Assembly (NCBI GenBank): GCA_963779985.1
Contig: CAVZZW010000004.1
Span: 1,527,624-1,591,623, forward strand
Origin: an uncultured Gammaproteobacteria bacterium
GTDB taxonomy: Bacteria; Pseudomonadota; Gammaproteobacteria; Steroidobacterales; Steroidobacteraceae
DNA length: 64,000 nucleotides
Direction of reading: 5' to 3'
Notes under the pieces: generated by a model
Databases searched by the model: none
What the model was told of the DNA's origin: nothing
The model's input: only the letters and a program-made list of their open reading frames with translations
Shown here: positions 1-64,000 of the stretch, in pieces
How the letters are laid out: the number at the start of each line of letters is the position of its first letter
Position numbering within the stretch: position 1 is the first letter of the stretch
Position numbers and translations under genes: made by a program

Positions 1-1244
1 GACAGTCCCTTTTGCAAGGCCTTCATCCGCAACGGATCCTTCAGTACCGCGCGCCGAAACATTTCCGGGGCGAAATTCGGGACACCCGTGAAGGTCAGAT
101 CCTCGCCCTCGGTGAAGGTATCGCCGATGTTGATGGTCCCATGGTTGTGCAGCCCGATGATGTCCCCGGCGTAGGCCTCCTCCGCCTGGCTGCGGTCGGC
201 GGCCAGGAACGTCAGTGCGTCGGCGATGCGAACGTCCTTGTCGAGGCGCACGTGGTACAGGCGCATGCCGCGCGCATACCGGCCGGAACAAAGACGCATG
301 AACGCGATGCGGTCGCGGTGCCCGGGATCCATGTTGGCCTGAATCTTGAAGACGAAGCCCGTGAGCTTCGGTTCGTCGGCATCGACTTGGCGCTGCAGCG
401 TCGGACGCGGCAGCGGACCCGGCGAATGCCGCACGAAGGCCGACAGCAATTCTCTGACGCCGAAATTGTTGACGGCTGAGCCGAAGAACACCGGCGTCTG
501 TTTCGCGGCACGATAGCGCTCCAAATCGAATTGTGGACTGGCGCCGCGCACCAGATCCACTTCGTCCAGAAACTCCCGGTATCTCGGCCCGAGGAATTCC
601 CGCGCCTCGGCGCTTGCGATGCCGTCGATGGTCTCGTGAGTCCCTACCCGCCCCTTCTCCACCGGCACGTACACATAAATTCTATCCTCGAGCAGATGAT
701 AGACGCCGAGCAGATCGCGCCCCATGCCGATCGGCCAGGTGATCGGCGCACACTGGATCTTCAGTACGCTCTCGATTTCATCGAGCAGCTCGATCGGCGC
801 CCGGCCGTCGCGATCCAGTTTGTTGACGAAGGTCATGATGGGCGTGTCGCGCAGCCGGCACACGTCCATGAGCTTGATGGTGCGCTCTTCGACACCCTTG
901 GCGCAGTCGATGACCATCAGCGCCGAATCGACCGCCGTCAGCGTGCGGTAGGTATCTTCGGAGAAGTCCTCGTGACCCGGAGTGTCGAGCAGATTGACGA
1001 TGCAGTCGTCGAAGGGAAACTGCATCACCGAAGAAGTCACGGAGATGCCGCGCTGCTGTTCCAGGCGCATCCAGTCGGAGGTCGCGTGGCGCGTCGCCTT
1101 GCGGCCCTTCACGGTTCCCGCCATCTGGATGGCGCCGCCGAACAGCAGCAGCTTCTCGGTCAGCGTGGTCTTGCCCGCATCGGGGTGGGAGATGATGGCA
1201 AAAGTTCGTCTTTTCCCTATATTTTCCGCTAAATCATCATTCAT
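1..1244 (-). CDS. prfC: Peptide chain release factor 3 (translational GTPase); C-terminus lies beyond the window start
   Basis: Hand translation of the minus strand from ATG 1244 stays open to base 1. It reads [101 protein letters not shown], giving the GTPase G1/G3/G4 motifs and an RF3-type N-terminus. It is absent from the ORF track because there is no stop in the window. Confidence 0.9.
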
Positions 1245-1265
1245 GTTTGGTACTATTTTCTGATT

Positions 1266-1284
1266 TTGTACAATTTTTGTACAA
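1266..1284. promoter_or_regulatory. Tandem palindromic boxes TTGTACAA-TTT-TTGTACAA, 22-40 nt upstream of the prfC start
   Basis: Read directly from the sequence. Each 8-mer is its own reverse complement. Function unknown. Confidence 0.3.
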
Positions 1285-1581
1285 GTTGATGCCGGTGCAT
1301 TTGGATGCCGCTGGGCTGTAGACAGCCCACCATTCTAGAGTGGTTGGCAGGTCTCGCTGTACTGAAAACCGTACAGCACGATGCCTAATTCCATAGAAAC
1401 ACCCCTGGAGAGCATTTTAATCACAATAAAACGCTCTTAAGAGCATATAAACGCTGCTGCGCAGCGCCGGGGTCTCAGAGCGGGACTGCGCGCTTCTAGC
1501 CGGAGCACTCGCTTATCCTGGATTCGGCAATCGTAGAGCAATAAATTGCCTCCCGAGAATGACGACACTGGCCGGCAACGG

Positions 1582-2071
1582 CTACTTCGCTTCCGGCAGC
1601 AACGCTCGTCGCAGCACCGCCGCGTCCTCGCGGCCCATGGTTGCCTGGTAGTACCCGCGCCGCACGCCCACCTGTTCGAAACCCATCGAATGATACAGCC
1701 GGGCAGCGGCCGTATTGGACGGCCTGACCTCGAGAAAAGCTTCGTACATGCCGGCGGCGCGCGCGCGATCCAAGAGGTACAGAAGCACCTTGCGGGCATA
1801 GCCGCGGCCGCGATATTCGTCGCTGATGCACACATTCAGTATGTGCGCCTCGCCTGCGCCGACGGACATGATGCCGTAGCCGGCCATGTTCGCCGCCGAC
1901 ATCGACCACGCGGCACACGTAGCCGACCCGCAAACAGTCGCGAAAAATACCTTCGCTCCAGGGAAACTGATAGGCGGAGCGTTCGATGGCCACGATCACG
2001 GGCACGTCGAGATCGTGCATGGGCCGGATCTCGATCGGGTCGAACTCGACTTCTTGTTTGACGCTAGACAC
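1582..2071 (-). CDS. rimI: Ribosomal-protein-alanine N-acetyltransferase (GNAT), apparent frameshift near 1897
   Basis: The N-terminal part is in ORF 1496..2071 (MSSVKQEVEFDPIEIRPMH..AYQFPWSEGIF). The C-terminal part is in ORF 1582..1902 (GYGIMSVGAGEAHILNVCISDEYRGRGYARKVL..LEVRPSNTAAARLYHSMGF). Together they make one RimI-like protein, but in two frames. Confidence 0.8.
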
Positions 2072-2956
2072 GAGCAGATACCTCGCGGGCGAATTTCAAA
2101 TCCTCCCATGCCTTGCGCTTGTCGGTCGGCGTGCGCAACAGATAGGCAGGATGATAGGTTACGACCAACGGCACTTGGGACAGGCCGAAGCGGTGCACCT
2201 GTTGGCGCAGGCGTCCCAGTGTGACCTCGGTGCGCAGCAAATTCTGAGAGGCGATACGCCCCACCGCCAACATGATCTTGGGCTTCAGCAGTGCGATCTG
2301 CTGCTCGAGGTAGGGCAGGCATTCGGCCGCTTCGCTCGCGGTGGGATCGCGATTGCCGGGCGGGCGGCATTTCAAGACATTGGCGATGTACACCTGTTCT
2401 CGCGCCAGTCCGATCGCGTGCAGCATGGAATTCAACAGCTGACCGGCCCGGCCGACGAAAGGCTCCCCCTGACGGTCTTCATCGGCACCCGGCGCTTCGC
2501 CGACGATGAGCCATTCAGCCTTTTGGTTGCCCACGCCGAAGACGGTTTGCGTGCGCGTGTTGCACAGCGTGCAGCGTGTGCAGGCGGCCACCCGTGCCCG
2601 AAGCTCGGGCCAATCGGCACCGGCCTCGCGCGCAGCAGATGAATCACTGGGCGGGGCGATGTCGCGGGACGGGGTGGCCTCGCGAGGCAGGGCGCCATCA
2701 GCTGCCTCGCAGCGGCGCGCGTGGCCTCGCGAGGCAGGGCGCCATCACGAGGCGGAGTGGCCTCGCGAGGCGGGGCGGCATCACGAGGCGGAGTGGCACC
2801 GCGAGGCGGGGCGGCATCGCGAAGCTGGGCGGCATCACGGGACGGCGCGACGTCGCGAGGCAGCTCGGTCTCCCGCGATCCGGCCTGCTTGGCGCGCGCG
2901 ACCCACGATTCCAGCCCCAAGGCGGCGAGATATTCGCGGCGCAGCGCGTTATTCAT
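2064..2956 (-). CDS. Family-4 uracil-DNA glycosylase with N-terminal extension and repeat linker; frameshift at 2701-2722
   Basis: ORF 2064..2591 carries CTRCTLC, GEAPGADED and HPAYLLR motifs. The N-terminal [19 protein letters not shown] starts at ATG 2956 in the frame of ORF 2432..3685. My hand translation of 2580-2700 reads DGALPREATPSRDIAPPSDSSAAREAGADWPELRARVAAC, in frame with the catalytic domain. Confidence 0.8.
2720..2863 (-). repeat. Coding tandem repeat: eight 18-bp units encoding x-P-R-(D/E/G)-x-(A/T)
   Basis: The protein reads LPRDVA PSRDAA QLRDAA PPRGAT PPRDAA PPREAT PPRDGA LPREAT. The exact 27-bp copy gtggcctcgcgaggcagggcgccatca occurs at 2674-2700 and again at 2721-2747. Confidence 0.8.
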
Positions 2957-3725
2957 GCCTGCGTGACCGGGCGGCTCCGTCGCCGCAGCTTGCGGTAGAG
3001 CCAAAGCGAGGGCGCGGATAGGCCGTACAAGCCGAAAATCACCAGCAAACTGATCGGTAAGTGCAGGAAAATGAAGATGAACGCGAGTGGCACCAAAATA
3101 ATGTACGTGAAGCGCACTCGCGCGCCGGGATTCACTTGCTTGAAGCTGTTGAAGGCGAAGCGGCTGATCATGAGCGCACCGGCGGATGCGGTGACCAGGA
3201 ACGCCAGGATCAAGCCGGGCAGACCTATGTTGGTTTGATCGCTGGCGAGCCACACCAGGGCCGCGACGATGGCGGCGGCCGAGGGGCTCGGCAAGCCCTC
3301 GAAGTAGTGCTTGTCCTGGGTCGCCGACCGTGAATTGAAGCGCGCCAGGCGCAAGCGCCGCTGCCGCCGCGTAGAAAAAGCACACCAGCCAGCCCAGCCT
3401 GCGCCACAGCGGTCCGTACTCGGCAATGCGCGCCACCCCCCATTGGTAGGTGACGATGGCCGGGGCAACGCCGAACGACACCATGTCCGACAGGCTGTCG
3501 TACTCCTTGCCGAAGGGACTTTCGGTGTGAGTCCAGCGCGCCACGCGGCCGTCCAATCCGTCGAATATCATGGCGATGAAGATCGCGGCGCCGGCACGTT
3601 CGAATTTCAAGTCGATGGCCGCCACGATGGCATAAAAGCCGGCGAACAATGCTCCCGTGGTGAGCAGGTTCGGCAGCCAGTACACTCCCCGCGGCCGCGC
3701 TGTTGGATCGTCCGTCGTCGCTCAT
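2953..3725 (-). CDS. pssA: CDP-diacylglycerol--serine O-phosphatidyltransferase; frameshift near 3357, start uncertain
   Basis: The first frame gives (RPRG)[38 protein letters not shown], the CDP-alcohol transferase motif. The C-terminal half is in ORF 2953..3468 ([26 protein letters not shown]). The start is either GTG 3685, or ATG 3725 with one more shift. Confidence 0.75.
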
Positions 3726-3768
3726 GAGCCCCCATAATACCAGGGGGGCTGATGTAAGATATGCGGCT

Positions 3769-5479
3769 ATGCGCTTATCTCAAAATCCGATCTCGACCCT
3801 CAAAGAGGTGCCCGCCGACGCGGAGGTCGTCAGCCACCAGCTCATGCTGCGGACGGGCATGATCCGCCGTCTCGCGGCGGGCCTGTATGTCTGGCTGCCG
3901 CTTGGCCTGCGCACTCTGCGCAAGGTGGAACGCATCGTGCGCGAGGAAATGGACCGCGCGGGCGCTCTGGAATTGTGCATGCCGACCGTCCAGCCCGCGG
4001 AATTGTGGAAGGAATCGGGCCGTTGGACCAAGTACGGCCCGGAATTGCTGCGCTTCAAGGATCGGCACGACCGCGAATTCGTCTATGGACCCACCCACGA
4101 AGAGGTCATCACCGATATCGCGCGGCGCGAATTGCGCAGTTACAAGCAACTGCCGGTCAATTTCTATCAGATTCAGTCCAAGTTCCGCGATGAAATTCGC
4201 CCCCGCTTCGGCGTCATGCGCGCCCGCGAGTTCTTGATGAAGGATGCGTACTCTTTTCATGCGGACGAGGCCAGCCTCGCCCAAGGCTATCGCCGCATGT
4301 ACGAGGCGTACACGCGCATTTTTACGCGCATGGGCCTGAAGTTTCGTGCGGTTCAGGCGGACGGCGGCAGCATCGGCGGCAGCCACGTCCCAGGAATTCC
4401 ACGTACTCGCGGACTCCGGCGAGGATGCCATCGCCTTCTCCAACGGCGATGATTACGCCGCCAATCTCGAGATGGCCGCCACCATCGCGCCTCCCGGGCC
4501 GCGCCCGCCGCCCGCCGAACCTCTGACCAAGATACCCACGCCGAACGCACGCACCATCGCGGAGCTGAGCGCGCAGGTCGGCGTGGATGCCGCGCGTTGC
4601 GTCAAGACCCTGCTGGTCGACGGCAGCGACGGCGACGTCGTCGCCTTGGTGATCCGCGGCGATCACGAATTGAATGCGGTGAAGGCGCAGAAACTGCCCG
4701 GCGTCGCCAATCCGTTGCGGATGGCGAGCGCCGATCGGGTGCGCAAGGCCACCGGCTCGGAGCCCGGCTTCATCGGGCCCATCGGTTTTGCCGGCAAGAT
4801 CTATGTCGACCATGCGGCGGCTCACTTGGCGGATTTCGTCTGCGGCGCCAACGAAAAGGACATGCACTTCCGCGGCGTGAACTGGGGGCGCGACCTCGAG
4901 CTCGCGCAAACCGCGGATATTCGCAATGCGCAGCGCGGCGACCCCAGCCCCACCGGCCGGGGAACCCTGGAGATCGCCCGCGGCATCGAGGTGGGCCACA
5001 TATTCCAACTTGGACAGCTGTACAGCGCATCCATGAATGCCAGCGTGCTCGATGAGCAGGGCAAGGCGCTGACCATGTTCATGGGCTGCTACGGCATCGG
5101 AGTCACGCGGGTCGTTGCCGCCGCCATCGAACAGAATCACGATGCCAACGGCATTCTCTGGCCGGAAGCGATCGCGCCCTTCCAGGTCGTCCTGGTGCCG
5201 ATCAATTATCAGAAATCGACGCGGGTCCAAGAGACCGCCGACGCCATGTACGAGCAGTTCAACGCAGCCGGCATCGACGTATTGCTGGACGATCGGGATG
5301 CCCGTCCCGGGCGTCAAATTCGCCGATTCCGAGCTCTGGGGATCCCGCATCGGATCGTCATCGGCGAGCGCGGCCTCGCCGCCGGAAATCTCGAATATCG
5401 TCATCGCAGCGAGACCGAATCGACGGAAATCCCCGCCGCGGATCCGGTAGGCTACATCCGACATAAGTTAAATAGCTGA
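3769..5479 (+). CDS. proS: Prolyl-tRNA synthetase; three apparent frameshifts (about 4385, 5310, 5338)
   Basis: [48 protein letters not shown] is a typical ProS N-terminus. It continues in ORF 4346..5479 ([38 protein letters not shown]). The segment [12 protein letters not shown] is only readable in ORF 5115..5450. Confidence 0.88.
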
Positions 5480-5488
5480 GGAAGACCG

Positions 5489-6076
5489 ATGCAGCGGCCG
5501 CTGCGCGCAAGTATCGCCTGCGCTTTCGTCGCTCTGGTGTGGGCGTGCGCCCCGGGGACCGCGCGCGCGGATCAGCAGCGTGATCCGGAACTGAAGGCGT
5601 TGCTGCAGAAGATCATCGGCAGCTCCGATTGCTTCACCGACAAGTACGAGTCCGAAGTCTGGTACAAGACCATGGAGCCGCGCCTCGCCCGTCTGGTGCC
5701 GACGCATGAAGCGCGGGTCGAAATCCTGGATCATGTGTACTGCGAAGCGAAGCGCGATCCCTCGCTGCAGCTGCCCCCGGATCTGGTGCTCGCATTGATC
5801 GAGGTGGAGAGCCGCTTCGATCGCTGGGCGGTATCACCCGCCGGCGCAGTCGGGCTGATGCAGGTCATGCCGTTCTGGCCGCGCCAACTCGGCGTGCAGA
5901 ATCAGCTGGTCCAGGTCGCGCCCAACATCCGCATGGGCTGCGAGATTCTGCGCTACTACCTGCGGGTCGAGAACCGCAATTGGTCGCGCGCGCTCGCGAG
6001 GTACAACGGCAGCGTCGGCCGCAACACCTACCCGGCGCTGGTGATGCAGCGCTGGCAGCACGCCTGGCGGTTTTAA
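5489..6076 (+). CDS. Exported lytic transglycosylase (SLT domain)
   Basis: There is a signal-like N-terminus (ACAFVALVWACAPGTARA). The catalytic region reads ALIEVESRFDRWAVSPAGAVGLMQV..ARYNGS. Confidence 0.8.
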   Translation: MQRPLRASIACAFVALVWACAPGTARADQQRDPELKALLQKIIGSSDCFTDKYESEVWYKTMEPRLARLVPTHEARVEILDHVYCEAKRDPSLQLPPDLVLALIEVESRFDRWAVSPAGAVGLMQVMPFWPRQLGVQNQLVQVAPNIRMGCEILRYYLRVENRNWSRALARYNGSVGRNTYPALVMQRWQHAWRF

Positions 6077-6130
6077 AAGAACGGGTCCCGGCGATTTGGC
6101 GTTGCGGTGCCGCAGGTCAGGGTAGCGGCA

Positions 6131-6409
6131 TCAACCTACTTCGAATTCCTCGGGGATCGGCTGGATCCCATCGTGCGCGGTTTCGCGGACCTCGACCACC
6201 CGCGCCTGCGCCGGTCCGCGTTGCAGCCACGCCCGCAGCTCCTCGACCGCGGCCGCTGCGCCCTGCGCGAGGACTTCCACCGAGCCATCCGGCAGATTGC
6301 GGGCGATGCCGCGGAGGACGAGCCTGCGGGCCTCGAGCCGGGCACTGTGACGAAAATACACGCCCTGGACTTTCCCAAAGACGAGAAAACGCCGAATGAC
6401 CTGGTCCAA
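6131..6409 (-). CDS. acyP: Acylphosphatase
   Basis: 92 aa. The motifs VFGKVQGVYFRHS and GIARNLPDGSVEVLAQG fit the acylphosphatase signatures. Confidence 0.85.
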   Translation of the reverse strand: MDQVIRRFLVFGKVQGVYFRHSARLEARRLVLRGIARNLPDGSVEVLAQGAAAAVEELRAWLQRGPAQARVVEVRETAHDGIQPIPEEFEVG

Positions 6410-6421
6410 TTCGACTTGGCC

Positions 6422-6742
6422 TCAGTGCGGCGCGGTTGACGGCGCCTCGGCATGCTGCGCATTGGCGAGAGCGGCGGCGGCATGACGCTTGGCCTCCAAC
6501 GCCGCCAAGCGCGCGCGCGTGAACTCCTGTGCCTGCAGGTGGTTTTCGGCACGCGTAATGGCCGCCTGAGCGGCATAGAAATCCGGCGATGTCGCCGTGG
6601 TCGCGCCCGCCGCGCCGGCGGCGGCGATGGCCTGGCGCGCATCGCTCATCTCTTGCACGGGAGCTCCGGCGCATCCGACGAGGCAGGCAATACCGACAAA
6701 TACAGCAAGGAAACGCAACATAGGGTGAACGGACACTAGCAA
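6422..6742 (-). CDS. Small lipoprotein, DUF4398-like helical protein
   Basis: Lipobox LVGC follows MLRFLAVFVGIAC; the likely true start is M8 at 6721. The rest is Ala-rich helical sequence. Confidence 0.6.
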   Translation of the reverse strand: MLVSVHPMLRFLAVFVGIACLVGCAGAPVQEMSDARQAIAAAGAAGATTATSPDFYAAQAAITRAENHLQAQEFTRARLAALEAKRHAAAALANAQHAEAPSTAPH

Positions 6743-6842
6743 CAGCCGCCAGAGCCGTCAAACGAGCAGCCGTTATACAATAGGTGTTCGGGCGCAACGA
6801 ATCCGTTGCGCCGGCGCAGCATACACACAAATTTCCTAGTGA

Positions 6843-7460
<618 letters not shown>

Positions 7461-7532
7461 GTCTCGAGTACCACGGCCCGTTCGCTGACGATTTGGCTTT
7501 GGATCGCGCTCGTCCTGAGCCTGTTCGCGTGG

Positions 7533-7793
7533 ATGACGGCCGGGTATCCCTGGCCGATTTGCACGCTGGCCGCTCTACCGTTGCTGGCGCCGCTCGGCGG
7601 CCTGTTGCGCGGCCGGCGCCACACTTACGCTTGGGCTACCTTGTTCGCCATACCCTATCTCGTGTTCGCGTTGACGGAATTACTGGTCAATCCCGCCGCC
7701 CGCTGGGTCGCCGCAACGAGTCTGCTGCTGGTATTCGGCTGGTTCTGCACTATGATTTTGTTCTTGCGTGCTTCTCGAGCGCATCGCGAATGA
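7533..7793 (+). CDS. DUF2069-like small membrane protein; true start probably upstream
   Basis: Hydrophobic 86-aa ORF. The frame stays open back to 7461 (SSTTARSLTIWLWIALVLSLFAW) with no canonical start, so there may be another indel or a non-ATG start. Confidence 0.5.
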   Translation: MTAGYPWPICTLAALPLLAPLGGLLRGRRHTYAWATLFAIPYLVFALTELLVNPAARWVAATSLLLVFGWFCTMILFLRASRAHRE

Positions 7794-8453
7794 AGGGAAT
7801 GGTGAGCCGGCGCTGCGCAACCAGCGACGCCTCATCGAGCTGGTCGAGGATGTCGAACAACGAGCGCATGTCCCGCGGCATGCGCTTCAGTAGATACTCG
7901 GAGGTCTCGTACGGCAGCTGCAAGCCGCGCTGCGCCGCGCGCAAGCGCAGCGCTTCGATACGGCCTTCGTCGTCGAGGTCGCGCAGCTGATAGACGACAC
8001 ACGCAGCCGCCCGCGAGCGCCAGTCCTCCAGGCGCCAATCCGGTTGCCGCGGCGGCGCCGCGGCGGCAAAAATCAATCGCGTGCGCAGTTCCGCCGCTTC
8101 GTTGAACAGGCGAAACAGCGCTCTCTCCCACGCCAAATCTCCGGCCACGGCATCCACGTCATCGACGCAGAGCACCCGAGCGCGCTCGAAACCCGCCAGT
8201 GCTTCGGGAGGCAATGCGGGCGGGCGGGTCAGCGGGAAATAAGCGGCCGGCGCATCGGACGGCGCCGCGCCCGCAGCCGCGCACACGGCCTGCAGTAAAT
8301 GGGTCTTTCCCGAGCCACCGCGCCCCCAAAGCCACAGCGGCGCGGCACTGGGCGTGCGCAGAGCGGCAACGATCTTCGCCGTTCAAGTCCCGGCCAAAAG
8401 CTCTCGAATACCGCATCCGCCCGCAATCTCACTCCGAGCGCGAGCTGCTTCAC
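7750..8453 (-). CDS. hda: DnaA regulatory inactivator Hda; frameshift near 8370
   Basis: GTG 8453 opens VKQLALGVRLRADAVFESFWPG. A third frame then gives AKIVAALRTPSAAPLWLWGRGGSGKTHLLQAVCAAAG (Walker A) and continues into ORF 7750..8286. The start overlaps the upstream stop (GTGA). Confidence 0.8.
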
Positions 8454-9040
8454 GGGCGTCGGTCGCCGGCGCGTGCCGCGGCACGCGGCTTCGCGAGACC
8501 CAGCGCCCGCCGGCCGTAAATCAGCACATAGTCGAGGCCGCTGACGCTCACCGTCACGAACACCAGCGCGCCGAGCAGCGTCACCGTCCACGCCGGCGGC
8601 ACCGCGAATTCCTCTCGGCCGACGACGGCCAGAATGAACGCGGCCTGGCACAGCGTATTGAATTTGCTCACGATCGACGGACGCACGTTGAGCGGCCCGA
8701 ACCAAAACCGGTAGATCAGCGCGCCGAGCACGATGATCGCATCGCGAGCCACCGCGGCCGCCATCAGCCAGAGCGGAACGAGCTTCATGTAAGCGAGCGT
8801 GATGAATACGGTCGCCAGCAATAACTTGTCCGCGGCCGGATCGAGCACGGCGCCGAGTTCACTCTGCCAACCATAGCGTTTGGCGAGAAAGCCGTCGGCC
8901 GCATCCGACAACGCAGCAATGCCGAACAAGGCGATGGTGGTCGACAGTTGATGATGCGCCAACGCCATGGCGATGGGCGCGACGAGCAGAATTCTGATCG
9001 AGCTGATGACGTTCGGGATTTGGCGCGCAGACCAGGACAC
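8450..9040 (-). CDS. CDP-alcohol phosphatidyltransferase family protein
   Basis: Motif DAADGFLAKRYGWQSELGAVLDPAADK, with several TM segments. The start is set at the GTG (VSWSARQ) so it does not overlap the upstream gene; ORF track start is 9076. Confidence 0.75.
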   Translation of the reverse strand: MSWSARQIPNVISSIRILLVAPIAMALAHHQLSTTIALFGIAALSDAADGFLAKRYGWQSELGAVLDPAADKLLLATVFITLAYMKLVPLWLMAAAVARDAIIVLGALIYRFWFGPLNVRPSIVSKFNTLCQAAFILAVVGREEFAVPPAWTVTLLGALVFVTVSVSGLDYVLIYGRRALGLAKPRAAARAGDRRP

Positions 9041-9044
9041 GCGA

Positions 9045-10074
9045 TCAGTGACGAAGTTGAAAGCGCAGAATCCCATTGTCGCCGGCGGCGATCGGCTGCA
9101 GCCGCCCGTTCAATGACAGCGTGCGATGCAGCGATTCGGCTCCGCCGCGCGTGGCCAGACGAAATCTGACCGTATCGCCCGTCAAGGCCACCACGCTCAC
9201 ATGCGAAATGAACGTCAGCGATTCGAGATAGGTCTGCACATTGGCATACTCTCGAAGATCGCCGACGCCGGTCACCTCGATGTCGATCGGTACCAGATTG
9301 CCGCTGGCGGCGAACAGTCCCGCATACAAATCCGCGGTTCGATTCACACCTTCCAACGCCCCGGAAAATTCGCTGCTGCGGTCCTGAAACAGATGCGTCC
9401 AACGCACGTTGGCGGCCGCAGCTCGTGCCCGTGGCCCTGCCGATGAGTATGCCCTCGCCGCCCAGGCGCCGGCCGATGTCCGCCAGGGTGGACGGTGCGG
9501 CGCCGTTCACGCCGGCGTAGTCCAGGCGATTCTTTTGCACATCGGCAGCGCTCGGCCAGAGCAGCGGCACACCGCGCAGGACAGCGGCGGCGTCGATTGC
9601 CGTTTTCAATTCAGAGGTGTCGTCGGCGGTGATGACGATGCCGGATTGGGGACCCGTCTGCGCGGTCAGCCAGACGAAGGTCGTCGGCCGCTCATGGCCC
9701 CAAAGGGGCTGGCCATTCTGCGTGAGCCAACGCTCTATGGCCGGCCCGTCGAAGGACACCCACACCTGACCGTCCGGGGCACCGCGATACTGCTGCACGT
9801 AGCGGCGCGCATTGCCGACAAGCGGCGCGAGCGCCGGGTCATCCTCGGCCGAACGGCGGCCGGTGACGCGAATCAGGACGATCTTCATGGCGGTCTGGAA
9901 GGCCTCGGTCTGCGCCGCCTCGGAGCGGTCGGCCAAGGGCGCAGTCGCCTGATAGAGCTCGGCGCGAGTCAGCGCAAAACCGGCATGGGCGACGCACAAG
10001 GCAGCCACACTCAAGCACAAAATCGCTGCCGGACGCAAATTTCGCAGACAAAAGACGCTGAAATACTGTGGCAT
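9045..10074 (-). CDS. DUF2066-like exported protein; frameshift near 9410
   Basis: MPQYFSVFCLRNLRPAAILCLSVAALCVAHA is signal-like, in ORF 8785..10146. The C-terminal half is in ORF 9045..9407 (RWTHLFQDRSSEFSGALEGV..). The position next to hda and opposite purM is recurrent in gammaproteobacteria. Confidence 0.65.
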
Positions 10075-10189
10075 GGTGTTATCGCGGAAGCCTCGAGTTC
10101 CCTGATGTAAAATACCACAGCTGGCCGACCCGCCGTGTCGGGCCAACCGGCCTGCCCGACGGGGTATCCAACCACCATTGAGGATCAGA

Positions 10190-11222
10190 ATGACTGAGCG
10201 AGCCCCGGTAACCTATCGCGAGGCTGGAGTCGATATCGACGCCGGCGAGGACTGGTCGAACGAATCAAGCCCCACGTCAAGCGCTCCATGCGCCGCGAGG
10301 TGCTGGGCGGCATAGGCGGTTTCGGCGCCTTGGTCGAGGTGCCGCTCGACCGCTACCGCAAACCCGTGCTCGTGTCGGGAACCGACGGGGTCGGCACCAA
10401 GCTGCGCCTCGCGATCGACACCCGCCGCCACGATACCGTGGGCATCGATTTGGTGGCCATGTGCGTCAACGACGTGGTGGTCCAAGGCGCCGAGCCGCTG
10501 TTCTTCCTCGACTACTTCGCCACCGGCAAGCTCGACGTCGGCGTGGGTGAACGCCTCATCGCCGGCATCGTGGACGGGTGCGTGCAAGCGGGCTGCGCAC
10601 TGGTGGGCGGCGAAACGGCCGAGATGCCGGGCATGTATCACGGCGAGGATTACGATCTGGCGGGGTTCTGCGTCGGCATCGTGGAAAAGGACGCCATCAT
10701 CGACGGATCGGCCACGCGCGCCGGCGACGTGGTTCTCGGACTGCCTTCCTCGGGACCGCATTCCAACGGCTTTTCGTTGATCCGCAAAATACTTCAGGTC
10801 GGCGGGCGCCGACCTCGAGGCTCCCATGGACGGCGTAAAGCCTGGTCGATCGACTCATGGCGCCGACGCGCATCTACGTGAAGCCGTTGCTGCGCCTGAT
10901 CGCGGAGCTTCCGGTGCACGGACTGTCGCACATCACCGGCGGCGGTCTGGTGGAGAATATTCCGCGCGTGCTGCCCGACGGGTTGGAGGTGGTTCTGGAA
11001 CGCAGCTCCTGGCGCCGCGAAGCGGTGTTCGATTGGCTGCAGCGCCAGGGTCAGGTTGCCGACGCGGAAATGTATCGGGTATTCAATTGCGGTATCGGCA
11101 TGACGATTCAACTGGCGCCGGACCATGTCGATCGTGCCATCGCCATCCTGCGCGAACTGGGTCAGGAGGCGCTGGTCATCGGCGAAGTGCGCGCGGGTAC
11201 GCGCGGTGTCGTCATCGCGTGA
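10190..11222 (+). CDS. purM: Phosphoribosylformylglycinamidine cyclo-ligase; at least 3 apparent frameshifts (about 10248, 10805, 10850)
   Basis: ATG 10190 gives [20 protein letters not shown]. It continues as [36 protein letters not shown] (ORF 10288..10881), [13 protein letters not shown] (frame of ORF 10826) and [29 protein letters not shown] (ORF 10857..11222). Confidence 0.88.
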
Positions 11223-11885
11223 AAAGCTCGCTGCCGCGGCGGCCGGTCGTCATCCTCATATCGGGACGCGGCAGCAACATGCGCGCGCTCATCGAGCAAA
11301 GCCGCGATCCCGGCGCGGCCTATACGGTCTCCCAGGTGTTTTCGGACCAGCCGGTCGCGGCCGGGCTCGAGCTGGCACGCGATCTCGGTGTGCCGGCTCG
11401 AGCGCATCGCCGCCGCCCGGACGGCGGATCGCGCCGCCTACGATCGCACCCTGGCCGCCGCGATACACGAATGCTCGCCATCGTTGATCGTGCTCGCCGG
11501 ATTCATGCGCATCCTGAGCGCACAGTTCGTAACGGATTTTGCCGGCAGAATTTTGAACATCCATCCGTCGCTGCTGCCTAAGTTTCCGGGCCTGCATACG
11601 CATCGGCGTGCTCTCGAGGCGCATGAGCCCGAGCATGGCGCAACCGTGCACTTCGTCACCGAGCAGCTCGACGGCGGTCCGCCCGTCATCCAGGCGCGCG
11701 TCGCCGTGGCGGCGGATGACGACGAGGCGAGCTTGACGGCCCGGGTGCAGGCCCAGGAACACCGCATCTACCCTCTCGCAGTGCGCTGGTTCTGCGAAGG
11801 CCGATTGCGTTACGACGATGGTCGAGCGTGGCTGGACGGAAAACTGCTGGACGAGCCGGTGCAGTTCACCGGCTCGGAAGGATAG
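11219..11885 (+). CDS. purN: Phosphoribosylglycinamide formyltransferase; frameshift near 11395
   Basis: GTG 11219 overlaps the purM stop and opens [25 protein letters not shown]. It then continues as [50 protein letters not shown] (ORF 11388..11885). Confidence 0.85.
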
Positions 11886-11894
11886 GAGGTCCCC

Positions 11895-12614
11895 ATGAGC
11901 GGTCGCGGACTCACTGCGCTGTCGCTGGCGATCTTGGCCTGCCCACTGACCCGGGCGGAGGTCGCGGCCTCGGCCGATACCGGCATCGCACCCTTTGCTG
12001 CCCACTACCAGGCGGACTGGAAAAGCATCAACGCGGGTACCAGCGAGCTCGAACTCAAGAAAGACGCCGAGCCCGGCCGCTACGTGTACACCTGGACGAT
12101 CACGGCCCGCGGTATCTTCCGGATGGTCTACCGCGACGATTTGATTCAGGAAAGCCGTTTCAGCATCGATGCCGACCACGTTCACCCGATGAAATACCAT
12201 GCCGTGGACGGCGCATCCAGCGTGGACCTGGATTTCGATTGGGATGCGGGACGCGTTCGCGGCACCTCCGAGAAGAAAGCGGTCGATCTGAAGCTCGTTG
12301 ACGGGATCCAGGACGTGATGTCCATCCAGGTCGAAGTGATGCTCGATCTAAAGAGGGGGCATTTGCCGCAGACCTTCCAGATCATCGACAAGGATGAACT
12401 GAAGGATTTCATCTACACCCAGGAAGGGACTGCCAATATCACGACCGCTCTGGGGCAGCTAGACACCGTGATCGTCTCCAGCAAGCGCGCCGGCAACAAT
12501 CGCGTTCTGCGCATGTGGTTTGCGCCCTCCCTGGGATTCGTGCCGGTTCAGGCGGAGCGGACCCGCGACGGCAAACTAGAGTTTGCCATGCGGATCAAAG
12601 CCCTGAAGCGCTAG
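11895..12614 (+). CDS. DUF3108-like exported protein
   Basis: 239 aa with a signal-like N-terminus. The position directly after purMN matches the usual DUF3108 context. Confidence 0.65.
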   Translation: MSGRGLTALSLAILACPLTRAEVAASADTGIAPFAAHYQADWKSINAGTSELELKKDAEPGRYVYTWTITARGIFRMVYRDDLIQESRFSIDADHVHPMKYHAVDGASSVDLDFDWDAGRVRGTSEKKAVDLKLVDGIQDVMSIQVEVMLDLKRGHLPQTFQIIDKDELKDFIYTQEGTANITTALGQLDTVIVSSKRAGNNRVLRMWFAPSLGFVPVQAERTRDGKLEFAMRIKALKR

Positions 12615-12682
12615 GTTTTCGGCACCGCGAAGTTGACCGGTTGGAGCACCCGCCAAGCGGTCAAAATCTTTGCGTCGAGGTA

Positions 12683-13249
12683 CTAGGTCTTCGGCAACGT
12701 GACGCCGCGCTGCCCCTGGTATTTGCCGCCGCGATCCCGGTACGAGGTTTCGCAGACCTCGTCTGATTCGAAGAACAGCATTTGCGCCACGCCTTCGTTG
12801 GCGTAGATCTTCGCCGGCAGAGGCGTGGTGTTGGAAAACTCCAGGGTAACGTGCCCTTCCCACTCGGGTTCCAGGGGCGTTACGTTCACTATGATCCCGC
12901 AACGCGCGTAAGTGGATTTCCCCAAGCACACGGTCAGCACGCTGCGCGGAATGCGGAAGAACTCCACCGTGCTCGCGAGCGCGAAGGAATTCGGCGGGAT
13001 GATGCACACCGGTCCTTTGAAATCCACGAAGGACTTTTCGTCGAAATTCTTCGGGTCGACGATGGTGGAGTTGATGTTGGTGAAAATCTTGAATTCGTCG
13101 GCGCAGCGCACATCGTAGCCGTAGCTCGAGGTGCCGTAGGAAACGATTTTGTGACCGTGTGCGACCCGCACCTGCTCGGGCGAGAACGGGTCGATCATGC
13201 CCGCGTCCGCAGCCATGCGCCTGATCCAGCGATCGCTCTTGATACTCAT
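12683..13249 (-). CDS. dcd: dCTP deaminase
   Basis: [94 protein letters not shown] confirmed at 13249. Confidence 0.92.
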
Positions 13250-14349
13250 TACGTTGGCTCTACCGTGATCTTGGGGAATGCGCGGCTGTAATCCTTGTTC
13301 AAGGTCGCGAGCCGCGCCGCTGTCCGGCGTGCCATCCGAAAGTAGGCCTGCGCACGCGCGCTGCCGGGCTCGGCAATCACCGTCGGAGCGCCCCCGTCCG
13401 CATCTTCGCGAATACGGATGTCCAAGGGCAGCTCGCCCAACAGCTGCACGCCGTATTGCGCCGCCATGCGCGCACCGCCGCCGCTGCCGAACACGTGCTC
13501 GACGTGGCCGCACTGACTGCACACATGCATGCTCATGTTCTCCACCACCCCCAGCACCCGAACCTCGACCTTCTCGAACATCTTGAGGCCCTTGCGAGCA
13601 TCCAGAAGAGCGATATCCTGGGGTGTGGTGACGATGACGGCGCCGCTCACGGGAACCCGCTGCGCCAGCGTCAACTGTATGTCTCCGGTGCCGGGCGGCA
13701 TGTCGACGACCAGATAGTCGAGATCACCCCACGTCGTCTCGCCCAGGAGCTGCGTCAAGGCCTGGGTCACCATCGGCCCGCGCCACGCCATGGGCTGTTC
13801 CGGATCGATCATGAAACCGATGGACATCACTTCGACGCCGTGAGCGCGCAACGGGGATAAATGCTTGCCGTCCGTGCTCTGCGGTTTGGCGCCGGCCAAC
13901 CCCATCATCAGCGGCTGGCTGGGGCCGTAAATATCTGCGTCCAGCAGGCCCACTTTGGCGCCCTGGGCAGCCCAGGCCAGCGCCAGATTCGCCGCCGTGG
14001 TGGACTTGCCCACCCCGCCCTTGCCAGAGGCCACCGCCACGATGTTCTTGACGTTGGCCAAGGGCTTGAGCGTGCGCTGGACCGCGTGCGCCGTGATTTG
14101 CGCGCGCAACGTGAGCTCGAGCCGGGTCTGCCCAAGAAGGGGCTGGAGGTGGTCCTGCAACGCGGACTGCAGCTCTGCCGCATAATCCGCACACGGGAAT
14201 CCAAGCACGAGTTCCACGTGAACCGTACCGCTCTGCAGTGTGACGGAGGCCACAGCTTTCGCTTCCCCGAAAGTCTGGGCGAGATAGGGGTCGGTATAGG
14301 TATTTAGTTTTTCGCGGATCGCGTTATCCGCGGTTGCAGGTTGATTCAT
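13249..14349 (-). CDS. apbC: Fe-S cluster carrier ATPase ApbC/Mrp
   Basis: MNQPATADN.. at 14349. It has the deviant Walker [19 protein letters not shown] and CSQCGH cysteines. Its stop overlaps the dcd start by 1 nt. Confidence 0.9.
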
Positions 14350-14482
14350 ATAAGCTGCCCATTGTACCGCACGCGGACAAGTGCGTGCGGTGTGGCATAA
14401 TCCAGCGTAGAGAATCAAGACTGGGTGGGGCCGCCGCAGTGGGAATGGACGGCTTCCGAGGGACGTGCAAAAAAGGCACCGA

Positions 14483-16870
14483 ATGAGTTTATTTGCCAAC
14501 TATCGTGCCGATCGGCTCATCGCCGAGGTTAGATCCAGCGGCAACCCGGGCAGCCCCCTGGCGCAAAAGGCTTTGGATAAACTGGTGGCCCTCGGTCCGA
14601 GCGCCATCGAGCCCATCGTCGACGCGCTCACGACGGCGGAAAAGCGCGAGACCCTGGCTTATGTCGACGCGCTGTCGCGCCTGATCGACACCAAGTCGCT
14701 GCCGCAATTGTTCAAGACCATGGCGGAGGCCAACGGTCGGGCGATGTCCGGGATCGCCTGGGCGCTGTCGTCGAGCAAGAACTACCCGCCGAGCGCGCTG
14801 CTCGATGCCTTGAGCAAACCCGACATGCCGAAGCAGGCCATCCTGGATGTGATCGCCGCGCAAAAGACCCGCTTCACGGTGCGCGAACTCTTGAACGCCG
14901 CGTACAGTCAGGAACCCAACGAAAGATCCGGATTGTTCAAGATCATCGCCGAAATCGCCGACGAATCTTCGATCGACGATTTGATCGCCAGGATCGAGGG
15001 CAAGGACCCGGTCGCCAGACTGCATATCATCAATGTGCTGGCCCGCTTCAATACGCCCAAAGTACAGCAAGCCGTGCAGAAGCAGCTCAAGGACAACAGC
15101 AAATTCATCCGCTCCGCCGCCCTCTCGGCGCTCGCGCGAATGGATGGGCCATTCGACATGGCCGTTCTGTGCGGCATGCTGCGCGATCCGGAAATCGAGG
15201 TGCAGAACAAGGCGGTCGACGTCGTCGTGCACGCCAATCATCCCGACACGATCAAGTACCTGGTCGACGTGCTCAAGGACGAGAACGAGTACGCGCGGCG
15301 CGCCGCCGTCGAGGTGTTGAACGTGGTCGGCACGTCGAAATCGGTCAAGTACCTGCTGGAAGTGATCGCCGACAGCGATTGGTGGGTGCGCACGCGGGCC
15401 GCCGACGCGCTCGGCAAGATCGGCGGTCCGCGGGTCGTCGACGCCGTGCTCACCCTGGTCAAGGACGACAATCAGGACATCCGGCGCGCGGCCATCGAAA
15501 TCCTCAATCAGACCAAGGACGAACGCGCGGTGGCGCAATTGATCGAAGCCACCAAGGACGCCGATTGGTGGGTGAGCGAACGCGCCGTGGATGCGCTCGC
15601 CGAGATCGGCAGCACCAAATCCCTGCCGCGCTTCGTCGAAATGCTGGGGGCGGGCGAGCCCAAATCCCTGCCGACCGTCATTCGCGCCATCGGCAAGATC
15701 GGCGATCAGAAGTGCATCGAGCACCTCCTGCCCATGCTGCAGCGGCCGGAAAACGAGATCAAGACGGAGACGATCACGGCACTCGCCAAGCTCGCGGACG
15801 AACGGCGCGCCGACACGATCCGGGTGCGGCTGCAGGCGGTCTCGGGCACGGCCGACGCGACCATCAGTCAAGCCGTGGCGCGCGCCATGACGGAACTGGA
15901 CAACCGCTTCTCCACGCAGCAAATCGCCGCCAATCAGCGCGCCGAAAGAATGCAGGAGCCGGCCAAGACCCTGCTCATCGACAACCAGGATCTCGCCAAG
16001 GTCGTACAGGAGCAAGAGGTCCAGGCCGCCAAACTGGATATCGCCACGCTGAAGACCGGCGATATCATCGAGGGCCGGTACAAATACATCGAAAAGATCG
16101 GCAAGGGCGCATTCGGCACGGTATTGCTGATGGAAGACACCGTGGTCGAAGAGCGGCTGATCCTGAAGTTCCTGAATCCGAACGTATCCGCGGACGAGGA
16201 GATGATGAAGCGCTTCGTGCACGAGTTGCGCTACAGCCGCAAGATCACGCACAAGAACGTCATCCGCATCTATGATTTCCTCTACATCCGCGGCAACTAC
16301 GCCATCTCCATGGAATATTTCCCGTCGCACACGCTGGGCGGCGAGATCGTCAACGAGAAGCCGGTCGCGCTCAAACGCGCGGTCAAATTCGGGATCGACA
16401 TCGCGACCGGCATGGCGGTCGCGCACCAGGCCGGCATCGTGCATCGGGATTTGAAGCCGGCGAACATCCTGATCGACAACGACGGTCTGCTCAAGATCGT
16501 CGACTTCGGCGTGGCGGCGGCCCAGACCCAGGGCGACACGCAATTGACCAAGACCGGCTATGTCATCGGATCTCCCAAGTACATGGCGCCGGAGCAGATT
16601 CTGGGCAAGAAGGTCGATGAACGGGCCGATATCTACAGCTTGGGCGTCATCCTGTACGAGATGTTCAGCGGCGTACCGCCCTACTCGCGCGGCGATCACA
16701 TGTCGGTCATGTACCAGCACGTGCAGGGCAAGGCCCGTCCGCCCATCGATATCAACAAAGATTTGCCGTTGGAATTGAACAACTTAGTCATGAAATGCAT
16801 GGCGCTGGACAAGGCCAAGCGCGCGCAGAGCATGGACGAACTGCGCCTGTCGCTCGAAAAGTTCCTCTAG
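14483..16870 (+). CDS. Soluble HEAT-repeat protein fused to a C-terminal Hanks-type Ser/Thr protein kinase
   Basis: The first roughly 520 aa contain repeated HEAT/PBS-lyase-like units (DSDWWVRTRAADALGKIGG, DADWWVSERAVDALAEIGS, NQDIRRAAIEIL). The kinase motifs are GKGAFGTV, LILKF, HRDLKPANILI, VDFGVA and SPKYMAPE. No TM segment. ATG at 14483 (M7 of the ORF). Confidence 0.85.
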   Translation: MSLFANYRADRLIAEVRSSGNPGSPLAQKALDKLVALGPSAIEPIVDALTTAEKRETLAYVDALSRLIDTKSLPQLFKTMAEANGRAMSGIAWALSSSKNYPPSALLDALSKPDMPKQAILDVIAAQKTRFTVRELLNAAYSQEPNERSGLFKIIAEIADESSIDDLIARIEGKDPVARLHIINVLARFNTPKVQQAVQKQLKDNSKFIRSAALSALARMDGPFDMAVLCGMLRDPEIEVQNKAVDVVVHANHPDTIKYLVDVLKDENEYARRAAVEVLNVVGTSKSVKYLLEVIADSDWWVRTRAADALGKIGGPRVVDAVLTLVKDDNQDIRRAAIEILNQTKDERAVAQLIEATKDADWWVSERAVDALAEIGSTKSLPRFVEMLGAGEPKSLPTVIRAIGKIGDQKCIEHLLPMLQRPENEIKTETITALAKLADERRADTIRVRLQAVSGTADATISQAVARAMTELDNRFSTQQIAANQRAERMQEPAKTLLIDNQDLAKVVQEQEVQAAKLDIATLKTGDIIEGRYKYIEKIGKGAFGTVLLMEDTVVEERLILKFLNPNVSADEEMMKRFVHELRYSRKITHKNVIRIYDFLYIRGNYAISMEYFPSHTLGGEIVNEKPVALKRAVKFGIDIATGMAVAHQAGIVHRDLKPANILIDNDGLLKIVDFGVAAAQTQGDTQLTKTGYVIGSPKYMAPEQILGKKVDERADIYSLGVILYEMFSGVPPYSRGDHMSVMYQHVQGKARPPIDINKDLPLELNNLVMKCMALDKAKRAQSMDELRLSLEKFL

Positions 16871-17035
16871 GAGCCTGTCTAACCAATGATCGCCGTCGCG
16901 AGGGCGAGCCACGGCGAGCAGATTTTGGCGATCGTTTCGCGCGCATAGTGGGCACTATCTAAGCGAAAGGATCGCCAAAAGATGCCGCTGTGGGGCGCCC
17001 GCAGCAGGCGCATCATTAGTCAGACAGGCTCCTAG
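16867..17035. repeat. 169-nt imperfect palindrome (long hairpin; MITE/REP-like or RNA structure)
   Basis: CTAGGAGCCTGTCTAACCAATGAT (16867-16890) pairs with ATCATTAGTCAGACAGGCTCCTAG (17012-17035) with 2 mismatches. TTTTGGCGATCGTTTCGC (16923-16940) pairs with GCGAAAGGATCGCCAAAA (16963-16980) with 1 mismatch. The apex is ATAGTG-GG-CACTAT (16945-16958). Confidence 0.8.
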
Positions 17036-17117
17036 GGCTTGATGGACCTCACGTTTATGGCTTGATTCCGGCCCAAACGCTCGAAAATCCAATCGCTTAC
17101 GGGTAGCCTTGGGCGTT

Positions 17118-18212
17118 ATGGCAAGAATCGACGCATTCCTCAAGTTAGGCGTGGCCCAAGGCTGCTCGGACCTGCATCTGGCCGTGGGGGTGCCGCCCAT
17201 GCTGCGCATGCACGGCGATCTGATGCCCATCAAGTTCCGCGACTTGGGCGAGGCGGAACTCGAGGGCTATATCACCGAGGTGCTGACCCAGAACCAGCAA
17301 AGAACGCTGCGCGAAGGCAATGACATCGACTTCTCGTACGTATCGACGGAGGGCGGGCGCTTCCGAGTCAACGTATTTCGCAAGGAAACCGGCATCGGTG
17401 CCGCATTTCGCGCCATTCCCACCCAGATGCCGACCATGGAGCAATTGGGGCTGCCGCCCATCGTCCGCAAGCTCTGCGACTACCACCAAGGAATGATCTT
17501 GGTTACGGGCTCCACCGGCACCGGCAAGTCCACCACACTGGCTTCGATGATCGATTATCTGAATTCGACCCGTTCGCTCAACATCATCAGCCTGGAAGAT
17601 CCGATCGAGTTCGTTCACCGCAGCAAGACGAGCCAAGTCATTCAGCGCGAGCTCGGCACGCACCTGCCATCCTTCGCCGAGGGCGTGCGCGCGGCCATGC
17701 GCGAGGATCCCGACGTCATCCTGGTCGGCGAGTTGCGCGATGCCGAAACCATTTCCATGGCGATGACCGCGGCCGAGACCGGACATCTGGTGCTCGGTAC
17801 GCTGCACACGACCAGCGCCACCAAGACCATCGACCGCATCATCGATGCGCTGCCCACCGAGGAGCGCGAGCAAACCAAGAGCTTCCTGTCGCAAAGTCTG
17901 ATCGCCGTCATCACCCAGGTGCTGATCAAGAGTCCCGACCAGCGCGCGCGGCGCGCCGTCTGCGAAGTCATGGTGCTCACCAAGGCCATCGGCAAGCTCA
18001 TCATGACCGATCAGTCGCATCAGATTCCGAGCCAGCTGCAAATGGGCAAGGAATACGGCATGCAATTGATGGATCAAGCATTGCTGGCGGCCATCAACGC
18101 CAAGGAAGTCGATCCTGAACACGCGTACACCTATGCGTCCGACAAGCGCCAGTTCCAGCGCTTCGTGTCCGATATGGCAGGGGCGCCGCCCATCGCCCCC
18201 GTGAACTCTTAG
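17118..18212 (+). CDS. PilT-family hexameric ATPase, divergent paralogue 1
   Basis: MARIDAFLKLGVAQGCSDLHLAVGVPPMLRMHGDL, Walker A GSTGTGKST, DPDVILVGELRD, GHLVLGTLHTTSA. The PilT AIRNLIRE box is replaced by AIGKLIMTDQ. Confidence 0.85.
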   Translation: MARIDAFLKLGVAQGCSDLHLAVGVPPMLRMHGDLMPIKFRDLGEAELEGYITEVLTQNQQRTLREGNDIDFSYVSTEGGRFRVNVFRKETGIGAAFRAIPTQMPTMEQLGLPPIVRKLCDYHQGMILVTGSTGTGKSTTLASMIDYLNSTRSLNIISLEDPIEFVHRSKTSQVIQRELGTHLPSFAEGVRAAMREDPDVILVGELRDAETISMAMTAAETGHLVLGTLHTTSATKTIDRIIDALPTEEREQTKSFLSQSLIAVITQVLIKSPDQRARRAVCEVMVLTKAIGKLIMTDQSHQIPSQLQMGKEYGMQLMDQALLAAINAKEVDPEHAYTYASDKRQFQRFVSDMAGAPPIAPVNS

Positions 18213-18220
18213 GGAATCCC

Positions 18221-19282
18221 GTGCCGGCCATCGACAATTATTTGAAGCAAGTGTTGGAGCGCAACGGTTCGGACCTGCACTTTCTTGCGGGGGATCCGCC
18301 GCGGGTCCGGCAGTATGGCGAGCTCAAGGCATTGAGTCCCGAACCGCTCACGGCCGAGATGGTCAAGACGACGCTGTACGAAATCATGCCGAAGCTGTCG
18401 GTGGAGCGCTTCGAAGCCAAGGACGGCACGGACTTCGCCTACAGCATGCCGGGCATTGCCCGGTTTCGCGTCAATGTCATGCGCCAGTTGAACGGCATGG
18501 GCGCAGTGTTCCGCGCGATTCCTTCCACGGCCCGCACCGCCGCGGAGCTCAATCTGCCGCAAGCTGTCATGGATCTCTGCAAGATCAACAGCGGCCTGAT
18601 CTTGGTCACGGGCAAGACCGGTTCGGGCAAGTCCACCACACTCGCGGCGATGATCGACGATATCAACACCCGCGAGAAAGGCCATATTCTCACCATCGAG
18701 GATCCGATCGAGTTCGTGCACATGCGCAAGAACTGCTTGATCAGCCAGCGCGAGATCGGGGTGCATGCAACCTCGTTCTCGAGCGCACTGTTATCGGCAT
18801 TGCGCGAGGATCCTGACGTCATTCTGGTGGGCGAGCTGCGCGACCTCGAGACCATGAGCATCGCGGTCACCGCGGCGGAAATGGGCATTCTGGTGATGGG
18901 CACGCTGCATACCAACGGTGCCGCGGCCACGGTCGATCGCTTGGTGAACGCCTTCCCTGCGGACAAGCAATCCCATGTGCGCACCATGCTCTCGACCAGC
19001 CTGCGCGGCGTCGTTTCCCAGCAACTCATCCCCAAAGCGGACAAACAGGGTCGCGTCGCGGCCCTGGAGATCCTGATCAACACACCGGCGGTCGCCAATC
19101 TGATACGGCAGGGCAAGATGGACCAGCTGGAAAATGCCATGCAAAGCGGCGCAGCGGTCGGCATGCGGCTGATGGATACGGCCATTCTAACGCTGATGGA
19201 GCAGCGGCAGATTACCGGCAAGGAGGCCTTCAAGAAGGCCATCAACAAATCCCGGTTCGAGCAATATCGCGAGGCGTCCTAG
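18221..19282 (+). CDS. PilT-family hexameric ATPase, paralogue 2
   Basis: GTG start 8 nt after the previous stop. GSDLHFLAGDPPRVRQYGEL, Walker A GKTGSGKST, DPDVILVGELRD, TLHTNGA, AVANLIRQGKMDQL. Confidence 0.85.
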   Translation: MPAIDNYLKQVLERNGSDLHFLAGDPPRVRQYGELKALSPEPLTAEMVKTTLYEIMPKLSVERFEAKDGTDFAYSMPGIARFRVNVMRQLNGMGAVFRAIPSTARTAAELNLPQAVMDLCKINSGLILVTGKTGSGKSTTLAAMIDDINTREKGHILTIEDPIEFVHMRKNCLISQREIGVHATSFSSALLSALREDPDVILVGELRDLETMSIAVTAAEMGILVMGTLHTNGAAATVDRLVNAFPADKQSHVRTMLSTSLRGVVSQQLIPKADKQGRVAALEILINTPAVANLIRQGKMDQLENAMQSGAAVGMRLMDTAILTLMEQRQITGKEAFKKAINKSRFEQYREAS

Positions 19283-19337
19283 TACCTCGTACTTCGCTCC
19301 CCACAGCGTCGTGTCCGCCAGCATGGCATAATTTGGC

Positions 19338-21407
19338 ATGACCCAACGACGCCGAATTCTAGTTACCAGCGCACTGCCCTACGCCAATGGCCCGATCCAC
19401 TTGGGCTATGTGCTCGAAGCCGTGCAAACCGACATTTGGGTGCGATTTCAAAAGCTTCGCGGCCATGAGTGCTACTACGTCTGCGCCGACGATACCCACG
19501 GCACGCCCATCATGCTCAAGGCGCAGTCCGAGGGACTGACGCCGGAGCAATTGATCGCGCAAGTCAACGTCGAGCACCGGCGCGACCTGGCCGACATGTT
19601 GATCGGCTTCGACAATTACGGTTCGACGCATGCGCCGGAAAACCAGGCGCTGTGCGCGAGCATGTATTTGAAGCTGCGTGCGGCGGACTACATCGACCAG
19701 CGCAGCGTGCGCCAGGCCTATGACGAAACGGCCAAGATGTTCTTGCCGGACCGCTACGTCAAGGGAGTTTGCCCCGTCTGCGGCACGGCCGATCAGTACG
19801 GCGATTCCTGCGAGAATTGCGGCTCCACGTACACGCCGGCCGATCTCAAGAACCCGGTCTCCGTGGTCAGCGGGTCGACACCCGTTTGGCGCGAGTCGGA
19901 ACACTTTTTTTTCAAGCTGAGCGCCTTCGAGAAGCCCTTGAACACGTGGGTGCGCAGCGGCGCGGTCCAGGAGAGCGTCGCACGCAAGCTCGACGAATGG
20001 TTTTCGCAGGGCCTGCGCGACTGGGACATTTCCCGCGATGCGCCCTACTTCGGTTTCGAGATTCCCGATGCACCGGGCAAGTATTTTTACGTCTGGTTCG
20101 ACGCCCCCATCGGCTACCTGGCCAGCTTGACGCAGCTATCCGCCCGCACCGGATTGAAGTTCGACGATTTTCTGGGGGCCGAATCGAGCGCCGAACTGCA
20201 TCACTTCATCGGCAAGGACATTCTGTATTTTCACACCCTGTTCTGGCCGGCGGTACTGCAGGCGTCGGGAATGCGCCGTCCGACCAGCGTGCACGCGCAC
20301 GGATTCCTGACCATCAACGGTCAGAAAATGTCCAAATCGCGCGGCACCTTCATCACGGCGCGCCGCTACTTGGACGCCTTCGCGCCGGAATACCTGCGTT
20401 ACTATTTCGCCGCCAAGCTGGGCGCCGGCATCGACGACATCGACATGAACTTGGACGAGTTCGCCACGCGCCTGAATTCGGACATCGTCGGCAAGCTCGT
20501 GAACATTGCGAGCCGCTGCGCCGGATTCATCACCAAGAATGCCGACGGCACGCTGGCGGGCGCCCTGCCGGATCCGGAGCTGTATTCCGCGTTCGCGGCG
20601 GCCGGCGACAATATCGCCAAGTCATACGAGATGCGCGACTCGGCGGCCGCCGTCCGCGACATCATGACGCTCGCCGATCGCGCCAACCAATACATCGACC
20701 TGCACAAGCCCTGGAGCCTGGCGAAGCAGCCCGACAAGGCCGCCGAGGTCCAGGCCGTCTGCACCCAGGGCCTGAATCTGTTCAGAACGCTGATGATTTA
20801 TCTGCAGCCGGTGTTGCCGGACATGGCGGCCAAGGCGCGGCGTTTCTTCCACGAGTCGAGCTGGGATTGGGCGGACGCCGCAACCCCCTTGCTGGGCACT
20901 GCGATTGCTCCGTACGAAGCGCTGGCGACACGCCTCGACCCCAAGGCCGTGGCGCGCCTGGTCGAACCGCAAGGTGCGACGGCGGCGATGCCGGCCGCCG
21001 CAGGTCGCCAGGCTGCCGTCAACGCAGCCACCCCCGGCGCGTCGGATACCGCCACCCTGGCTGCGGCAGTGGAGGGCAATTTGATCTCCATCGACGATTT
21101 CCTGCGCATCGACCTGCGGGTCGCGAAGGTGCTGAACGCCGATCTGGTGGCCGGTGCGGACAAACTGTTGAAATTGCGCGTGGATCTGGGCGAGCTCGGC
21201 GAGCGAGAAATCTTCGCCGGCATTCGGGCAGCCTACGAACACGCCGATCTGGTGGGCCGTCTCATCGTCGTCGTCGCGAACCTGGAGCCGCGCAAAATGC
21301 GCTTCGGCACCTCGGAGGGAATGATGTTGGCCGCCGGCCCCGGCGGCAAGGACATATTCGTACTGTCGCCCGACACGGGAGCGGCGCCCGGCATGCGCGT
21401 CAAATGA
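19338..21407 (+). CDS. metG: Methionyl-tRNA synthetase with C-terminal tRNA-binding domain
   Basis: [13 protein letters not shown] (HIGH region), zinc knuckles CPVCG..CENCG, KMSKSRG, and a C-terminal [20 protein letters not shown] domain. The 689-aa frame is intact. Confidence 0.95.
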
Positions 21408-21408
21408 G

Positions 21409-21969
21409 ATGACCGGCGAGACCGCGCCTGACATCGTGGCGCGCATCGATGCGTTGCTGCCGCAGACTCAATGCACGCGCTGCGGCTATCCCGGATGCAA
21501 GCCCTACGCCGCTGCAATCGAGAGCGGCGAGGCCGAGATCAACCAGTGCCCGCCGGGCGGCAGCGCCACCATTGCGGCGCTGGCGGCACTCCTCGGCCGG
21601 CCCGTGCGAGCCTTGAACCCGGTCCATGGAGCGGAAACCCCGCCGCGCGTGGCATGGATCGATGAATCTCGCTGCATCGGCTGCGCGCGTTGCCTCGCGC
21701 CCTGTCCGGTGGACGCCATCATCGGCGCCGCAAAATACATGCACACGGTTCTCGCCGAGCGCTGCACGGGGTGCGAACTGTGCCTGCCGCCCTGCCCGGT
21801 CGATTGCATCGAGCTGCGGCCCGGCCCTGTGCCGGCGGCGAATCAGCCGGCGCTCAATCGAACGCGATTCGAAGCGCATGCCGCGCGGCTGCTGAATCGG
21901 GTAGTCGAACGGCAGCGTGAACTCGACGCGAAGAAGGCTGCCGCGGTGCGGCGCACGGGCGCTTCATGA
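21409..21969 (+). CDS. RnfB/RsxB-like Fe-S ferredoxin protein
   Basis: N-terminal [17 protein letters not shown] cluster plus two 4Fe-4S motifs, [12 protein letters not shown] and [12 protein letters not shown]. It overlaps the nth start by 4 nt. Confidence 0.8.
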
Positions 21970-22607
21970 ATGACGCGAAACGGCGCGCAATATTTGCGCG
22001 GCTGCGCGCGGCCAATCCCGCACCGCGCACCGAATTGATCTACCAGTCACCCTTCGAACTGTTGGTGGCGGTGATTCTGTCCGCCCAAGCCACCGACAAG
22101 AGCGTGAACAAGGCCACGGCGGCCTTGTTTCGCGCTGCGAATACGCCCGCCGCCGTGCTGGCATTGGGAGTCGATGGTCTGTCGCCGTTCATCAAGTCGA
22201 TCGGGCTGTACAACAACAAGGCCAAGAACATCCTTGCCGCCTGTGCGATCTTGCTCGAGCGGCACGGCGGCGCGGTGCCCGCCTCGCGTGAGGAACTCGA
22301 GCAACTGCCGGGGGTCGGCCGAAAAACCGCCAACGTCGTCTTGAACACGGCGTTCGGCGCAGCCACCATAGCCGTCGACACCCATATCTTTCGGGTCGCC
22401 AATCGCACAGGTTTGGCGCGCGCAAAAACCGTGCGCGGCGTGGAGGACAAGCTGCTGAAATTCGTGCCGCCCGAGTATCTGCAAGACGCCCATCACTGGT
22501 TGATTTTGCACGGACGTTACGTGTGCCGGGCGCGCAACCCGGCGTGCCCCACCTGCCCCATAGAAGATCTTTGCGAGTATCGTCACAAGTCACATGCCAG
22601 TATTTGA
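21966..22607 (+). CDS. nth: Endonuclease III
   Basis: [15 protein letters not shown], Hh[22 protein letters not shown], and the C-terminal Fe-S loop [17 protein letters not shown]. Confidence 0.92.
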
Positions 22608-23046
22608 TTCCCATACCCGTGAACAATTGCGCCGATCCTATGCGGACGCGTGGCGCAAGCATCTGGCGCGTTCCCCGCTCACGGCGCTCGAGGCCATGAT
22701 TGCCGATGTCATCGGTGCACATCCCGAATACCAGGCCCTGATGAGCGATGCCGAGGCGGCGACGGCGTTCGAACCCAACGCCTCCCTGGGTGCCGAGAAT
22801 CCGTTTTTACATATGGGGCTGCATATCGCGGTACGCGAGCAGGTGTCCATCGACCGGCCGCCGGGAGTGCGCGAGTTGCACCACCGGCTGCAAGCGCGGT
22901 ATGGTGACCTGCACCGCGCCGAGCACGCGCTCATGGAGGCGCTCGGCGAAGCGCTGTGGCAAGCCCAACGGGCCGGCAAGGCGCCCGACGAAGGGCTGTA
23001 TTTGGCTCTCGCCCGCCGGCACCTCGAAGCGACCGACGGGCATTGA
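22594..23046 (+). CDS. DUF1841-like protein
   Basis: 150-aa ORF. NPFLHMGLHIAVREQVSIDRP matches my recollection of DUF1841. The start overlaps the nth end. Confidence 0.55.
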   Translation: MPVFDSHTREQLRRSYADAWRKHLARSPLTALEAMIADVIGAHPEYQALMSDAEAATAFEPNASLGAENPFLHMGLHIAVREQVSIDRPPGVRELHHRLQARYGDLHRAEHALMEALGEALWQAQRAGKAPDEGLYLALARRHLEATDGH

Positions 23047-23170
23047 GCCCGCATGCGCCGTGCGGCGAACGTTAAGCAAGCTTCATCCCCGCTTCATCGG
23101 CTCGGTCACCTGCCAGCGCTATTCTTAAGATTCCACGAGCGCCTGCTGGCGGCTTTGAGTCTTCGAGGTA

Positions 23171-23482
23171 ATGACCATGCGTATTTCGGCCGTGGCCGCC
23201 GCTGTGTGCCTTAGCCTGCTGCCCATGGCCGGTGGCTTTGCCGCCACGCCGCCGGCACCGCGGGGCGATGCTCCGGTAGCCGAAGCTGCGGGAACGGGCA
23301 CTTCCGGAAGTGGTGCGTCGACTGCTGCGAAGCCGGCACCGCCGGCACCCGCCGCCCCGCCCTCCAGCGACGCGGCTGCGAAGCATGCCAAGCGCACTGC
23401 GTGCCTCAAGGCGGTCAAGACCAATAAGCTGGTCGGAGCCGAAAAGACTGCGTTCCTGAAGAACTGCATCGCTGCGCCGTAG
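23171..23482 (+). CDS. Small exported protein with PsiF-like C-terminal motif
   Basis: Signal peptide, a Pro/Ala-rich spacer, then KRTACLKAVKTNKLVGAEKTAFLKNCIA (C..K.L.G....F...C pattern). Confidence 0.5.
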   Translation: MTMRISAVAAAVCLSLLPMAGGFAATPPAPRGDAPVAEAAGTGTSGSGASTAAKPAPPAPAAPPSSDAAAKHAKRTACLKAVKTNKLVGAEKTAFLKNCIAAP

Positions 23483-23491
23483 CGCAGTGCT

Positions 23492-23902
23492 TCAGCGCGC
23501 GCGAGGCGGAGATTTTCGTTTGATGGAGGCGGTTCGGACGGTCCGCTTCGGTTGGCCGATTTTGAGATGCCGGCCTACATCCCCCATGCAAGTGTCGGCC
23601 AAAGGCTGCAGGCTGGTTTCCAAACGGCGATATCCCGCCACCAATTGAGTGCCAAATGCAGTCAGGACCACTCCGCCACCGCCGCGGCCTCCGACGCTGG
23701 CATGAGCCACCGGCTGGTCGAAACTCACGTTCATCTCCTCGAGCAGCAGCCAAGCGCGCCGATAGCTCATCCGCATCTCGCGTGCGGCTTGCGACAGCGA
23801 GCCGGTACGCGCAATGCCTTCGAGAAGTTCGATCTTGCCGACGCCGACCGAACACCGGTTGCCGAAATCGACTCGAAATCGCACCGTGAGGGCATTGGCC
23901 AC
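23492..23902 (-). CDS. ModE N-terminal-like winged-helix regulator (no molybdate-binding domain)
   Basis: GVGKIELLEGIARTGSLSQAAREMRMSYRRAWLLLEEMN..GGRGGGGVVLTAFG. The start is set at GTG 23902 to avoid overlap with the upstream gene. Confidence 0.6.
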   Translation of the reverse strand: MANALTVRFRVDFGNRCSVGVGKIELLEGIARTGSLSQAAREMRMSYRRAWLLLEEMNVSFDQPVAHASVGGRGGGGVVLTAFGTQLVAGYRRLETSLQPLADTCMGDVGRHLKIGQPKRTVRTASIKRKSPPRAR

Positions 23903-23915
23903 GTACTCTTCCTCG

Positions 23916-24461
23916 TCAAAGCTTCCGCGGCGGTGATGGAGTGACGGTGACCAGCACCTCATCCTTCACGGCATTGCTGAACTGAAGGACGAGTGGCTGC
24001 ATGCCGGCCAGGTCGAACTCCACGATCTTATGCGGCGCGCTGCATCCGCGTTGACCTTGGAAATCCGTCGGCGCTGCCAGGGTTCCATTCGACACCACAT
24101 CGATCCACGAGGGCAGGTCGATCGCAACGCGGTAGTTGCCTGAGGCCGGTACTTTCAATGTCGCGAGGCCGGCGTATGCGGACGTGGACGCCGCCTTCTT
24201 CGCCGGACTTACCGCGGCGAAGGTCACTGAATCCTGGGGCAGGAGCTTGAGGCGGTACAGGCGATTCGGCACGACGACGGGCGCGGACATCGGGTCCTTG
24301 CCCGCCGCCGCTGCGGCCGGCGTTGCCGCGAACAGCGCGCGTTCCTTGCTCACATCCCATTTGAAATCCACGCAACCGTCGTCCGCAAACACCGGGAGGG
24401 CGGCGCTTCCCAGAAGGAGCGCGAGAAGAAACGAACAGGCCTTATCGCGGGTCGAGTGCAT
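23916..24461 (-). CDS. Exported hypothetical protein
   Basis: 181 aa with signal peptide FLLALLLGSAALPVFA. No motif recognised. Confidence 0.55.
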   Translation of the reverse strand: MHSTRDKACSFLLALLLGSAALPVFADDGCVDFKWDVSKERALFAATPAAAAAGKDPMSAPVVVPNRLYRLKLLPQDSVTFAAVSPAKKAASTSAYAGLATLKVPASGNYRVAIDLPSWIDVVSNGTLAAPTDFQGQRGCSAPHKIVEFDLAGMQPLVLQFSNAVKDEVLVTVTPSPPRKL

Positions 24462-24470
24462 GGATCCTCG

Positions 24471-26315
24471 CTAGCGTTTCGGGATGTAGAGGTCCGTCAG
24501 CGTGCCCTCGAAGGCCTCGGCGGCGAACGCAACGGTCTCCGAGAGCGTCGGATGGGCATGAATGGTCAACCCAATATCCGCCGCGTCGGCGCCCATTTCG
24601 ATCGCGAGTGCGGCTTCGGCAATCAGGTCGCCGGCGTTGGTGCCGACGATGCCCGCACCGATGATTCTATGAGTCTCTTTGTCGAACAGTACCTTGGTGA
24701 AACCCTCGTCGCGATTGAGCGCCAAGGAACGGCCGCTCGCGGCCCAGGGAAATTGGCCCTTACCGTACTGGATGTTGCGTGCTTTGGCATCGGCTTCGTT
24801 GATTCCCACCCAAGCAATTTCCGGGTCGGTATACGCAACCGAGGGAATGCAGCGGGCGTCGAACGCCGACTTCTGGCCGGCTGCCACTTCCGCAGCGACC
24901 TTCGCTTCGTGCGACGCCTTGTGCGCCAACATCGGTGCCCCGACCACATCACCGATCGCAAAAATATGCGGCACATTCGTGCGCATTTGCTTGTCCACGG
25001 CGATGATGCCGCGCGGGCTGACCGCAACGCCCGCGGCAGCCGCGTTGACCGCATTGCCGTTGGCGCTGCGCCCCACCGCCACCAGCACCCGGTCGAACAC
25101 CTGCGGCTGCGGCGCATCGGGCCCATCGAATGTCGCGCGCAGTCCTTCCTGCAGCGCCTCGAGCTTCGCCACCTTGGTGTTGAGCAAGATTCGCTCGTAG
25201 CGCTTTTCAATCCGCTTCTGCAGCGGCCGCACCAGATCCCGATCCGTGCCGGGCATCAAACCGTCGCTCAATTCCACCACCGTGACGCGCGCACCGAGCG
25301 CGTCGTAGACGCAGGCCATCTCCAACCCGATGATGCCGCCGCCGATCACCAGCAGACGTTTGCAATCCGGCGGCAATTCCAGCGCGCCCGTCGAATCCAT
25401 TACCCGGGGATCGTCCGGCAAACCCGGCAGACGTGCCGACTCGGAGCCCGCCGCAATGATGCACTGCTTGAATTCGACGCGGCGTGAGCCACTCGGTCCC
25501 TGCACTTCCAGGGAAAAAGGTCCGGAGAATTTCCCCTCGCCCTGAATCACGTCCACTTTGCGCTGCTTCGCCAGCTGCGCGAGCCCGTTGGTCAATTTCG
25601 TGACCACGCGACTCTTCCAAGCACGCAGGCGGTCGCGGTCGATTTGCGGCGGCGCGAATGCGATGCCGGCAGCAGCCATGTCGGCCGCATCCTCGATCAC
25701 CTTGGCCGCGTGCAACAGCGCCTTGGACGGAATACACCCGACGTTCAAGCACACTCCGCCCAGCATCGGCCAGCGTTCGATCAGCGTTACCTTGAGGCCA
25801 AGATCGGCGGCCCGAAAGGCGGCGGTGTAGCCGCCCGGACCGGCGCCGAGCACCACTAGGTCCACGGCCCCCGCAGGTGCCGCGGCAGCAGCCTTGGGCT
25901 GAGCAGGCGTGGACGTTGCCACGGCCGCGGCTGCAGGCGCCCCCGGCGCAGCCGCAGGTGCGCGTGGCGCGGCAGGTGCAACCGGTGCGGTCGCAGGCGC
26001 ACCCGAAGCTGCGGGTGCAGGCGACACTGCGGCTGCGGGTTTGGCCGCGGGCGCATCCGCAGGTGTTGCCGCCGCTTCGGCCACTTGCACGGTGGCGATC
26101 AACGTCCCCGCCGACACTTCATCGCCTTTCTCGAGCTCGACGGAATTGACCACGCCGCTCACCGGCGACGGCACATCCATCGACGCTTTTTCGGTCTCTA
26201 TCGTTATCAGCGGATCGTCGATGCGAATCTCGCTGCCCTTCTTGACGAGAACATCGACGACGCTGACACCCTTGGCATCGCCGAACTCGGGAACGCGTAC
26301 CTCGACGACGCTCAT
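24471..26315 (-). CDS. lpdA: Dihydrolipoyl dehydrogenase (E3) with N-terminal lipoyl domain
   Basis: The lipoyl domain reads ITIETEKASMDVPSPVSG. After an Ala/Pro linker come GAGPGGYTAAF, the redox-active GGVCLNVGCIPSK, and HAHPTLSE. Confidence 0.92.
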   Translation of the reverse strand: MSVVEVRVPEFGDAKGVSVVDVLVKKGSEIRIDDPLITIETEKASMDVPSPVSGVVNSVELEKGDEVSAGTLIATVQVAEAAATPADAPAAKPAAAVSPAPAASGAPATAPVAPAAPRAPAAAPGAPAAAAVATSTPAQPKAAAAAPAGAVDLVVLGAGPGGYTAAFRAADLGLKVTLIERWPMLGGVCLNVGCIPSKALLHAAKVIEDAADMAAAGIAFAPPQIDRDRLRAWKSRVVTKLTNGLAQLAKQRKVDVIQGEGKFSGPFSLEVQGPSGSRRVEFKQCIIAAGSESARLPGLPDDPRVMDSTGALELPPDCKRLLVIGGGIIGLEMACVYDALGARVTVVELSDGLMPGTDRDLVRPLQKRIEKRYERILLNTKVAKLEALQEGLRATFDGPDAPQPQVFDRVLVAVGRSANGNAVNAAAAGVAVSPRGIIAVDKQMRTNVPHIFAIGDVVGAPMLAHKASHEAKVAAEVAAGQKSAFDARCIPSVAYTDPEIAWVGINEADAKARNIQYGKGQFPWAASGRSLALNRDEGFTKVLFDKETHRIIGAGIVGTNAGDLIAEAALAIEMGADAADIGLTIHAHPTLSETVAFAAEAFEGTLTDLYIPKR

Positions 26316-27709
26316 AGCAGCGCCTTGACATCGCCCAGGGTTTTGGCGAGGAACACCACGAAGCGCGCAGCTTCGGCGCCGTCGATCACGCGATGGTCAT
26401 AGGAGAGCGACAGCGGCATGAGCAGACGCGGCAGAAATGCGCCCCGGTCGTAGACAGGTCGCTGGCTGGATCTCGACACACCCAGGATTGCGACTTCCGG
26501 GGCATTGATGATGGGCGTGAACGCCGTGCCGCCGATGCCGCCCAGACTCGAGATCGTGAACGTTCCACCCTGCATCTCGGTGTTCTTCAATTTACCGGAG
26601 CGCGCCTTCTCCGACATCGCCGCAAGGACGCGCGCAATCTCATAGATTCCCAGCCGGTCGGCATTCGCGATGACCGGAACCACGAGTCCATTCGGCGTAT
26701 CGGCGGCGAAACCGATGTTGAAGTATTTCTTCAAAATCAGATTCTCGCCGCTCGCGTCCAGCGAGGAGTTGAATCTCGGAAATTCCTGCAGCGCCAAAAT
26801 GCAGGCCTTGATGATGAACGCCAGCGGCGTGAGCCGCACGCCTTCCTGAGTCGCCTTGCCCTTCAACGCAACGCGAACCGCGTCGAGGTCGGTGATATCC
26901 GCGTCCTCGTGCTGCGTCACATGCGGCAGATTGATCCAGCTGGCCTGGAGCCGCGCGCCCGAGATCCGCTGTATTCGCGACAGCGGCTTGACCTCGATGG
27001 CCCCGAACTGCGCGAAGTCCACCGCCGGCACCCTGGGCAGGGCCGATGCCGGAGCCGCGGGCGGAGCCGTCAGAATCTTCTTCACATGGGCTTTCACATC
27101 CTCTTGCGTGATGCGGCCCTTGCTGCCGGTTCCCTTGATGCGTCCTAAATCGGCACCCAACTCGCGCGCGAATTTGCGCACCGATGGGCTGGCGTACGCC
27201 TTGGAAAACGCCGCTTCGTCGATCACGGTGTCGGTGTGCGCGGCGGGAGCAGGTGCCACCGCAGCTGCAGCCACGGACGCCGGCGCGCCCTCGAGCGCGG
27301 GGGCCGGTGAGGCCTCGGCGCGAGTTCGCGAAGGCGCTGCCCCGGGGGTGGCAGCGGGAGCCGAGGCTGCATCAGACGCCGGGGCTGCCGCGGGCGCCGG
27401 GCTGGCGCCGGGCACGGGTGCACCGCTCGCGGCCGCCGCTCGAGGGGCGCTTGCCTCGGATGCCGTCGCCGCCGGCTCGATCAGCAGGATCAACGATCCC
27501 TCGGAAACCTTGTCGCCCTGCTTGAGTTTGACCTGCGCGATGCGGCCCGCCACGGGGGCCGGCACGTCCATTGCCGCCTTTTCCGTTTCAATGGTGATCA
27601 GCGGTGCCTCTTTCGCGATCTCTTGACCGTCCTTGACCAGGACGTCGATGACGTTGACGTCCTTGAAGCCGCCAATGTCGGGAACCAGAACTTCGATTGG
27701 ATTGGTCAC
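26312..27709 (-). CDS. aceF: Dihydrolipoamide acetyltransferase (E2) of pyruvate dehydrogenase, single lipoyl domain
   Basis: TIETEKAAMDVPAPVAG, E3-binding SPSVRKFARELGADLGRIKGTGSKGRI, catalytic SLSYDHRVIDGA. Confidence 0.92.
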   Translation of the reverse strand: MTNPIEVLVPDIGGFKDVNVIDVLVKDGQEIAKEAPLITIETEKAAMDVPAPVAGRIAQVKLKQGDKVSEGSLILLIEPAATASEASAPRAAAASGAPVPGASPAPAAAPASDAASAPAATPGAAPSRTRAEASPAPALEGAPASVAAAAVAPAPAAHTDTVIDEAAFSKAYASPSVRKFARELGADLGRIKGTGSKGRITQEDVKAHVKKILTAPPAAPASALPRVPAVDFAQFGAIEVKPLSRIQRISGARLQASWINLPHVTQHEDADITDLDAVRVALKGKATQEGVRLTPLAFIIKACILALQEFPRFNSSLDASGENLILKKYFNIGFAADTPNGLVVPVIANADRLGIYEIARVLAAMSEKARSGKLKNTEMQGGTFTISSLGGIGGTAFTPIINAPEVAILGVSRSSQRPVYDRGAFLPRLLMPLSLSYDHRVIDGAEAARFVVFLAKTLGDVKALL

Positions 27710-27717
27710 GGTACCGC

Positions 27718-30381
27718 CTAGACCGACAGAGGATTGGGCTTTTCCGGATCGATACCGAAGGCCTGCATGGCATCGGTCACCTTCTGCTTGCCGATCTTGC
27801 CGTCATCGGCGAGCGCCTTGAGCGCGGCGATCACCACATAGTGCCGGTCCACTTCGAAGAACCGCCGCAGTTCTGCGCGCGAGTCGCTGCGGCCATAGCC
27901 ATCCGTGCCCAGAACCGCGTAGCGGCCGGGTATCCACTGCCGAATCTGGTCGGCAACGGTTTTCATGTAGTCGCTGGCCGCGATGAAAGGGCCCTCGCGA
28001 TCCGCCAGGGTCTGTTGAATATAATTGCGCTGCGGCGGCTCGTTCGGATGCAGCAGGTTGCGGCGTTCGATCGCCAATGCGTTCTTGCGCAATTCGCTGA
28101 AGCTCGTGACGGAAAAGACGTCGGCAGGCACGCCATAGTTCTTCTCCAGGAGCTCCGCAGCCGCCAGCACCTCGCGCAGAATTGTCCCGGAACCGAACAG
28201 GGTCGCCCGAACCTTGCCGCGGCCACCGGCTTGCAGCAGATACATGCCGCTCAAGATGCCCTGTGCCGCGCCCGCCGGCATCGCCGGGTGCGCGTAGTTC
28301 TCATTCATGCAAGTGATGTAATAGAAGATGTTTTCCTGTTCCTGGTACATCCGCCGCAATCCATCCTGCACGATCACGGCGAGTTCATAGGCGTAGGTTG
28401 GATCGTAGGCCACACAGTTCGGCACCGTGGTCGCAACCAGCTGGCTGTGTCCGTCCTGATGCTGCAGTCCTTCGCCGGCGAGCGTGGTGCGCCCGGCAGT
28501 GCCTCCCACCAGGAAGCCCCGCGCCTGACTGTCGCCCGCCGCCCAAATGAAATCCCCGACTCGTTGAAAGCCGAACATCGAGTAATAAATGTAAAACGGC
28601 ACCATGCTCACGCCATGGTTCGCGTATGCCGTCGCGGCGGCGAGCCAGGAGCACAAGCTGCCCGCTTCGTTGATGCCTTCCTCGAGAATCTGCCCCTGTT
28701 TATCCTCGCGATAGAACATGAGCTGGTCGGCGTCTTGCGGCGTGTAGAGCTGTCCCACCGACGAGTAGATGCCGACCTGGCGGAACATGCCTTCCATGCC
28801 GAAGGTCCGCGCCTCGTCGGGAACGATGGGCACGATGTGCTTGCCGATGTTCTTGTCCTTGACCAAGGCGGTCAGCATGCGCACCAGCGCCATGGTGGTG
28901 GATATTTCGCGATCGGCCGTCCCTTCCAACAGCGAGCTGAACGCCTCGAGCGGCGGTACCGCCAGGGGCGGCGCGGCCGAATGGCGCGCGGGCAGATAGC
29001 CGCCGAGAGCGGCCCGGTGCTCCTGCAGGTACTTGAGCTCTTCGCTATCCTCCGCGGGCTTTCTGAACGTCAACCCGGCGATCTCTGCGTCGGAGATTTG
29101 AATATTGAAGCGATCGCGAACTTCTCTGAGCGCCTCGTCGCCGAGTTTTTTCTGCTGGTGCGCGGAGTTCAGGCCCTCGCCCGCCTTGCCCATCCCGAAT
29201 CCCTTGACGGTTTTCGCCAATATCACGGTGGGTGCGCCCTTGTGGGCGACGGCGGAGGCGTAGGCTGCATATACCTTTTGCGGATCATGGCCGCCGCGAT
29301 TCAGGTGCCAAATTTCCTCATCAGACATATTCGCGACCATCTCCTTCAGCTCTGGGTACTTGCCGAAGAAATGCTCGCGCGTGTAGGCGCCGCCCTTGGA
29401 TTTGAAGTTTTGGTATTCACCGTCCACGCACTCTTCCATCAAGCGCTTGAGCAGACCCTTTTGATCGCGTTCGAGCAGCGGATCCCAGCGCGAACCCCAC
29501 ACCACTTTGATCACATTCCAACCCGCGCCCAGGAACGCCGCTTCGAGCTCCTGAATGATCTTGCCGTTGCCGCGCACCGGTCCGTCGAGCCGCTGCAGAT
29601 TGCAATTGATCACGAAAATGAGGTTGTCGAGCTTCTCGCGTACCGGCATGGTCAGCGCACCCATCGACTCGGGTTCGTCCATTTCACCGTCGCCCAGAAA
29701 CGCCCATACCTTGCGGTCGGAGGGTGGAACGATGCCGCGATGCTCCAGGTAGCGCACGAAACGCGCCTGAAAGATCGCCGTCATCGGACCCAATCCCATC
29801 GACACCGTGGGGAATTGCCAGAAGTCCGGCATCAGCCAGGGATGCGGATAGGACGACAACCCTCCGCCTTTGACTTCCTGGCGAAAGCGCAGCAGCTGAG
29901 TTTCGTCCAGGCGCCCTTCCAAGTACGCGCGCGCATAGATTCCGGGGCTGGAATGTCCCTGCACGAAGATCATGTCCCCGGGATGCGCGGCGCTCTTGGC
30001 GCGCCAGAAATGATTGAATCCGACTTCATAGAGCGTCGCCGCCGACGCGTACGACGCGATATGGCCGCCGTATTCGGAATTCGAGCGGTTCGCCTGCACC
30101 ACCATGGCGAGCGCGTTCCAGCGTATGTAGGCCTCGTTGCGCCGCTCCAAGGAGCGGTCGCCGGGATAGTCGGGCTCCTGTGCCTTGGAGATGGTGTTGA
30201 GGTAGGCCGTGTTCGGCTTGAAGGGCAGGTACGCGCCCGAGCGCCGCGTGAAATCCACCAATTTTTCGAGCAGAAAGTGCGCGCGCTCCGGGCCTTGCGC
30301 ACGCATGACAGAATCGATGGATTCGAGCCACTCCTGCGTTTCGACCGGATCAATGTCTTCGAACGGCGATTGTTGAGTCAT
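27718..30381 (-). CDS. aceE: Pyruvate dehydrogenase E1 component (homodimeric type)
   Basis: 887 aa, intact. DIDPVETQEWLESIDSV, GGHIASYASAATLYEVGFNHFW, GDGEMDEPES. Confidence 0.95.
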   Translation of the reverse strand: MTQQSPFEDIDPVETQEWLESIDSVMRAQGPERAHFLLEKLVDFTRRSGAYLPFKPNTAYLNTISKAQEPDYPGDRSLERRNEAYIRWNALAMVVQANRSNSEYGGHIASYASAATLYEVGFNHFWRAKSAAHPGDMIFVQGHSSPGIYARAYLEGRLDETQLLRFRQEVKGGGLSSYPHPWLMPDFWQFPTVSMGLGPMTAIFQARFVRYLEHRGIVPPSDRKVWAFLGDGEMDEPESMGALTMPVREKLDNLIFVINCNLQRLDGPVRGNGKIIQELEAAFLGAGWNVIKVVWGSRWDPLLERDQKGLLKRLMEECVDGEYQNFKSKGGAYTREHFFGKYPELKEMVANMSDEEIWHLNRGGHDPQKVYAAYASAVAHKGAPTVILAKTVKGFGMGKAGEGLNSAHQQKKLGDEALREVRDRFNIQISDAEIAGLTFRKPAEDSEELKYLQEHRAALGGYLPARHSAAPPLAVPPLEAFSSLLEGTADREISTTMALVRMLTALVKDKNIGKHIVPIVPDEARTFGMEGMFRQVGIYSSVGQLYTPQDADQLMFYREDKQGQILEEGINEAGSLCSWLAAATAYANHGVSMVPFYIYYSMFGFQRVGDFIWAAGDSQARGFLVGGTAGRTTLAGEGLQHQDGHSQLVATTVPNCVAYDPTYAYELAVIVQDGLRRMYQEQENIFYYITCMNENYAHPAMPAGAAQGILSGMYLLQAGGRGKVRATLFGSGTILREVLAAAELLEKNYGVPADVFSVTSFSELRKNALAIERRNLLHPNEPPQRNYIQQTLADREGPFIAASDYMKTVADQIRQWIPGRYAVLGTDGYGRSDSRAELRRFFEVDRHYVVIAALKALADDGKIGKQKVTDAMQAFGIDPEKPNPLSV

Positions 30382-30526
30382 AAATGCACACGCCCACGTG
30401 TCCTGTTAAGATGGCAGGCACGTTACAGCGCTGTTGCGCTAACTGCCACTGCGTTTTTCAACCGGCGCTATCTTCGGGGTTTGGTTTTTCACGGTCAAGC
30501 AAGGGATAGGCTTGCGATTTCACGAT

Positions 30527-32077
30527 ATGCCAACTCGCCTGCCCCTGGACCAGCTGCTCGTGCCCGTGCGCCAAATCGGCGCACGAGTGACGGTATCGCT
30601 CCTCGCCCGGTATTCCAGCGCGTTATTGTTCTTGCCGCTCGCGCCGAGTGCCGCCGACTGGCGGGCCTTGCCGCACGGCGCGGTGCTGCGCGGCCTGCAC
30701 GCGCAAAAGGTACGCAAGGCCGGCGATTGCTTTCACTTACGGGTCGGCGCGCGCGCGCAGACGCTGTTGATCGTCGCGTGTCTGGCCGACGAGGCCGGCA
30801 CCTTCGAACGGCTGCAAGCGGCCGGCAAGCTCGCGCGCAGCGCTTTGGACGGCGAACCGCAATCCCTGCTGCTGTGGCAGCAAGGCTGCGACGCGGAAGC
30901 GGCCAATGCAACCTTGAACGCCGCGCTCGCGGCACTGCAGGCGGCTGCGTTTCGCTTCGCATCGTTCAAGAGCAAGCCGAAACCTCGCGCGCGGCTGGCG
31001 CGCATCGATCTGGCGTCGGCCAGAAAATTGCCCGCGCTCGATCTCACTCTGGCGACCGCCGCCGGCAACAATCTGGCCCGCTGGCTCACGGCATTGCCAC
31101 CCAACACCCTCGACGCGCGCGGCTATCGCCGAATATTGCAGGACATGTCGCGGCGGCTGAAATTCGGCTACAAGTTCTACGGCGAGAGCGCGCTCAAACG
31201 CCTTGGCGCCGGCGCGTTTCTCGCGGTCGCCCGCGGCAACGGCACGCACGATGCCGGCATTGCACATTTATCCTACCGTCCGCGCGGCGCCGGGGCGCCC
31301 GCCCTCAGCCTCGTCGGCAAGGGGATATGTTTCGATACCGGCGGGACCAACTTGAAGCCGCACAAGAGCATGCTGGACATGCACATCGACATGGAAGGCA
31401 GCGCCGTCGCGGTAGGGAGTCTCTATGCACTGCATGCCCTGCGTTCGCCGGCGGCCGTGGATTGCTGGCTGGCGATCACGGAAAACCGCACCGGGCCGCT
31501 TGCCTACAAGCCGCAAGACGTGGTGCGCGCCTACAACGGCACGACCATTCAAGTGATACACACCGACGCCGAGGGCCGCATGGTTCTGGCGGACGCGCTC
31601 AGCCTCGCGGCCGCCAGAAAGCCGCGTGCCATCATCGACTATGCGACGCTCACCGGCGCATGCGTGTATGCGCTCACCGAACGCTACAGCGGTGCGTTCA
31701 CCAACCGGCCGGAAGCGCGCGATTTGATCGAAGCCGCGGGCAGCAGCAGCGGCGAGCGCGTCTGGTGCTTTCCCATGGACGCCGACTACGACACCGACCT
31801 GGAGAGCAGCGTCGCCGATGTGTTGCAGTGTGCGGCCGACGGTAAGGGCGATCACATCTTGGCCGCGCGCTTCTTGAGCCGATTCGTGCCCAAGGAAATA
31901 GCCTGGCTGCATCTCGATTTGGCGGCCGGTTCGCGCCACGGCGGTCTCGGCCACATCGCCACGGAAATAACCGGATTCGGTGTGCGCTACACTCTCGATT
32001 TGGTGCGCCGAGGCTGGCCGCCGGCGGCCGCCGCCGCGCACGCAGCCACGGCCGTCACGGCGCGCGTGCGCACATGA
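30527..32077 (+). CDS. M17 family leucyl aminopeptidase-like protein
   Basis: GKGICFDTGGTNLKP, IHTDAEGRMVLADAL and ATLTGAC motifs. ATG at 30527. Confidence 0.8.
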   Translation: MPTRLPLDQLLVPVRQIGARVTVSLLARYSSALLFLPLAPSAADWRALPHGAVLRGLHAQKVRKAGDCFHLRVGARAQTLLIVACLADEAGTFERLQAAGKLARSALDGEPQSLLLWQQGCDAEAANATLNAALAALQAAAFRFASFKSKPKPRARLARIDLASARKLPALDLTLATAAGNNLARWLTALPPNTLDARGYRRILQDMSRRLKFGYKFYGESALKRLGAGAFLAVARGNGTHDAGIAHLSYRPRGAGAPALSLVGKGICFDTGGTNLKPHKSMLDMHIDMEGSAVAVGSLYALHALRSPAAVDCWLAITENRTGPLAYKPQDVVRAYNGTTIQVIHTDAEGRMVLADALSLAAARKPRAIIDYATLTGACVYALTERYSGAFTNRPEARDLIEAAGSSSGERVWCFPMDADYDTDLESSVADVLQCAADGKGDHILAARFLSRFVPKEIAWLHLDLAAGSRHGGLGHIATEITGFGVRYTLDLVRRGWPPAAAAAHAATAVTARVRT

Positions 32078-33120
32078 ATACGCTAACGCTGCGGCGGCCC
32101 GATGACTGGCATGTGCATCTGCGCGACGGCGCTGCGCTCGCCGCGGTCGTTAAATTTACCGCGCAGCGGTTCGGACGCGCCATCGTGATGCCCAATCTGA
32201 AACCGGCGGTAGCCACCGCGGCAGCGGCGCGTGCGTATCGGGAGCGAATACTGGCGGCGCTCCCCGCCGATTCGAGCTTCGAGCCGCTGCTCACGCTGTA
32301 TCTGACGAATGGCACCACGCCGGATGAGATCGACCGCGCGCGGGCTTGCGGGTTCATTCACGGCATCAAGCTATATCCCGCCGGCGCGACGACGCACTCC
32401 GATGCCGGTGTGAGCGACATCGCCCAGGTATACGCGGCCCTCGCGCGCATGGAAGAGATCGGCATGCCCTTGCTGGTGCATGGCGAAACACCTCACCCCG
32501 ATGTGGACGTGTTCGACCGTGAAGCCCACTTCATCGACGCAGTGCTGCAACCGCTGGTCGAACGCTTCCGCGGATTGCGCGTGGTTTTGGAGCACATCAC
32601 GACGGCGCGCGCGGTTCAATTCGTCACCGATGCCCGAGCCGGCGTCGCCGCGACGATCACCCCGCAGCACCTGCTGCACAACCGCAACGCGATTTTTTCC
32701 GGCGGCATCCGGCCGCACTACTACTGCCTGCCGATTTTGAAGCGCGAGCGCGACCGGCAAGCACTCCTCGCGGCCGCCACCGGCGGCAATCCGCGTTTTT
32801 TTCTCGGTACCGACAGCGCGCCGCATGAGCGGGCGAGCAAGGAAAATGCCTGCGGCTGCGCCGGCATGTTCACGGCTCACGCCGCCATCGAGCTGTACGC
32901 CGAGGCCTTCGAGTCGGCCGGCCGGCTCGACCGCTTGGAAGCGTTCGCCAGTCATTTCGGCGCCGACTTCTACGGACTGCCGCGCCACGACGATACTATT
33001 ACTTTGGTCAAGGAGTCCTGGGTGCCCCCTCAAGTCTATGATTTCGGCGACGGCGCGCTGGTGCCCTATCGCGGCGGCGAACCGATCGCATGGCGTCTCG
33101 CCGGAGCCTGCCCCGCATGA
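32074..33120 (+). CDS. pyrC: Dihydroorotase (homodimeric type)
   Basis: RPDDWHVHLRDG, VMPNLKP, KLYPAGATT, FFLGTDSAPH. Confidence 0.9.
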   Translation: MNTLTLRRPDDWHVHLRDGAALAAVVKFTAQRFGRAIVMPNLKPAVATAAAARAYRERILAALPADSSFEPLLTLYLTNGTTPDEIDRARACGFIHGIKLYPAGATTHSDAGVSDIAQVYAALARMEEIGMPLLVHGETPHPDVDVFDREAHFIDAVLQPLVERFRGLRVVLEHITTARAVQFVTDARAGVAATITPQHLLHNRNAIFSGGIRPHYYCLPILKRERDRQALLAAATGGNPRFFLGTDSAPHERASKENACGCAGMFTAHAAIELYAEAFESAGRLDRLEAFASHFGADFYGLPRHDDTITLVKESWVPPQVYDFGDGALVPYRGGEPIAWRLAGACPA

Positions 33121-33822
33121 CCCAGCTCGCTCCGATCACTTTTGCAACGCGCTTTCGCGGCTTCCTGCCGGTGGTGATCGACGTCGAAACCGGAGGCTTC
33201 AATTCGCAAACCGATGCGCTGCTGGAGATCGCCGCGGTATTCATCGAAATGCGCAGCGATGGAACTTTGGCGCGCGGTCAAACGATTCGATACCACGTCG
33301 TGCCCTTTCCCGGCGCCAATATGGAAGCCGCGTCGCTGGCGGTGAACGGCATCGACCCCCATCATCCGCTGCGGCCCGCCATTCCCGAAGAGGACGCGCT
33401 GCAACGCATATTCCGTGAAGTCCGCAACTGCCATACGCGTCGCGGACTGCACGCGCGCGGTGCTGGTGGGACACAACGCGTTCTTCGATTTGAATTTCTT
33501 GAATGCGGCCGTGGCGCGCACGCAGGTCAAGCGCAACCCATTTCATCCCTTCTCGAGCTTCGATACGGCCACCCTGGGCGGCGTCGCCTTTGGCCAGACC
33601 GTATTGATGCGCGCGACCCTCGCTGCAGGCCTCGAGTGGGACACGGCGTCCGCGCACTCTGCGGCCTATGACGCCGAACGCACGGCCGATCTGTTCTGCA
33701 CGGTGTGCAACCAGTTTCAGGGTGTGTTCGACGCCAGCCGCCGGCGCTTGGCCGCGATGGGACCGCTGGAGGTCGAACCCTCGGCCTCGGGCGACCCGCA
33801 AATCCTCGAAGGCAGCAGTTAA
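33117..33822 (+). CDS. rnt: Ribonuclease T; frameshift near 33430
   Basis: [29 protein letters not shown] (DEDD exo I) is in ORF 33090..33671. [31 protein letters not shown] is in ORF 33415..33822. Confidence 0.82.
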
Positions 33823-34151
33823 GCCGGCACGGCCCCGGCTTCCGCCAGCAGCTGCTTCAGCTCGCCGCTCTTGTACATCTCGATGGTGATATCGCAACCG
33901 CCGACCAATTCACCGTTGACGTAGAGCTGCGGAAAAGTAGGCCAGTTGGAATACGTTTTCAGTGCTTCGCGTACTTCCGGGTCCTCGAATATGTTCACAT
34001 GCGCAAACTGCGCCTTGCAGGCACGAAGCGCGGACACCGTCTGTGCCGAAAATCCGCACTGCGGAAAATCAGGCGTGCCCTTCATGTAAAGGACCACCGG
34101 CGAGGCCGTCAGCTGGCTCTTGATCCGTTCGATAGCATTCATGATCGACAA
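33819..34151 (-). CDS. grxD: Monothiol glutaredoxin (Grx4 type)
   Basis: [17 protein letters not shown] active site and [19 protein letters not shown]. Confidence 0.9.
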
Positions 34152-34387
34152 TCTCCAGATTAATCACTTTCCTGAGCACTAACGATAGCAGCCCGGAGGG
34201 CACCCGTATGCCCCGAAGCGCAAATATTGCCGCGGGGGTACGTCAGGGAAGCACCGGACATCGTTGAATTATTGGGGTTGGTCCCCTATTCTTCCAGTCC
34301 GCCGCAGCGCAAGAACTGGGCGGCGGCGCAAAGCCCACGGTGTGGGCGAGCCGGAATCCGACACAAGTACTCAAAAAGGGGAATCGC

Positions 34388-35005
34388 ATGAACCCATTAA
34401 CAACCGTGAAGTGGCCTTTGATCATCGGTTTCGCCCTCGCGGTGCTGATCGCAGCATTGGTGGGCGGCGGACTTACCTTCAACGCGGCGACTCTGGCCAG
34501 CCTGACGCGCTGGCTGCACATCGTATTCGGTGTGTTCTGGATCGGCCTGCTGTACTACTTCAACGCGGTGCAAACTCCGGCCATGGCCGTTGCCGCAGCG
34601 GACAAGGGCGGTCCCGGCGGCGCAGGGATCAATAAGTATGTCGCACCGCGCGCCCTGCTCTGGTTTCGTTGGTCGGCGCTAGCCACTTGGCTGGCCGGGG
34701 CCTATTTGCTGTCGCAAACCCACGGCCGCTTCATCAACACATTTACTTTCGGCCTGCTGGAAACTCCGGTGTCCCATTCCAATGTCATCATGGGCTTCGG
34801 CGCCTGGTTCGGAACCATCATGCTGTTCAACGTCTGGGGACTCATTTGGCCGAACCAGAAGAAGATCCTTGGGATAGTGCCTGCGACCGACGAGCAAAAG
34901 GCGGCGGCGCGTAAAGTCGCCCTGTACGCCTCGCGCATCAACTTCCTGCTGTCCATCCCCATGCTGATGTGCATGGTCGGGCCGTCGCACGGATTGCCGT
35001 TCTAA
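34388..35005 (+). CDS. Conserved integral membrane protein (4-5 TM)
   Basis: [42 protein letters not shown]. No catalytic motif recognised. Confidence 0.6.
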
Positions 35006-35009
35006 ATCA

Positions 35010-35855
35010 GTGCCGGCTCCCGCTGACCTGCCGCAACAGGTCGCCCGCGCCCTGGCCGAGGATATCGGCAGCGGCGACCTGACGGCTGCCCTGGTGCCCG
35101 CGGAACTGGTCGGGCGGGCGGCCGTGATCACGCGGGAGCCGGCCATCGTTTGCGGCAGGCCCTACGTCGATGCCAGCTTCCACTCGGTCGATCAGCGGGT
35201 GCGCATCGATTGGCGCGTCGGCGAAGGCGACTCGGTCGCCGCCAATCAACTCTTGTTCACCGTCGAAGGACCGGCACGCGCCCTGTTGACCGGCGAGCGC
35301 ACGGCGCTCAATTTCCTGCAGCTGCTCTCCGGCACCGCCACAGCCGCGCATGCCTATGCGGCGCTCCTCGAGGGCACGAATTGCCGCCTGCTCGACACCC
35401 GCAAGACCATCCCTGGTTTGCGCTCCGCGCAGAAGTACGCGGTGCGCGTCGGCGGTGGCCACAATCACCGCATGGGCTTGTTCGACGGAATCCTGATCAA
35501 GGAAAATCACATCATGGCCGCGGGCTCGATTGCCGGCGCGGTGGCCGCCGCGAAGCGGAGCGGCAGCCAAATCCCCGTCGAAGTAGAAGTTGAGACCCTA
35601 TCTGAATTGCAGGAGGCCATCGCAGCCGGCGCCGATATCGCCATGCTCGACGACTTCTCGCTTCAGGCGATGCGCGACGCCGTGACCCTCAACGCACAGG
35701 CCAAAAAGCCGCTCGAGCTGGAAGCCTCCGGCGGAATCACCACCGCCACCATTCGCGAAATCGCCGAAACCGGCGTCGACTACATCTCCGTCGGCAGCAT
35801 CACCAAGCATGTGCGCGCAGTTGATCTTTCAATGCGCTTCGAGTGGAAGACTTAG
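35010..35855 (+). CDS. nadC: Nicotinate-nucleotide pyrophosphorylase (quinolinate phosphoribosyltransferase)
   Basis: [54 protein letters not shown]. Confidence 0.9.
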
Positions 35856-35897
35856 GATCGCGGCACGGGGATATTGCCGGCTCGCATGGCCCGAAGA

Positions 35898-35949
35898 AAG
35901 GGGGAGCCCGAGGGCAACGAGGGGAGCAGTTGCCCTCGGGCTCCCCCTT
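35898..35949 (+). terminator. 21-bp perfect-stem hairpin after nadC (no T-tract)
   Basis: AAGGGGGAGCCCGAGGGCAAC-10 nt loop-GTTGCCCTCGGGCTCCCCCTT, read directly. Confidence 0.5.
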
Positions 35950-36066
35950 CCCTCGGACCATTAGCGCTGGGCCGCTCAACAGCACTGTGCCAGAAGAAGG
36001 AGGGCGCCAGTGCCTTCGGCACCGGGTGTCGACCGGTTCGAATATAGCGCGGCGGGATCAGAAGAA

Positions 36067-36100
36067 CCGGCTGGCAACTGTGTTCTTCGTTGCCAGCTGG
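36067..36100 (-). terminator. Hairpin downstream of the GGDEF-EAL gene
   Basis: The minus strand reads CCAGCTGGCAAC-loop-GTTGCCAGCCGG followed by TTCTTC. An alternative GAAGAAC/GTTCTTC pairing overlaps it. Confidence 0.45.
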
Positions 36101-36181
36101 CTCTGCTGACCCCGCCACGCGACTGCTAGCTGCAGCCGGTCGCATTCCTCCCCGTCCCGAGGTACCAGTCGGCCCTAAACC

Positions 36182-38866
36182 TCAAACGCTGTTGGCCGCC
36201 TTCAGCACCCGCTGCGGCTGCGACACGCCATAGCCCTGCGCGTAGTCGACGCCCAGGCTTTGCAGCATATTGATGATCTCTTGATTCTCCGCGAACTCGG
36301 CAATGGTCTGCTTGCCGGTCAGATGCCCGATTTCATTGATCGAACGCACCATCTCGCGGTCGATGGGATCGTGCAGGATCTCCTTGACGAAGCTGCCGTC
36401 GATCTTCAAGTAATCGACCGGGAAGTGCTTCAGATATCCGAACGATGACAGGCCGGTGCCGAAATCGTCGAGCGCAAACTTACACCCCAATTCCTTCAGC
36501 GCCTGAATGAAGCGATTCGCCTGCGAGAAGCTCGCGATCGCCGCCGTCTCGGTGATTTCGAAGCAGATCTTGGTGGCATCCAGGCCGCTGCGGTGAAATT
36601 GATCGATCACGTAGGGCAGGAATTTATCGTCGCCCAGGCTCTGCCCCGAAAGATTGATCGAGCACATGGTCAATTTCTCGCGCTCGTCGGCTTCCGATAC
36701 CAGCCAACGGAACGCGTTTTCAATGACCCAACGATCGATGCTCGGCGTGATCCCGTAGCGCTCCGCCGCGGTCATGAAGTTGTCCGGCGCGACGATCTTG
36801 CCGGCCTCGTCGCGCATGCGTAGCAGCAGCTCGTAGTGCGCGCCCGATTCGGGCGTCTGCAACGGCAGAATGGTCTGCCTGAACAGCTCGAACCGCCCCT
36901 CCTCCAGGGCATTGTTGATGCGCGCCGCCCATTGCATCTCACGGCGCCGGCGCATCAGATCGATGTCGTTTTCTTCGAAGCTGTGGACCCGGTTGCGGCC
37001 CGCCTCCTTGGCCGCCTGGCAAGCGCTGTCCGCGGCGCTCAGCACCGACGCCACGTCGGCATTGTCCGCGGAAAGCGGCACTACGCCGATGCTCGCGCCC
37101 AGACGGAAGGTGCGCTCCTCCCAGGTGAACTTGAAGTTGCGCACCGCCTCGCGCAGCGTTTCCGCCGTCCGCATGGCCTCATCCAGAGAGCAGCTCTCCA
37201 GAAGAATGCCGAACTCATCGCCTCCCAGCCGCGCCAGCGTATCGCGCCAGCGGACTTTGGATTTGAGCAGGCCTCCGACCTGGCCCAGCAACGCGTCGCC
37301 GGCGCTGTGGCCGCAGGTGTCGTTGACGATCTTGAACTGGTCCAAATCGAGGACGCACAGCGCGTACGAGGTCTCGCGCGCCTTCGCGCTCTTCAAGGCC
37401 CGCTCCATGCGGTTTTCGAATTCGCGCCGGTTGACCAGCCCCGTGAGGACGTCGTGGCTGGCGTGATAGCTCAGGCGCCGGTTCAGCTCGCGTGCCTCGC
37501 TGACGTCGTGGAACACGAGCACTCCGCCGGACACCGCGCCGCTGCCGTCGCGTATCGGAGATGCCGTGCTCTCGACATAGATCTCGTTGCCGTCACGCCG
37601 GATCAGCAACATCGGCCGCACCGATTTGATCGACCGCGTGCGCCTGATCGCAACGGCCAGCGGATTCTCCAGAGGCTCGCAGGTTTCCTCGTGAAAGGCG
37701 CGGAAAATCTCTTCGATGGCGCGGCCCTGGCTATCCTCGAGGCGCCACCCCGTGAGCGCCTCCGCAACCGGATTCACATAGTCGATCACGCCCTTGGCAT
37801 CGGTGGTGATGACACCGTCGCCGATGCTCTGGAGAGTGATTTGCGCACTCTCCTTCTCGCGGAACAGCGCTTCCTCGTACAGTTTGCGCTCGGTGATGTC
37901 GAGTTCGACGCCGACCAGGCGCAGCAAGCGGCCCTTGTCGTCGACTTTCGCCTTCGCGCGGCTGATCACCCAACGCCACTCGCCGGTCGCATGGCGCATG
38001 CGATGCAGACTCTCGAAAATCGGCGTCTTGCCCGCCACGTGATCCCGAATGGCGGCTTGTACGCGCGACATATCGTCCGCGTGCACGAGGGTGCGCCAGT
38101 CCGGCTCCTGCCCCACGTCGGCTTCGTCATACCCCAGCATCGCTTTCCAGCGCGGCGAGAGATAGACGCGATTGTTGACGGTGTCGAAATCCCAAAGCCC
38201 GTCGTTCGCGCTGTACAACGCCAGCTCGTTGCGCTCTTCCAAATCGCGCAGGTGGTGCTGGATCTGGATGCGCTCCAATCCGGTGGACAGGCTGCTGCCC
38301 ACGAGCTTCATCAGCAGATGCAACTGAACTTCCCAGTTCTCGCGCGGCAGCGCGCCGGCTACACCTAAGAGGCCTGCCGCCCGGCCATCGATGAAGTAGC
38401 CGATGATCAGCACCGAGCCGATGCCGAGATGAATCCACACGGCGGCATCGTCGCTCTGATCGCCGCGGGGCTTGGCCGTATCGCGCAACTCCGATACGCG
38501 CAGCGGCGCCAGCCGCGATTGCAGCCACGGCAGGGTTTCCAAGGACTGACCGCGCAACTGCTCCGGATTGCCGGTCGCGAGCATGCCGCGCGCAACTTGA
38601 ATCTCATTGAACAGTCCCGACTCGGCGTCGAGATGGATATGGAAGGCGGCATCCGTGTGCGTCGACTCGCGCAGCAGTTCCAAGTTGGCGCCGATGACCT
38701 CGAACGCCGTCGCCGCGGTCATGGACTGGAAATCGACCGCGATCTTGGTGCAGATCACATCGAGACCCACGGCCGGACGCATACCGCGCCTCGGCCAGGC
38801 CTGCGGCGACAATATGTCCGACGCGGTCAGGTCTGGGTGGCGGGGATCGTGGGGGGCTATTGCCAT
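36182..38866 (-). CDS. Multidomain c-di-GMP protein: N-terminal sensor (GAF-like), 2 PAS, GGDEF, EAL
   Basis: The PAS regions include ANDGLWDFD. RLGGDEFGILL is the GGDEF motif. YELLLRM, DDFGTGLSS and FEITETAAI are the EAL-domain motifs. 894 aa, intact. Confidence 0.9.
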   Translation of the reverse strand: MAIAPHDPRHPDLTASDILSPQAWPRRGMRPAVGLDVICTKIAVDFQSMTAATAFEVIGANLELLRESTHTDAAFHIHLDAESGLFNEIQVARGMLATGNPEQLRGQSLETLPWLQSRLAPLRVSELRDTAKPRGDQSDDAAVWIHLGIGSVLIIGYFIDGRAAGLLGVAGALPRENWEVQLHLLMKLVGSSLSTGLERIQIQHHLRDLEERNELALYSANDGLWDFDTVNNRVYLSPRWKAMLGYDEADVGQEPDWRTLVHADDMSRVQAAIRDHVAGKTPIFESLHRMRHATGEWRWVISRAKAKVDDKGRLLRLVGVELDITERKLYEEALFREKESAQITLQSIGDGVITTDAKGVIDYVNPVAEALTGWRLEDSQGRAIEEIFRAFHEETCEPLENPLAVAIRRTRSIKSVRPMLLIRRDGNEIYVESTASPIRDGSGAVSGGVLVFHDVSEARELNRRLSYHASHDVLTGLVNRREFENRMERALKSAKARETSYALCVLDLDQFKIVNDTCGHSAGDALLGQVGGLLKSKVRWRDTLARLGGDEFGILLESCSLDEAMRTAETLREAVRNFKFTWEERTFRLGASIGVVPLSADNADVASVLSAADSACQAAKEAGRNRVHSFEENDIDLMRRRREMQWAARINNALEEGRFELFRQTILPLQTPESGAHYELLLRMRDEAGKIVAPDNFMTAAERYGITPSIDRWVIENAFRWLVSEADEREKLTMCSINLSGQSLGDDKFLPYVIDQFHRSGLDATKICFEITETAAIASFSQANRFIQALKELGCKFALDDFGTGLSSFGYLKHFPVDYLKIDGSFVKEILHDPIDREMVRSINEIGHLTGKQTIAEFAENQEIINMLQSLGVDYAQGYGVSQPQRVLKAANSV

Positions 38867-39054
38867 GCGCCTGCGGTGGTCCCAGGAGAATTGTTGCGGT
38901 GAGAGATCAACAGTTTGCCACCGGATTCAAGGCAAAAACCGAATGCGGCACACAGTTCCGTTGATCTCGCTCGTTGCACGTACAGCTGGATTCTCGCACA
39001 AGTTGTAAGGAATACAAGCTAAGCGATTGTATTGTTAGGGCTTGATGACATCCC

Positions 39055-39805
39055 TTAACCGAGCGCGCGCTCGGCCCCCTCGAACAGCGCCTGCAGACGG
39101 CTTTCCATATCGGCCTGCACGCGGCTGAGGCCGGCGGCATCCAACCCCTTGGGAACATACACCGGTTCACCGACCGCGATCACGATCCTCGACAGCGGGC
39201 AGGGAATCACGAATCGATCCCATTTGATCTTCCAGGCGCGCGAGGCGGCGTAGCTCAAGGGGATCATGGGCCGCCCCGACAGTTGCGCCAGCAGCACGGC
39301 CCCGGGTTTGAACTTCCAGGGCGGGCCCCGCGGCCCATCCGGTGTGATCGCCGGCGACACCCCCTCGTGAGCCAGCGCCTGATAATAATCGCGCAGTGCC
39401 CGGGCGCCGGTGTGCGAGGACGAGCCGCGAATCACCTCGCCGCCCAAGTTCCGCACGATCATCGCGCCGATCTCGCCGTCCACCGACGGCGAGATCAAGA
39501 AGCCCAATTTCAATCCGCGGCGGCGCTCACCCAGCAGGTGCTTGACGCAGAAATACCTGGTGTTGATGCCAGTAGACCGGTATGAAAGAAGGCGCGCGCC
39601 CGAGCGCCGACGCGATGTGTTCGGCGCCGATGACGCGAACGACTCGGGACCAGCGCCACACCAAGCGCACCAGCGACAAACCCACCGGCACGAGAATCTT
39701 GTACAAAAACAAGCGCCCGCGAGTCAGCCGCCTGCCGGAGCGGGTCTGCTGTTCGTAAATCGTATTGCGAAGGCCGCCACCGGGTTTCTCTTCCACGGCC
39801 GGCAT
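39055..39805 (-). CDS. DUF374-type lysophospholipid acyltransferase-like protein; frameshift near 39520
   Basis: The N-terminal part is in ORF 39527..39859 (..FIPVYWHQHQVF). The C-terminal part is in ORF 39055..39513 (LISPSVDGEIGAMIVRNLGGEVIRGSSSHTGARAL..AITPDGPRGP). Confidence 0.65.
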
Positions 39806-39890
39806 TGTCGAGAACGCCGTCGTACTGCGCAAGCCGGAGGCGCCCCGCTCGGCCCGCACCGGGTGCGCGTGCCCCCTCCTACGTTACAAT

Positions 39891-41195
39891 ATGATGATGC
39901 AAACCCCAGCACTGCCCCCGGGCCCCGCCGAAGGCTTCGATCTCGGCGGCAGCGACGAGTCGTTGGCTCGCTTGAACCGCTATTTCGCGCAGTTCGGCGA
40001 CATCTATCGCGTGTTCGCACCCGGCCGAGGCGTCTACAACTACGTCATCAACCATCCCGACGACATCAAGCGGGTCTTGCTCTCGAACCATCGCAACTAC
40101 ACCAAGGGTGAAGGGATGGATCGCGTCAAGATCCTGCTCGGCAACGGCATCATGACCAGCGAGGGCGATTTCTGGCGCCGGCAGCGGCGCATGATGCAGC
40201 CCTCGTTCCATCGCCGCGTCATCGATCAGTTCAGCACCCTGATACGCAATGTCAACGACAAGTTCGCCGACCGCTGGGCGGAAAAGGCGGCGCGCGCCGA
40301 GCCGATCAACTTGAGCGACGATGCCAGCGAGCTCACCCTGGAGATCGTGCTGCACTCGATATTCGGCAGCGACCTGGCACGCCTGGAAACGGAATTCGGC
40401 GCGAATCCGTTCGAAGTCGTTGCCAAGGAGCAGAACCGCGACCTGAAATTCGCATTCCGATTCCGTTCACTGACCAAGCTGGTCGCCGAGTTGATCAACC
40501 ACCGCCGGCGTACGCCTGAGGAGCATTTCGATTTCCTCGGCATGTTGATGGCAAGCCGCGATCGGGAGACCGATGAAGCGATGAGCGACAAAGAGTTGAT
40601 CGACGAGGTATTGACGCTGATCGTCGCCGGGCACGAGACCACCGCGGCGGCGCTCACCTGGACCTGGTATCTCATCAGCCGGCATCCGGACGCCCAGGGG
40701 CGTCTGCAGGCCGAAGCCGATCGCACCAGTCCCGATCAGACACTTGGGTTGGATGCCGCGGAATCGCTCGAGTTCACTCACCAGGTGCTGCAGGAGTCGC
40801 TGCGGCTCTATCCGCCGGGCTGGCTCATCACGCGGCGCACGCTCGAGGCGGACGAACTCGGCGGCTACCCCATTCCCCCGCGCACCGATGTGTTCATCAG
40901 CCCCTACATGCTGCATCGGCATCCGGCCTTCTGGAGCGAACCGGAGGAATTCAGGCCCGAGCGCTTCGCCGGACCCGACGCCGAAGAACGGCATCGATTT
41001 GCCTATATACCCTTCGCGGTGGGGCCGCGGCACTGCATCGGCGAGAACATCGCGATGTTCGAAATGCTGGTGCACGTGCATGCCATGGCGCGCCGCTTTC
41101 GCCTCACGCGCGCCGGCAACGAACCCATTGAACTCGAGGCGCAAATCAATTTGCGCCCTCGATCCAACCTCATGATGACAGTGGAAGCACGATGA
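39891..41195 (+). CDS. Cytochrome P450
   Basis: I-helix LIVAGHETTAAAL, ESLRLYPP (ExxR), heme loop FAVGPRHCIGEN. ATG triplet run at 39891. Confidence 0.9.
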   Translation: MMMQTPALPPGPAEGFDLGGSDESLARLNRYFAQFGDIYRVFAPGRGVYNYVINHPDDIKRVLLSNHRNYTKGEGMDRVKILLGNGIMTSEGDFWRRQRRMMQPSFHRRVIDQFSTLIRNVNDKFADRWAEKAARAEPINLSDDASELTLEIVLHSIFGSDLARLETEFGANPFEVVAKEQNRDLKFAFRFRSLTKLVAELINHRRRTPEEHFDFLGMLMASRDRETDEAMSDKELIDEVLTLIVAGHETTAAALTWTWYLISRHPDAQGRLQAEADRTSPDQTLGLDAAESLEFTHQVLQESLRLYPPGWLITRRTLEADELGGYPIPPRTDVFISPYMLHRHPAFWSEPEEFRPERFAGPDAEERHRFAYIPFAVGPRHCIGENIAMFEMLVHVHAMARRFRLTRAGNEPIELEAQINLRPRSNLMMTVEAR

Positions 41196-43198
41196 ACGAT
41201 GCCGCTAAGCTGATGAATTACACCACCCTGGTCGACGTCCTCGAAGCCAACCGCGGCATCGACCGCGCCGTCACCTACGTCGACGGAGAGAATTCCGAGC
41301 GGCGCGTGCCCTACGGCGAGGTCTATACGCGGGCGCTCGGCATCCTGTACCACCTGCAGGCCATGGGCGCGCAGCGCGGTGACAAGATGATCATTTTCCT
41401 GAGCAGCAACGAGCAATTCCTCGACGGCTTCTGGGCCGCGGTGTGCGGCGGCATCGTCCCGGTGCCGCTGGCCGTCGGCATCAGCGACGAGCATCGGCAC
41501 AAGCTGCTGCGGGTCGCGCGCAAGCTCGGCAAGCCTCTTCTCTACACGGACGCCAAGAATCTGGAGCGCTTGGAAGGCCTTGCCGCCCAGGTAGGCGAGA
41601 CCGCTCTGTTCGACGAGCTCAAATCACGCGCATTCCTGGTCGACTCCATCACCGACATCTCCCGGCCGGGCAAGCTGCATCGGCCGGCGCCCGACGACCT
41701 GGCCTTCATTCAATTCTCCTCCGGCTCGACCAGCGAGCCGAAGGGAGTGATGCTCACCCACGGCAATCTGATCGCCAACACCCAAGGCGCGACGGCCGTG
41801 GGCAAGTACAACGACCAGGATGTCACGTTGAGTTGGATGCCCCTGACGCACGACATGGGATTGATCGGATTTTATTTGATTCAATTCGCGAATCGCGTGC
41901 ACATCCATCTGATGCCCACCGAGCTGTTCGTGCGGCGGCCTCTGCTATGGATGCAAATCGCATCCAAGAAGCGGGCCACCCTCACCTGCTCGCCGAACTT
42001 CGGGTATCGGCATTTCCTGAAGGTGCTGGGAGACCGCCGGCTCGAGGGAGTCGACTTGTCGTCGATCCGGCAGATCTACAACGGAGCCGAACCGATCTCC
42101 GTGGCACTGTGCAATGAGTTCATGAGCGCCCTGGCGTACACCGGCCTCCAGCACCACGCCATGTACCCGGTCTACGGACTGGCGGAAGCCTCGCTGGCCG
42201 TGGCGTTTCCGACACCCGGCGTGGACTATCGCTGGATCCGCGTGAATCGGCACAAGCTTGGCGTTGGGGCCCAAGTCGAGCTCAACCCCACCGACGCCCG
42301 CGACGCGCTGGAACTCGTGTGTGTCGGGCGCACGGTGCCCAATACTGAGTTGCGCATCGCGGATCAAGCGCGCAACGCTCTGTCCGAAGGGCAGGTGGGA
42401 CACATCTTGATCCGCGGCGCCAATGTGACCCGCGGTTATTTCGGCGACCCGGAGGCAACCGCGCTCGCCATCGGCGCCGACGGCTGGGTCGACACGGGCG
42501 ATCTGGGTTTCATGCACGAGGGCTCGCTGTACATCGCCGGCCGGAGCAAGGAAATCATTTTCGTCAACGGCCAGAATTACTACCCCTACGATCTGGAGAA
42601 TATCGCGCAGCGGGCGCCGGGCTTGGATCTCAACAAACTGGTGGCCGCGGGTGTCGCCAAACCCGGCGCGCAAGGCGAAGAACTGGTGATATTCGTGCTG
42701 CATCGAGGCAGCATGGCGGAATTTCTGCCGACCGCGGCGGCGGTCCAACGCTTGGTCAACGAGCACACGGGCCTCGAAGTCGCGCAAGTCATCCCCGCCA
42801 AGCGCATTCCCAAAACCACCAGCGGCAAGGTCCAACGTCACCTGCTGGAACAGGCGTATATCGACGGCGAATTCGACGCCGAACTCGCGGAACTCAAAGC
42901 GCTGCGCGCGGCGCCGGGAGCGGCGGCACAAGTTTCCGGAAGTGAGCTGGAAATCCGCCTGCAGTCGATTTGCGAAACGGCGCTGCCGGGAAAGAGAATC
43001 GACGTGCACGACAATCTATTCGACATCGGCGCAAGCTCGCTCAAGCTGATCGAGATTCACGAGAACGTCGACCGCGATTTCCCCGGTCTCATCGATCTGA
43101 CCGAGCTGTTCGATCATCCGACCATCGCCGACCTTGCGAAACACTTGGAATCCAAGCTCAAGGCTGCGCCCACGGCCGCAAGCAGCGCTCCTGCCTGA
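41192..43198 (+). CDS. Fatty acyl-AMP ligase-like adenylating enzyme fused to a C-terminal carrier (ACP/PCP) domain
   Basis: FIQFSSGSTSEPKGVMLTHGNL, YGLAEA, TGDLGF, PKTTSGKVQR. The C-terminal carrier motif is NLFDIGASSLKLIE. The start overlaps the P450 stop (ATGA). Confidence 0.85.
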   Translation: MNDAAKLMNYTTLVDVLEANRGIDRAVTYVDGENSERRVPYGEVYTRALGILYHLQAMGAQRGDKMIIFLSSNEQFLDGFWAAVCGGIVPVPLAVGISDEHRHKLLRVARKLGKPLLYTDAKNLERLEGLAAQVGETALFDELKSRAFLVDSITDISRPGKLHRPAPDDLAFIQFSSGSTSEPKGVMLTHGNLIANTQGATAVGKYNDQDVTLSWMPLTHDMGLIGFYLIQFANRVHIHLMPTELFVRRPLLWMQIASKKRATLTCSPNFGYRHFLKVLGDRRLEGVDLSSIRQIYNGAEPISVALCNEFMSALAYTGLQHHAMYPVYGLAEASLAVAFPTPGVDYRWIRVNRHKLGVGAQVELNPTDARDALELVCVGRTVPNTELRIADQARNALSEGQVGHILIRGANVTRGYFGDPEATALAIGADGWVDTGDLGFMHEGSLYIAGRSKEIIFVNGQNYYPYDLENIAQRAPGLDLNKLVAAGVAKPGAQGEELVIFVLHRGSMAEFLPTAAAVQRLVNEHTGLEVAQVIPAKRIPKTTSGKVQRHLLEQAYIDGEFDAELAELKALRAAPGAAAQVSGSELEIRLQSICETALPGKRIDVHDNLFDIGASSLKLIEIHENVDRDFPGLIDLTELFDHPTIADLAKHLESKLKAAPTAASSAPA

Positions 43199-43275
43199 GG
43201 CGGCGCGCCGAAACCGGACCTGATCGATGCTACGACAGAGGCGTGCTCAACGGCGACAGGCCGGTCGATGGGCGG

Positions 43276-44127
43276 TCAATCGGCGCCGTATAGGGGCTTT
43301 TTCAAGCGCCAGCGGCGATAGGACCAGAGCCAGTCGGCGGGACTCTCGAGCACGTCGGCTTCGCAGGCGCGCGCATAGCGCTCGGTCATTGCATTCGGTT
43401 CTGCCGCCTCGCGTCCATCCCACAGCGGGCGCAGCTCGACTTCGTAGTAGCCGCGGCGCATTCGGCGCACCCGCGCGTATAGGATGGGCAGGCGCGTCGC
43501 GCGCGCGATCTGCTCGGCGCCGATGTAGAACGCCGTGTCCTGCCCCAAGAATCGCGTCCAGTAGCGCTTGTCCGTCGAGACCGGAGCTTGGTCGGCGTTC
43601 ATCGCCACCGCCCGCACGATGCCCCGCCGCCGCAGAAAGTCCGCCAACAATTCCTTGGCGGGCACCAGCCGAGCCCCGAACCGGGACCGGATGCGCAGCA
43701 TCAACCGCTCCGCCCATTGATCGTGCAAGGGCTTGTAGGCGGCATCGACTGGATAGCCCAATTGCAGCGCCACGCCGTGCAGCAGCCACTCCCAATTACA
43801 CAGGTGCGAGGTCACCAGCATGACGGATTGGCCGGCATCCAAATGCCGCCGCGCGGCCTCCAGATTCACGATCCGCACGCGGGCGCGCATGTCCGCTTCG
43901 GTCATCGACACCGACTTCAGCACCTCGACCACGACATCGCAGAAGTTCCCGAGGAATCGCTTATGGACACGCTCACGTTCGGCGTCGCTCCACTCCGGAA
44001 AGACTTTTTCGAGCTGTTCGCGAATCACCCCATGCCGATGCCGCACCACATAGAATGCCAGTAGGTACAGAAAGGAAGAAAATACGTAAAGTGCCCGCAG
44101 GGGCACGCGGGAGAACAATTTGATCAT
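43276..44127 (-). CDS. LpxL/HtrB-family (lipid A secondary / lysophospholipid) acyltransferase
   Basis: N-terminal TM segment, the HX4E-type box TSHLCNWEW, and a C-terminal WLWSYRRWR typical of the family. Confidence 0.72.
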   Translation of the reverse strand: MIKLFSRVPLRALYVFSSFLYLLAFYVVRHRHGVIREQLEKVFPEWSDAERERVHKRFLGNFCDVVVEVLKSVSMTEADMRARVRIVNLEAARRHLDAGQSVMLVTSHLCNWEWLLHGVALQLGYPVDAAYKPLHDQWAERLMLRIRSRFGARLVPAKELLADFLRRRGIVRAVAMNADQAPVSTDKRYWTRFLGQDTAFYIGAEQIARATRLPILYARVRRMRRGYYEVELRPLWDGREAAEPNAMTERYARACEADVLESPADWLWSYRRWRLKKPLYGAD

Positions 44128-44196
44128 GGGCGGTCCAGTTTACGGTATTCAGTCGTCGATATCCGGAATTTCCAGAATGTTACGTTCATATCCACC

Positions 44197-44748
44197 ATGA
44201 AGAAAATCACGCCCAGGGAATTCAGCGATGCCTTCGTGGCGGTCATGCAGGCCGAGCGCAACAGCTTGCGCACGGCGGCGAGCTTCGAAGCCAAATCCTA
44301 TACGTACTTCATGCGCACCAATATCTTCCCCAAGATCGCGCGGCATCTCGGTCTGCTGGCTTGGAACAAGGAGTACTACGCCCTCGATGGGATGTTTTAT
44401 GAAGAACGGGGCAGGGATAGTTTCGGCAAATACACGACGTATGCCAAATGGATATCGGTTGCCCTGGAACACGCATACAAACCGGCGAGAACGTACGAAG
44501 AGATCAATAAGCTGCAGATGTTCAACGCCCCGCTGAAAGTATTGATCACCTACGCGGCCGAAGGTGCCGAAGAAGATGCACTCTTGCGCAAGTATGAGTC
44601 GGTCATCAGTGAATCCGATGTGTTCAATGACGTCGCAACTCTTCGGCAACAACTCGTCATTCTCGCAACATCCAAGGCACTCCAGGAGTGGCGCTTCTAC
44701 ACTTACGAAAACGACGGCTTCGTGCTGATGCTACCGCGCACGGCCTGA
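44197..44748 (+). CDS. Hypothetical protein, no recognised domain
   Basis: 183-aa ORF with Lys/Glu/Tyr-rich, protein-like composition. The overlapping minus ORF 44149..44652 is Arg-rich and looks antisense. Confidence 0.5.
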   Translation: MKKITPREFSDAFVAVMQAERNSLRTAASFEAKSYTYFMRTNIFPKIARHLGLLAWNKEYYALDGMFYEERGRDSFGKYTTYAKWISVALEHAYKPARTYEEINKLQMFNAPLKVLITYAAEGAEEDALLRKYESVISESDVFNDVATLRQQLVILATSKALQEWRFYTYENDGFVLMLPRTA

Positions 44749-44925
44749 TATATATCTCGCCGGGCTTTCCGCACCGCCGCATCGAACAGCCGCCAAGCGA
44801 GAGCCCGCCAATTTGTTGCATGGCAAGGGGCATCCTTGCGGTTAAGATGCTCCGGTCGAGTCTAAGATCCGGGCTCGCTTCCGGCGCGCCCTTCATAAGA
44901 ATGCCAAATCACTCAAGGGGACGTT

Positions 44926-45372
44926 ATGAGAATCAAAGACCACCCCGCCGCGTTTGCGGCCTTCCTTGCTCTTACGTTGTTTAGCGTTGCCGCGCTCGCC
45001 GATGAACATCCATTCACAGAAGGACAGGTCATCAACGTATCTGCGATACGGACGGAGTACGGGAAGTTTGACGACTACATGAGGTTTCTCGCCACCACGT
45101 GGAAGGCAACGCAGGAGGCGGCGAAAAAGGCGGGTTACATCACCGGCTACAGGGTAGTTACGGTAGAGCCACGCGGTGAAAATGATCCGGACATTTACCT
45201 GGTGGTCTATTACAAGAACTGGGCGGCGTTGGACGGCGCGACCGCCAAGGGCGACGCAATAGCGAACCAAGTGGAAGGATCCGTTGCGGCCGCGAACAAA
45301 GGCGCTGTTGACCGCGGCAAGATCCGTCGAATTCTCGGTTCATGGACCGGGCAGCAGCTCGACCTGAAATAA
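44926..45372 (+). CDS. Exported hypothetical protein
   Basis: Signal peptide AAFLALTLFSVAALA. 148 aa. Confidence 0.55.
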   Translation: MRIKDHPAAFAAFLALTLFSVAALADEHPFTEGQVINVSAIRTEYGKFDDYMRFLATTWKATQEAAKKAGYITGYRVVTVEPRGENDPDIYLVVYYKNWAALDGATAKGDAIANQVEGSVAAANKGAVDRGKIRRILGSWTGQQLDLK

Positions 45373-45397
45373 CGCAGGGATCGCGAAGCGCAGAACT

Positions 45398-45424
45398 GAA
45401 AGCCGGGCCTCAAACCCGGCTTTC
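45398..45424. terminator. Hairpin between convergent genes
   Basis: GAAAGCCGGG-CCTCAAA-CCCGGCTTTC. Confidence 0.55.
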
Positions 45425-45514
45425 TCCACCCGCCAACACCACCACAGCAGCCACGCGCCCGCTGGATGGGCGGGCCCTTCACCGACCCGTACCAACAAAA
45501 CAAACAACAGTCCC

Positions 45515-45805
45515 TCAGACGCCCGGCACGATCCGCACATCGCGCACGGCGCCACCGTCCAATGCCGCGAGGGCCTGTTGATATCCCGGGCTATCGTGTG
45601 CGGCGATCGCCTGCTCCACCGATTCGAACTCGATCACCACAGTACGTTCCGACTGCCCGGCCTCGTAAATTTTGGTGGGCGTTCCCCGCACCAAAAAGCG
45701 CCCTCCTCCCGCCTCGATGGACGGACCCGCAAGCTTCGCGTAGGCAGACAGCTTCGCCGGATCTGAAATCTCGCGGTAACAAGTAATCCAATACGCCTTG
45801 GCCAT
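45515..45805 (-). CDS. DUF1330-like protein
   Basis: MAKAYWITCYREISDPAKLSAYAKLAGPSIEAGGGRFLVRG..VVIEFESVEQAIAAHDSPGYQ. Confidence 0.65.
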   Translation of the reverse strand: MAKAYWITCYREISDPAKLSAYAKLAGPSIEAGGGRFLVRGTPTKIYEAGQSERTVVIEFESVEQAIAAHDSPGYQQALAALDGGAVRDVRIVPGV

Positions 45806-46008
45806 AAAAGCTGCGTCCTCGCACGGTGTCTGAGAAACCCGGACCTTATCAAGACGTGAGTATGCCCGGCGCGTCGATCACCATCCAGCGGTGATTGCAC
45901 ACTCGAAGCTCGCTACCCCGACTCGAGCGACGGATCGGCGACGTGCGTCGTGACCAAGTCTGTCGTATGCTCGCCAACTCACAACAAGTGGCTCCAAAGG
46001 ACCGAAGA

Positions 46009-47892
46009 ATGAGAACGAGCTTTACGGTTACTCGGTTGGCAACGCTGCTGTGCGCGGCCGCGATCATGGGCAATTCAATGCAGGCCGCGCAGGCGCGCAC
46101 TCAAAAACCCGCCCTTCATGGCCAGCACTGGATGGCCGTCACCGGCAAACCGCTGGCGGCAACGGCCGGGGCAATGATCTTTCAAAAAGGCGGCAACGCG
46201 GTGGACGCCGCGTGCGCCATGATTGCCGCAACCTCCACCATGTGGGATACGCTTTCCTGGGGCGGCGAAACCCAGGCGCTGATCTACAACCCGAACACGG
46301 GCAAGGTCATCGGCATCAATGCGCTCGGCATCGCACCCACCGGGGCGACACCGGAGTTCTTTCACAAGAAGGGCATGAACTATCCGCCCGAGTTCGGCCC
46401 GCTCGCGGCAGTGACCCCCGGAACGCCGGGCGGCCTGATGACCATGCTCGCGGAGTACGGCACCATGAGTCTCGCCGACGTGCTGGCCCCCGCGATCCAA
46501 ATGGCCGACGGTTATCCGATGGAGGCGGAACTGTCCAACACCATCGAGAAATACAAGGACAAGATTGCGCAGTGGCCCTACTCGAAGCGCACCCTCCTCA
46601 TCCATCCCGGCGAGGCGCGGGAGGGCCCGCAACCCGGCGAGATCTTCCGCCAGCCGGAACTCGCGGCGACCCTGCGCAAAATGGTGGAAGCGGAGCACAA
46701 GGCTCGTGCGGCCGGCAAGGACCGCAAGGCAGCGATCTACGCCGCATACGATCGCTTCTACAAGGGCGATATCGCGCAGGAATTGGTGCGCGGTACTCGT
46801 GAACAGGGCGGCCTGTTCACGCTGGAGGACTTGGCCAAGTGGAAAGTGCACATCGAAGAGCCCGTGCACACGAACTACAAGGGCATCGAGGTCTACAAGC
46901 TCACGACCTGGGTGCAGAGCCCGGTGATGCTCCAGGCTCTGAACATCCTGGAGAACTTCGACCTGAAATCGATGGGCTACGACAGCGCCCGCTACATCCA
47001 TACGCTGTACCAGACCATGAACCTGGCCTATGCCGATCGCGACTTCTATTACGGCGACCCGTACTTTCAACCTGAGTCGCCGATTCGCGGACTGCTGTCG
47101 AAAGACTACGCGCGGGAGCGGGCGAAGCTGATCCAACCCGATCACAATGATCCGGACATCCGCCCCGGCGATCCGTATCCGTACCAGGGCGGCAAGAATC
47201 CCTTCACGGCGATTCTGCAGAAGTGGCACAGCAAGATGCCCACTGCAACTCCGGCTGCCGCAGCGGAGTGGAGTCCGACGGCGCTCGTCGAGTACGACCG
47301 CACGTTCAGGCTCGGTACGACGAGCGTCGAGGCCACGGATGAAAAGGGCTGGGCAGTGTCGGTAACGCCCAGCGGCGGCTGGACTCCGGCCGTGATCGCG
47401 GGTCACACCGGCGTGGGCTTGAGCCAGCGCATGCAGAGTTTCGTACTCGATGCGTCCGAGAACCCATTCAATGTGCTGGAGCCCGGCAAGCGTCCGCGCG
47501 CAACGCTTACGCCGACGCTGGCCCTGAAAGACGGCAAGCCGTTCCTCGTGTTCTCCGTGCAAGGCGGCGACACCCAGGATCAAAACCTGCTGCAGTTCTT
47601 CCTCAACGTGGTCGAGTTCGGAATGACCCCGCAGGAAGCCACCGAGGCCGCCAACATCACCAGCTACCAGATGCGCGACTCATTCGGAACTCATGAGTCG
47701 ATCCCCGGCCGCCTCACGGTGAACACAGCGACGCCGGTCTGGGTGCGCCAGGAACTGGTGCGCATGGGGTACAAACTCGACTTCGAAGAACGCAGCTCCG
47801 GTCCGATCAACGCGATCGAGCTCGATCGGGTGCACGGTACGATGTGGGGCGGCTCGAGCAACCACGGCGAGGACTACGGCATCGGATGGTGA
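46009..47892 (+). CDS. ggt: Exported gamma-glutamyltransferase family protein
   Basis: Signal peptide. GGNAVDAACAM is present. The autoprocessing region FRLGTTSVEATD has the nucleophile Thr. GG.TQDQ and GSSNHGEDYG are present. ATG at 46009. Confidence 0.85.
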   Translation: MRTSFTVTRLATLLCAAAIMGNSMQAAQARTQKPALHGQHWMAVTGKPLAATAGAMIFQKGGNAVDAACAMIAATSTMWDTLSWGGETQALIYNPNTGKVIGINALGIAPTGATPEFFHKKGMNYPPEFGPLAAVTPGTPGGLMTMLAEYGTMSLADVLAPAIQMADGYPMEAELSNTIEKYKDKIAQWPYSKRTLLIHPGEAREGPQPGEIFRQPELAATLRKMVEAEHKARAAGKDRKAAIYAAYDRFYKGDIAQELVRGTREQGGLFTLEDLAKWKVHIEEPVHTNYKGIEVYKLTTWVQSPVMLQALNILENFDLKSMGYDSARYIHTLYQTMNLAYADRDFYYGDPYFQPESPIRGLLSKDYARERAKLIQPDHNDPDIRPGDPYPYQGGKNPFTAILQKWHSKMPTATPAAAAEWSPTALVEYDRTFRLGTTSVEATDEKGWAVSVTPSGGWTPAVIAGHTGVGLSQRMQSFVLDASENPFNVLEPGKRPRATLTPTLALKDGKPFLVFSVQGGDTQDQNLLQFFLNVVEFGMTPQEATEAANITSYQMRDSFGTHESIPGRLTVNTATPVWVRQELVRMGYKLDFEERSSGPINAIELDRVHGTMWGGSSNHGEDYGIGW

Positions 47893-47917
47893 TTGCCTAC
47901 AGAGGCGACGCAATCTG

Positions 47918-47947
47918 ACAGGCGGCCCTGATCGCAGGGCCGCCTGT
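47918..47947 (+). terminator. 13-bp stem hairpin after ggt
   Basis: ACAGGCGGCCCTG-ATCG-CAGGGCCGCCTGT. Confidence 0.55.
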
Positions 47948-48056
47948 TCGTACAATCGCTGCCGATGACCGAGCGCGCACCCCCGAGCCAAGCATTCCCC
48001 GTCCGCGTCTGTGTCACGGTGCTTCCCTCCGGCGCCCAACATGTCAGCGCCGGCCC

Positions 48057-48534
48057 TCAGGGCAAACTCCGGTCAAGCGCCGCGACCTCGGCGGCAGTGA
48101 TCGAGTCCTTGTATCGATTGCCGAAATGCGTGCGAACGTAGTTGATCACGGCCGCCATTTGGTCCGTGCTCAAGGTCGCAGGCGGACCGCCGAATCCGAT
48201 GGCATGCCTGACGCCGAACGCCGGCATGTTACGCCGGCCGGTAAGGATCGTCAGCGCCATGTACTGCCGCGACGCCAGGGATCGATTATTCGCGAGAGCC
48301 GGGTAATGCCCCGCCCCAACCGCCCCCTGGCCACGCCTGCATATGGCACCCCTGGCAGATCTGCTCGAAGATTTGCCGGCCATCGGTCGTATTCAAAGTC
48401 GCGGGGTCGAAAATCCCGGCGGTGCCGGCCCGCACGGGTGTATCGACCAGGGAAACGGCCGCGAACGCCAGCCAAAAAACGACGCCGGCTCCTAACCAGC
48501 CCACAGCGGCCAGATATAGTTTGCGCGCATTCAT
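48057..48534 (-). CDS. Membrane-anchored/exported class I cytochrome c; frameshift near 48340
   Basis: MNARKLYLAAVGWLGAGVVFWLAF..FEQICQGCHM (CxxCH) is in ORF 48286..48723. The distal ..NMPAFG.. Met-ligand region is in ORF 48057..48383. The start overlaps the upstream stop (ATGA). Confidence 0.75.
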
Positions 48535-50141
48535 GCGACGGCTCCTGCTGCGACGGCGCGCCGATGCAGCCGGTCGATCGCATCGAGCGCCGAGGTGACG
48601 GCGCCTTCTTGCCAAGCGGGCAAGTAGGAAGCGTGTTCTCCCGCGAGGACGATGCGGCCGTCGAATCCACACAAATTGTCGTAGTGCTGAGCACGGGTCG
48701 CCTCTGTCCATAGGCCGAAACAACCCATCGCGAACGGTGTCCGATGCCAGGCGACCGCGATCCCGTTATCGAACTCCTCACGGTATTGCGGATGGATGTT
48801 GCTGCCGTATTCGACGGCCTTTGCAACGCGCTCTGCCGGTGTCATCGACGTGAACTCCATGGAATTGAGCATGTCCCAGATATACGCGCCCAGCAACACG
48901 CCCTTGCCGTTGCTGAAAAATCCGCTGCTCGGATAGCTGATCTGACCGATCGGCAGGTCGGTATACGTAACTCCGCCGTAGATCTGCTCGTCCTCTTCCC
49001 AGAAGCGACGCTTGAACTGCAAGCCTACTTTGAGTGACGTGCAGTAGGGAACCGCGGCGATCGCCGCAGCCATCGGACCACCGACGTTCATTGGAATCTG
49101 GCCCAGGATCGACAGAGGAATCGTGCAGACGCACCAGTCCGCTTGCACCGTCTGCCGGCCGGATCCACCGACCGTATCCTCATAGGTGGCGCGGACACCC
49201 CGCTCGTCTTGATGTATGTCGACGACCTTGGCGTTGTAGCGAATCAACGGTGCCAGCTCACGCGCAAATGCCTGACCCACTTGGCCCATGCCGCCGACCG
49301 GCTGGAACATCGTCGTCTGAAAATCGTACATTTCGCCGAACGGCAGCGCGGCCCAGAGACCGGAGCTCAGCAGATCGCTCAGGCCGACGGGCTCCGAATA
49401 CTGCGGCCGCCCACTGAGGCCGCCGCCCGGATCCCGTACATAGCCGCGCCGATCACTGCTTGCCCCGCCACTCACATATTTGAAATTCTTATCGAGCGCA
49501 CCCCAGAACTGCAGCGAGTCGAGCAGCTTTGCCCGATCTTCAACGGTTACATCCGCATCGAGAGAGTCACGTTGAGCGGCCTTCGCCAGCAGTTCGGCGA
49601 CATGACCCTGATAATCAGCCTTGACGGCGCGCCAACGCTGCGGCTTGCCGCCGAACGCCTTGCGGCTGTGCACGTACGCGTTGTGATTGATTTGCACGAA
49701 GGGCTCGAGTGCGACGCCGAGCCGCTTGCAGTAGCTCAGCATCCCTCGATGATGATACGGCAGGCGCCACGGGCCGGGATTGATGTAATGACCCGGATCG
49801 AAGCGGCACTCCTGGGTGTCCCCGCCCAATTCCGTATAGCGGTCGCCGCCGCGCAGCGTCCAGTTGCGCCCGCCGGCCCGGCCGTTGTACTCGAGTACCT
49901 GGACTCGGTAGCCGGCGTTGCGCAATTCGTAAGCGGCCACGAGTCCTGCAATACCGGCGCCGAGCACGAGGACCGAGGCACCCTTCGGGGCGGCGCTCAA
50001 CTGCATCGGCCGCGTGAAATTGGTTTCGGCCGCAAAGCCGAGACTGTGCATCGCCTGGTACATCGCCGTACTACCGGCGCTCATTCCGATCATCGTCAGC
50101 AACCGACGCCGCGAAATCGATCTCTCTGGATCTTTATTCAT
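48531..50141 (-). CDS. Tat-exported flavin-containing amine oxidase family protein
   Basis: Twin-arginine SRRRLLTMIG. FAD fold VLVLGAGIAGLVAAYEL..VLEYNGRAGGR. C-terminal LAGEHAS. Confidence 0.85.
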   Translation of the reverse strand: MNKDPERSISRRRLLTMIGMSAGSTAMYQAMHSLGFAAETNFTRPMQLSAAPKGASVLVLGAGIAGLVAAYELRNAGYRVQVLEYNGRAGGRNWTLRGGDRYTELGGDTQECRFDPGHYINPGPWRLPYHHRGMLSYCKRLGVALEPFVQINHNAYVHSRKAFGGKPQRWRAVKADYQGHVAELLAKAAQRDSLDADVTVEDRAKLLDSLQFWGALDKNFKYVSGGASSDRRGYVRDPGGGLSGRPQYSEPVGLSDLLSSGLWAALPFGEMYDFQTTMFQPVGGMGQVGQAFARELAPLIRYNAKVVDIHQDERGVRATYEDTVGGSGRQTVQADWCVCTIPLSILGQIPMNVGGPMAAAIAAVPYCTSLKVGLQFKRRFWEEDEQIYGGVTYTDLPIGQISYPSSGFFSNGKGVLLGAYIWDMLNSMEFTSMTPAERVAKAVEYGSNIHPQYREEFDNGIAVAWHRTPFAMGCFGLWTEATRAQHYDNLCGFDGRIVLAGEHASYLPAWQEGAVTSALDAIDRLHRRAVAAGAVA

Positions 50142-50371
50142 ACGATCCCGCTCATTGTGTGAATGGCGAAAGGCAGCATAAACGAAACTCCACGACTTGG
50201 GTCGGACGATTCAGACCCTCTGCGCGCTCACACGCACCCAACTCTCACAATCTTGGTTTCGCCACCAGCAAATAGAAAGCAATGAGCACGCCGATGAATG
50301 CGGGCCACCGCAGCGCAAACCATCGGCGAAGCTAGAGATGCTAAGATACCGGCACATCTTTGGAGATCCTC

Positions 50372-50998
50372 ATGCTTCTCTACGTTGATTCCAATTTTGC
50401 CAGTCCCTATGCCTTGGTCGCGTTCGTCAGCCTTCTTGAGAAAGGCTTGAAGTTCGACGTCAAGCCCCTCGAACTATTCGCGAAAGCCCAGCAGCAACCG
50501 GCGTTCGCCTCGACTTCGATCACCAGGCGCGTGCCGACGCTCATGCACGACGACTTCGCATTGTCGGAATCCTCCGCGATCTGCGAGTATATAGACGAGA
50601 CTTTTGCGGGCACCCGTTTGTATCCCACGAACTTACGCGACCGAGCGCGAGCGCGGCAAGTTCAAGCGTGGATGCGCAGCGATCTGATGCCGATTCGCGA
50701 GGAGCGGCCCACATTCGTCGTGTTCTGTGGAGCCCGCAGGCCCGCGCTATCGACGCAGGCCATTGAAGCCACCGATAAGCTATTTGCTGCGGCCCTTCAG
50801 TTGCTCGACGGTCGCACCGACAACCTATTCGGCCAGTGGTCGATTGCGGATGTGGATCTGGCCATGATGCTGCAACGCCTGGTGGCGCACGGTGATCCGG
50901 TACCTCCTCGGCTCGTCGACTATGCCAACCACCAATGGCGTCGACCCACAGTACAACAATGGATCAACCATACGCGTCCTCCGCTCACCGAGTACTGA
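50372..50998 (+). CDS. Glutathione S-transferase family protein
   Basis: LYVDSNFASPYALVAFVSLLEKGL..VPTLMHDDFALSESSAICEYI (GST N-domain). Confidence 0.72.
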   Translation: MLLYVDSNFASPYALVAFVSLLEKGLKFDVKPLELFAKAQQQPAFASTSITRRVPTLMHDDFALSESSAICEYIDETFAGTRLYPTNLRDRARARQVQAWMRSDLMPIREERPTFVVFCGARRPALSTQAIEATDKLFAAALQLLDGRTDNLFGQWSIADVDLAMMLQRLVAHGDPVPPRLVDYANHQWRRPTVQQWINHTRPPLTEY

Positions 50999-51149
50999 GA
51001 GCGAGTTGCAGAAGCACCGCAAACGCACTTAGCTTCGCGCAGGTGTCGAGGGCGGCACCTTCGTGCCGATTCACGCGACTTCAGTTGTCTGCGCGACTGA
51101 GCGCGGGTTACGCTTTTGACTTTACTGATTACGAATGAGGTTTTTGGCC

Positions 51150-51842
51150 ATGGGAACGACAACGTCTTTCAATCGCCCTGACGGTAAAAAGGTAGAGGGC
51201 TATCTCGCCGAACCGACAAATGCCGCCAACGCCCCTGGAGTTGTGGTGATTCAGGAATGGTGGGGCGTCAACGACCAGATCCGTGGGGTTGCTGACCGCC
51301 TGGCATTTGCCGGATACCGTGCCCTCGTGCCCGACCTTTACCGCGGTAAATCCACCGTCGAGTCCGAGGAAGCTCACCATCTGATGACGGCCCTGAATTT
51401 TGCCGATGCCGCGTCGCAAGATATTCGCGGCGCCGTGCAATTTCTAAATGCCCGCGGCAGCAAGGTCGGCGTGACCGGCTTTTGCATGGGCGGCGCGCTG
51501 ACGCTACTGACCGCGTGCATGGCTCCGGAAATCGACGCCGCCGTCGTTTGGTACGGCTGTCCCCCGCTCGAGTACATCGATGCAGCCAAAATCAAGGCCC
51601 CTATCCAGGGGCATTGGGCCACGCAAGACGAATTTTTCAAGATCGCCACTATCGATCAGCTGGAGGACAAGCTCCGCACCGCGAATGTGACCTATGATTT
51701 CCATCGGTATCTCGCGCACCACGCGTTCGCCAATGAGACCGCCGTCGGTCCGCACCGTATTCCGCAAACCCAATACGACACCGCCTGGTCACAACAGGCG
51801 TGGGATCGCACCTTCAGATTCTTCGGTCGTTGGCTCGGCTAA
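51150..51842 (+). CDS. Dienelactone hydrolase family protein
   Basis: GVVVIQEWWG, nucleophile elbow GFCMGG, and a C-terminal H. The start is set at the second ATG, which has GAGG 9 nt upstream. Confidence 0.8.
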   Translation: MGTTTSFNRPDGKKVEGYLAEPTNAANAPGVVVIQEWWGVNDQIRGVADRLAFAGYRALVPDLYRGKSTVESEEAHHLMTALNFADAASQDIRGAVQFLNARGSKVGVTGFCMGGALTLLTACMAPEIDAAVVWYGCPPLEYIDAAKIKAPIQGHWATQDEFFKIATIDQLEDKLRTANVTYDFHRYLAHHAFANETAVGPHRIPQTQYDTAWSQQAWDRTFRFFGRWLG

Positions 51843-51885
51843 AGGGAGCGAACTCCACCTGAACTCCATTTGTGCTCTCTGAACT

Positions 51886-51912
51886 CCAGCACCGCCGCCA
51901 CGGCGGTGCTGG
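51886..51912 (+). terminator. 12-bp stem hairpin after the hydrolase gene
   Basis: CCAGCACCGCCG-CCA-CGGCGGTGCTGG. Confidence 0.5.
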
Positions 51913-52320
51913 GACGCAGCATGGTTACTAAATGGCTCGCCGGACGTTGACGATGACCTCGTCGATCCCGCGAACGTCTTGTTCATGAACTGCCGAGCCC
52001 GCCGCCACTGCTCCCGCGGGATGATTGACAGTCGTCGCGGCCGGCTGCCCGAACACCAGGAACACAGCTGCCGATTGCGTAAATACTGCCAAAACGGCCG
52101 CAATGGAATGAATAATATTGCTGCGCATGCGTAGTCCTCCGCAGAAATCCGATGAACTGTCGCAGACCTACTCTACGTCGGTATGGGCAACCATTGAGCG
52201 TGCGCCGCTCGTACAAGCGAGATCGAAAGACATCGATTCCATCACGAAATAGCAGGAATCATTGCCCGTCCTCAGCCCTCTGCCCGAGCGGATCTCGTGC
52301 AAACGCGCTCAATGCCATCC

Positions 52321-52551
52321 TTAGCGTTTATTCGCGGGGAGAATTGGATTGCGACGAGACCTCGCCAGGGTCTGATATGTCTCTGTGCGCTGCTGGGCGT
52401 TTTGTAAAATGACACCGCGCCGATGATCATCGACCACGCCCCATTCCTTGATCTCCTCCAAGGATCGAAAGCAGCCGAGACATGTAAGGTCATCGTCTAG
52501 ACAACAATTCCTTATGCACGGGGATTGAGCGGAGCTGCCAACATCACTCAT
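52321..52551 (-). CDS. DUF1289-like small Cys-rich protein
   Basis: SPCIRNCCLDDDLTCLGCFRSLEEIKEW pattern. ATG at 52551 within ORF 52321..52755. Confidence 0.6.
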   Translation of the reverse strand: MSDVGSSAQSPCIRNCCLDDDLTCLGCFRSLEEIKEWGVVDDHRRGVILQNAQQRTETYQTLARSRRNPILPANKR

Positions 52552-52648
52552 TGATGACCAACCGAATTGCGAGGCCTCAGATTTGATCACAGAGGCTGAC
52601 GAGAATCCGGGCAATGCATCACACGATATATTTATGTTACGCCGTCGA

Positions 52649-53437
52649 TCAAGAGTTCTCCGAGATATTGGTCCCCCGGACGAGACGATCCGCTTCGAGC
52701 GGATCGTCTCGTTGGGGTCGATATGTCCATAGCGCATGCGCATCAGCCAACGCATGCACGAGGATCGGAAGTATCAGGTTGCCGCTCAAAATCGCCAGCA
52801 AACCCAAAATCGCTCCAACAATCGCCGTCCCGATAACCCCGTTGACTCCCTGGTAGAAGTGGCCGAGTCCAAACACCGCTGAACTGATCAACCATGCAGC
52901 GGTTAGGCTTAGCGGAATTCCTCCCTCGATTTTTCCCGACAGGAATTGCAGGAGGAAGCCTCGACAAAGCACTTCTTCGCAGATGCCTGCTGTCAGGCTA
53001 ATCAAAAGCCACCAACGCCTCTCCTCCTGCGTTACCGGCAGAAAGTAACGAAGTTTCTGAGCAGCCTTCGCGTACTTCAGTCTTCGAGCTGACGTAGATC
53101 CAAAATATGCCATTTGGACCAGGTATATGAATAGGATGCCGCCCAACAGTATATTTGCCGCCACCATCGCAGCATCAGAACCCAACAACCAAGGAATATC
53201 CGCGATACTGCGCTCCAACAGCAGAACATTGCCAGGAAGGGTTAGAGTGGCGGCAATTACGGCAGCGAGCCACGACCATAGAGCGAGCGACCGGTACACC
53301 GCCAGGCGCCCTGCGGAACTGGTAAACCGCTGTAAACGCTGCATTTCCCCTAAACCAACGAGCGGAAGGGATACAACCAAGACCACAGCAAATAGCTGCC
53401 GCAGGTGGGGAAACCAGTCGTGGATGATTGTCGACAT
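52649..53437 (-). CDS. CPBP (CAAX/Abi) family intramembrane metalloprotease
   Basis: Multi-TM protein with GICEEVLCRGFL, FGLGHFYQG and LVHALADA motifs. Confidence 0.75.
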   Translation of the reverse strand: MSTIIHDWFPHLRQLFAVVLVVSLPLVGLGEMQRLQRFTSSAGRLAVYRSLALWSWLAAVIAATLTLPGNVLLLERSIADIPWLLGSDAAMVAANILLGGILFIYLVQMAYFGSTSARRLKYAKAAQKLRYFLPVTQEERRWWLLISLTAGICEEVLCRGFLLQFLSGKIEGGIPLSLTAAWLISSAVFGLGHFYQGVNGVIGTAIVGAILGLLAILSGNLILPILVHALADAHALWTYRPQRDDPLEADRLVRGTNISENS

Positions 53438-53657
53438 TGGAACTCCGCTCTTCCGTAAGCAGTCGGCATCTGCGGGCGACTGCCCAGACATTATGGGTTC
53501 AGGAGTTAGTGGCGTAAAGCTCGTCGAATGCTAGGAGCACACAGTACGCGAGCGCGCTCCGGGTGTGACGAGTATCGCACAATCTGGAGTGTGTCTGCCC
53601 AGACGAGCCAAAGCGGCTCACATGCGATTTCTCGAACCGTAAAAGTTCAGTAGCTCG

Positions 53658-54101
53658 TTATTGAGTGATCTCTGGCTCGACGAGCTTGGCCAAGTTTCGC
53701 AGCGACTCTTGCCAGCCCAAGTAACAGGCTTCGACTGGGATGGCATCCGGCAGTCCTTCCTGCACGATGTTGACTTCCGTGCCGAACGAGACTTTCTTCA
53801 TCGTCACCGTCACTCGAATCTCACCGGGCAAATTCGGGTCCTCGAACTTGTCGGTGTAGCGCAAGCGCTCGTTGGGGATGAGCTCGACATACTGGCCACC
53901 GAACGAATGGCCATGGCCGGTGGTGAAATTCCGAAAGGACATCCTGTAGGAACCGCCCGCTTTCGGGTCCATGTGATGCACGGTGCAGGTGAAGCCATTC
54001 GGCGGAAGCCACTTAGCTATTGCGTCTGGCTCGATGAACGCACGATAGACCTTCTCGGGTTTGGTGGCCAAGACTCGATGGAGTCGCACGGTATTGGGCA
54101 T
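53658..54101 (-). CDS. SRPBCC / AHSA1-like protein
   Basis: MPNTVRLHRVLATKPEKVYRAFIEPDAIAKWLPPNGF..GGSYRMSF. ATG at 54101. Confidence 0.7.
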   Translation of the reverse strand: MPNTVRLHRVLATKPEKVYRAFIEPDAIAKWLPPNGFTCTVHHMDPKAGGSYRMSFRNFTTGHGHSFGGQYVELIPNERLRYTDKFEDPNLPGEIRVTVTMKKVSFGTEVNIVQEGLPDAIPVEACYLGWQESLRNLAKLVEPEITQ

Positions 54102-54215
54102 GTCAGTCTCCTCGGGTTTCGCGATCCGCGGTGTCGAAATCACAGCTCGATGATGCGGTGCGCGGGGATAGATTCCAAGTTTCCAGATCATCCCCTCGCA
54201 CCGTCGCGCGAACCA

Positions 54216-54580
54216 CTAAGCGCCTGGTATGGGCAGCACCGGCATGATCTCGACGGAATCGCCCGGGAAAATGGCAAAGTGCGGATGCTTGTCGAAGAGC
54301 TTCGCAGCCGCCTCGTGCGAATCCGCACGCACAACCGTGAATGCGCCCATGTGATTGCTGGTGTCGTCGATCCCCGTTGCGTGACCTTCTTGGTTTTCCC
54401 CAATGGCCCGCCCATGCTGACAATGGCGGCGTGATGCTTCTCGACCCACGCCTTCCAGGCCGCCATGCCTTCTCGTTCCTTCGCACGTCGATCGCCTTCG
54501 GGAAGAGCGTCCCAGGCTACTCGCCGCGGACTGGTTTTGCTGCCAAGGAACACGGCGAGATAGGTATTGTTGGCACTCAT
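54216..54580 (-). CDS. Small YCII-like (dimeric alpha/beta barrel-like) protein; frameshift near 54400
   Basis: MSANNTYLAVFLGSK..MAAWKAWVEKHHAAIVSMGGPLGKTKKV is in ORF 54188..54874. GIDDTSNHMGAFTVVRADSHEAAAKLFDKHPHF is in ORF 54216..54449. Confidence 0.45.
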
Positions 54581-54720
54581 GATCTCTCCTTCATTTTGCG
54601 CATTGCAGATTGGAACAACAATTCGATATAACCACGCAAATGAGCGATGCCCGCGGCCGCGATCGCCGGCCAAATCATTGCGCCCGATGCTGCCGCACGG
54701 TGCACCGATATTTTGACAGT

Positions 54721-55044
54721 CTACCGCACGCTGTGATCCGGCCTGCCAGACGGCACCGTCTTGGCCATCCGGCCGTGAATGGCGCTTTGGCGAATATCCT
54801 CGAACGTTTTCTCTACCACTTCGCGGCCGCCACGGCCCGTGTGATAGACGTTGGAGAGAAAGTACAGTGTGCAAATCGCCGCATCCGTGAACACAAAGAT
54901 CGAGTCCACGAGGTTGTTATCCTGAAAATTCGGCGAAGGTTCGCCACGATACACGAGTTCGCAATTCTTGAACGTGCAGCCATGAAATCCGCTGCCAGCC
55001 AGTTCCACGCGTTCGCCGGTGAATGTCTTGTCTTGGTAGAACAT
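54721..55044 (-). CDS. Hypothetical protein
   Basis: 107-aa ORF with reasonable composition. No motif recognised. Confidence 0.4.
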   Translation of the reverse strand: MFYQDKTFTGERVELAGSGFHGCTFKNCELVYRGEPSPNFQDNNLVDSIFVFTDAAICTLYFLSNVYHTGRGGREVVEKTFEDIRQSAIHGRMAKTVPSGRPDHSVR

Positions 55045-55149
55045 CTCAGCGCTCCTGATGGCGGATAGGGATATATAGACCCCGTAGTGGGGGCGCTGTC
55101 AAGGGAGCAGCCAGGTGCCCCCTTAGTGATCACGCGTTATAGTATGGAC

Positions 55150-56112
55150 TCAGCCGGCGAGTAACGCGCAATAGCGTGCAATGTCGACGTTGCCGCCGCT
55201 GATGATCACGCCGATGCGCTTGCCTTGCAGATCGGCTTTCATGGCACTGGCGGCGGCGAACCCGAGACAACCGGTGGGTTCGACTATGAGCTTCATGCGC
55301 TCGGCGAAAAAGCGCATGGTGTCGATGAGTTGCGTGTCGCTGACGGTGAGGATGTCGTCGACCTGGGCCCGAATAATTGGGAAGGTGTAATTTCCAAGGT
55401 GCTGGGTTTGCGCACCGTCGGCGATGGTGTTAGGTGTTTCTATATGGACGACGGCTCCGGAGCGGAACGACTGCTGGCCATCATTGCCGGCTTCCGGTTC
55501 GACGCCATAAAGCTTGCAGTGGGGCGACAGCGCTCGAGTCGCTAGCGCGGAGCCGGCGAGCAGGCCTCCGCCGCCTAGGCTGACAAACAGCGCATCGAGG
55601 GCCCCTACTTCCTCGAAGAGCTCTTTCGCGGCAGTTCCTTGGCCGGCGATCACGTCGGGATGGTCATAGGGAGGAATGAGCGTGAGGCCATGCTGGTGCG
55701 CGAGCGTGCGGCCGATTTGCTCGCGGTCTTCCGTGTAACGATCGTAAAAAACAACATTACCGCCGTACCCCTTAGTCGCAGCAACCTTACTGACCGGCGC
55801 GTCACGAGGCATGACGATGCTGGCGGGCATGCCGAGCAGGCGAGCAGAGAGTGCAATAGCTTGCGCGTGGTTTCCCGACGAGAAGGCGACAACACCAGCG
55901 CGGCGCTGCCGGGCGTCGAACTTCGATAGGGCATTGAATGCACCACGGAACTTGAAGGCACCCATGCGCTGCAAGTTTTCGCACTTGAAGAATACTTCGG
56001 CCGCGAAACCAGTGTTTGCCGTGCGCGAAGTCATCACGGGGGTGCGGTGAGCATGATGCCGAATGCTTTCGGCCGCGGCAACGACGTCATCGAAGGTCGG
56101 GAGGGTCAACAT
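55150..56112 (-). CDS. PLP-dependent threonine/serine dehydratase or racemase-like enzyme (fold type II)
   Basis: FFKCENLQRMGAFKFRGAFN (PLP Lys), SSGNHAQA, GGGGLLAG. Confidence 0.85.
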   Translation of the reverse strand: MLTLPTFDDVVAAAESIRHHAHRTPVMTSRTANTGFAAEVFFKCENLQRMGAFKFRGAFNALSKFDARQRRAGVVAFSSGNHAQAIALSARLLGMPASIVMPRDAPVSKVAATKGYGGNVVFYDRYTEDREQIGRTLAHQHGLTLIPPYDHPDVIAGQGTAAKELFEEVGALDALFVSLGGGGLLAGSALATRALSPHCKLYGVEPEAGNDGQQSFRSGAVVHIETPNTIADGAQTQHLGNYTFPIIRAQVDDILTVSDTQLIDTMRFFAERMKLIVEPTGCLGFAAASAMKADLQGKRIGVIISGGNVDIARYCALLAG

Positions 56113-56215
56113 AGTGAGGATTTCATGAAGTCAAAGTGGCGTCGTCGCCTTTACGGTAAGCGTCGTAGACGTCCTCTCCGTCGAAACACGCATCGCGGGC
56201 CGTACATTCGATGTG

Positions 56216-56614
56216 TTACTTGTGCTGCACGGCCGCCTCGGCATTGGTCTTGGCATCTGTGCGCGCCGCCTTGTAGTCGGCCTCCGCCTGGTCCTTGCAC
56301 GCCTTTTGAGCATCGCCGCTCAGCGATTCGCAAGTCGCCAGGGTCACTTTGCGGTTGCCATCGGCTTTTGCGACGGCCACATTGTAGCTTTGGTGTGCCG
56401 CGTCGTTGTTGAATTTAATTTCCTGGTCATTGACCTTCTCGTACGATTTATCCAGCGCGCTCTGAGCGCGTTCCTCGCTCTTCGTTAATTCGTTGTTCGC
56501 CTTCTGCTCGGCGTTGGCTATGTCTTTCGACACATCTTCCGGCGACTTCGACTTGTTACAGCCGGATAGCGCCAGAGCAGCAACCACGAAAATCGGCATC
56601 AGATATTCACGCAT
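56216..56614 (-). CDS. Lipoprotein, Lys/Ala/Glu-rich
   Basis: MREYLMPIFVVAALALSGC lipobox. ATG at 56614. Confidence 0.6.
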   Translation of the reverse strand: MREYLMPIFVVAALALSGCNKSKSPEDVSKDIANAEQKANNELTKSEERAQSALDKSYEKVNDQEIKFNNDAAHQSYNVAVAKADGNRKVTLATCESLSGDAQKACKDQAEADYKAARTDAKTNAEAAVQHK

Positions 56615-57022
56615 GTAATTTCCTCCTTGTTGCTGCGGACAGGCATCACTAGGATCGCTCGCAGCTACGCGACAGTCAACCAAGTTGTCGACTTCATATC
56701 TCCTCGCCCACGTCCAGCGACCCCGAACTCATGACCGGTCGGGACTTTGGCGTCGTGGCCGATGTTCGTCACAGAGACCCTGCGCCATCCGAGCGGCGTC
56801 GCCGTGCTCGCCAAGGTGACGGACGACTACGACAAGACCGGTCTCCCCGACCCGCTCGAACTTCGCTTCTATTTCACCCTCACAGGTGATGCGATCGCGC
56901 AGCTCGTGATCATTCCGACCAAAGGCCACTGAGCGGCACCAAGCAGCGCGAATCCGTCGGAATCATTCTTGCCATGGTCTTGTTGTCGTTCCTACCAGAG
57001 CTATGGCGAAAATACCTCTGAG

Positions 57023-57235
57023 CTAGTGACAGCAACCCCGCTGCTCTTGAATGGGTGGGCAAGCGACCGAGCCGTAAGAACAAAAAACGCAGCAGTCGCC
57101 GGCCTTCGGCTTGAGCAATGTCTTGCAACTCGTACACTCGTAGAAATACTGGCAAGCATCGGTGGGCATGATCTCCTGCCGTGCGTGGCCGCAACTCGGG
57201 CAAGTGAGCACGGACTCCAGGACTACGGTACTCAC
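57023..57235 (-). CDS. GDCCVxC-motif small metal-binding protein
   Basis: CPSCG..CQYFYECTSCK..GDCCVFCSYGSVACPP. The GTG start overlaps the merP stop. Confidence 0.75.
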   Translation of the reverse strand: MSTVVLESVLTCPSCGHARQEIMPTDACQYFYECTSCKTLLKPKAGDCCVFCSYGSVACPPIQEQRGCCH

Positions 57236-57531
57236 GGCTTGGCGATGAGCTTGGAGGGAAATCCCGCCGCGGTTGTCGCTAAAGTCAGCCGCGCCGTGCT
57301 CGCCTTATCCGGATCGAACGTCACGGTGGCCGTTTTCTTGTCAAAATCGACCGCGGCGGCACTCACGCCGGGAACCTTTTCCAGCGCCTTTTTGACGACG
57401 ATGGGACAAGTACCGCAAGTCATATTCTCAACGGCCAACGTGGCCGTCTGCGGAGGACCGGCGAAAACGACGCTGGCGGCGAGCAGCATGCCGGACAGCG
57501 GGAAGCTGGATACAAGGGAGACGCGACGCAT
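57232..57531 (-). CDS. merP: Periplasmic mercury-binding protein
   Basis: Signal peptide, then LAVENMTCGTCPIVVKKAL, the HMA fold with CxxC. An AGGAAA Shine-Dalgarno lies 5 nt upstream of ATG 57531. Confidence 0.85.
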   Translation of the reverse strand: MRRVSLVSSFPLSGMLLAASVVFAGPPQTATLAVENMTCGTCPIVVKKALEKVPGVSAAAVDFDKKTATVTFDPDKASTARLTLATTAAGFPSKLIAKP

Positions 57532-57541
57532 AGAATTTCCT

Positions 57542-57886
57542 TTAGCCAAAAAGTAACGGGGCGTACCAGGGGAAGGCGATGAGACCCGCGAGTCCCACGA
57601 CGACGATCCAAAATATCTGCCGCTGCCGCCGTTGCAGCCGTGGATTCGCGCAAGCCTCACCTGGGGCGCATCGAGCCGGCACGATATAGAGCTGGCGAAA
57701 CGCCAACCCCATGAAGACGAGCATCACGCCGATGAAAATGGGGCGATAGGGTTCCAGTGCAGTCAATTGGCTGATCCAGGCGCCACTGATACCGAGAGAG
57801 AGCAACACCAACGGCGCAACACAGCAAAGGGAGCCGACTATTGCGGCCAACACGCTGGCCCATAATTGCTTGGTTGCAGTCTGCAT
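57542..57886 (-). CDS. merT: Mercuric ion transporter
   Basis: MQTATKQLWASVLAAIVGSLCCVAPLVLL (TM1 Cys pair) and a second Cys pair in CAPGEAC. Confidence 0.85.
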   Translation of the reverse strand: MQTATKQLWASVLAAIVGSLCCVAPLVLLSLGISGAWISQLTALEPYRPIFIGVMLVFMGLAFRQLYIVPARCAPGEACANPRLQRRQRQIFWIVVVGLAGLIAFPWYAPLLFG

Positions 57887-57927
57887 GGGGTGTAGCCTAC
57901 ACCATGTACTTAGGTACGGAGTCAAGT
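57887..57927 (-). promoter_or_regulatory. mer operator/promoter
   Basis: The minus strand reads TTGACTCCGTACCTAAGTACATGGTGTAGGCT. It has a -35 TTGACT (57920-57925), an imperfect TCCGTAC-N4-GTAC dyad, and a long 19-20 nt spacer to a TAGGCT-like -10. This resembles the Tn501 merO as I recall it. Confidence 0.6.
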
Positions 57928-58332
57928 ATGACTGAGGCAAAGCTCACCATTGGTCACATTGCTGAAGCCGCCGGCGTGAACGTCGAGACCGTGCGCTACT
58001 ACCAACGGCGCGGACTTGTCAGCCTGCCGCCAAAACGCGTGCGCGGATTTCGGTACTACCCATCCGAGACCGCGAGTCGGGTGCGCTTCATCAAGCGGGC
58101 ACAGGCCCTTGGGATGTCACTGAAGGAAGTACAGCGTCTACTGAAGCTCGATACCAAAGGGGCGTGCAAGGAAAATCGCTCCCTCGCGGTGGCGAAACTT
58201 GCCCTGGTTGAGAAGAAGCTGTCGGAATTATCGCGGCTGCGCGATGTACTGCGGGATTTAGTGGCCGCGTGCGACCAACCTCATGGGGCAAGCTGCCCGA
58301 TCATTGAGCAATTGGAACGTGGGTTGACCTAG
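57928..58332 (+). CDS. merR: MerR mercury-responsive regulator
   Basis: LTIGHIAEAAGVNVETVRYYQRRGL HTH. Cys80, Cys115 and Cys123 have spacing like the Tn501 MerR metal ligands. Confidence 0.88.
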   Translation: MTEAKLTIGHIAEAAGVNVETVRYYQRRGLVSLPPKRVRGFRYYPSETASRVRFIKRAQALGMSLKEVQRLLKLDTKGACKENRSLAVAKLALVEKKLSELSRLRDVLRDLVAACDQPHGASCPIIEQLERGLT

Positions 58333-58378
58333 ACGATGGAATGCGGCTTCCACGCGCGTCGCCTCGGTCGTAACCCCG

Positions 58379-58825
58379 CTAGTCCGTCTCGGGCGGAGCG
58401 GCATCGACCCACGGGTTGAACACTGCAACGCGAGCCTTCTCGAAATCACTGGTGTCACGCGAGACGATCGTTAAGTCGTAATGCTGCGCTGTCGCGGCGA
58501 TGATGAGGTCCGGCTGCGAAAATGTATGGCCGATCTTGCGCCCCTCCTCGACTAGGAGCCTGCATTTGAGCATGACATCCTCGGTGATCGGTAGCATCCT
58601 CTGCTCGAACATTGGGCGCACCTTGTGGGCGAGCCAATCGTTGAGTTCGGAGCGGCGTGTTACGTCCGGCAAAACCTCAATGCCGAACCGAATCTCCGCC
58701 AACGTAACGACGCTGATATGGAGCAACTCCAGGGGTTGCTTGGCGACGAAGCCGACAACCTTGGGCTCCGGTTTCGGACGCCGCAGCTCGGACAGGATGT
58801 TCGTATCGAGCAGCCATCGAATCAC
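58379..58825 (-). CDS. vapC: PIN-domain toxin
   Basis: LLDTNILSE..TLAEIRFG..IIAATA..IVSRDTSDF (acidic PIN residues). Confidence 0.85.
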   Translation of the reverse strand: MIRWLLDTNILSELRRPKPEPKVVGFVAKQPLELLHISVVTLAEIRFGIEVLPDVTRRSELNDWLAHKVRPMFEQRMLPITEDVMLKCRLLVEEGRKIGHTFSQPDLIIAATAQHYDLTIVSRDTSDFEKARVAVFNPWVDAAPPETD

Positions 58826-59145
58826 AGCGATACATCGCGAACTGGCATCGTGTCGCGCGTCGGCGCGATCTCGATGTCGCGGTGAGGGGACGCCTGCATG
58901 GCTTCAATGAGTGCCTGGCCGGTCGCACCACCTTTGAGGCGGCGGAACTCCTCCGCCGCAATGACGACCACCTCATCGCGTCCATGCACGGTGACGTGCT
59001 GTGGTCCTTCGCTTCGTACCTTACGGACGAGCTCGCTGAAGCGGGCCTTGGCATCCTGCAAAAGCCAGTAGCCCGAACGTCCCTTAGGAGGGCGGGCCTT
59101 ACCGCCCTTCGACGTCGCCAGCTTCGATTTGGACGATCTAGTCAT
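58822..59145 (-). CDS. Phd/YefM-type antitoxin
   Basis: DAKARFSELVRKVRSEGPQHVTVHGRDEVVVIAAEEFRRL. Its stop overlaps the vapC start (ATGA). The start is uncertain; ATG 59145 was chosen. Confidence 0.7.
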   Translation of the reverse strand: MTRSSKSKLATSKGGKARPPKGRSGYWLLQDAKARFSELVRKVRSEGPQHVTVHGRDEVVVIAAEEFRRLKGGATGQALIEAMQASPHRDIEIAPTRDTMPVRDVSL

Positions 59146-59341
59146 TCTGACTAGATTAATCCAAAAGACCCGCTCGTTCAAGGAAAACTGCCTAGTTCTG
59201 TAAAGTAACAACAGACGTCTGGCACGTTCTGCAAGAGCATTGGCGTCTTTTGCTAGTTACGTCGACCCGCTCTGTGCTGTATTCTTCGATTTTGAAACAT
59301 CAGTAGTTTCGATCCCTGGCAGCCCTCCGTCTTATCAACGA

Positions 59342-59698
59342 TCACGCAAGTGCGGGGCGTGGCTCATTACGGCGCGCACGAGACTTCTGCACCGGCTGCA
59401 CGGTAAGGCGCAATCCAAAGGCCGACAGGATGACAGCGAGGGTATCCAGCCGCGGATTGCCCCGCTCGGAAAGTGTCCGGTACAGCGTCTCTCGGGAAAG
59501 CCCTGTTTTGTCAGCCAGCGAGGCCATACCCCCCACAGCATCGACGATGGTGCGTAGCGCAACGGGAACGGCGCGCGCGTAACCGTCCTCTAGCATTGCT
59601 TCAATGTACGCGGCCACCTCTGCCTCATTTCGCAGGTGTTCCGCCGCGATGAACGGGCGGCTTGGCGAGGCGGGCTTTGTAGTCTTTCCAGTACGCAT
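59342..59698 (-). CDS. HigA-like addiction-module antidote (HTH) protein, no toxin partner present
   Basis: AAYIEAMLEDG..ALRTIVDAVGGMASLADKTGLSRETLYRTLSERGNPRLDTLAVILSAFGLRL. Confidence 0.7.
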   Translation of the reverse strand: MRTGKTTKPASPSRPFIAAEHLRNEAEVAAYIEAMLEDGYARAVPVALRTIVDAVGGMASLADKTGLSRETLYRTLSERGNPRLDTLAVILSAFGLRLTVQPVQKSRARRNEPRPALA

Positions 59699-59726
59699 GG
59701 GAACGTATTGCGGTATCCGTCAGCAT

Positions 59727-59796
59727 TTTGGGGGCATGCGACCTTGGCAAAGTGCGGATGCCCCCAAATATGCCCCCTCTTTTCGCCAGCCGTCAA
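59727..59796 (-). promoter_or_regulatory. Putative sigma-70 promoter with overlapping palindromic operator for the antidote gene
   Basis: The minus strand has TTGACG (59791-59796), an 18-nt spacer, then CATATT (59767-59772). The palindrome is TTTGGGGGCATGCG (59727-59740) against CGGATGCCCCCAAA (59755-59768), with 1 mismatch. Confidence 0.35.
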
Positions 59797-59892
59797 GAAT
59801 CGTTTCCGGACACCTTTGGACGAAATAAGCCTTGATTTATAGGGTTTATCGCTTAATTTGTGGACGTCTGTGGACGTTCTTGGAAGGGGGAC

Positions 59893-59937
59893 TGGTGCCG
59901 CAAAGAGGATTCGAACCCCTGACCCACGCATTACGAA
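59893..59937 (-). other. 3' half of tRNA-Thr(CGU): anticodon loop through CCA; att-site remnant, not an intact tRNA
   Basis: The minus strand reads TTCGTAA TGCGT GGGTC AGGGG TTCGAAT CCTCT TTGCGGC A CCA. This aligns block by block with E. coli tRNA-Thr(CGU) as I recall it. The upstream 30 nt cannot form the acceptor, D or anticodon 5' strands. Confidence 0.75.
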
Positions 59938-60132
59938 AGGGATTTTGGCCAGATTCCGAACTGTTTACAGAACAAGGACTTGTCGCTAGCATTCGCCGTA
60001 ACTAATTGTTTTTGTTTAATATTTTAGTTGTACGGGGCGCGCCACACCACTCTCGCCTACGACCAACTTTTAATGACTTTGCACTTATAAGTGCAGTGAT
60101 TTCCGGATTGTGAGTCGTCCAACGATAAGGGG

Positions 60133-61440
60133 TTGCACGTGCGTGGAATCATAGGAGCCAGACTTTTAGCGAGCCCAGAAGCACAGCCGGGGCGGGGTCC
60201 CTTCGAGATCCGCGATACGCGATTGCCCGGCTTTCTTTTGCGGGTTCAGCCCAGTGGCGCGCGAGCCTATGTCGCTCAAACCGGCCGTGGGGAGCGGGTC
60301 ACATTCGCCAAAGTCGGGGTCCTGACTCCAGACGAAGCACGCGAACGCTGTCAGCTCATACTCGGAAACGTCGCCCACGGTCGCGAACCTCTTCACGGCA
60401 TTGACGGAACAGAAAGAATAACACTCGGGGCCTTTATAGAATCAACGTACAAGCCGTGGCTGTTAGCTAATCGGCCTCGAAGCGCCGTACAAAGCCTCCA
60501 GCGTTTAGAGACCCTTTTTGCAAAATGGAATGCGACCCCTCTCGAACATTTGACCGTTAAAAGTTTCGAAACGTGGAAGCTTGATCGCATCAACCAAGGT
60601 CGCAAGCCATCCACGATCGCACGCGACCTCGCGACAATCTCTGGCGTTTTGAGTCGAGCCGTGAAACTCGACAAACTAGCGTCAAACATCATTAGAAAAG
60701 TTGATGTGCCGAAGTTAGACCGTTCACCAAAGGTGCGATACCTCAGCATCGAGGAAGCGGGACGCCTGCGCACCGCGCTGAGAACCCGAGACCATAAAAT
60801 GCGTATGCAACGGGAGTCGGCAAATAAATGGCGAAGATCTAGACAAAAAAAACAATTGCCCAATTTCGAGGATTTCGCCGACCATCTCGAGCCAGCAATT
60901 ATTTTGAGCCTCAACACGGGCATCCGTCGGGGAGAACTTCTTGGACTCAAATGGAGTTCTATCGATATGACTAATAAAATCCTTACCATTGACGGCGTCG
61001 GATCGAAAACGATGCAAACACGCCATATACCACTCAACACTGAAGCAATGAATGTTCTAGAGCGCTGGAAGAAACAAACGACGGGCGAACGTCCTTTCCC
61101 ATTTACAGGCTTAAAGACAGCGTGGAACGCCTTGTTAGGGCAGGCAAAGATTGAAGCGTTTCGCTGGCACGACATGCGGCACGATTTCGCAAGTAGACTC
61201 GCCTCTAAGGGCGTGCCGCTCAATACAATACGCGAACTCCTTGGGCACCAGTCTTTAGCTATGACACTGCGCTACGCGCACCTGCAGCCAGATCAAAAGG
61301 CGGCGGCGGTGGCCACACTAGTTGACTTGAGTAGTCTAACGCAAGGAGCAGCCGCGAATGCGCCGGCTGCTCGCTCGTCATCAAGCCCTAAGGCGCGTTT
61401 GCGCGCTCCACACCCGCTAGGCGGCGCCGCGCGAGGCTGA
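60133..61440 (+). CDS. P4-type tyrosine integrase (DUF4102 N-terminal arm-binding domain)
   Basis: [23 protein letters not shown], then the catalytic region [42 protein letters not shown] (R..HxxR..Y). Confidence 0.88.
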
Positions 61441-61447
61441 CCTGTGG

Positions 61448-63295
61448 TCATGTCGCCTTGCGTAACAACAACACGCACGGATCGCTCTTTGGCGTCAAAA
61501 TTGTTGTCTGAACTTTCGCCCGAGTTACGCTTACGCGAAAATTCTGTCTTGCATGTGTCAGATCGCCATCCAAAATATTTCCGCGAACGATCCGGTCCGG
61601 ATTGGAAACAATCTTCCCTTTTTGGGTTCTTGGCCATCCCTCGAATATTATGACTTCATCGAACTGTTTCCCTTTGGCCTTGTGCATATTCATAACGATT
61701 ACACCTGACTCGGGCTTGTGTGCGACAGCAAAGTGATGCCGTGTGAATGCCTGCCGAACTATCTGTAATGCATTTTTGTAAGAACCGTTCTGCCGCCAAT
61801 CCAGAGCCAGCGATTCGCGAAGCTCGGTCCCTCGGTCCAATAGCCTAACATTTTTTGCCTCTTCCGCGACCTGGCCGAACCGTTTGCACCCGCATTCCGC
61901 CAGTGCGACACGGATCATGGTCCAATCATCGGCGGGATTTCCCGTCCGCTTTGTCGCCACGCATGTTTCATACCCCGTTGACAATGGAATAACGATGCTA
62001 TTTGCTGGAAGCGACTTCTTCTTCTCCTTACAAATTGTAGCCTTTTCGAAGGCCTTTAAGATGGCGATCGATTCTGAAATATCAGACGCTGAAGGCGCAT
62101 CCCCGCCCCTCCCACGGAAGTAATTGCAGAGAAGATCCAAACACGCCCTGAACTCGCCGTCGGCACCAGCACATTGCAACAAAAAGGCAATGACCTCTGC
62201 CGCGAGAATTGCTCCTTCCATGTCGATTGCCGCGTGGTGAGATATTGATGGCATGGAGGTATCCTTCTCGCGAAATGCGTCTGACACTTGCCGCATCATC
62301 TTTTTGGTCGGCACCAAAATCGCCAGTGTCCAGTTGTTATCCTTAGCCTCGATCAGCCTCTTTCTCGCCTGAAGTGTGTGCCCCTTTAGAGACGCTATCG
62401 CTTGATTACCATTTGCCTCAAAGGTGAAAAGGCGCATCCCTTGATACTTATTCTGAAACTGTCCGCTAAGAATATGATTCCCGAAGAGCGCTATGTCCGT
62501 ACCTGCACTTCGATGATTTTCATCGCCGAGATCAAATTCCTTAGGCTTAAACGTTTCTCTGAAATGGTTCAGACGCTCCGGATCAGCGCCGATGAAGTCA
62601 TATATTCTTTGCTCTGCGTCCGCCAACGCGATGAGCGTACTGGCTATCCCGAGTCTTTGAACTACGCGCCATTGCTCCGCGTTCGTGTCCTGAAATTCAT
62701 CAAGAACAATTACTGGATATACGGATGAGATCAACTCCCTGATCTTTCGGCTTCCGGTCAGTATTGTCGCAGTGAGATCAGCAAACAAATCGAAGCAGAC
62801 CTTGCCATCTTCGAATGCAAGGCGTCGGACTTCGTTGCTTTCTCGCTGTATCTTGTCTATCCCCCGAGCGGGCGTCAGCTTCTTAATTGGACCAAACTCG
62901 TGCCTGATTTGAGATAGGGCAACGGCCTGCGCGGAGGGCGTGAGAATCTCTAACTTGCGTGGCATTCCGAGCAGGTAGCCATGCGTCTTCAGAATTCTCC
63001 AAAAGAACGCATGGTATGTATCAACCTCCACGCGCCTGCGTACCTCGGCATTATTTCCGGTGTGTTCGTCCAATGCTTCCAATATGCGAGCCACGGTAGC
63101 CCGCGCAAAGCTGAGGAAGAGCACCCTTTGAGTGTGCCGCGGCAGCCTTGCAACTAAGAGGTCCGCCTTTATGATGGACACAGTGGTCTTGCCAGAGCCG
63201 GGGCCGCCATGGACAAGCAGATGGCCCGCTTGAGCAATTATTCCCTTCTTCTTTTCCGATAGCTCAAACAAGGTCCACCGCATCCTCATCGACAC
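61448..63295 (-). CDS. UvrD/Rep-family SF1 helicase (GajB-like)
   Basis: VHGGPGSGKTTV (Walker A), VLDEFQDTN (motif II), MNMHKAKGKQFD, RVSVTRAK (motif VI). Confidence 0.85.
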   Translation of the reverse strand: MSMRMRWTLFELSEKKKGIIAQAGHLLVHGGPGSGKTTVSIIKADLLVARLPRHTQRVLFLSFARATVARILEALDEHTGNNAEVRRRVEVDTYHAFFWRILKTHGYLLGMPRKLEILTPSAQAVALSQIRHEFGPIKKLTPARGIDKIQRESNEVRRLAFEDGKVCFDLFADLTATILTGSRKIRELISSVYPVIVLDEFQDTNAEQWRVVQRLGIASTLIALADAEQRIYDFIGADPERLNHFRETFKPKEFDLGDENHRSAGTDIALFGNHILSGQFQNKYQGMRLFTFEANGNQAIASLKGHTLQARKRLIEAKDNNWTLAILVPTKKMMRQVSDAFREKDTSMPSISHHAAIDMEGAILAAEVIAFLLQCAGADGEFRACLDLLCNYFRGRGGDAPSASDISESIAILKAFEKATICKEKKKSLPANSIVIPLSTGYETCVATKRTGNPADDWTMIRVALAECGCKRFGQVAEEAKNVRLLDRGTELRESLALDWRQNGSYKNALQIVRQAFTRHHFAVAHKPESGVIVMNMHKAKGKQFDEVIIFEGWPRTQKGKIVSNPDRIVRGNILDGDLTHARQNFRVSVTRAKVQTTILTPKSDPCVLLLRKAT

Positions 63296-64000
63296 CTGTT
63301 TCCTTTGGCTGCCCTTCCTCGTTTAGGCTATCTTCTTCTTTTTCTGATTCAATCTTCGCGGGTTGACAGAGGCCGCGTAGGCTTTGGCAAGTCTGTCGAA
63401 TCCACTCTGGAATTTCATCTTCAGAACACTGCGAGAGAAACTCCGCCATGCCCCAGTTCCCTTTCGACCAGTCAAAATAGTCAGCTAGAAACGCTGCTGC
63501 CGACGCCTTTGGGTCGGCGTACTTCGACTTCAGGTGAGGGGGGACCTGAAGCGCGTCAATGAAACGCTCCATTGCCACCTTGGGGGTGTTCTTGAGAACG
63601 AGTTTTTCAAGGTCCGATTCGTCATGCATAAATAGCTTGGCAACCTGGCCCTCTATAGCCTTTTGACTTTCTGGAGTCTGGCTGTCACACACCGCGAAAA
63701 CGGTTTTTCCCAAACTGCCGTAAAGCTTCGCGAGATCGGCGATCTGCGAGTCTGTCCCAGCGTCCACCGTACAGATGCCAAGCGCTTCGAATGACGAATA
63801 CATATCGGGTCGAAGTTCTTCCAGGCGTCGCGCGGCGGCTGGGATCGAGGTCGCTTCAGTTGCACCTTCTGCCAGAAGAAGCCGCCGCGATAGCAAGCCT
63901 TCGCAAAATCGGGTCCGGAATTCCTGCCTGTATCGTTTTTGCTTTACGCTCGCGGGCAGCTCCACGGTCGCCTGCGTCATTTCGCCTTCGGCAGATCGCG
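63264..64000 (-). CDS. C-terminal TOPRIM part of an OLD-family nuclease (GajA-like); N-terminal ATPase part lies outside the window
   Basis: LLLAEGATEATSIP..GICTVDAGTDSQI..VFAVCDSQ is TOPRIM-like. My check shows the frame is open from 63980 to base 64000 (..RSAEGEMTQ..), so the listed Met is internal. It overlaps the helicase start by 32 nt. Confidence 0.62.
   Translation of the reverse strand, partial: RSAEGEMTQATVELPASVKQKRYRQEFRTRFCEGLLSRRLLLAEGATEATSIPAAARRLEELRPDMYSSFEALGICTVDAGTDSQIADLAKLYGSLGKTVFAVCDSQTPESQKAIEGQVAKLFMHDESDLEKLVLKNTPKVAMERFIDALQVPPHLKSKYADPKASAAAFLADYFDWSKGNWGMAEFLSQCSEDEIPEWIRQTCQSLRGLCQPAKIESEKEEDSLNEEGQPKETGVDEDAVDLV

Follow-up and report, generated by a model that had tools for sequence, protein, structure and literature searches.

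A HEAT-solenoid Hanks-type kinase gene and a pair of PilT-like ATPase genes form a conserved trio between apbC and metG

The window, the whole 64-kb stretch of DNA that was analyzed, carries three same-strand genes in the gap between apbC (mrp) and metG, and our open reading frames and coordinates agree with those of the initial annotation (Table 1). The first gene encodes a HEAT-repeat Hanks-type kinase and the other two encode PilT-family ATPases, here called A1 and A2, the second of which opens 8 nt beyond the stop codon of the first, the spacing originally given. Both flanking products, ApbC and MetG, pass their NCBIfam equivalog cut-offs, and the annotation was correct that mrp and metG are divergent neighbors in Escherichia coli: in strain K-12 the pair adjoins with 131 bp between the genes. 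The kinase reading frame is open from 14465 to 16870, and we place its start at the ATG at 14483 because homologs measure 793-796 aa; the A1 frame has possible starts at 17109 or 17118, of which we chose the latter since its orthologs open with M[AP]R[IL]DAF. The GC3 of the three genes (0.81-0.85) is in line with that of the flanks (0.76-0.82), so they bear no compositional sign of recent acquisition. The spacer between the kinase gene and A1 contains a near-perfect palindrome that is absent in all related loci compared and has no match in Rfam; in related loci this spacer measures anything from an overlap to 377 nt. The palindrome is probably an inserted element that does not belong to what is conserved in the module.

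Table 1. Features of the apbC-metG region, in window coordinates.
Feature	Coordinates	Strand	Remarks
apbC/mrp	13249..14349	-	Divergent upstream flank; NCBIfam ApbC equivalog 439 bits, cut-off 348
Putative sigma-70-like promoter	14374..14401	+	apbC-kinase intergenic; consensus scan 9/12 plus extended TG; pattern match only, weak
HEAT-solenoid Hanks kinase gene	14483-16870	+	Product 795 aa
HEAT/PBS-type alpha-solenoid (predicted), kinase residues 1-476	14483..15910	+	~30 helices; Pfam HEAT_2, HEAT, HEAT_PBS
Disordered variable linker (predicted), kinase residues 478-515	15914..16027	+	pLDDT <50; joins solenoid to kinase domain
Hanks-type Ser/Thr kinase domain, residues 525-795, and stop	16055..16870	+	Pfam Pkinase
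Near-perfect palindrome, ~170 nt	16865..17037	.	Kinase-A1 spacer; RNA minimum free energy -114.8 kcal/mol, z = -11.4
A1, PilT-family ATPase paralog 1	17118-18212	+	Full catalytic motif set, without AIRNLIRE
A2, PilT-family ATPase paralog 2	18221-19282	+	AIRNLIRE-like AVANLIRQGK; first His-box His replaced by Ile
metG	19338-21407	+	Downstream flank, 55 nt past A2; NCBIfam methionine--tRNA ligase 893 bits

The N-terminus of the kinase consists of HEAT/PBS-lyase-type repeats (HEAT_2 in six stretches, 199 bits, 1e-59), which AlphaFold2 models as one unbroken helical solenoid (pLDDT ~87-94 over residues 1-476) and whose sequence resembles the alphaRep designed HEAT proteins. The linker that follows is variable, aligns across relatives with many gaps and is Ser/Thr-rich in the relatives. 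The catalytic domain is of the Hanks type (Pkinase, PF00069, 178 bits, cut-off 31.7, 3e-52), with the Lys, Glu, HRD, Asn, DFG and APE elements in place, and every motif originally quoted (GKGAFGTV, LILKF, HRDLKPANIL, DFG and APE) is found in the translation. The catalytic residues do not vary among 36 sequences with 27-66% identity to the window protein; over the family, K562, E581, H654-R-D656, N661, D674-F-G and the activation-loop T689 are invariant or nearly so. The top Foldseek hits for the kinase domain are Staphylococcus aureus Stk1 and Mycobacterium tuberculosis PknB/PknA (target-normalized TM 0.83-0.90 among these top hits). Assignment to the Stk1/PknB PASTA kinases (NF033483) was rejected, as the match of 270 bits covers the kinase domain only and the equivalog cut-off is 450. 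As modeled, the protein is a soluble kinase in which the solenoid is joined to the catalytic domain through a flexible linker.

Both ATPases are assigned to Pfam T2SSE, align over their full length to PilT structures and exceed the cut-off of the NCBIfam model TIGR01420 pilT_fam (319 bits; A1 418, A2 440). They are 42% identical to each other. A1 contains Walker A (GSTGTGKST), Asp box (EDPIEF), atypical Walker B with the catalytic Glu (DVILVGELRD) and two-histidine His box (ETGHLVLGTLHT) motifs. A2 has the first three, and its His box reads EMGILVMGTLHT, with Ile in place of the first His, a form kept throughout the A2 clade. Both His-box histidines are reported to be needed for function, and the AIRNLIRE signature is carried by PilT and missing from PilU (PMC6762196). 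This signature had been described as lost in A1 and weakly kept in A2, and we find the same: A1 reads AIGKLIMTDQ and A2 has the partial match AVANLIRQ. Because A1 has all catalytic motifs without AIRNLIRE, and A2 is AIRNLIRE-like without the first His, the two look sub-functionalized and, by analogy with the dependence of PilU on PilT, would probably act together; family precedent suggests that they are hexamers.

One account of the pair is that A1 and A2 are simply the organism's own PilT and PilU and that the kinase is a functionally unrelated neighbor. Both pass the PilT/PilU family model, and pilT and pilU are usually arranged in tandem. The initial annotation had proposed a phylogeny of the two ATPases as a check on this point; in our neighbor-joining tree, built with few reference sequences, neither falls inside a canonical clade. 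The gammaproteobacterial PilT clade (Pseudomonas, Xanthomonas, Acinetobacter and Legionella, with 73-84% identity among them) and the PilU clade (P. aeruginosa 9n32, Xanthomonas, Acinetobacter) each have 100% bootstrap support and exclude both A1 and A2, which form clades of their own (100% and 99%, respectively) that join at 85%. The window ATPases match PilU (34-39% identity) less well than canonical PilT (46-51%), and their scores against PilU are likewise the lower ones. On the grounds of these separate clades and identities, together with the lost or partial AIRNLIRE in the case of PilT, we placed neither protein in the canonical PilT or the PilU orthologous group. The gene order is likewise reversed, the AIRNLIRE-less gene coming first, and the yggS context is missing.

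Linkage to the kinase bears on the same question. We searched for the family with a 72-nt degenerate DNA pattern taken from the kinase domain, which matched 7/7 known family loci and 0/78 generic kinase loci, and which recovered 120 loci from metagenomes. Because one large clade, the apbC/metG type, dominates this sample, the loci are non-independent events when counted: A1 lies directly 3' of the kinase gene on the same strand in 72 of the 85 loci with at least 700 bp of downstream sequence, and A1 is followed by A2 in 48 of the 56 loci with at least 1.9 kb, none of these 56 having a single ATPase gene. The initial annotation had asked whether kinase orthologs recurrently adjoin paired PilT-like genes, and the pair is indeed kept in relatives down to ~40% kinase identity and in unrelated contexts. 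Orthology is reciprocal, with the ATPases better conserved than the kinase (at locus L002, 63% identity to the window for the kinase, 78% for A1 and 75% for A2). In comparison with distant loci, A1 shares 62-65% identity with the first ATPase and 41-45% with the second, and A2 shares 56-59% with the second. The 13 of 85 informative family-motif loci without ATPases have divergent kinases (25-47% best-hit identity), with the exception of L108, a C-terminal fragment with 67% identity to the L082 kinase; some ATPase-less HEAT-kinase loci pair with PP2C and MoxR-VWA genes. The kinase-A1-A2 grouping is not a chance neighborhood. Its recurrence across phyla and in differing contexts, with stop and start codons that overlap, and the phylogeny largely refute the idea of a plain PilT/PilU pair beside an unrelated kinase, which we regard as very improbable.

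The trio had been described as inserted between apbC and metG. The genes are present there, but the insertion is not recent; it is ancient and has been kept vertically in a large clade. Among ATPase-linked metagenome loci, 29 of the 34 with at least 1.5 kb of upstream DNA have an upstream apbC in the opposite orientation, 28 of the 34 with at least 3.5 kb downstream have metG after A2, and this arrangement (Type I) persists to ~50% kinase identity. The window shows the module in its minimal form, three genes held in place between apbC and metG within a Steroidobacteraceae-like lineage. Outside this setting the trio is found in other Gammaproteobacteria (on a 913-kb and a 937-kb contig), in Kaarinaea lacus and, in the same fixed order, in NC10 (Candidatus Methylomirabilis) and Candidatus Tectomicrobia. 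The three genes are inherited together in one fixed order, and their genomic settings include at least two that are unrelated.

This distribution also bears on whether the genes form an anti-phage or conflict system, for instance a kinase-triggered abortive response with the ATPases as effectors. The kinase domain scores against the defense-kinase models PD-T4-6 and mad6, AbiEi/AbiEii and a transposase lie close by at locus L085, and sister HEAT-kinases adjoin genes of the MoxR-VWA class, which PMC7159879 links to conflict systems. However, the PADLOC search for known defense systems returned no complete system: the kinase is matched over its generic catalytic domain alone, and the ATPases, with no more than weak P-loop matches, fit no defense model. 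The fixed place between two housekeeping genes over deep divergence, the host-like composition and the conservation of the kinase above 90% over many metagenome variants together form the pattern of core genes, not of a patchy defense island, and a role in defense appears improbable to us.

In fuller versions of the locus, the stop codon of the kinase gene and the start codon of A1 overlap, and the neighbors include PP2C phosphatases, a small DUF6812-like gene and FHA proteins that carry a fused EAL, HD or cyclase domain. Kinase, PP2C and FHA occur together at L082, L151, L169 and L207, and FHA proteins are found at L083, L085, L196 and L206. The fullest layout, at L207, has the block small gene-kinase-A1-A2-PP2C flanked by PP2C and FHA on one side and FHA-EAL on the other; the FHA-EAL neighbors retain the EAL and DDFGAG motifs. 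The 64-kb window contains no homologs of PP2C, FHA or DUF6812-like genes, so the phospho-reader part of the model presented below rests on the relatives. We did not assign the window version to a kinase/PP2C/FHA pathway, as neither PP2C nor FHA is encoded within the 64 kb.

The initial annotation reported no other type IV pilus gene in the window, and tblastn likewise gave no further T2SSE-type gene in the 64 kb. Pilus-related Pfam families are absent from 20 of the larger ORFs elsewhere in the window, a set above the size of small ORFs such as pilins; no pilus gene is annotated within 10 kb on either side in a close relative, and no further T2SSE-type (PilB-like) matches occur in the 120 metagenome loci. 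At the loci inspected, canonical pilT-pilU adjoin yggS, away from other pilus genes, and because the canonical pair also sits apart, little can be read from the lack of pilus genes in the 64 kb. The module could nevertheless be real and pilus-independent, its PilT-like rings, possibly heteromeric, working on another substrate or forming the sensory or mechanical part of a signaling machine, with Thr phosphorylation and cyclic-nucleotide turnover as the output instead of filament retraction. Consistent with this, the annotated module loci have no adjoining pilus gene, their recurrent neighbors are signaling proteins (FHA-EAL, FHA-GAF-HD, FHA-GAF-cyclase, PP2C), and A1 and A2 stand apart from canonical PilT and PilU. 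Non-pilus PilT relatives are known, with DotB and TraJ scoring as distant relatives, and the sister HEAT-kinases pair with a different ring ATPase, MoxR-VWA, which hints at a general role of the scaffold-kinase in regulating ring ATPases. Against it, A2 is 51% identical to P. aeruginosa PilT, the values for bona fide PilTs being 53% (Geobacter) and 49% (Thermus), and it retains an AIRNLIRE-like motif; the missing neighbors are uninformative, given that canonical pilT-pilU are equally unlinked, and c-di-GMP enzymes are classic regulators of type IV pili. We consider a pilus-independent module possible but unlikely. Rather unlikely, too, is its specific form as an unrecognized signaling machine, in which the HEAT-kinase would assemble onto a heteromeric ring of the two PilT-like ATPases, or be gated by it, and its Thr phosphorylation, read by FHA-enzyme fusions, would set c-di-GMP or cyclic-nucleotide levels; if true, secretion-type motor ATPases would have a new use as signal-transduction components, conserved over several phyla.

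The reading that we favor, and hold to be somewhat probable, is that the three genes make up one functional unit, in which threonine phosphorylation by the HEAT-kinase is tied to two PilT-like motors dedicated to it. By analogy with PpkA/PppA/Fha1 control of type VI secretion, a threonine-phosphorylation pathway would be attached to the motor pair. The HEAT solenoid may dock the ATPase ring or rings, or another partner; once activated, the kinase could phosphorylate its own linker and/or the ATPases, and this phosphorylation would switch motor activity or localization. Where FHA-enzyme fusions are present, it may also feed into c-di-GMP or cyclic-nucleotide levels. The most likely putative client is a type IVa pilus-type machine, in retraction. 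The initial annotation did not recognize the combination of a HEAT-kinase and a PilT-like pair as a described system, and we found no description of it in the literature searched. The two functions suggested there, a phospho-regulated motor or a non-pilus use of the ATPases, were functional proposals, and we treat them as such; the kinase-motor operon suggests phosphorylation control of pilus-type motors.

Among characterized kinases, the closest likeness is to PknB/Stk1, with which the catalytic domain shares ~31-36% identity besides the fold; the window protein is likewise an RD kinase with conserved activation-loop threonines. It differs in having neither a predicted transmembrane helix nor PASTA domains, and in bearing the 476-residue HEAT solenoid at its N-terminus. 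The ATPases resemble the PilT/PilU pair of Pseudomonas, Vibrio, Acinetobacter and Xanthomonas in being tandem same-strand genes for proteins of ~350-370 aa, both with the Walker A, Asp box and Walker B motifs; of the two, A2 is AIRNLIRE-like and A1 is not. Beyond the differences in gene order and context given above, A2 is without the first His-box histidine, and the pair is linked to a HEAT-kinase, no such kinase being present at the canonical pilT-pilU loci inspected. Extra PilT paralogs outside the canonical pair include Neisseria PilT2, Geobacter PilT1-4 and Myxococcus PilT-like proteins (PMC10790696, PMC5065972, PMC13584747). A1 and A2 are likewise PilT-family members beyond the canonical pair; Geobacter PilT4 (5zfq) is placed outside both of their clades in our tree, and we found no report of kinase linkage for any PilT paralog in the literature searched. 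In type VI secretion, threonine phosphorylation involves the kinase PpkA, the PP2C phosphatase PppA and the FHA protein Fha1/TagH (PMC3953482). The fuller loci L082, L169 and L207 are similar in that a Hanks kinase, PP2C and FHA adjoin the ATPase machine that they would regulate; the version in the window lacks both PP2C and FHA. Unlike PpkA, the module kinase is predicted to be soluble, the HEAT solenoid replacing the transmembrane/periplasmic sensor; its ATPases are PilT-type, not ClpV or other type VI components, and in its relatives the FHA proteins form fusions with EAL, HD or cyclase enzymes.

Three genes lie between apbC and metG in the window: a Hanks kinase with a HEAT solenoid and two PilT-family ATPases, A1 and A2. 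ORF listing together with Pfam and NCBIfam searches reproduced exactly the layout described in the initial annotation, and every kinase and ATPase motif quoted there is present in the region. The start of the kinase was assigned to an ATG within its open reading frame because homologues are 793-796 aa long. The E. coli counterparts mrp and metG are, as had been stated, divergent neighbours, separated in K-12 by 131 bp. The three module genes match their flanks in base composition and GC3, and a recent horizontal insertion of the trio was rejected on this composition together with its conserved position. Taxon names carried by proteins at 93-94% identity put the window in a Steroidobacteraceae-like gammaproteobacterium. 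An Rfam search of the region gave no credible match. A near-perfect palindrome of ~170 nt (RNA fold of -114.8 kcal/mol, z = -11.4) takes up most of the 247 nt that separate the kinase from A1; it matches no Rfam family, and blastn located no further copy of it in the window or in the related loci examined. Possible readings are a MITE/REP-like insertion and a structure for transcript processing or termination through which kinase and ATPase expression would be uncoupled.

Features of the module region, of the rest of the window and of two compared loci (L001, a very close relative; L025, an Acidobacteriota MAG)
Feature	Position	Strand	Evidence or remark
dcd	12683-13250		apparently intein-free
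apbC	13249-14349	-	ORF listing; NCBIfam ApbC equivalog confirmed
kinase	ORF 14465-16870 (801 codons); start ATG 14483	+	ORF listing; homologue lengths
spacer palindrome	16865-17037		
A1	17109/17118-18212	+	ORF listing; Pfam T2SSE; TIGR01420
A2	18221-19282	+	8 nt past A1; Pfam T2SSE; TIGR01420
metG	19338-21407	+	ORF listing; NCBIfam MetG equivalog confirmed
PAS-PAS-GGDEF-EAL gene	36182-38866	-	894 aa
integrase and Gabija defence system	60133-64000		
tyrosine-recombinase/integrase gene	60133-61440	+	adjoins Gabija
GajB	61448-63295	-	full length; 727 bits
GajA	63264-63980	-	232 bits; cut by window end
L001 dcd (dCTP deaminase)	6969-8762		intein with LAGLIDADG endonuclease; product 597 aa
L025 kinase and PilT-like gene	10001-17056		
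L025 Ser/Thr kinase match	10001-13497		long, generic
L025 PilT-like gene	16013-17056		

The kinase recurs beside paired PilT-like genes in different phyla and neighbourhoods. An exhaustive profile search brought up colinear HEAT-kinases of ~800 aa that fall into dozens of clusters at 50% identity. In the contexts of kinase homologues at ~40-92% identity, two T2SSE genes follow the kinase in each case, except where the contig stops past the first ATPase; these contexts include gammaproteobacterial contigs (913 and 937 kb), MAGs of Candidatus Methylomirabilis and Candidatus Tectomicrobia, and Kaarinaea lacus, and stop and start codons overlap in distant kinase loci. A scan of genome contigs based on the full-length kinase alignment, which picked out generic kinase motifs, yielded true family members in two of the 80 matches listed. 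We instead quote counts from a family-specific, degenerate pattern of 72 nt, derived from the ungapped kinase-domain stretch H590-F613, which recognized 7/7 known family loci and 0/78 generic kinase loci and matched at least 120 loci in metagenome contigs. By tblastn, an A1 orthologue lies directly downstream on the same strand in 72 of the 85 listed loci with at least 700 bp of downstream sequence, and A1 is followed by A2 in 48 of the 56 with at least 1.9 kb, none of which has just one ATPase; one large clade dominates these counts, and the events are not independent. Recurrence over different phyla and neighbourhoods is a stronger argument for a unit than the counts. Thirteen listed loci lack the ATPases, and their kinases are divergent (best-hit identity 25-47%), except at locus L108, a C-terminal kinase fragment 67% identical to the kinase of locus L082. 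Some ATPase-less loci carry tandem HEAT-kinases, then PP2C and MoxR-VWA genes. At three loci on metagenome and Logan contigs (L108, L134 and L208), sister HEAT-solenoid kinases, sometimes two in tandem, are followed by genes for a MoxR-VWA ATPase and a PP2C(-DUF8082) phosphatase in place of the PilT-like genes; HEAT-kinases thus recur by ring ATPases of two unrelated families.

The module occurs in two genomic settings. Type I, that of the window, consists of the kinase, A1, A2 and metG, with apbC divergent; apbC lies upstream in 29 of 34 informative listed loci, and metG follows downstream in 28 of 34, with kinase identity ranging down to ~50%. The conserved positions of apbC and metG indicate that the apparent insertion is old and vertically maintained. 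The window MetG shares only 51-52% identity with its positional counterpart in the very close relatives L001 and L120, against ~88-97% for their kinase, A1, A2 and ApbC, and 78-83% with the MetG of other close relatives (L131 and L158); this suggests that, within the clade, metG was exchanged in place for a divergent allele or a xenologue. The dcd gene by apbC contains an intein in L001.

Type II loci lie elsewhere in the genome and add extra genes. A gene of 150-180 aa resembling DUF6812 is immediately upstream, an FHA protein of ~220 aa recurs past A2, and fusions of FHA to EAL, GAF-HD or GAF-cyclase domains are encoded nearby, as are PP2C phosphatases. The fullest layout, at locus L207, comprises PP2C and FHA genes, then the small gene, kinase, A1, A2 and PP2C, and then FHA-EAL; the FHA-EAL proteins retain the EAL and DDFGAG motifs. 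All homologues of the DUF6812-like partner are annotated as hypothetical, and its AlphaFold2 model is poor (mean pLDDT 54, with the N-terminal half unmodelled). Homologues of the FHA, PP2C and DUF6812-like proteins are absent from the 64-kb window, and the window version is the minimal core. The sole gene related to c-di-GMP seen in the window encodes a PAS-PAS-GGDEF-EAL protein, 17 kb from the module and with no sign of linkage to it. Near the end of the window, where GC3 is lower from ~50 kb onward, an integrase gene adjoins a Gabija system; the window yielded no tRNA gene.

The kinase, publicly annotated as a "HEAT repeat domain-containing protein" or "serine/threonine protein kinase", contains six HEAT_2 stretches and a Pkinase domain in Pfam. 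An AlphaFold2 model built from 32 homologues (mean pLDDT 84) comprises a single continuous alpha-solenoid of ~30 helices (residues 1-476), a disordered linker (478-515) and the kinase domain with a flexible activation loop (525-795). The linker is variable, and in relatives it is Ser/Thr-rich. In Foldseek, the closest structures are Stk1 of S. aureus and PknB/PknA of M. tuberculosis; the protein has neither a transmembrane segment nor a PASTA domain and falls short of the NCBIfam PASTA-kinase equivalog. In 36 colinear homologues (27-66% identity), the catalytic Lys and Glu, HRD, Asn and DFG are invariant and Thr689 of the activation loop is nearly so, which indicates that the enzyme is under selection as an active RD kinase. 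The protein is a soluble, apparently active kinase that carries a large solenoid for protein interaction.

Both ATPases exceed the cut-off of the PilT/PilU family TIGR01420 (A1 418 and A2 440 bits; cut-off 319), and they are 42% identical to each other. Full-length alignments to PilT structures score higher (316 and 330 bits for A1 and A2 with P. aeruginosa PilT, 3JVV) than those to PilU (248 and 266 bits with 9N32); an identical-sequence look-up for the window A1 gave no match. We built a distance-based neighbour-joining tree (348 columns, 300 bootstraps, few references, with the mis-extracted A2 of locus L096 excluded), with PilT, PilU, Geobacter PilT4 and Thermus PilT from PDB alignments, yggS-pilT-pilU loci of Xanthomonas sacchari and Acinetobacter baumannii and one Legionella pilT as references. 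Canonical gammaproteobacterial PilT (within-group identity 73-84%) and PilU (67-69%) each form a clade with 100% bootstrap, and A1 (100%) and A2 (99%) form clades of their own, joined at 85%, in agreement with the view that neither is a canonical PilT or PilU. The window proteins share 46-51% identity with canonical PilT and 34-39% with PilU. A1 is 62-65% identical to first-position and 41-45% to second-position ATPases of other loci, with the converse for A2, so orthology is reciprocal; the ATPases are more conserved across loci than the kinase. That the two genes are an ordinary pilT/pilU pair beside an unrelated kinase is a poorly supported reading, contradicted by the synteny of the trio and the separate clades; A1 and A2 are, judged by their sequences, two new PilT subfamilies. 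In the tree, a PilT-like gene of L025 groups with canonical PilT; it lies ~2.5 kb downstream of the generic kinase there, a proximity that is probably coincidental.

Signature NTPase motifs are mostly intact in both paralogues. The 22 A1 orthologues compared keep Walker A, the Asp box, Walker B and both His-box histidines, and the loss of AIRNLIRE first noted in the window A1 extends across them. The 20 A2 orthologues retain an AIRNLIRE-like A[VI].N.IR.GK, and throughout the A2 clade the first His-box histidine is replaced by Ile (EMGILVMGTLHT). AIRNLIRE has been reported as a PilT trait missing from PilU, and both histidines as required for function (PMC6762196); A2 catalysis may consequently be altered or dependent on a partner. 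These complementary losses suggest sub-functionalised partners. A type IVa pilus-type machine is the likely client, given that A2 resembles PilT as closely as the bona fide PilTs of other phyla do; a pilus-independent module is less likely than this but a substantial alternative.

The trio is co-inherited in conserved order, with stop/start overlap in its fuller versions, and phosphothreonine-signalling neighbours fused to second-messenger enzymes recur near it. We propose that the kinase would control the motor pair, or the motor pair the kinase, via Thr phosphorylation, with the HEAT solenoid serving for docking and the disordered linker, the ATPases or both being phosphorylated. In loci that encode PP2C, this phosphatase would reset the signal; FHA-enzyme fusions, where they occur, would pass it to c-di-GMP or cyclic-nucleotide pools. 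A defence function finds little support beside this proposal.

What turns retraction-type ATPases on and off is an unsolved question in type IV pilus biology, and PilT-like paralogues are common and mostly unexplained. This deeply conserved operon, which pairs two dedicated PilT paralogues with a Hanks kinase, offers the concrete hypothesis, open to test, that such motors are controlled after translation through phosphothreonine, and A1 and A2 a natural system for cooperation between paired PilT-like rings. Steroidobacteraceae-like Gammaproteobacteria of soil and sediment carry the module in abundance, with further occurrences in Methylomirabilis and Tectomicrobia, so that it may influence how these environmentally important, poorly studied groups behave on surfaces. 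Searches of open-access full text turned up no account of PilT-family ATPases with a linked Hanks kinase, a combination that the initial annotation did not recognise as a described system, nor anything on DUF6812. Within that literature the module is undescribed; it is conserved, every part comes from known families, and its regulatory logic has precedent. Its nearest analogue in function is the type VI secretion pathway of PpkA, PppA and Fha1.

Follow-up and report, generated by a model that had tools for sequence, protein, structure and literature searches.

Our analysis suggests that a compact gene cassette in an uncultured member of the Steroidobacteraceae may represent an undescribed way of placing an oxidised fatty acid on an outer-membrane lipid. 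The cassette lies at positions 39055-44127 of the window (the whole 64,000-nucleotide stretch of DNA that was analysed) and consists of a DUF374 acyltransferase gene (minus strand), a cytochrome P450 gene (plus strand), a gene for a fatty acyl-AMP ligase (FAAL) fused to a carrier domain (plus strand) and an LpxL-family acyltransferase gene (minus strand). The preliminary description of this DNA had placed these four genes here, and each of them was matched by a Pfam profile. In our preferred reading, to which we give a little less than an even chance, they form a self-contained cassette that acylates an envelope lipid, in which a P450-oxidised chain held on a private carrier would reach lipid A by LpxL/LpxJ-type transfer. 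No description of this arrangement was found in the searchable literature on FAALs, P450s, lipid A, late acyltransferases and aryl polyenes, in agreement with the earlier remark that it matches no characterised pathway. The features of the cassette are as follows:

39055..39805, minus strand: LpxJ-family (DUF374) acyltransferase gene, split across two frames (Pfam PF04028)
39550..39550, minus strand: one extra base, a C when read on the minus strand, disrupting the DUF374 reading frame (DNA alignment with L001, a relative's locus)
39806..39890, no strand: divergent intergenic region of 85 bp between the DUF374 and P450 genes (sequence coordinates)
39891..41195, plus strand: cytochrome P450, 434 aa (Pfam p450, E 3e-77)
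41192..43198, plus strand: FAAL fused to a carrier domain, 668 aa (AMP-binding and PP-binding)
42203..42316, plus strand: FAAL-specific insertion region, about residues 338-375 (alignment to 3pbk and 3kxw)
42980..43147, plus strand: carrier (PP-binding) domain, residues 597-652 (Pfam PP-binding)
43276..44127, minus strand: LpxL/LpxM-family membrane acyltransferase, 283 aa (Lip_A_acyltrans, E 1e-32)

The P450 and FAAL-carrier genes share the ATGA overlap reported previously (by open reading frame coordinates, the P450 gene ends at 41195 and the FAAL gene starts at 41192), and the LpxL-like gene is indeed convergent to this pair, across a gap of 77 bp. The 85-bp divergent gap (39806-39890) also holds if the DUF374 gene starts at the ATG at 39805. 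Within this divergent region the sole inverted repeat was a weak 17-nt palindrome, and no regulator-binding site was found there. A consensus scan of positions 38800-44900 yielded no sigma-70-like promoter, terminator-like sites over the same interval were fewer than in shuffled sequence, and the 77-bp convergent gap folded no better than its shuffles (z = -0.15).

The FAAL-carrier protein matched the Pfam AMP-binding (E 2e-53) and PP-binding (E 9e-11) profiles, and the best NCBIfam model for its ligase was PRK09192 (fatty acyl-AMP ligase) at 373 bits, under the 600-bit cut-off. Its matches in the PDB include the A-PCP of McyG, the E. coli FAAL 3pbk and the Legionella FAAL 3kxw. The core ligase motifs SSGSTxxPKG, YGxAE and TGD and PKTxSGKxxR, which holds the catalytic lysine, were located at residues 176, 328, 435 and 540, respectively, and many of these were invariant in an alignment of 23 stand-alone didomains. 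Residues 338-375 aligned without gaps to both 3pbk and 3kxw, while McyG showed 21 residues of gaps in this stretch; the exact boundaries of the FAAL-specific insertion in 3pbk are taken here as we assume them to be. This alignment, which had been proposed as a check, indicates that the ligase has the FAAL-specific insertion, and by sequence it is of FAAL type and probably not a CoA ligase. The carrier motif FDIGASSL was found, as described before, at residues 610-617, and its phosphopantetheine-attachment residue Ser616 (codon 43037-43039) was invariant among the 23 didomains. In addition, a gene for an Sfp-type phosphopantetheinyl transferase (PPTase) stands beside the P450/FAAL genes in 22 of the 80 loci that we assembled. 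The insertion, the invariant serine and the PPTase together disfavour a CoA ligase with a dead C-terminus, an outcome that the preliminary description had allowed for. A Rosetta-stone search among 50%-identity representatives found no protein in which the FAAL-carrier was fused to an acyltransferase; where proteins in that set were longer, the additional part was an alpha-oxoamine synthase, a ketosynthase or a condensation domain, or it matched no domain that could be recognised. A database entry 100% identical to the FAAL-carrier protein of the window exists.

The P450 retains the heme cysteine motif as FAVGPRHCIG (residues 375-384, fitting FxxGxRxCxG), the EXXR motif as ESLR at residue 302 and the I-helix motif as AGHETT at residue 246 (fitting (A/G)GxxT), and these three motifs were kept in 59 orthologues. 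The solved structures closest to it were CYP97A3, CYP3A, CYP170A1 and CYP102, and the substrates of its nearest characterised relatives are carotenoids, terpenoids and also fatty acids. A scheme in which the P450 prepares a terpenoid or hopanoid acid for the ligase, giving a hopanoid-lipid A, was rejected, as its sole support was a weak P450 family resemblance.

By their profile matches, the genes at both ends of the cassette fall into families of lipid A late acyltransferases. The LpxL-like protein has a hydrophobic anchor visible at its N-terminus, and its Lip_A_acyltrans match spans profile positions 26-294 (269 of 295). Its HX4E motif, HLCNWE (residues 108-113, nt 43789-43806), aligns opposite HFGTWE of Acinetobacter LpxM 5kn7; the histidine, a DQxP motif and a C-terminal W/RW were kept in 43 orthologues, with the histidine invariant. 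Against the NCBIfam equivalog models for LpxL, LpxM and LpxP, the protein nevertheless reached only 44-90 bits, with cut-offs of 248-540 (PRK08419, 90 against 248; TIGR02207, 71 against 298; TIGR02208, 56 against 336), and because it lies so far under all of them it is judged a divergent member of the family. The C-terminal part of the DUF374 gene (39055-39513, minus strand) matched PF04028 with an E value of 7e-20 (70.8 bits against a cut-off of 26.8). The DUF374 family is that of LpxJ, a lipid A late acyltransferase (PMC6148475), and this strengthens the case made in the preliminary description. Rickettsia LpxJ has a conserved Trp-His and Asp, H61/D132 (PMC6148475), to which the WHQ and DGP motifs of the DUF374 protein, invariant in 60 orthologues, are presumably equivalent.

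The DUF374 gene was present at the expected site but not as a single open frame. It occupies two frames in the window (N-terminal part at 39527-39805, C-terminal part at 39055-39513), and tblastn searches with intact relatives placed the change of frame at about 39550. DNA alignment located the extra base at 39550, just past the presumed catalytic YWHQH motif, where the minus strand reads GTATTT[C]TGCGTC in the window and GTTTTGCG in the relative L001. In relatives the gene is unbroken at about 246 aa (246 aa in L001). The same type of insertion, a C giving CTGC, recurs at 33428 in another gene, 6 kb from this one. That one signature marks both frameshifts, which fall within about 14 kb, argues for an error in assembly or base calling over a pseudogene, and the break in the DUF374 frame is probably such an error.

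We then took a census of the 58 species-level loci that had enough flanking sequence. The cassette was found in Steroidobacteraceae, Woeseiaceae, Thiotrichales, Chromatiaceae, Thiohalomonadales, Endozoicomonas and others. At least one of the LpxL-like and DUF374 genes lay beside the FAAL-carrier gene in 54 of the 58 loci, both being missing from the other 4, and the P450 gene was directly upstream, abutting the FAAL start, in 46 (12 loci were without it). The conservation of the neighbourhood proposed earlier was therefore borne out for an acyltransferase and for the P450, but the strict set of four genes occurred in 26 of 58 loci, less than half. The conserved core is the FAAL-carrier gene with at least one acyltransferase gene, and the P450 is a frequent option. 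The arrangement is far from chance and was seen again in dozens of species-level genomes. In some loci the LpxL-like gene was flipped in orientation and stood at the end of a co-directional operon; in Endozoicomonas the DUF374 gene was doubled and lay downstream of FAAL, some loci carried tandem paralogues, and two loci (L056 and L057) had DUF374 with two LpxL-like genes. An ArnT-like glycosyltransferase gene was close by in 5-6 loci, a point in favour of our preferred reading. In two Woeseiaceae loci only, an adjacent gene was of fatty acid synthase (FAS) type, a canonical fabH. An upstream PAS-GGDEF-EAL gene was considered as a further member of the system and rejected, being kept only within Steroidobacteraceae together with nadC and other housekeeping neighbours.

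The same neighbourhoods bear on the possibility that two unrelated modules merely adjoin, with ordinary lipid A acyltransferases fed by AcpP on one side and, on the other, a P450/FAAL-carrier pair in the service of another pathway, such as one to a sphingoid lipid, an alkylamine lipid or a secondary metabolite. In a few relatives the P450/FAAL-carrier pair is coupled to an alpha-oxoamine synthase instead. Panacagrimonas, for one, lacks the acyltransferase gene and has, after the pair, genes for an AMP-binding enzyme, for that synthase and for a dehydrogenase, and a FAAL-ACP-AONS fusion occurs among distant homologues; plain synteny is also strong within Steroidobacteraceae (PAS-GGDEF-EAL, nadC and others). 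Against this, the association is also seen outside that family, at 45-50% FAAL identity and among otherwise unrelated flanking genes, and it outlasts inversions and insertions and extends to operonic coupling. Moreover, in the 22 loci with a PPTase gene, that gene sits between the DUF374 gene and the P450/FAAL genes, and in many loci it overlaps or abuts DUF374. On balance, we regard unrelated modules as quite unlikely. Since the P450/FAAL-carrier pair stays intact despite the different downstream enzyme in relatives such as Panacagrimonas, we argue that the P450 acts at the acyl stage.

The identity of the acceptor was weighed in the same way. The FAAL moderately matched the Aas model PRK08633 (acyl-[ACP]--phospholipid O-acyltransferase; E 7e-34), and the LpxL-like protein, besides falling under the lipid A equivalog cut-offs, matched 'lysophospholipid acyltransferase family' models and, weakly, PatA. 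The LpxL family includes PatA and AlmG, which have non-canonical substrates, and PatA is an example of its non-lipid-A enzymes. These matches would fit the same thiotemplate logic directed at another acceptor, namely a lysophospholipid (as a split, self-carrying counterpart of Aas or of AasC/LpaT), an aminolipid or a glycolipid. However, the characterised Gram-negative members of PF03279 and PF04028 all act on lipid A, and the cassette contains no PlsC-type (PF01553) enzyme. Furthermore, the LpxL-like and DUF374 genes stand in for each other among the loci, mirroring the non-orthologous replacement of LpxM and LpxJ in lipid A synthesis (PMC6148475), and we counted this interchange in favour of lipid A. 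Another acceptor therefore seems unlikely to us, and we propose lipid A, from the family membership of the two transferases, as the most likely one.

In one Steroidobacteraceae subclade the genes form a co-directional operon in the order P450, FAAL/ACP, Irr-like regulator, MFP, RND and LpxL, with the LpxL-like gene starting 3 bp after the RND gene. The HAE1-type MFP and RND genes lie between the FAAL-carrier and LpxL-like genes in 12-13 loci, accompanied by the Irr/PerR-like regulator, as might be expected if the cassette made a lipid for export or secretion (for instance a surfactant, a lipid signal or a non-LPS outer-membrane glycolipid) with the RND pump as its exporter. Mycobacterial FadD-Pks/Pap/MmpL modules offer a model for such a system, as an acyltransferase and an RND-family transporter there complete an envelope lipid. 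We consider this explanation very unlikely, as the RND pair is limited to that one subclade and is missing from the window and from most loci, and the loci share no consistently occurring gene for a thioesterase, a glycosyltransferase or a PKS/NRPS.

According to the lipid A reading that we prefer, the FAAL domain would adenylate a free fatty acid and then, bypassing CoA and the housekeeping ACP, keep the acyl group thioester-linked to the carrier fused to it. Oxidation of the chain, most likely a hydroxylation, would fall to the translationally coupled P450, acting on the free acid shortly before its activation or on the carrier-bound chain. The two membrane-anchored acyltransferases, of LpxL and LpxJ type, would then take the acyl group from the private carrier and esterify lipid A with it. 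The secondary (acyloxyacyl) positions would be the most likely sites, so that the lipid A would carry a secondary chain that is oxidised and unusual. To our knowledge, the LpxL and LpxJ families comprise only O-acyltransferases with carrier-bound donors. We offer a narrower version tentatively and with some doubt: a lipid A tailoring system in which a fatty acid, perhaps scavenged, is loaded in cis onto the carrier, the P450 hydroxylates the tethered chain and the LpxL/LpxJ enzymes fill one or two secondary positions, under Irr/PerR-like metal or redox control in part of the family. On this version, it would be the first lipid A acylation to depend on a P450 and the first to depend on a FAAL. 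Overall, those refuting conditions of the preliminary description that could be examined in silico all turned out in favour of its hypothesis, through co-conservation, the FAAL insertion and the carrier serine. Support is partial, given that the full gene set occurs in less than half of the loci, that a few relatives pair the P450/FAAL-carrier genes with an alpha-oxoamine synthase, and that the DUF374 frame is broken in the window.

Lipid A acylation sets the permeability of the outer membrane, stress tolerance and innate-immune recognition. The late acylations known to us draw on the housekeeping ACP, with AcpXL and AlmF as the private-carrier exceptions. If our reading is correct, the cassette would be a third carrier-dependent route, one that brings free fatty acids and P450 chemistry to lipid A or another envelope lipid. 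It would also give a role to a gene set conserved in very abundant uncultured bacteria of soil and sediment, the hosts being soil Steroidobacteraceae, marine-sediment Woeseiaceae and their relatives among uncultured Gammaproteobacteria.

Among known systems, the preliminary description had drawn a parallel with the rhizobial AcpXL/LpxXL route, in which a private carrier delivers a hydroxylated very-long-chain acyl group through an LpxL-family enzyme to a secondary lipid A chain (PMC5613085). The logic is similar, but a closer precedent, not named there, is AlmEFG of Vibrio cholerae, in which an adenylating enzyme, a dedicated phosphopantetheinylated carrier and an LpxL-related transferase are encoded in one operon and place glycine on lipid A (PMC4278540); the membrane transferase is stated to be distantly related to LpxL/LpxM (Henderson 2017, as cited in PMC11631085). 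The cassette likewise brings genes for these three functions together, its transferase belonging to the LpxL family. AlmE, however, is a DltA-like amino-acid ligase with glycine as its cargo and AlmF is a separate small protein, whereas the cassette has a FAAL-type enzyme with the insertion, a fused carrier, a coupled P450 and usually a second, LpxJ-family transferase. In the rhizobial route the chain is built de novo by fabZXL, fabF1XL and fabF2XL on free-standing AcpXL; in the cassette it would enter by adenylation of the free acid, and any hydroxyl would be derived from the P450. Genes of the fabZXL/fabF1XL/fabF2XL type were absent from the cassette in the window and none were conserved among the 80 loci, which agrees with the earlier statement that, unlike in rhizobia, there is no dedicated FAS set. 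The flanking genes resemble LpxJ and LpxM/LpxL in family and in the catalytic motifs that they keep (HX4E and, presumably, WH...D), but the characterised enzymes use housekeeping acyl-ACP donors, usually without a linked adenylating enzyme, and the LpxL-like protein, unlike the named LpxL/LpxM enzymes, does not reach the NCBIfam equivalog cut-offs. In thiotemplated fatty-acid tailoring clusters, for example those for bacterial polyynes, a FAAL loads the acid onto a carrier and further enzymes, in some clusters a P450 among them, modify it (PMC11837247). In the polyyne and mycobacterial systems a thioesterase or a PKS/Pap enzyme releases the chain, whereas the cassette, in its Gram-negative host, would rely for release on late acyltransferases of the lipid A type. 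Finally, in the recycling of exogenous fatty acids by E. coli Aas, Vibrio AasS and Chlamydia AasC-LpaT, an adenylate-forming enzyme passes free fatty acids to ACP for use by a membrane acyltransferase (PMC12086093). Unlike the cassette, these systems rely on the housekeeping ACP and on acyltransferases of PlsC type whose substrates are lysophospholipids, with no P450.

Open reading frames and domain searches showed the four genes of the cassette as the preliminary description had laid them out, within a chromosome segment of 63% G+C whose housekeeping surroundings include the pyruvate dehydrogenase complex, MetRS and nadC, among others. The names of near-identical database proteins assign the segment to Steroidobacteraceae (Gammaproteobacteria). 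The genes are:

39055-39805, minus strand: DUF374 gene, frame broken in the window
39891-41195: cytochrome P450 (Pfam E-value 3e-77)
41192-43198: 668-aa protein with AMP-binding and C-terminal PP-binding (carrier) domains, referred to as the FAAL (fatty acyl-AMP ligase)-carrier; its ATG overlaps the P450 stop codon (ATGA)
43276-44127: Lip_A_acyltrans protein (LpxL/LpxM family; LpxL-like), 283 aa, convergent to the FAAL-carrier gene

The 85-bp divergent gap reported between the DUF374 and P450 genes was correct, as was the FDIGASSL motif, located at residues 610-617. What had been overlooked is that DUF374 is not one open frame in the window, because a single inserted base at 39550, immediately past the YWHQH motif, shifts the frame; in close relatives the gene is intact, encodes about 246 aa and is separated from the P450 gene by a like gap of 87 bp. 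Comparison with two related loci, L005 and L006, revealed a second frameshift at 33428, in a gene 6 kb upstream (about 33042-33819, plus strand), where an extra C (CGCAA[C]TGCC) creates CTGC, the same "C before TGC" signature as at 39550. The presence of two like-looking frameshifts in about 14 kb suggests a systematic long-read assembly or base-calling error rather than gene decay.

Directly beside the DUF374 gene lies a gene for an 894-aa PAS-GGDEF-EAL protein (36182-38866, minus strand), which shows 90-96% identity in close relatives, above the conservation of the cassette itself, and is linked to the cassette within Steroidobacteraceae only. Directly after the LpxL-like gene, a 183-aa ORF (44197-44748, plus strand) in a lower-GC patch (57%) had no match in Pfam or NCBIfam and is not conserved in relatives, where PGDYG-domain and other genes occupy the same position. 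The window ends in a low-GC region (60133-63980, about 52%) with three genes:

60133-61440, plus strand: phage-type integrase
61448-63295, minus strand: UvrD-like helicase
63264-63980, minus strand: OLD-like TOPRIM protein

The helicase and the TOPRIM protein are a Gabija-like pair on a probable integrated island; a tRNA search of the window from 44 to 64 kb found none.

The FAAL-carrier protein of the window was aligned with a diverse set of stand-alone didomains from an exhaustive profile search, and the alignment served to retrieve 80 species-representative genomic loci (FAAL identity 45-89%), mostly Steroidobacteraceae MAGs, with others from Woeseiaceae, Thiotrichales, Chromatiaceae, Thiohalomonadales, Thioalkalispiraceae, Endozoicomonas sp. 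G2_2 (L074) and Panacagrimonas perspica. All ORFs of these loci were searched with the window's proteins, and acyltransferases were counted in the 58 loci whose flanks reached 3 kb or more upstream and 2.5 kb or more downstream.

Acyltransferase genes beside the FAAL-carrier gene
DUF374 and LpxL-like: 27 of 58 loci
DUF374 and two LpxL-like: 2 of 58 loci
DUF374 only: 19 of 58 loci
LpxL-like only: 5 of 58 loci
Two DUF374: 1 of 58 loci
Neither: 4 of 58 loci

One or both acyltransferase types were present in 54/58 loci and the P450 in 46/58 (79%), in every case adjoining or overlapping the start of the FAAL gene, while all three partners accompanied the FAAL-carrier gene in 26/58, bearing out the co-conservation that the preliminary description had proposed to check. 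The four-gene set is not obligatory; what is conserved at its core is the FAAL-carrier gene together with one or more acyltransferases, to which a P450 is often added. The link between acyltransferase and FAAL-carrier outlasts rearrangement: in Endozoicomonas the two DUF374 copies are found on the downstream side of the FAAL gene, and the DUF374 gene is inverted in loci L056 and L057. Outside Steroidobacteraceae the remaining flanking genes differ and are unrelated from locus to locus, so that the association is not explicable by inherited synteny. It appears quite improbable that the cassette consists of two unrelated modules that are neighbors only.

By several sequence measures, the ligase is a predicted fatty acyl-AMP ligase. 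Its best curated model was a FAAL subfamily, with a score below the cut-off, and the closest solved structures were McyG A-PCP, E. coli FAAL and Legionella FAAL. The FAAL-specific insertion had been singled out for checking; the insertion region (residues 338-375) aligned gap-free with both FAAL structures, whereas McyG had 21 gap residues there. All 23 stand-alone FAAL-carrier didomains compared (41-87% identity) share the carrier serine S616. The P450 carries the heme-thiolate, EXXR and I-helix motifs and groups as CYP97/CYP3/CYP102-like, a grouping that leaves its substrate unfixed. The LpxL-like protein combines a hydrophobic anchor at its N-terminus with an HX4E motif aligned to that of Acinetobacter LpxM, and is divergent, scoring far under every curated LpxL, LpxM and LpxP equivalog threshold. 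DUF374 is the LpxJ family, a non-orthologous substitute for LpxM that installs the secondary acyl chain at the 3' position of lipid A (PMC6148475). Each of the two genes flanking the P450/FAAL-carrier pair thus comes from a family of lipid A late acyltransferases, which strengthens the original proposal of P450 oxidation, carrier loading and LpxL-type transfer to a lipid. All three partner proteins keep their catalytic motifs across 43-60 orthologues.

Between DUF374 and the P450/FAAL genes, 22/80 loci carry an Sfp-type 4'-phosphopantetheinyl transferase gene that is absent from the window (within L020-L078; for example L042:7936-8634, L074:7951-8583 and L069:8016-8669), a good indication that the carrier domain is in use. 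Other neighbors vary. A ZitB-like CDF transporter gene adjoins DUF374 in 8 loci, and in two Woeseiaceae loci a canonical FabH (448 bits, cut-off 249) starts at or just past the FAAL-carrier stop codon (L079:4078-5043, L082:11952-12917). In one Steroidobacteraceae subclade (within L019-L053; for example L050:1804-7959), the FAAL-carrier and LpxL-like genes are separated by genes for a Fur-family regulator, an MFP and an RND pump of the HAE1 type. The regulator is Irr/PerR-like (136 bits; IrrA cut-off 150) and by itself adjoins the cassette in 25/80 loci. In this subclade the P450, FAAL-carrier, regulator, MFP, RND and LpxL-like genes follow in that order on one strand, with 3 bp from the RND gene end to the LpxL-like start, a further rearrangement that the link survives. 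We regard an exported lipid handled by this pump, which belongs to one subclade, as very unlikely.

Two loci, L069 (Panacagrimonas perspica DSM 26377, region L069:8661-17522) and L075 (a MAG with a like context), had no acyltransferase. There, genes for a second AMP-binding enzyme and an alpha-oxoamine-synthase-like aminotransferase come after the FAAL-carrier gene, and L069 also has a Zn-dehydrogenase and, as L075 does not, a P450 ahead of the FAAL-carrier gene. This variant may represent a pathway to sphingoid or alkylamine lipids. Together with a FAAL-ACP-AONS fusion among distant homologues, it indicates that the family has been recruited to other lipid pathways at about 45-50% identity. 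Judged by gene content, the P450/FAAL-carrier pair behaves as a portable unit supplying a tailored acyl-carrier to differing downstream enzymes, which suggests that the P450 acts on the acyl chain rather than on the finished lipid.

In the proposed mechanism, the FAAL would adenylate a free fatty acid and then load its own carrier, the P450 would oxidize the chain before or after loading, and the LpxL-like and LpxJ-like enzymes would accept the acyl group from this dedicated carrier and esterify it to lipid A, with secondary positions as the likeliest sites. The first and third steps are based on the chemistry of the families and on the linkage of the genes, whereas we infer the second step and the acceptor. 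Lipid A is favored by the way in which DUF374 and LpxL-like genes substitute for or duplicate one another from locus to locus, mirroring LpxJ/LpxM, and by an occasional ArnT-like (PMT_2) glycosyltransferase gene, which 5-6 loci carry at a distance of a few kb on the upstream side of the cassette (L029, L049, L056, L057 and L078; for example L078:3340-5145). A different membrane lipid as acceptor, in an Aas-like or aminolipid-like scheme, is unlikely, though less so than the other alternatives. Overall, every in silico test that could have told against the interpretation agreed with it, and the product is a prediction from sequence. That the carrier feeds these acyltransferases is probable; the full statement, with a P450-tailored private carrier, late acyltransferases and lipid A as acceptor, is put forward tentatively, as a reading with slightly under an even chance.

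A 2025 review of FAALs placed didomain FAAL-ACPs in PKS, NRPS and olefin contexts only (PMC11837247), and our literature search found nothing linking FAAL or P450 to late acyltransferases. The closest system in logic is Vibrio AlmEFG, in which an adenylating enzyme loads a phosphopantetheinylated carrier and AlmG, a distant LpxL/LpxM relative, moves the cargo onto lipid A (PMC4278540); however, the AlmEFG cargo is glycine, its ligase is DltA-like and its carrier is free-standing. The rhizobial AcpXL/LpxXL system likewise pairs a private carrier with an LpxL-family enzyme to handle a hydroxylated chain, but that chain is built by dedicated FabZ and FabF genes (PMC5613085), which are absent from the cassette. 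Taken together, these likenesses and the literature result suggest that the cassette represents an uncharacterized form of carrier-dependent late acylation of an envelope lipid, well conserved in abundant uncultured bacteria, whose predicted chemistry would extend the known systems rather than break from them.
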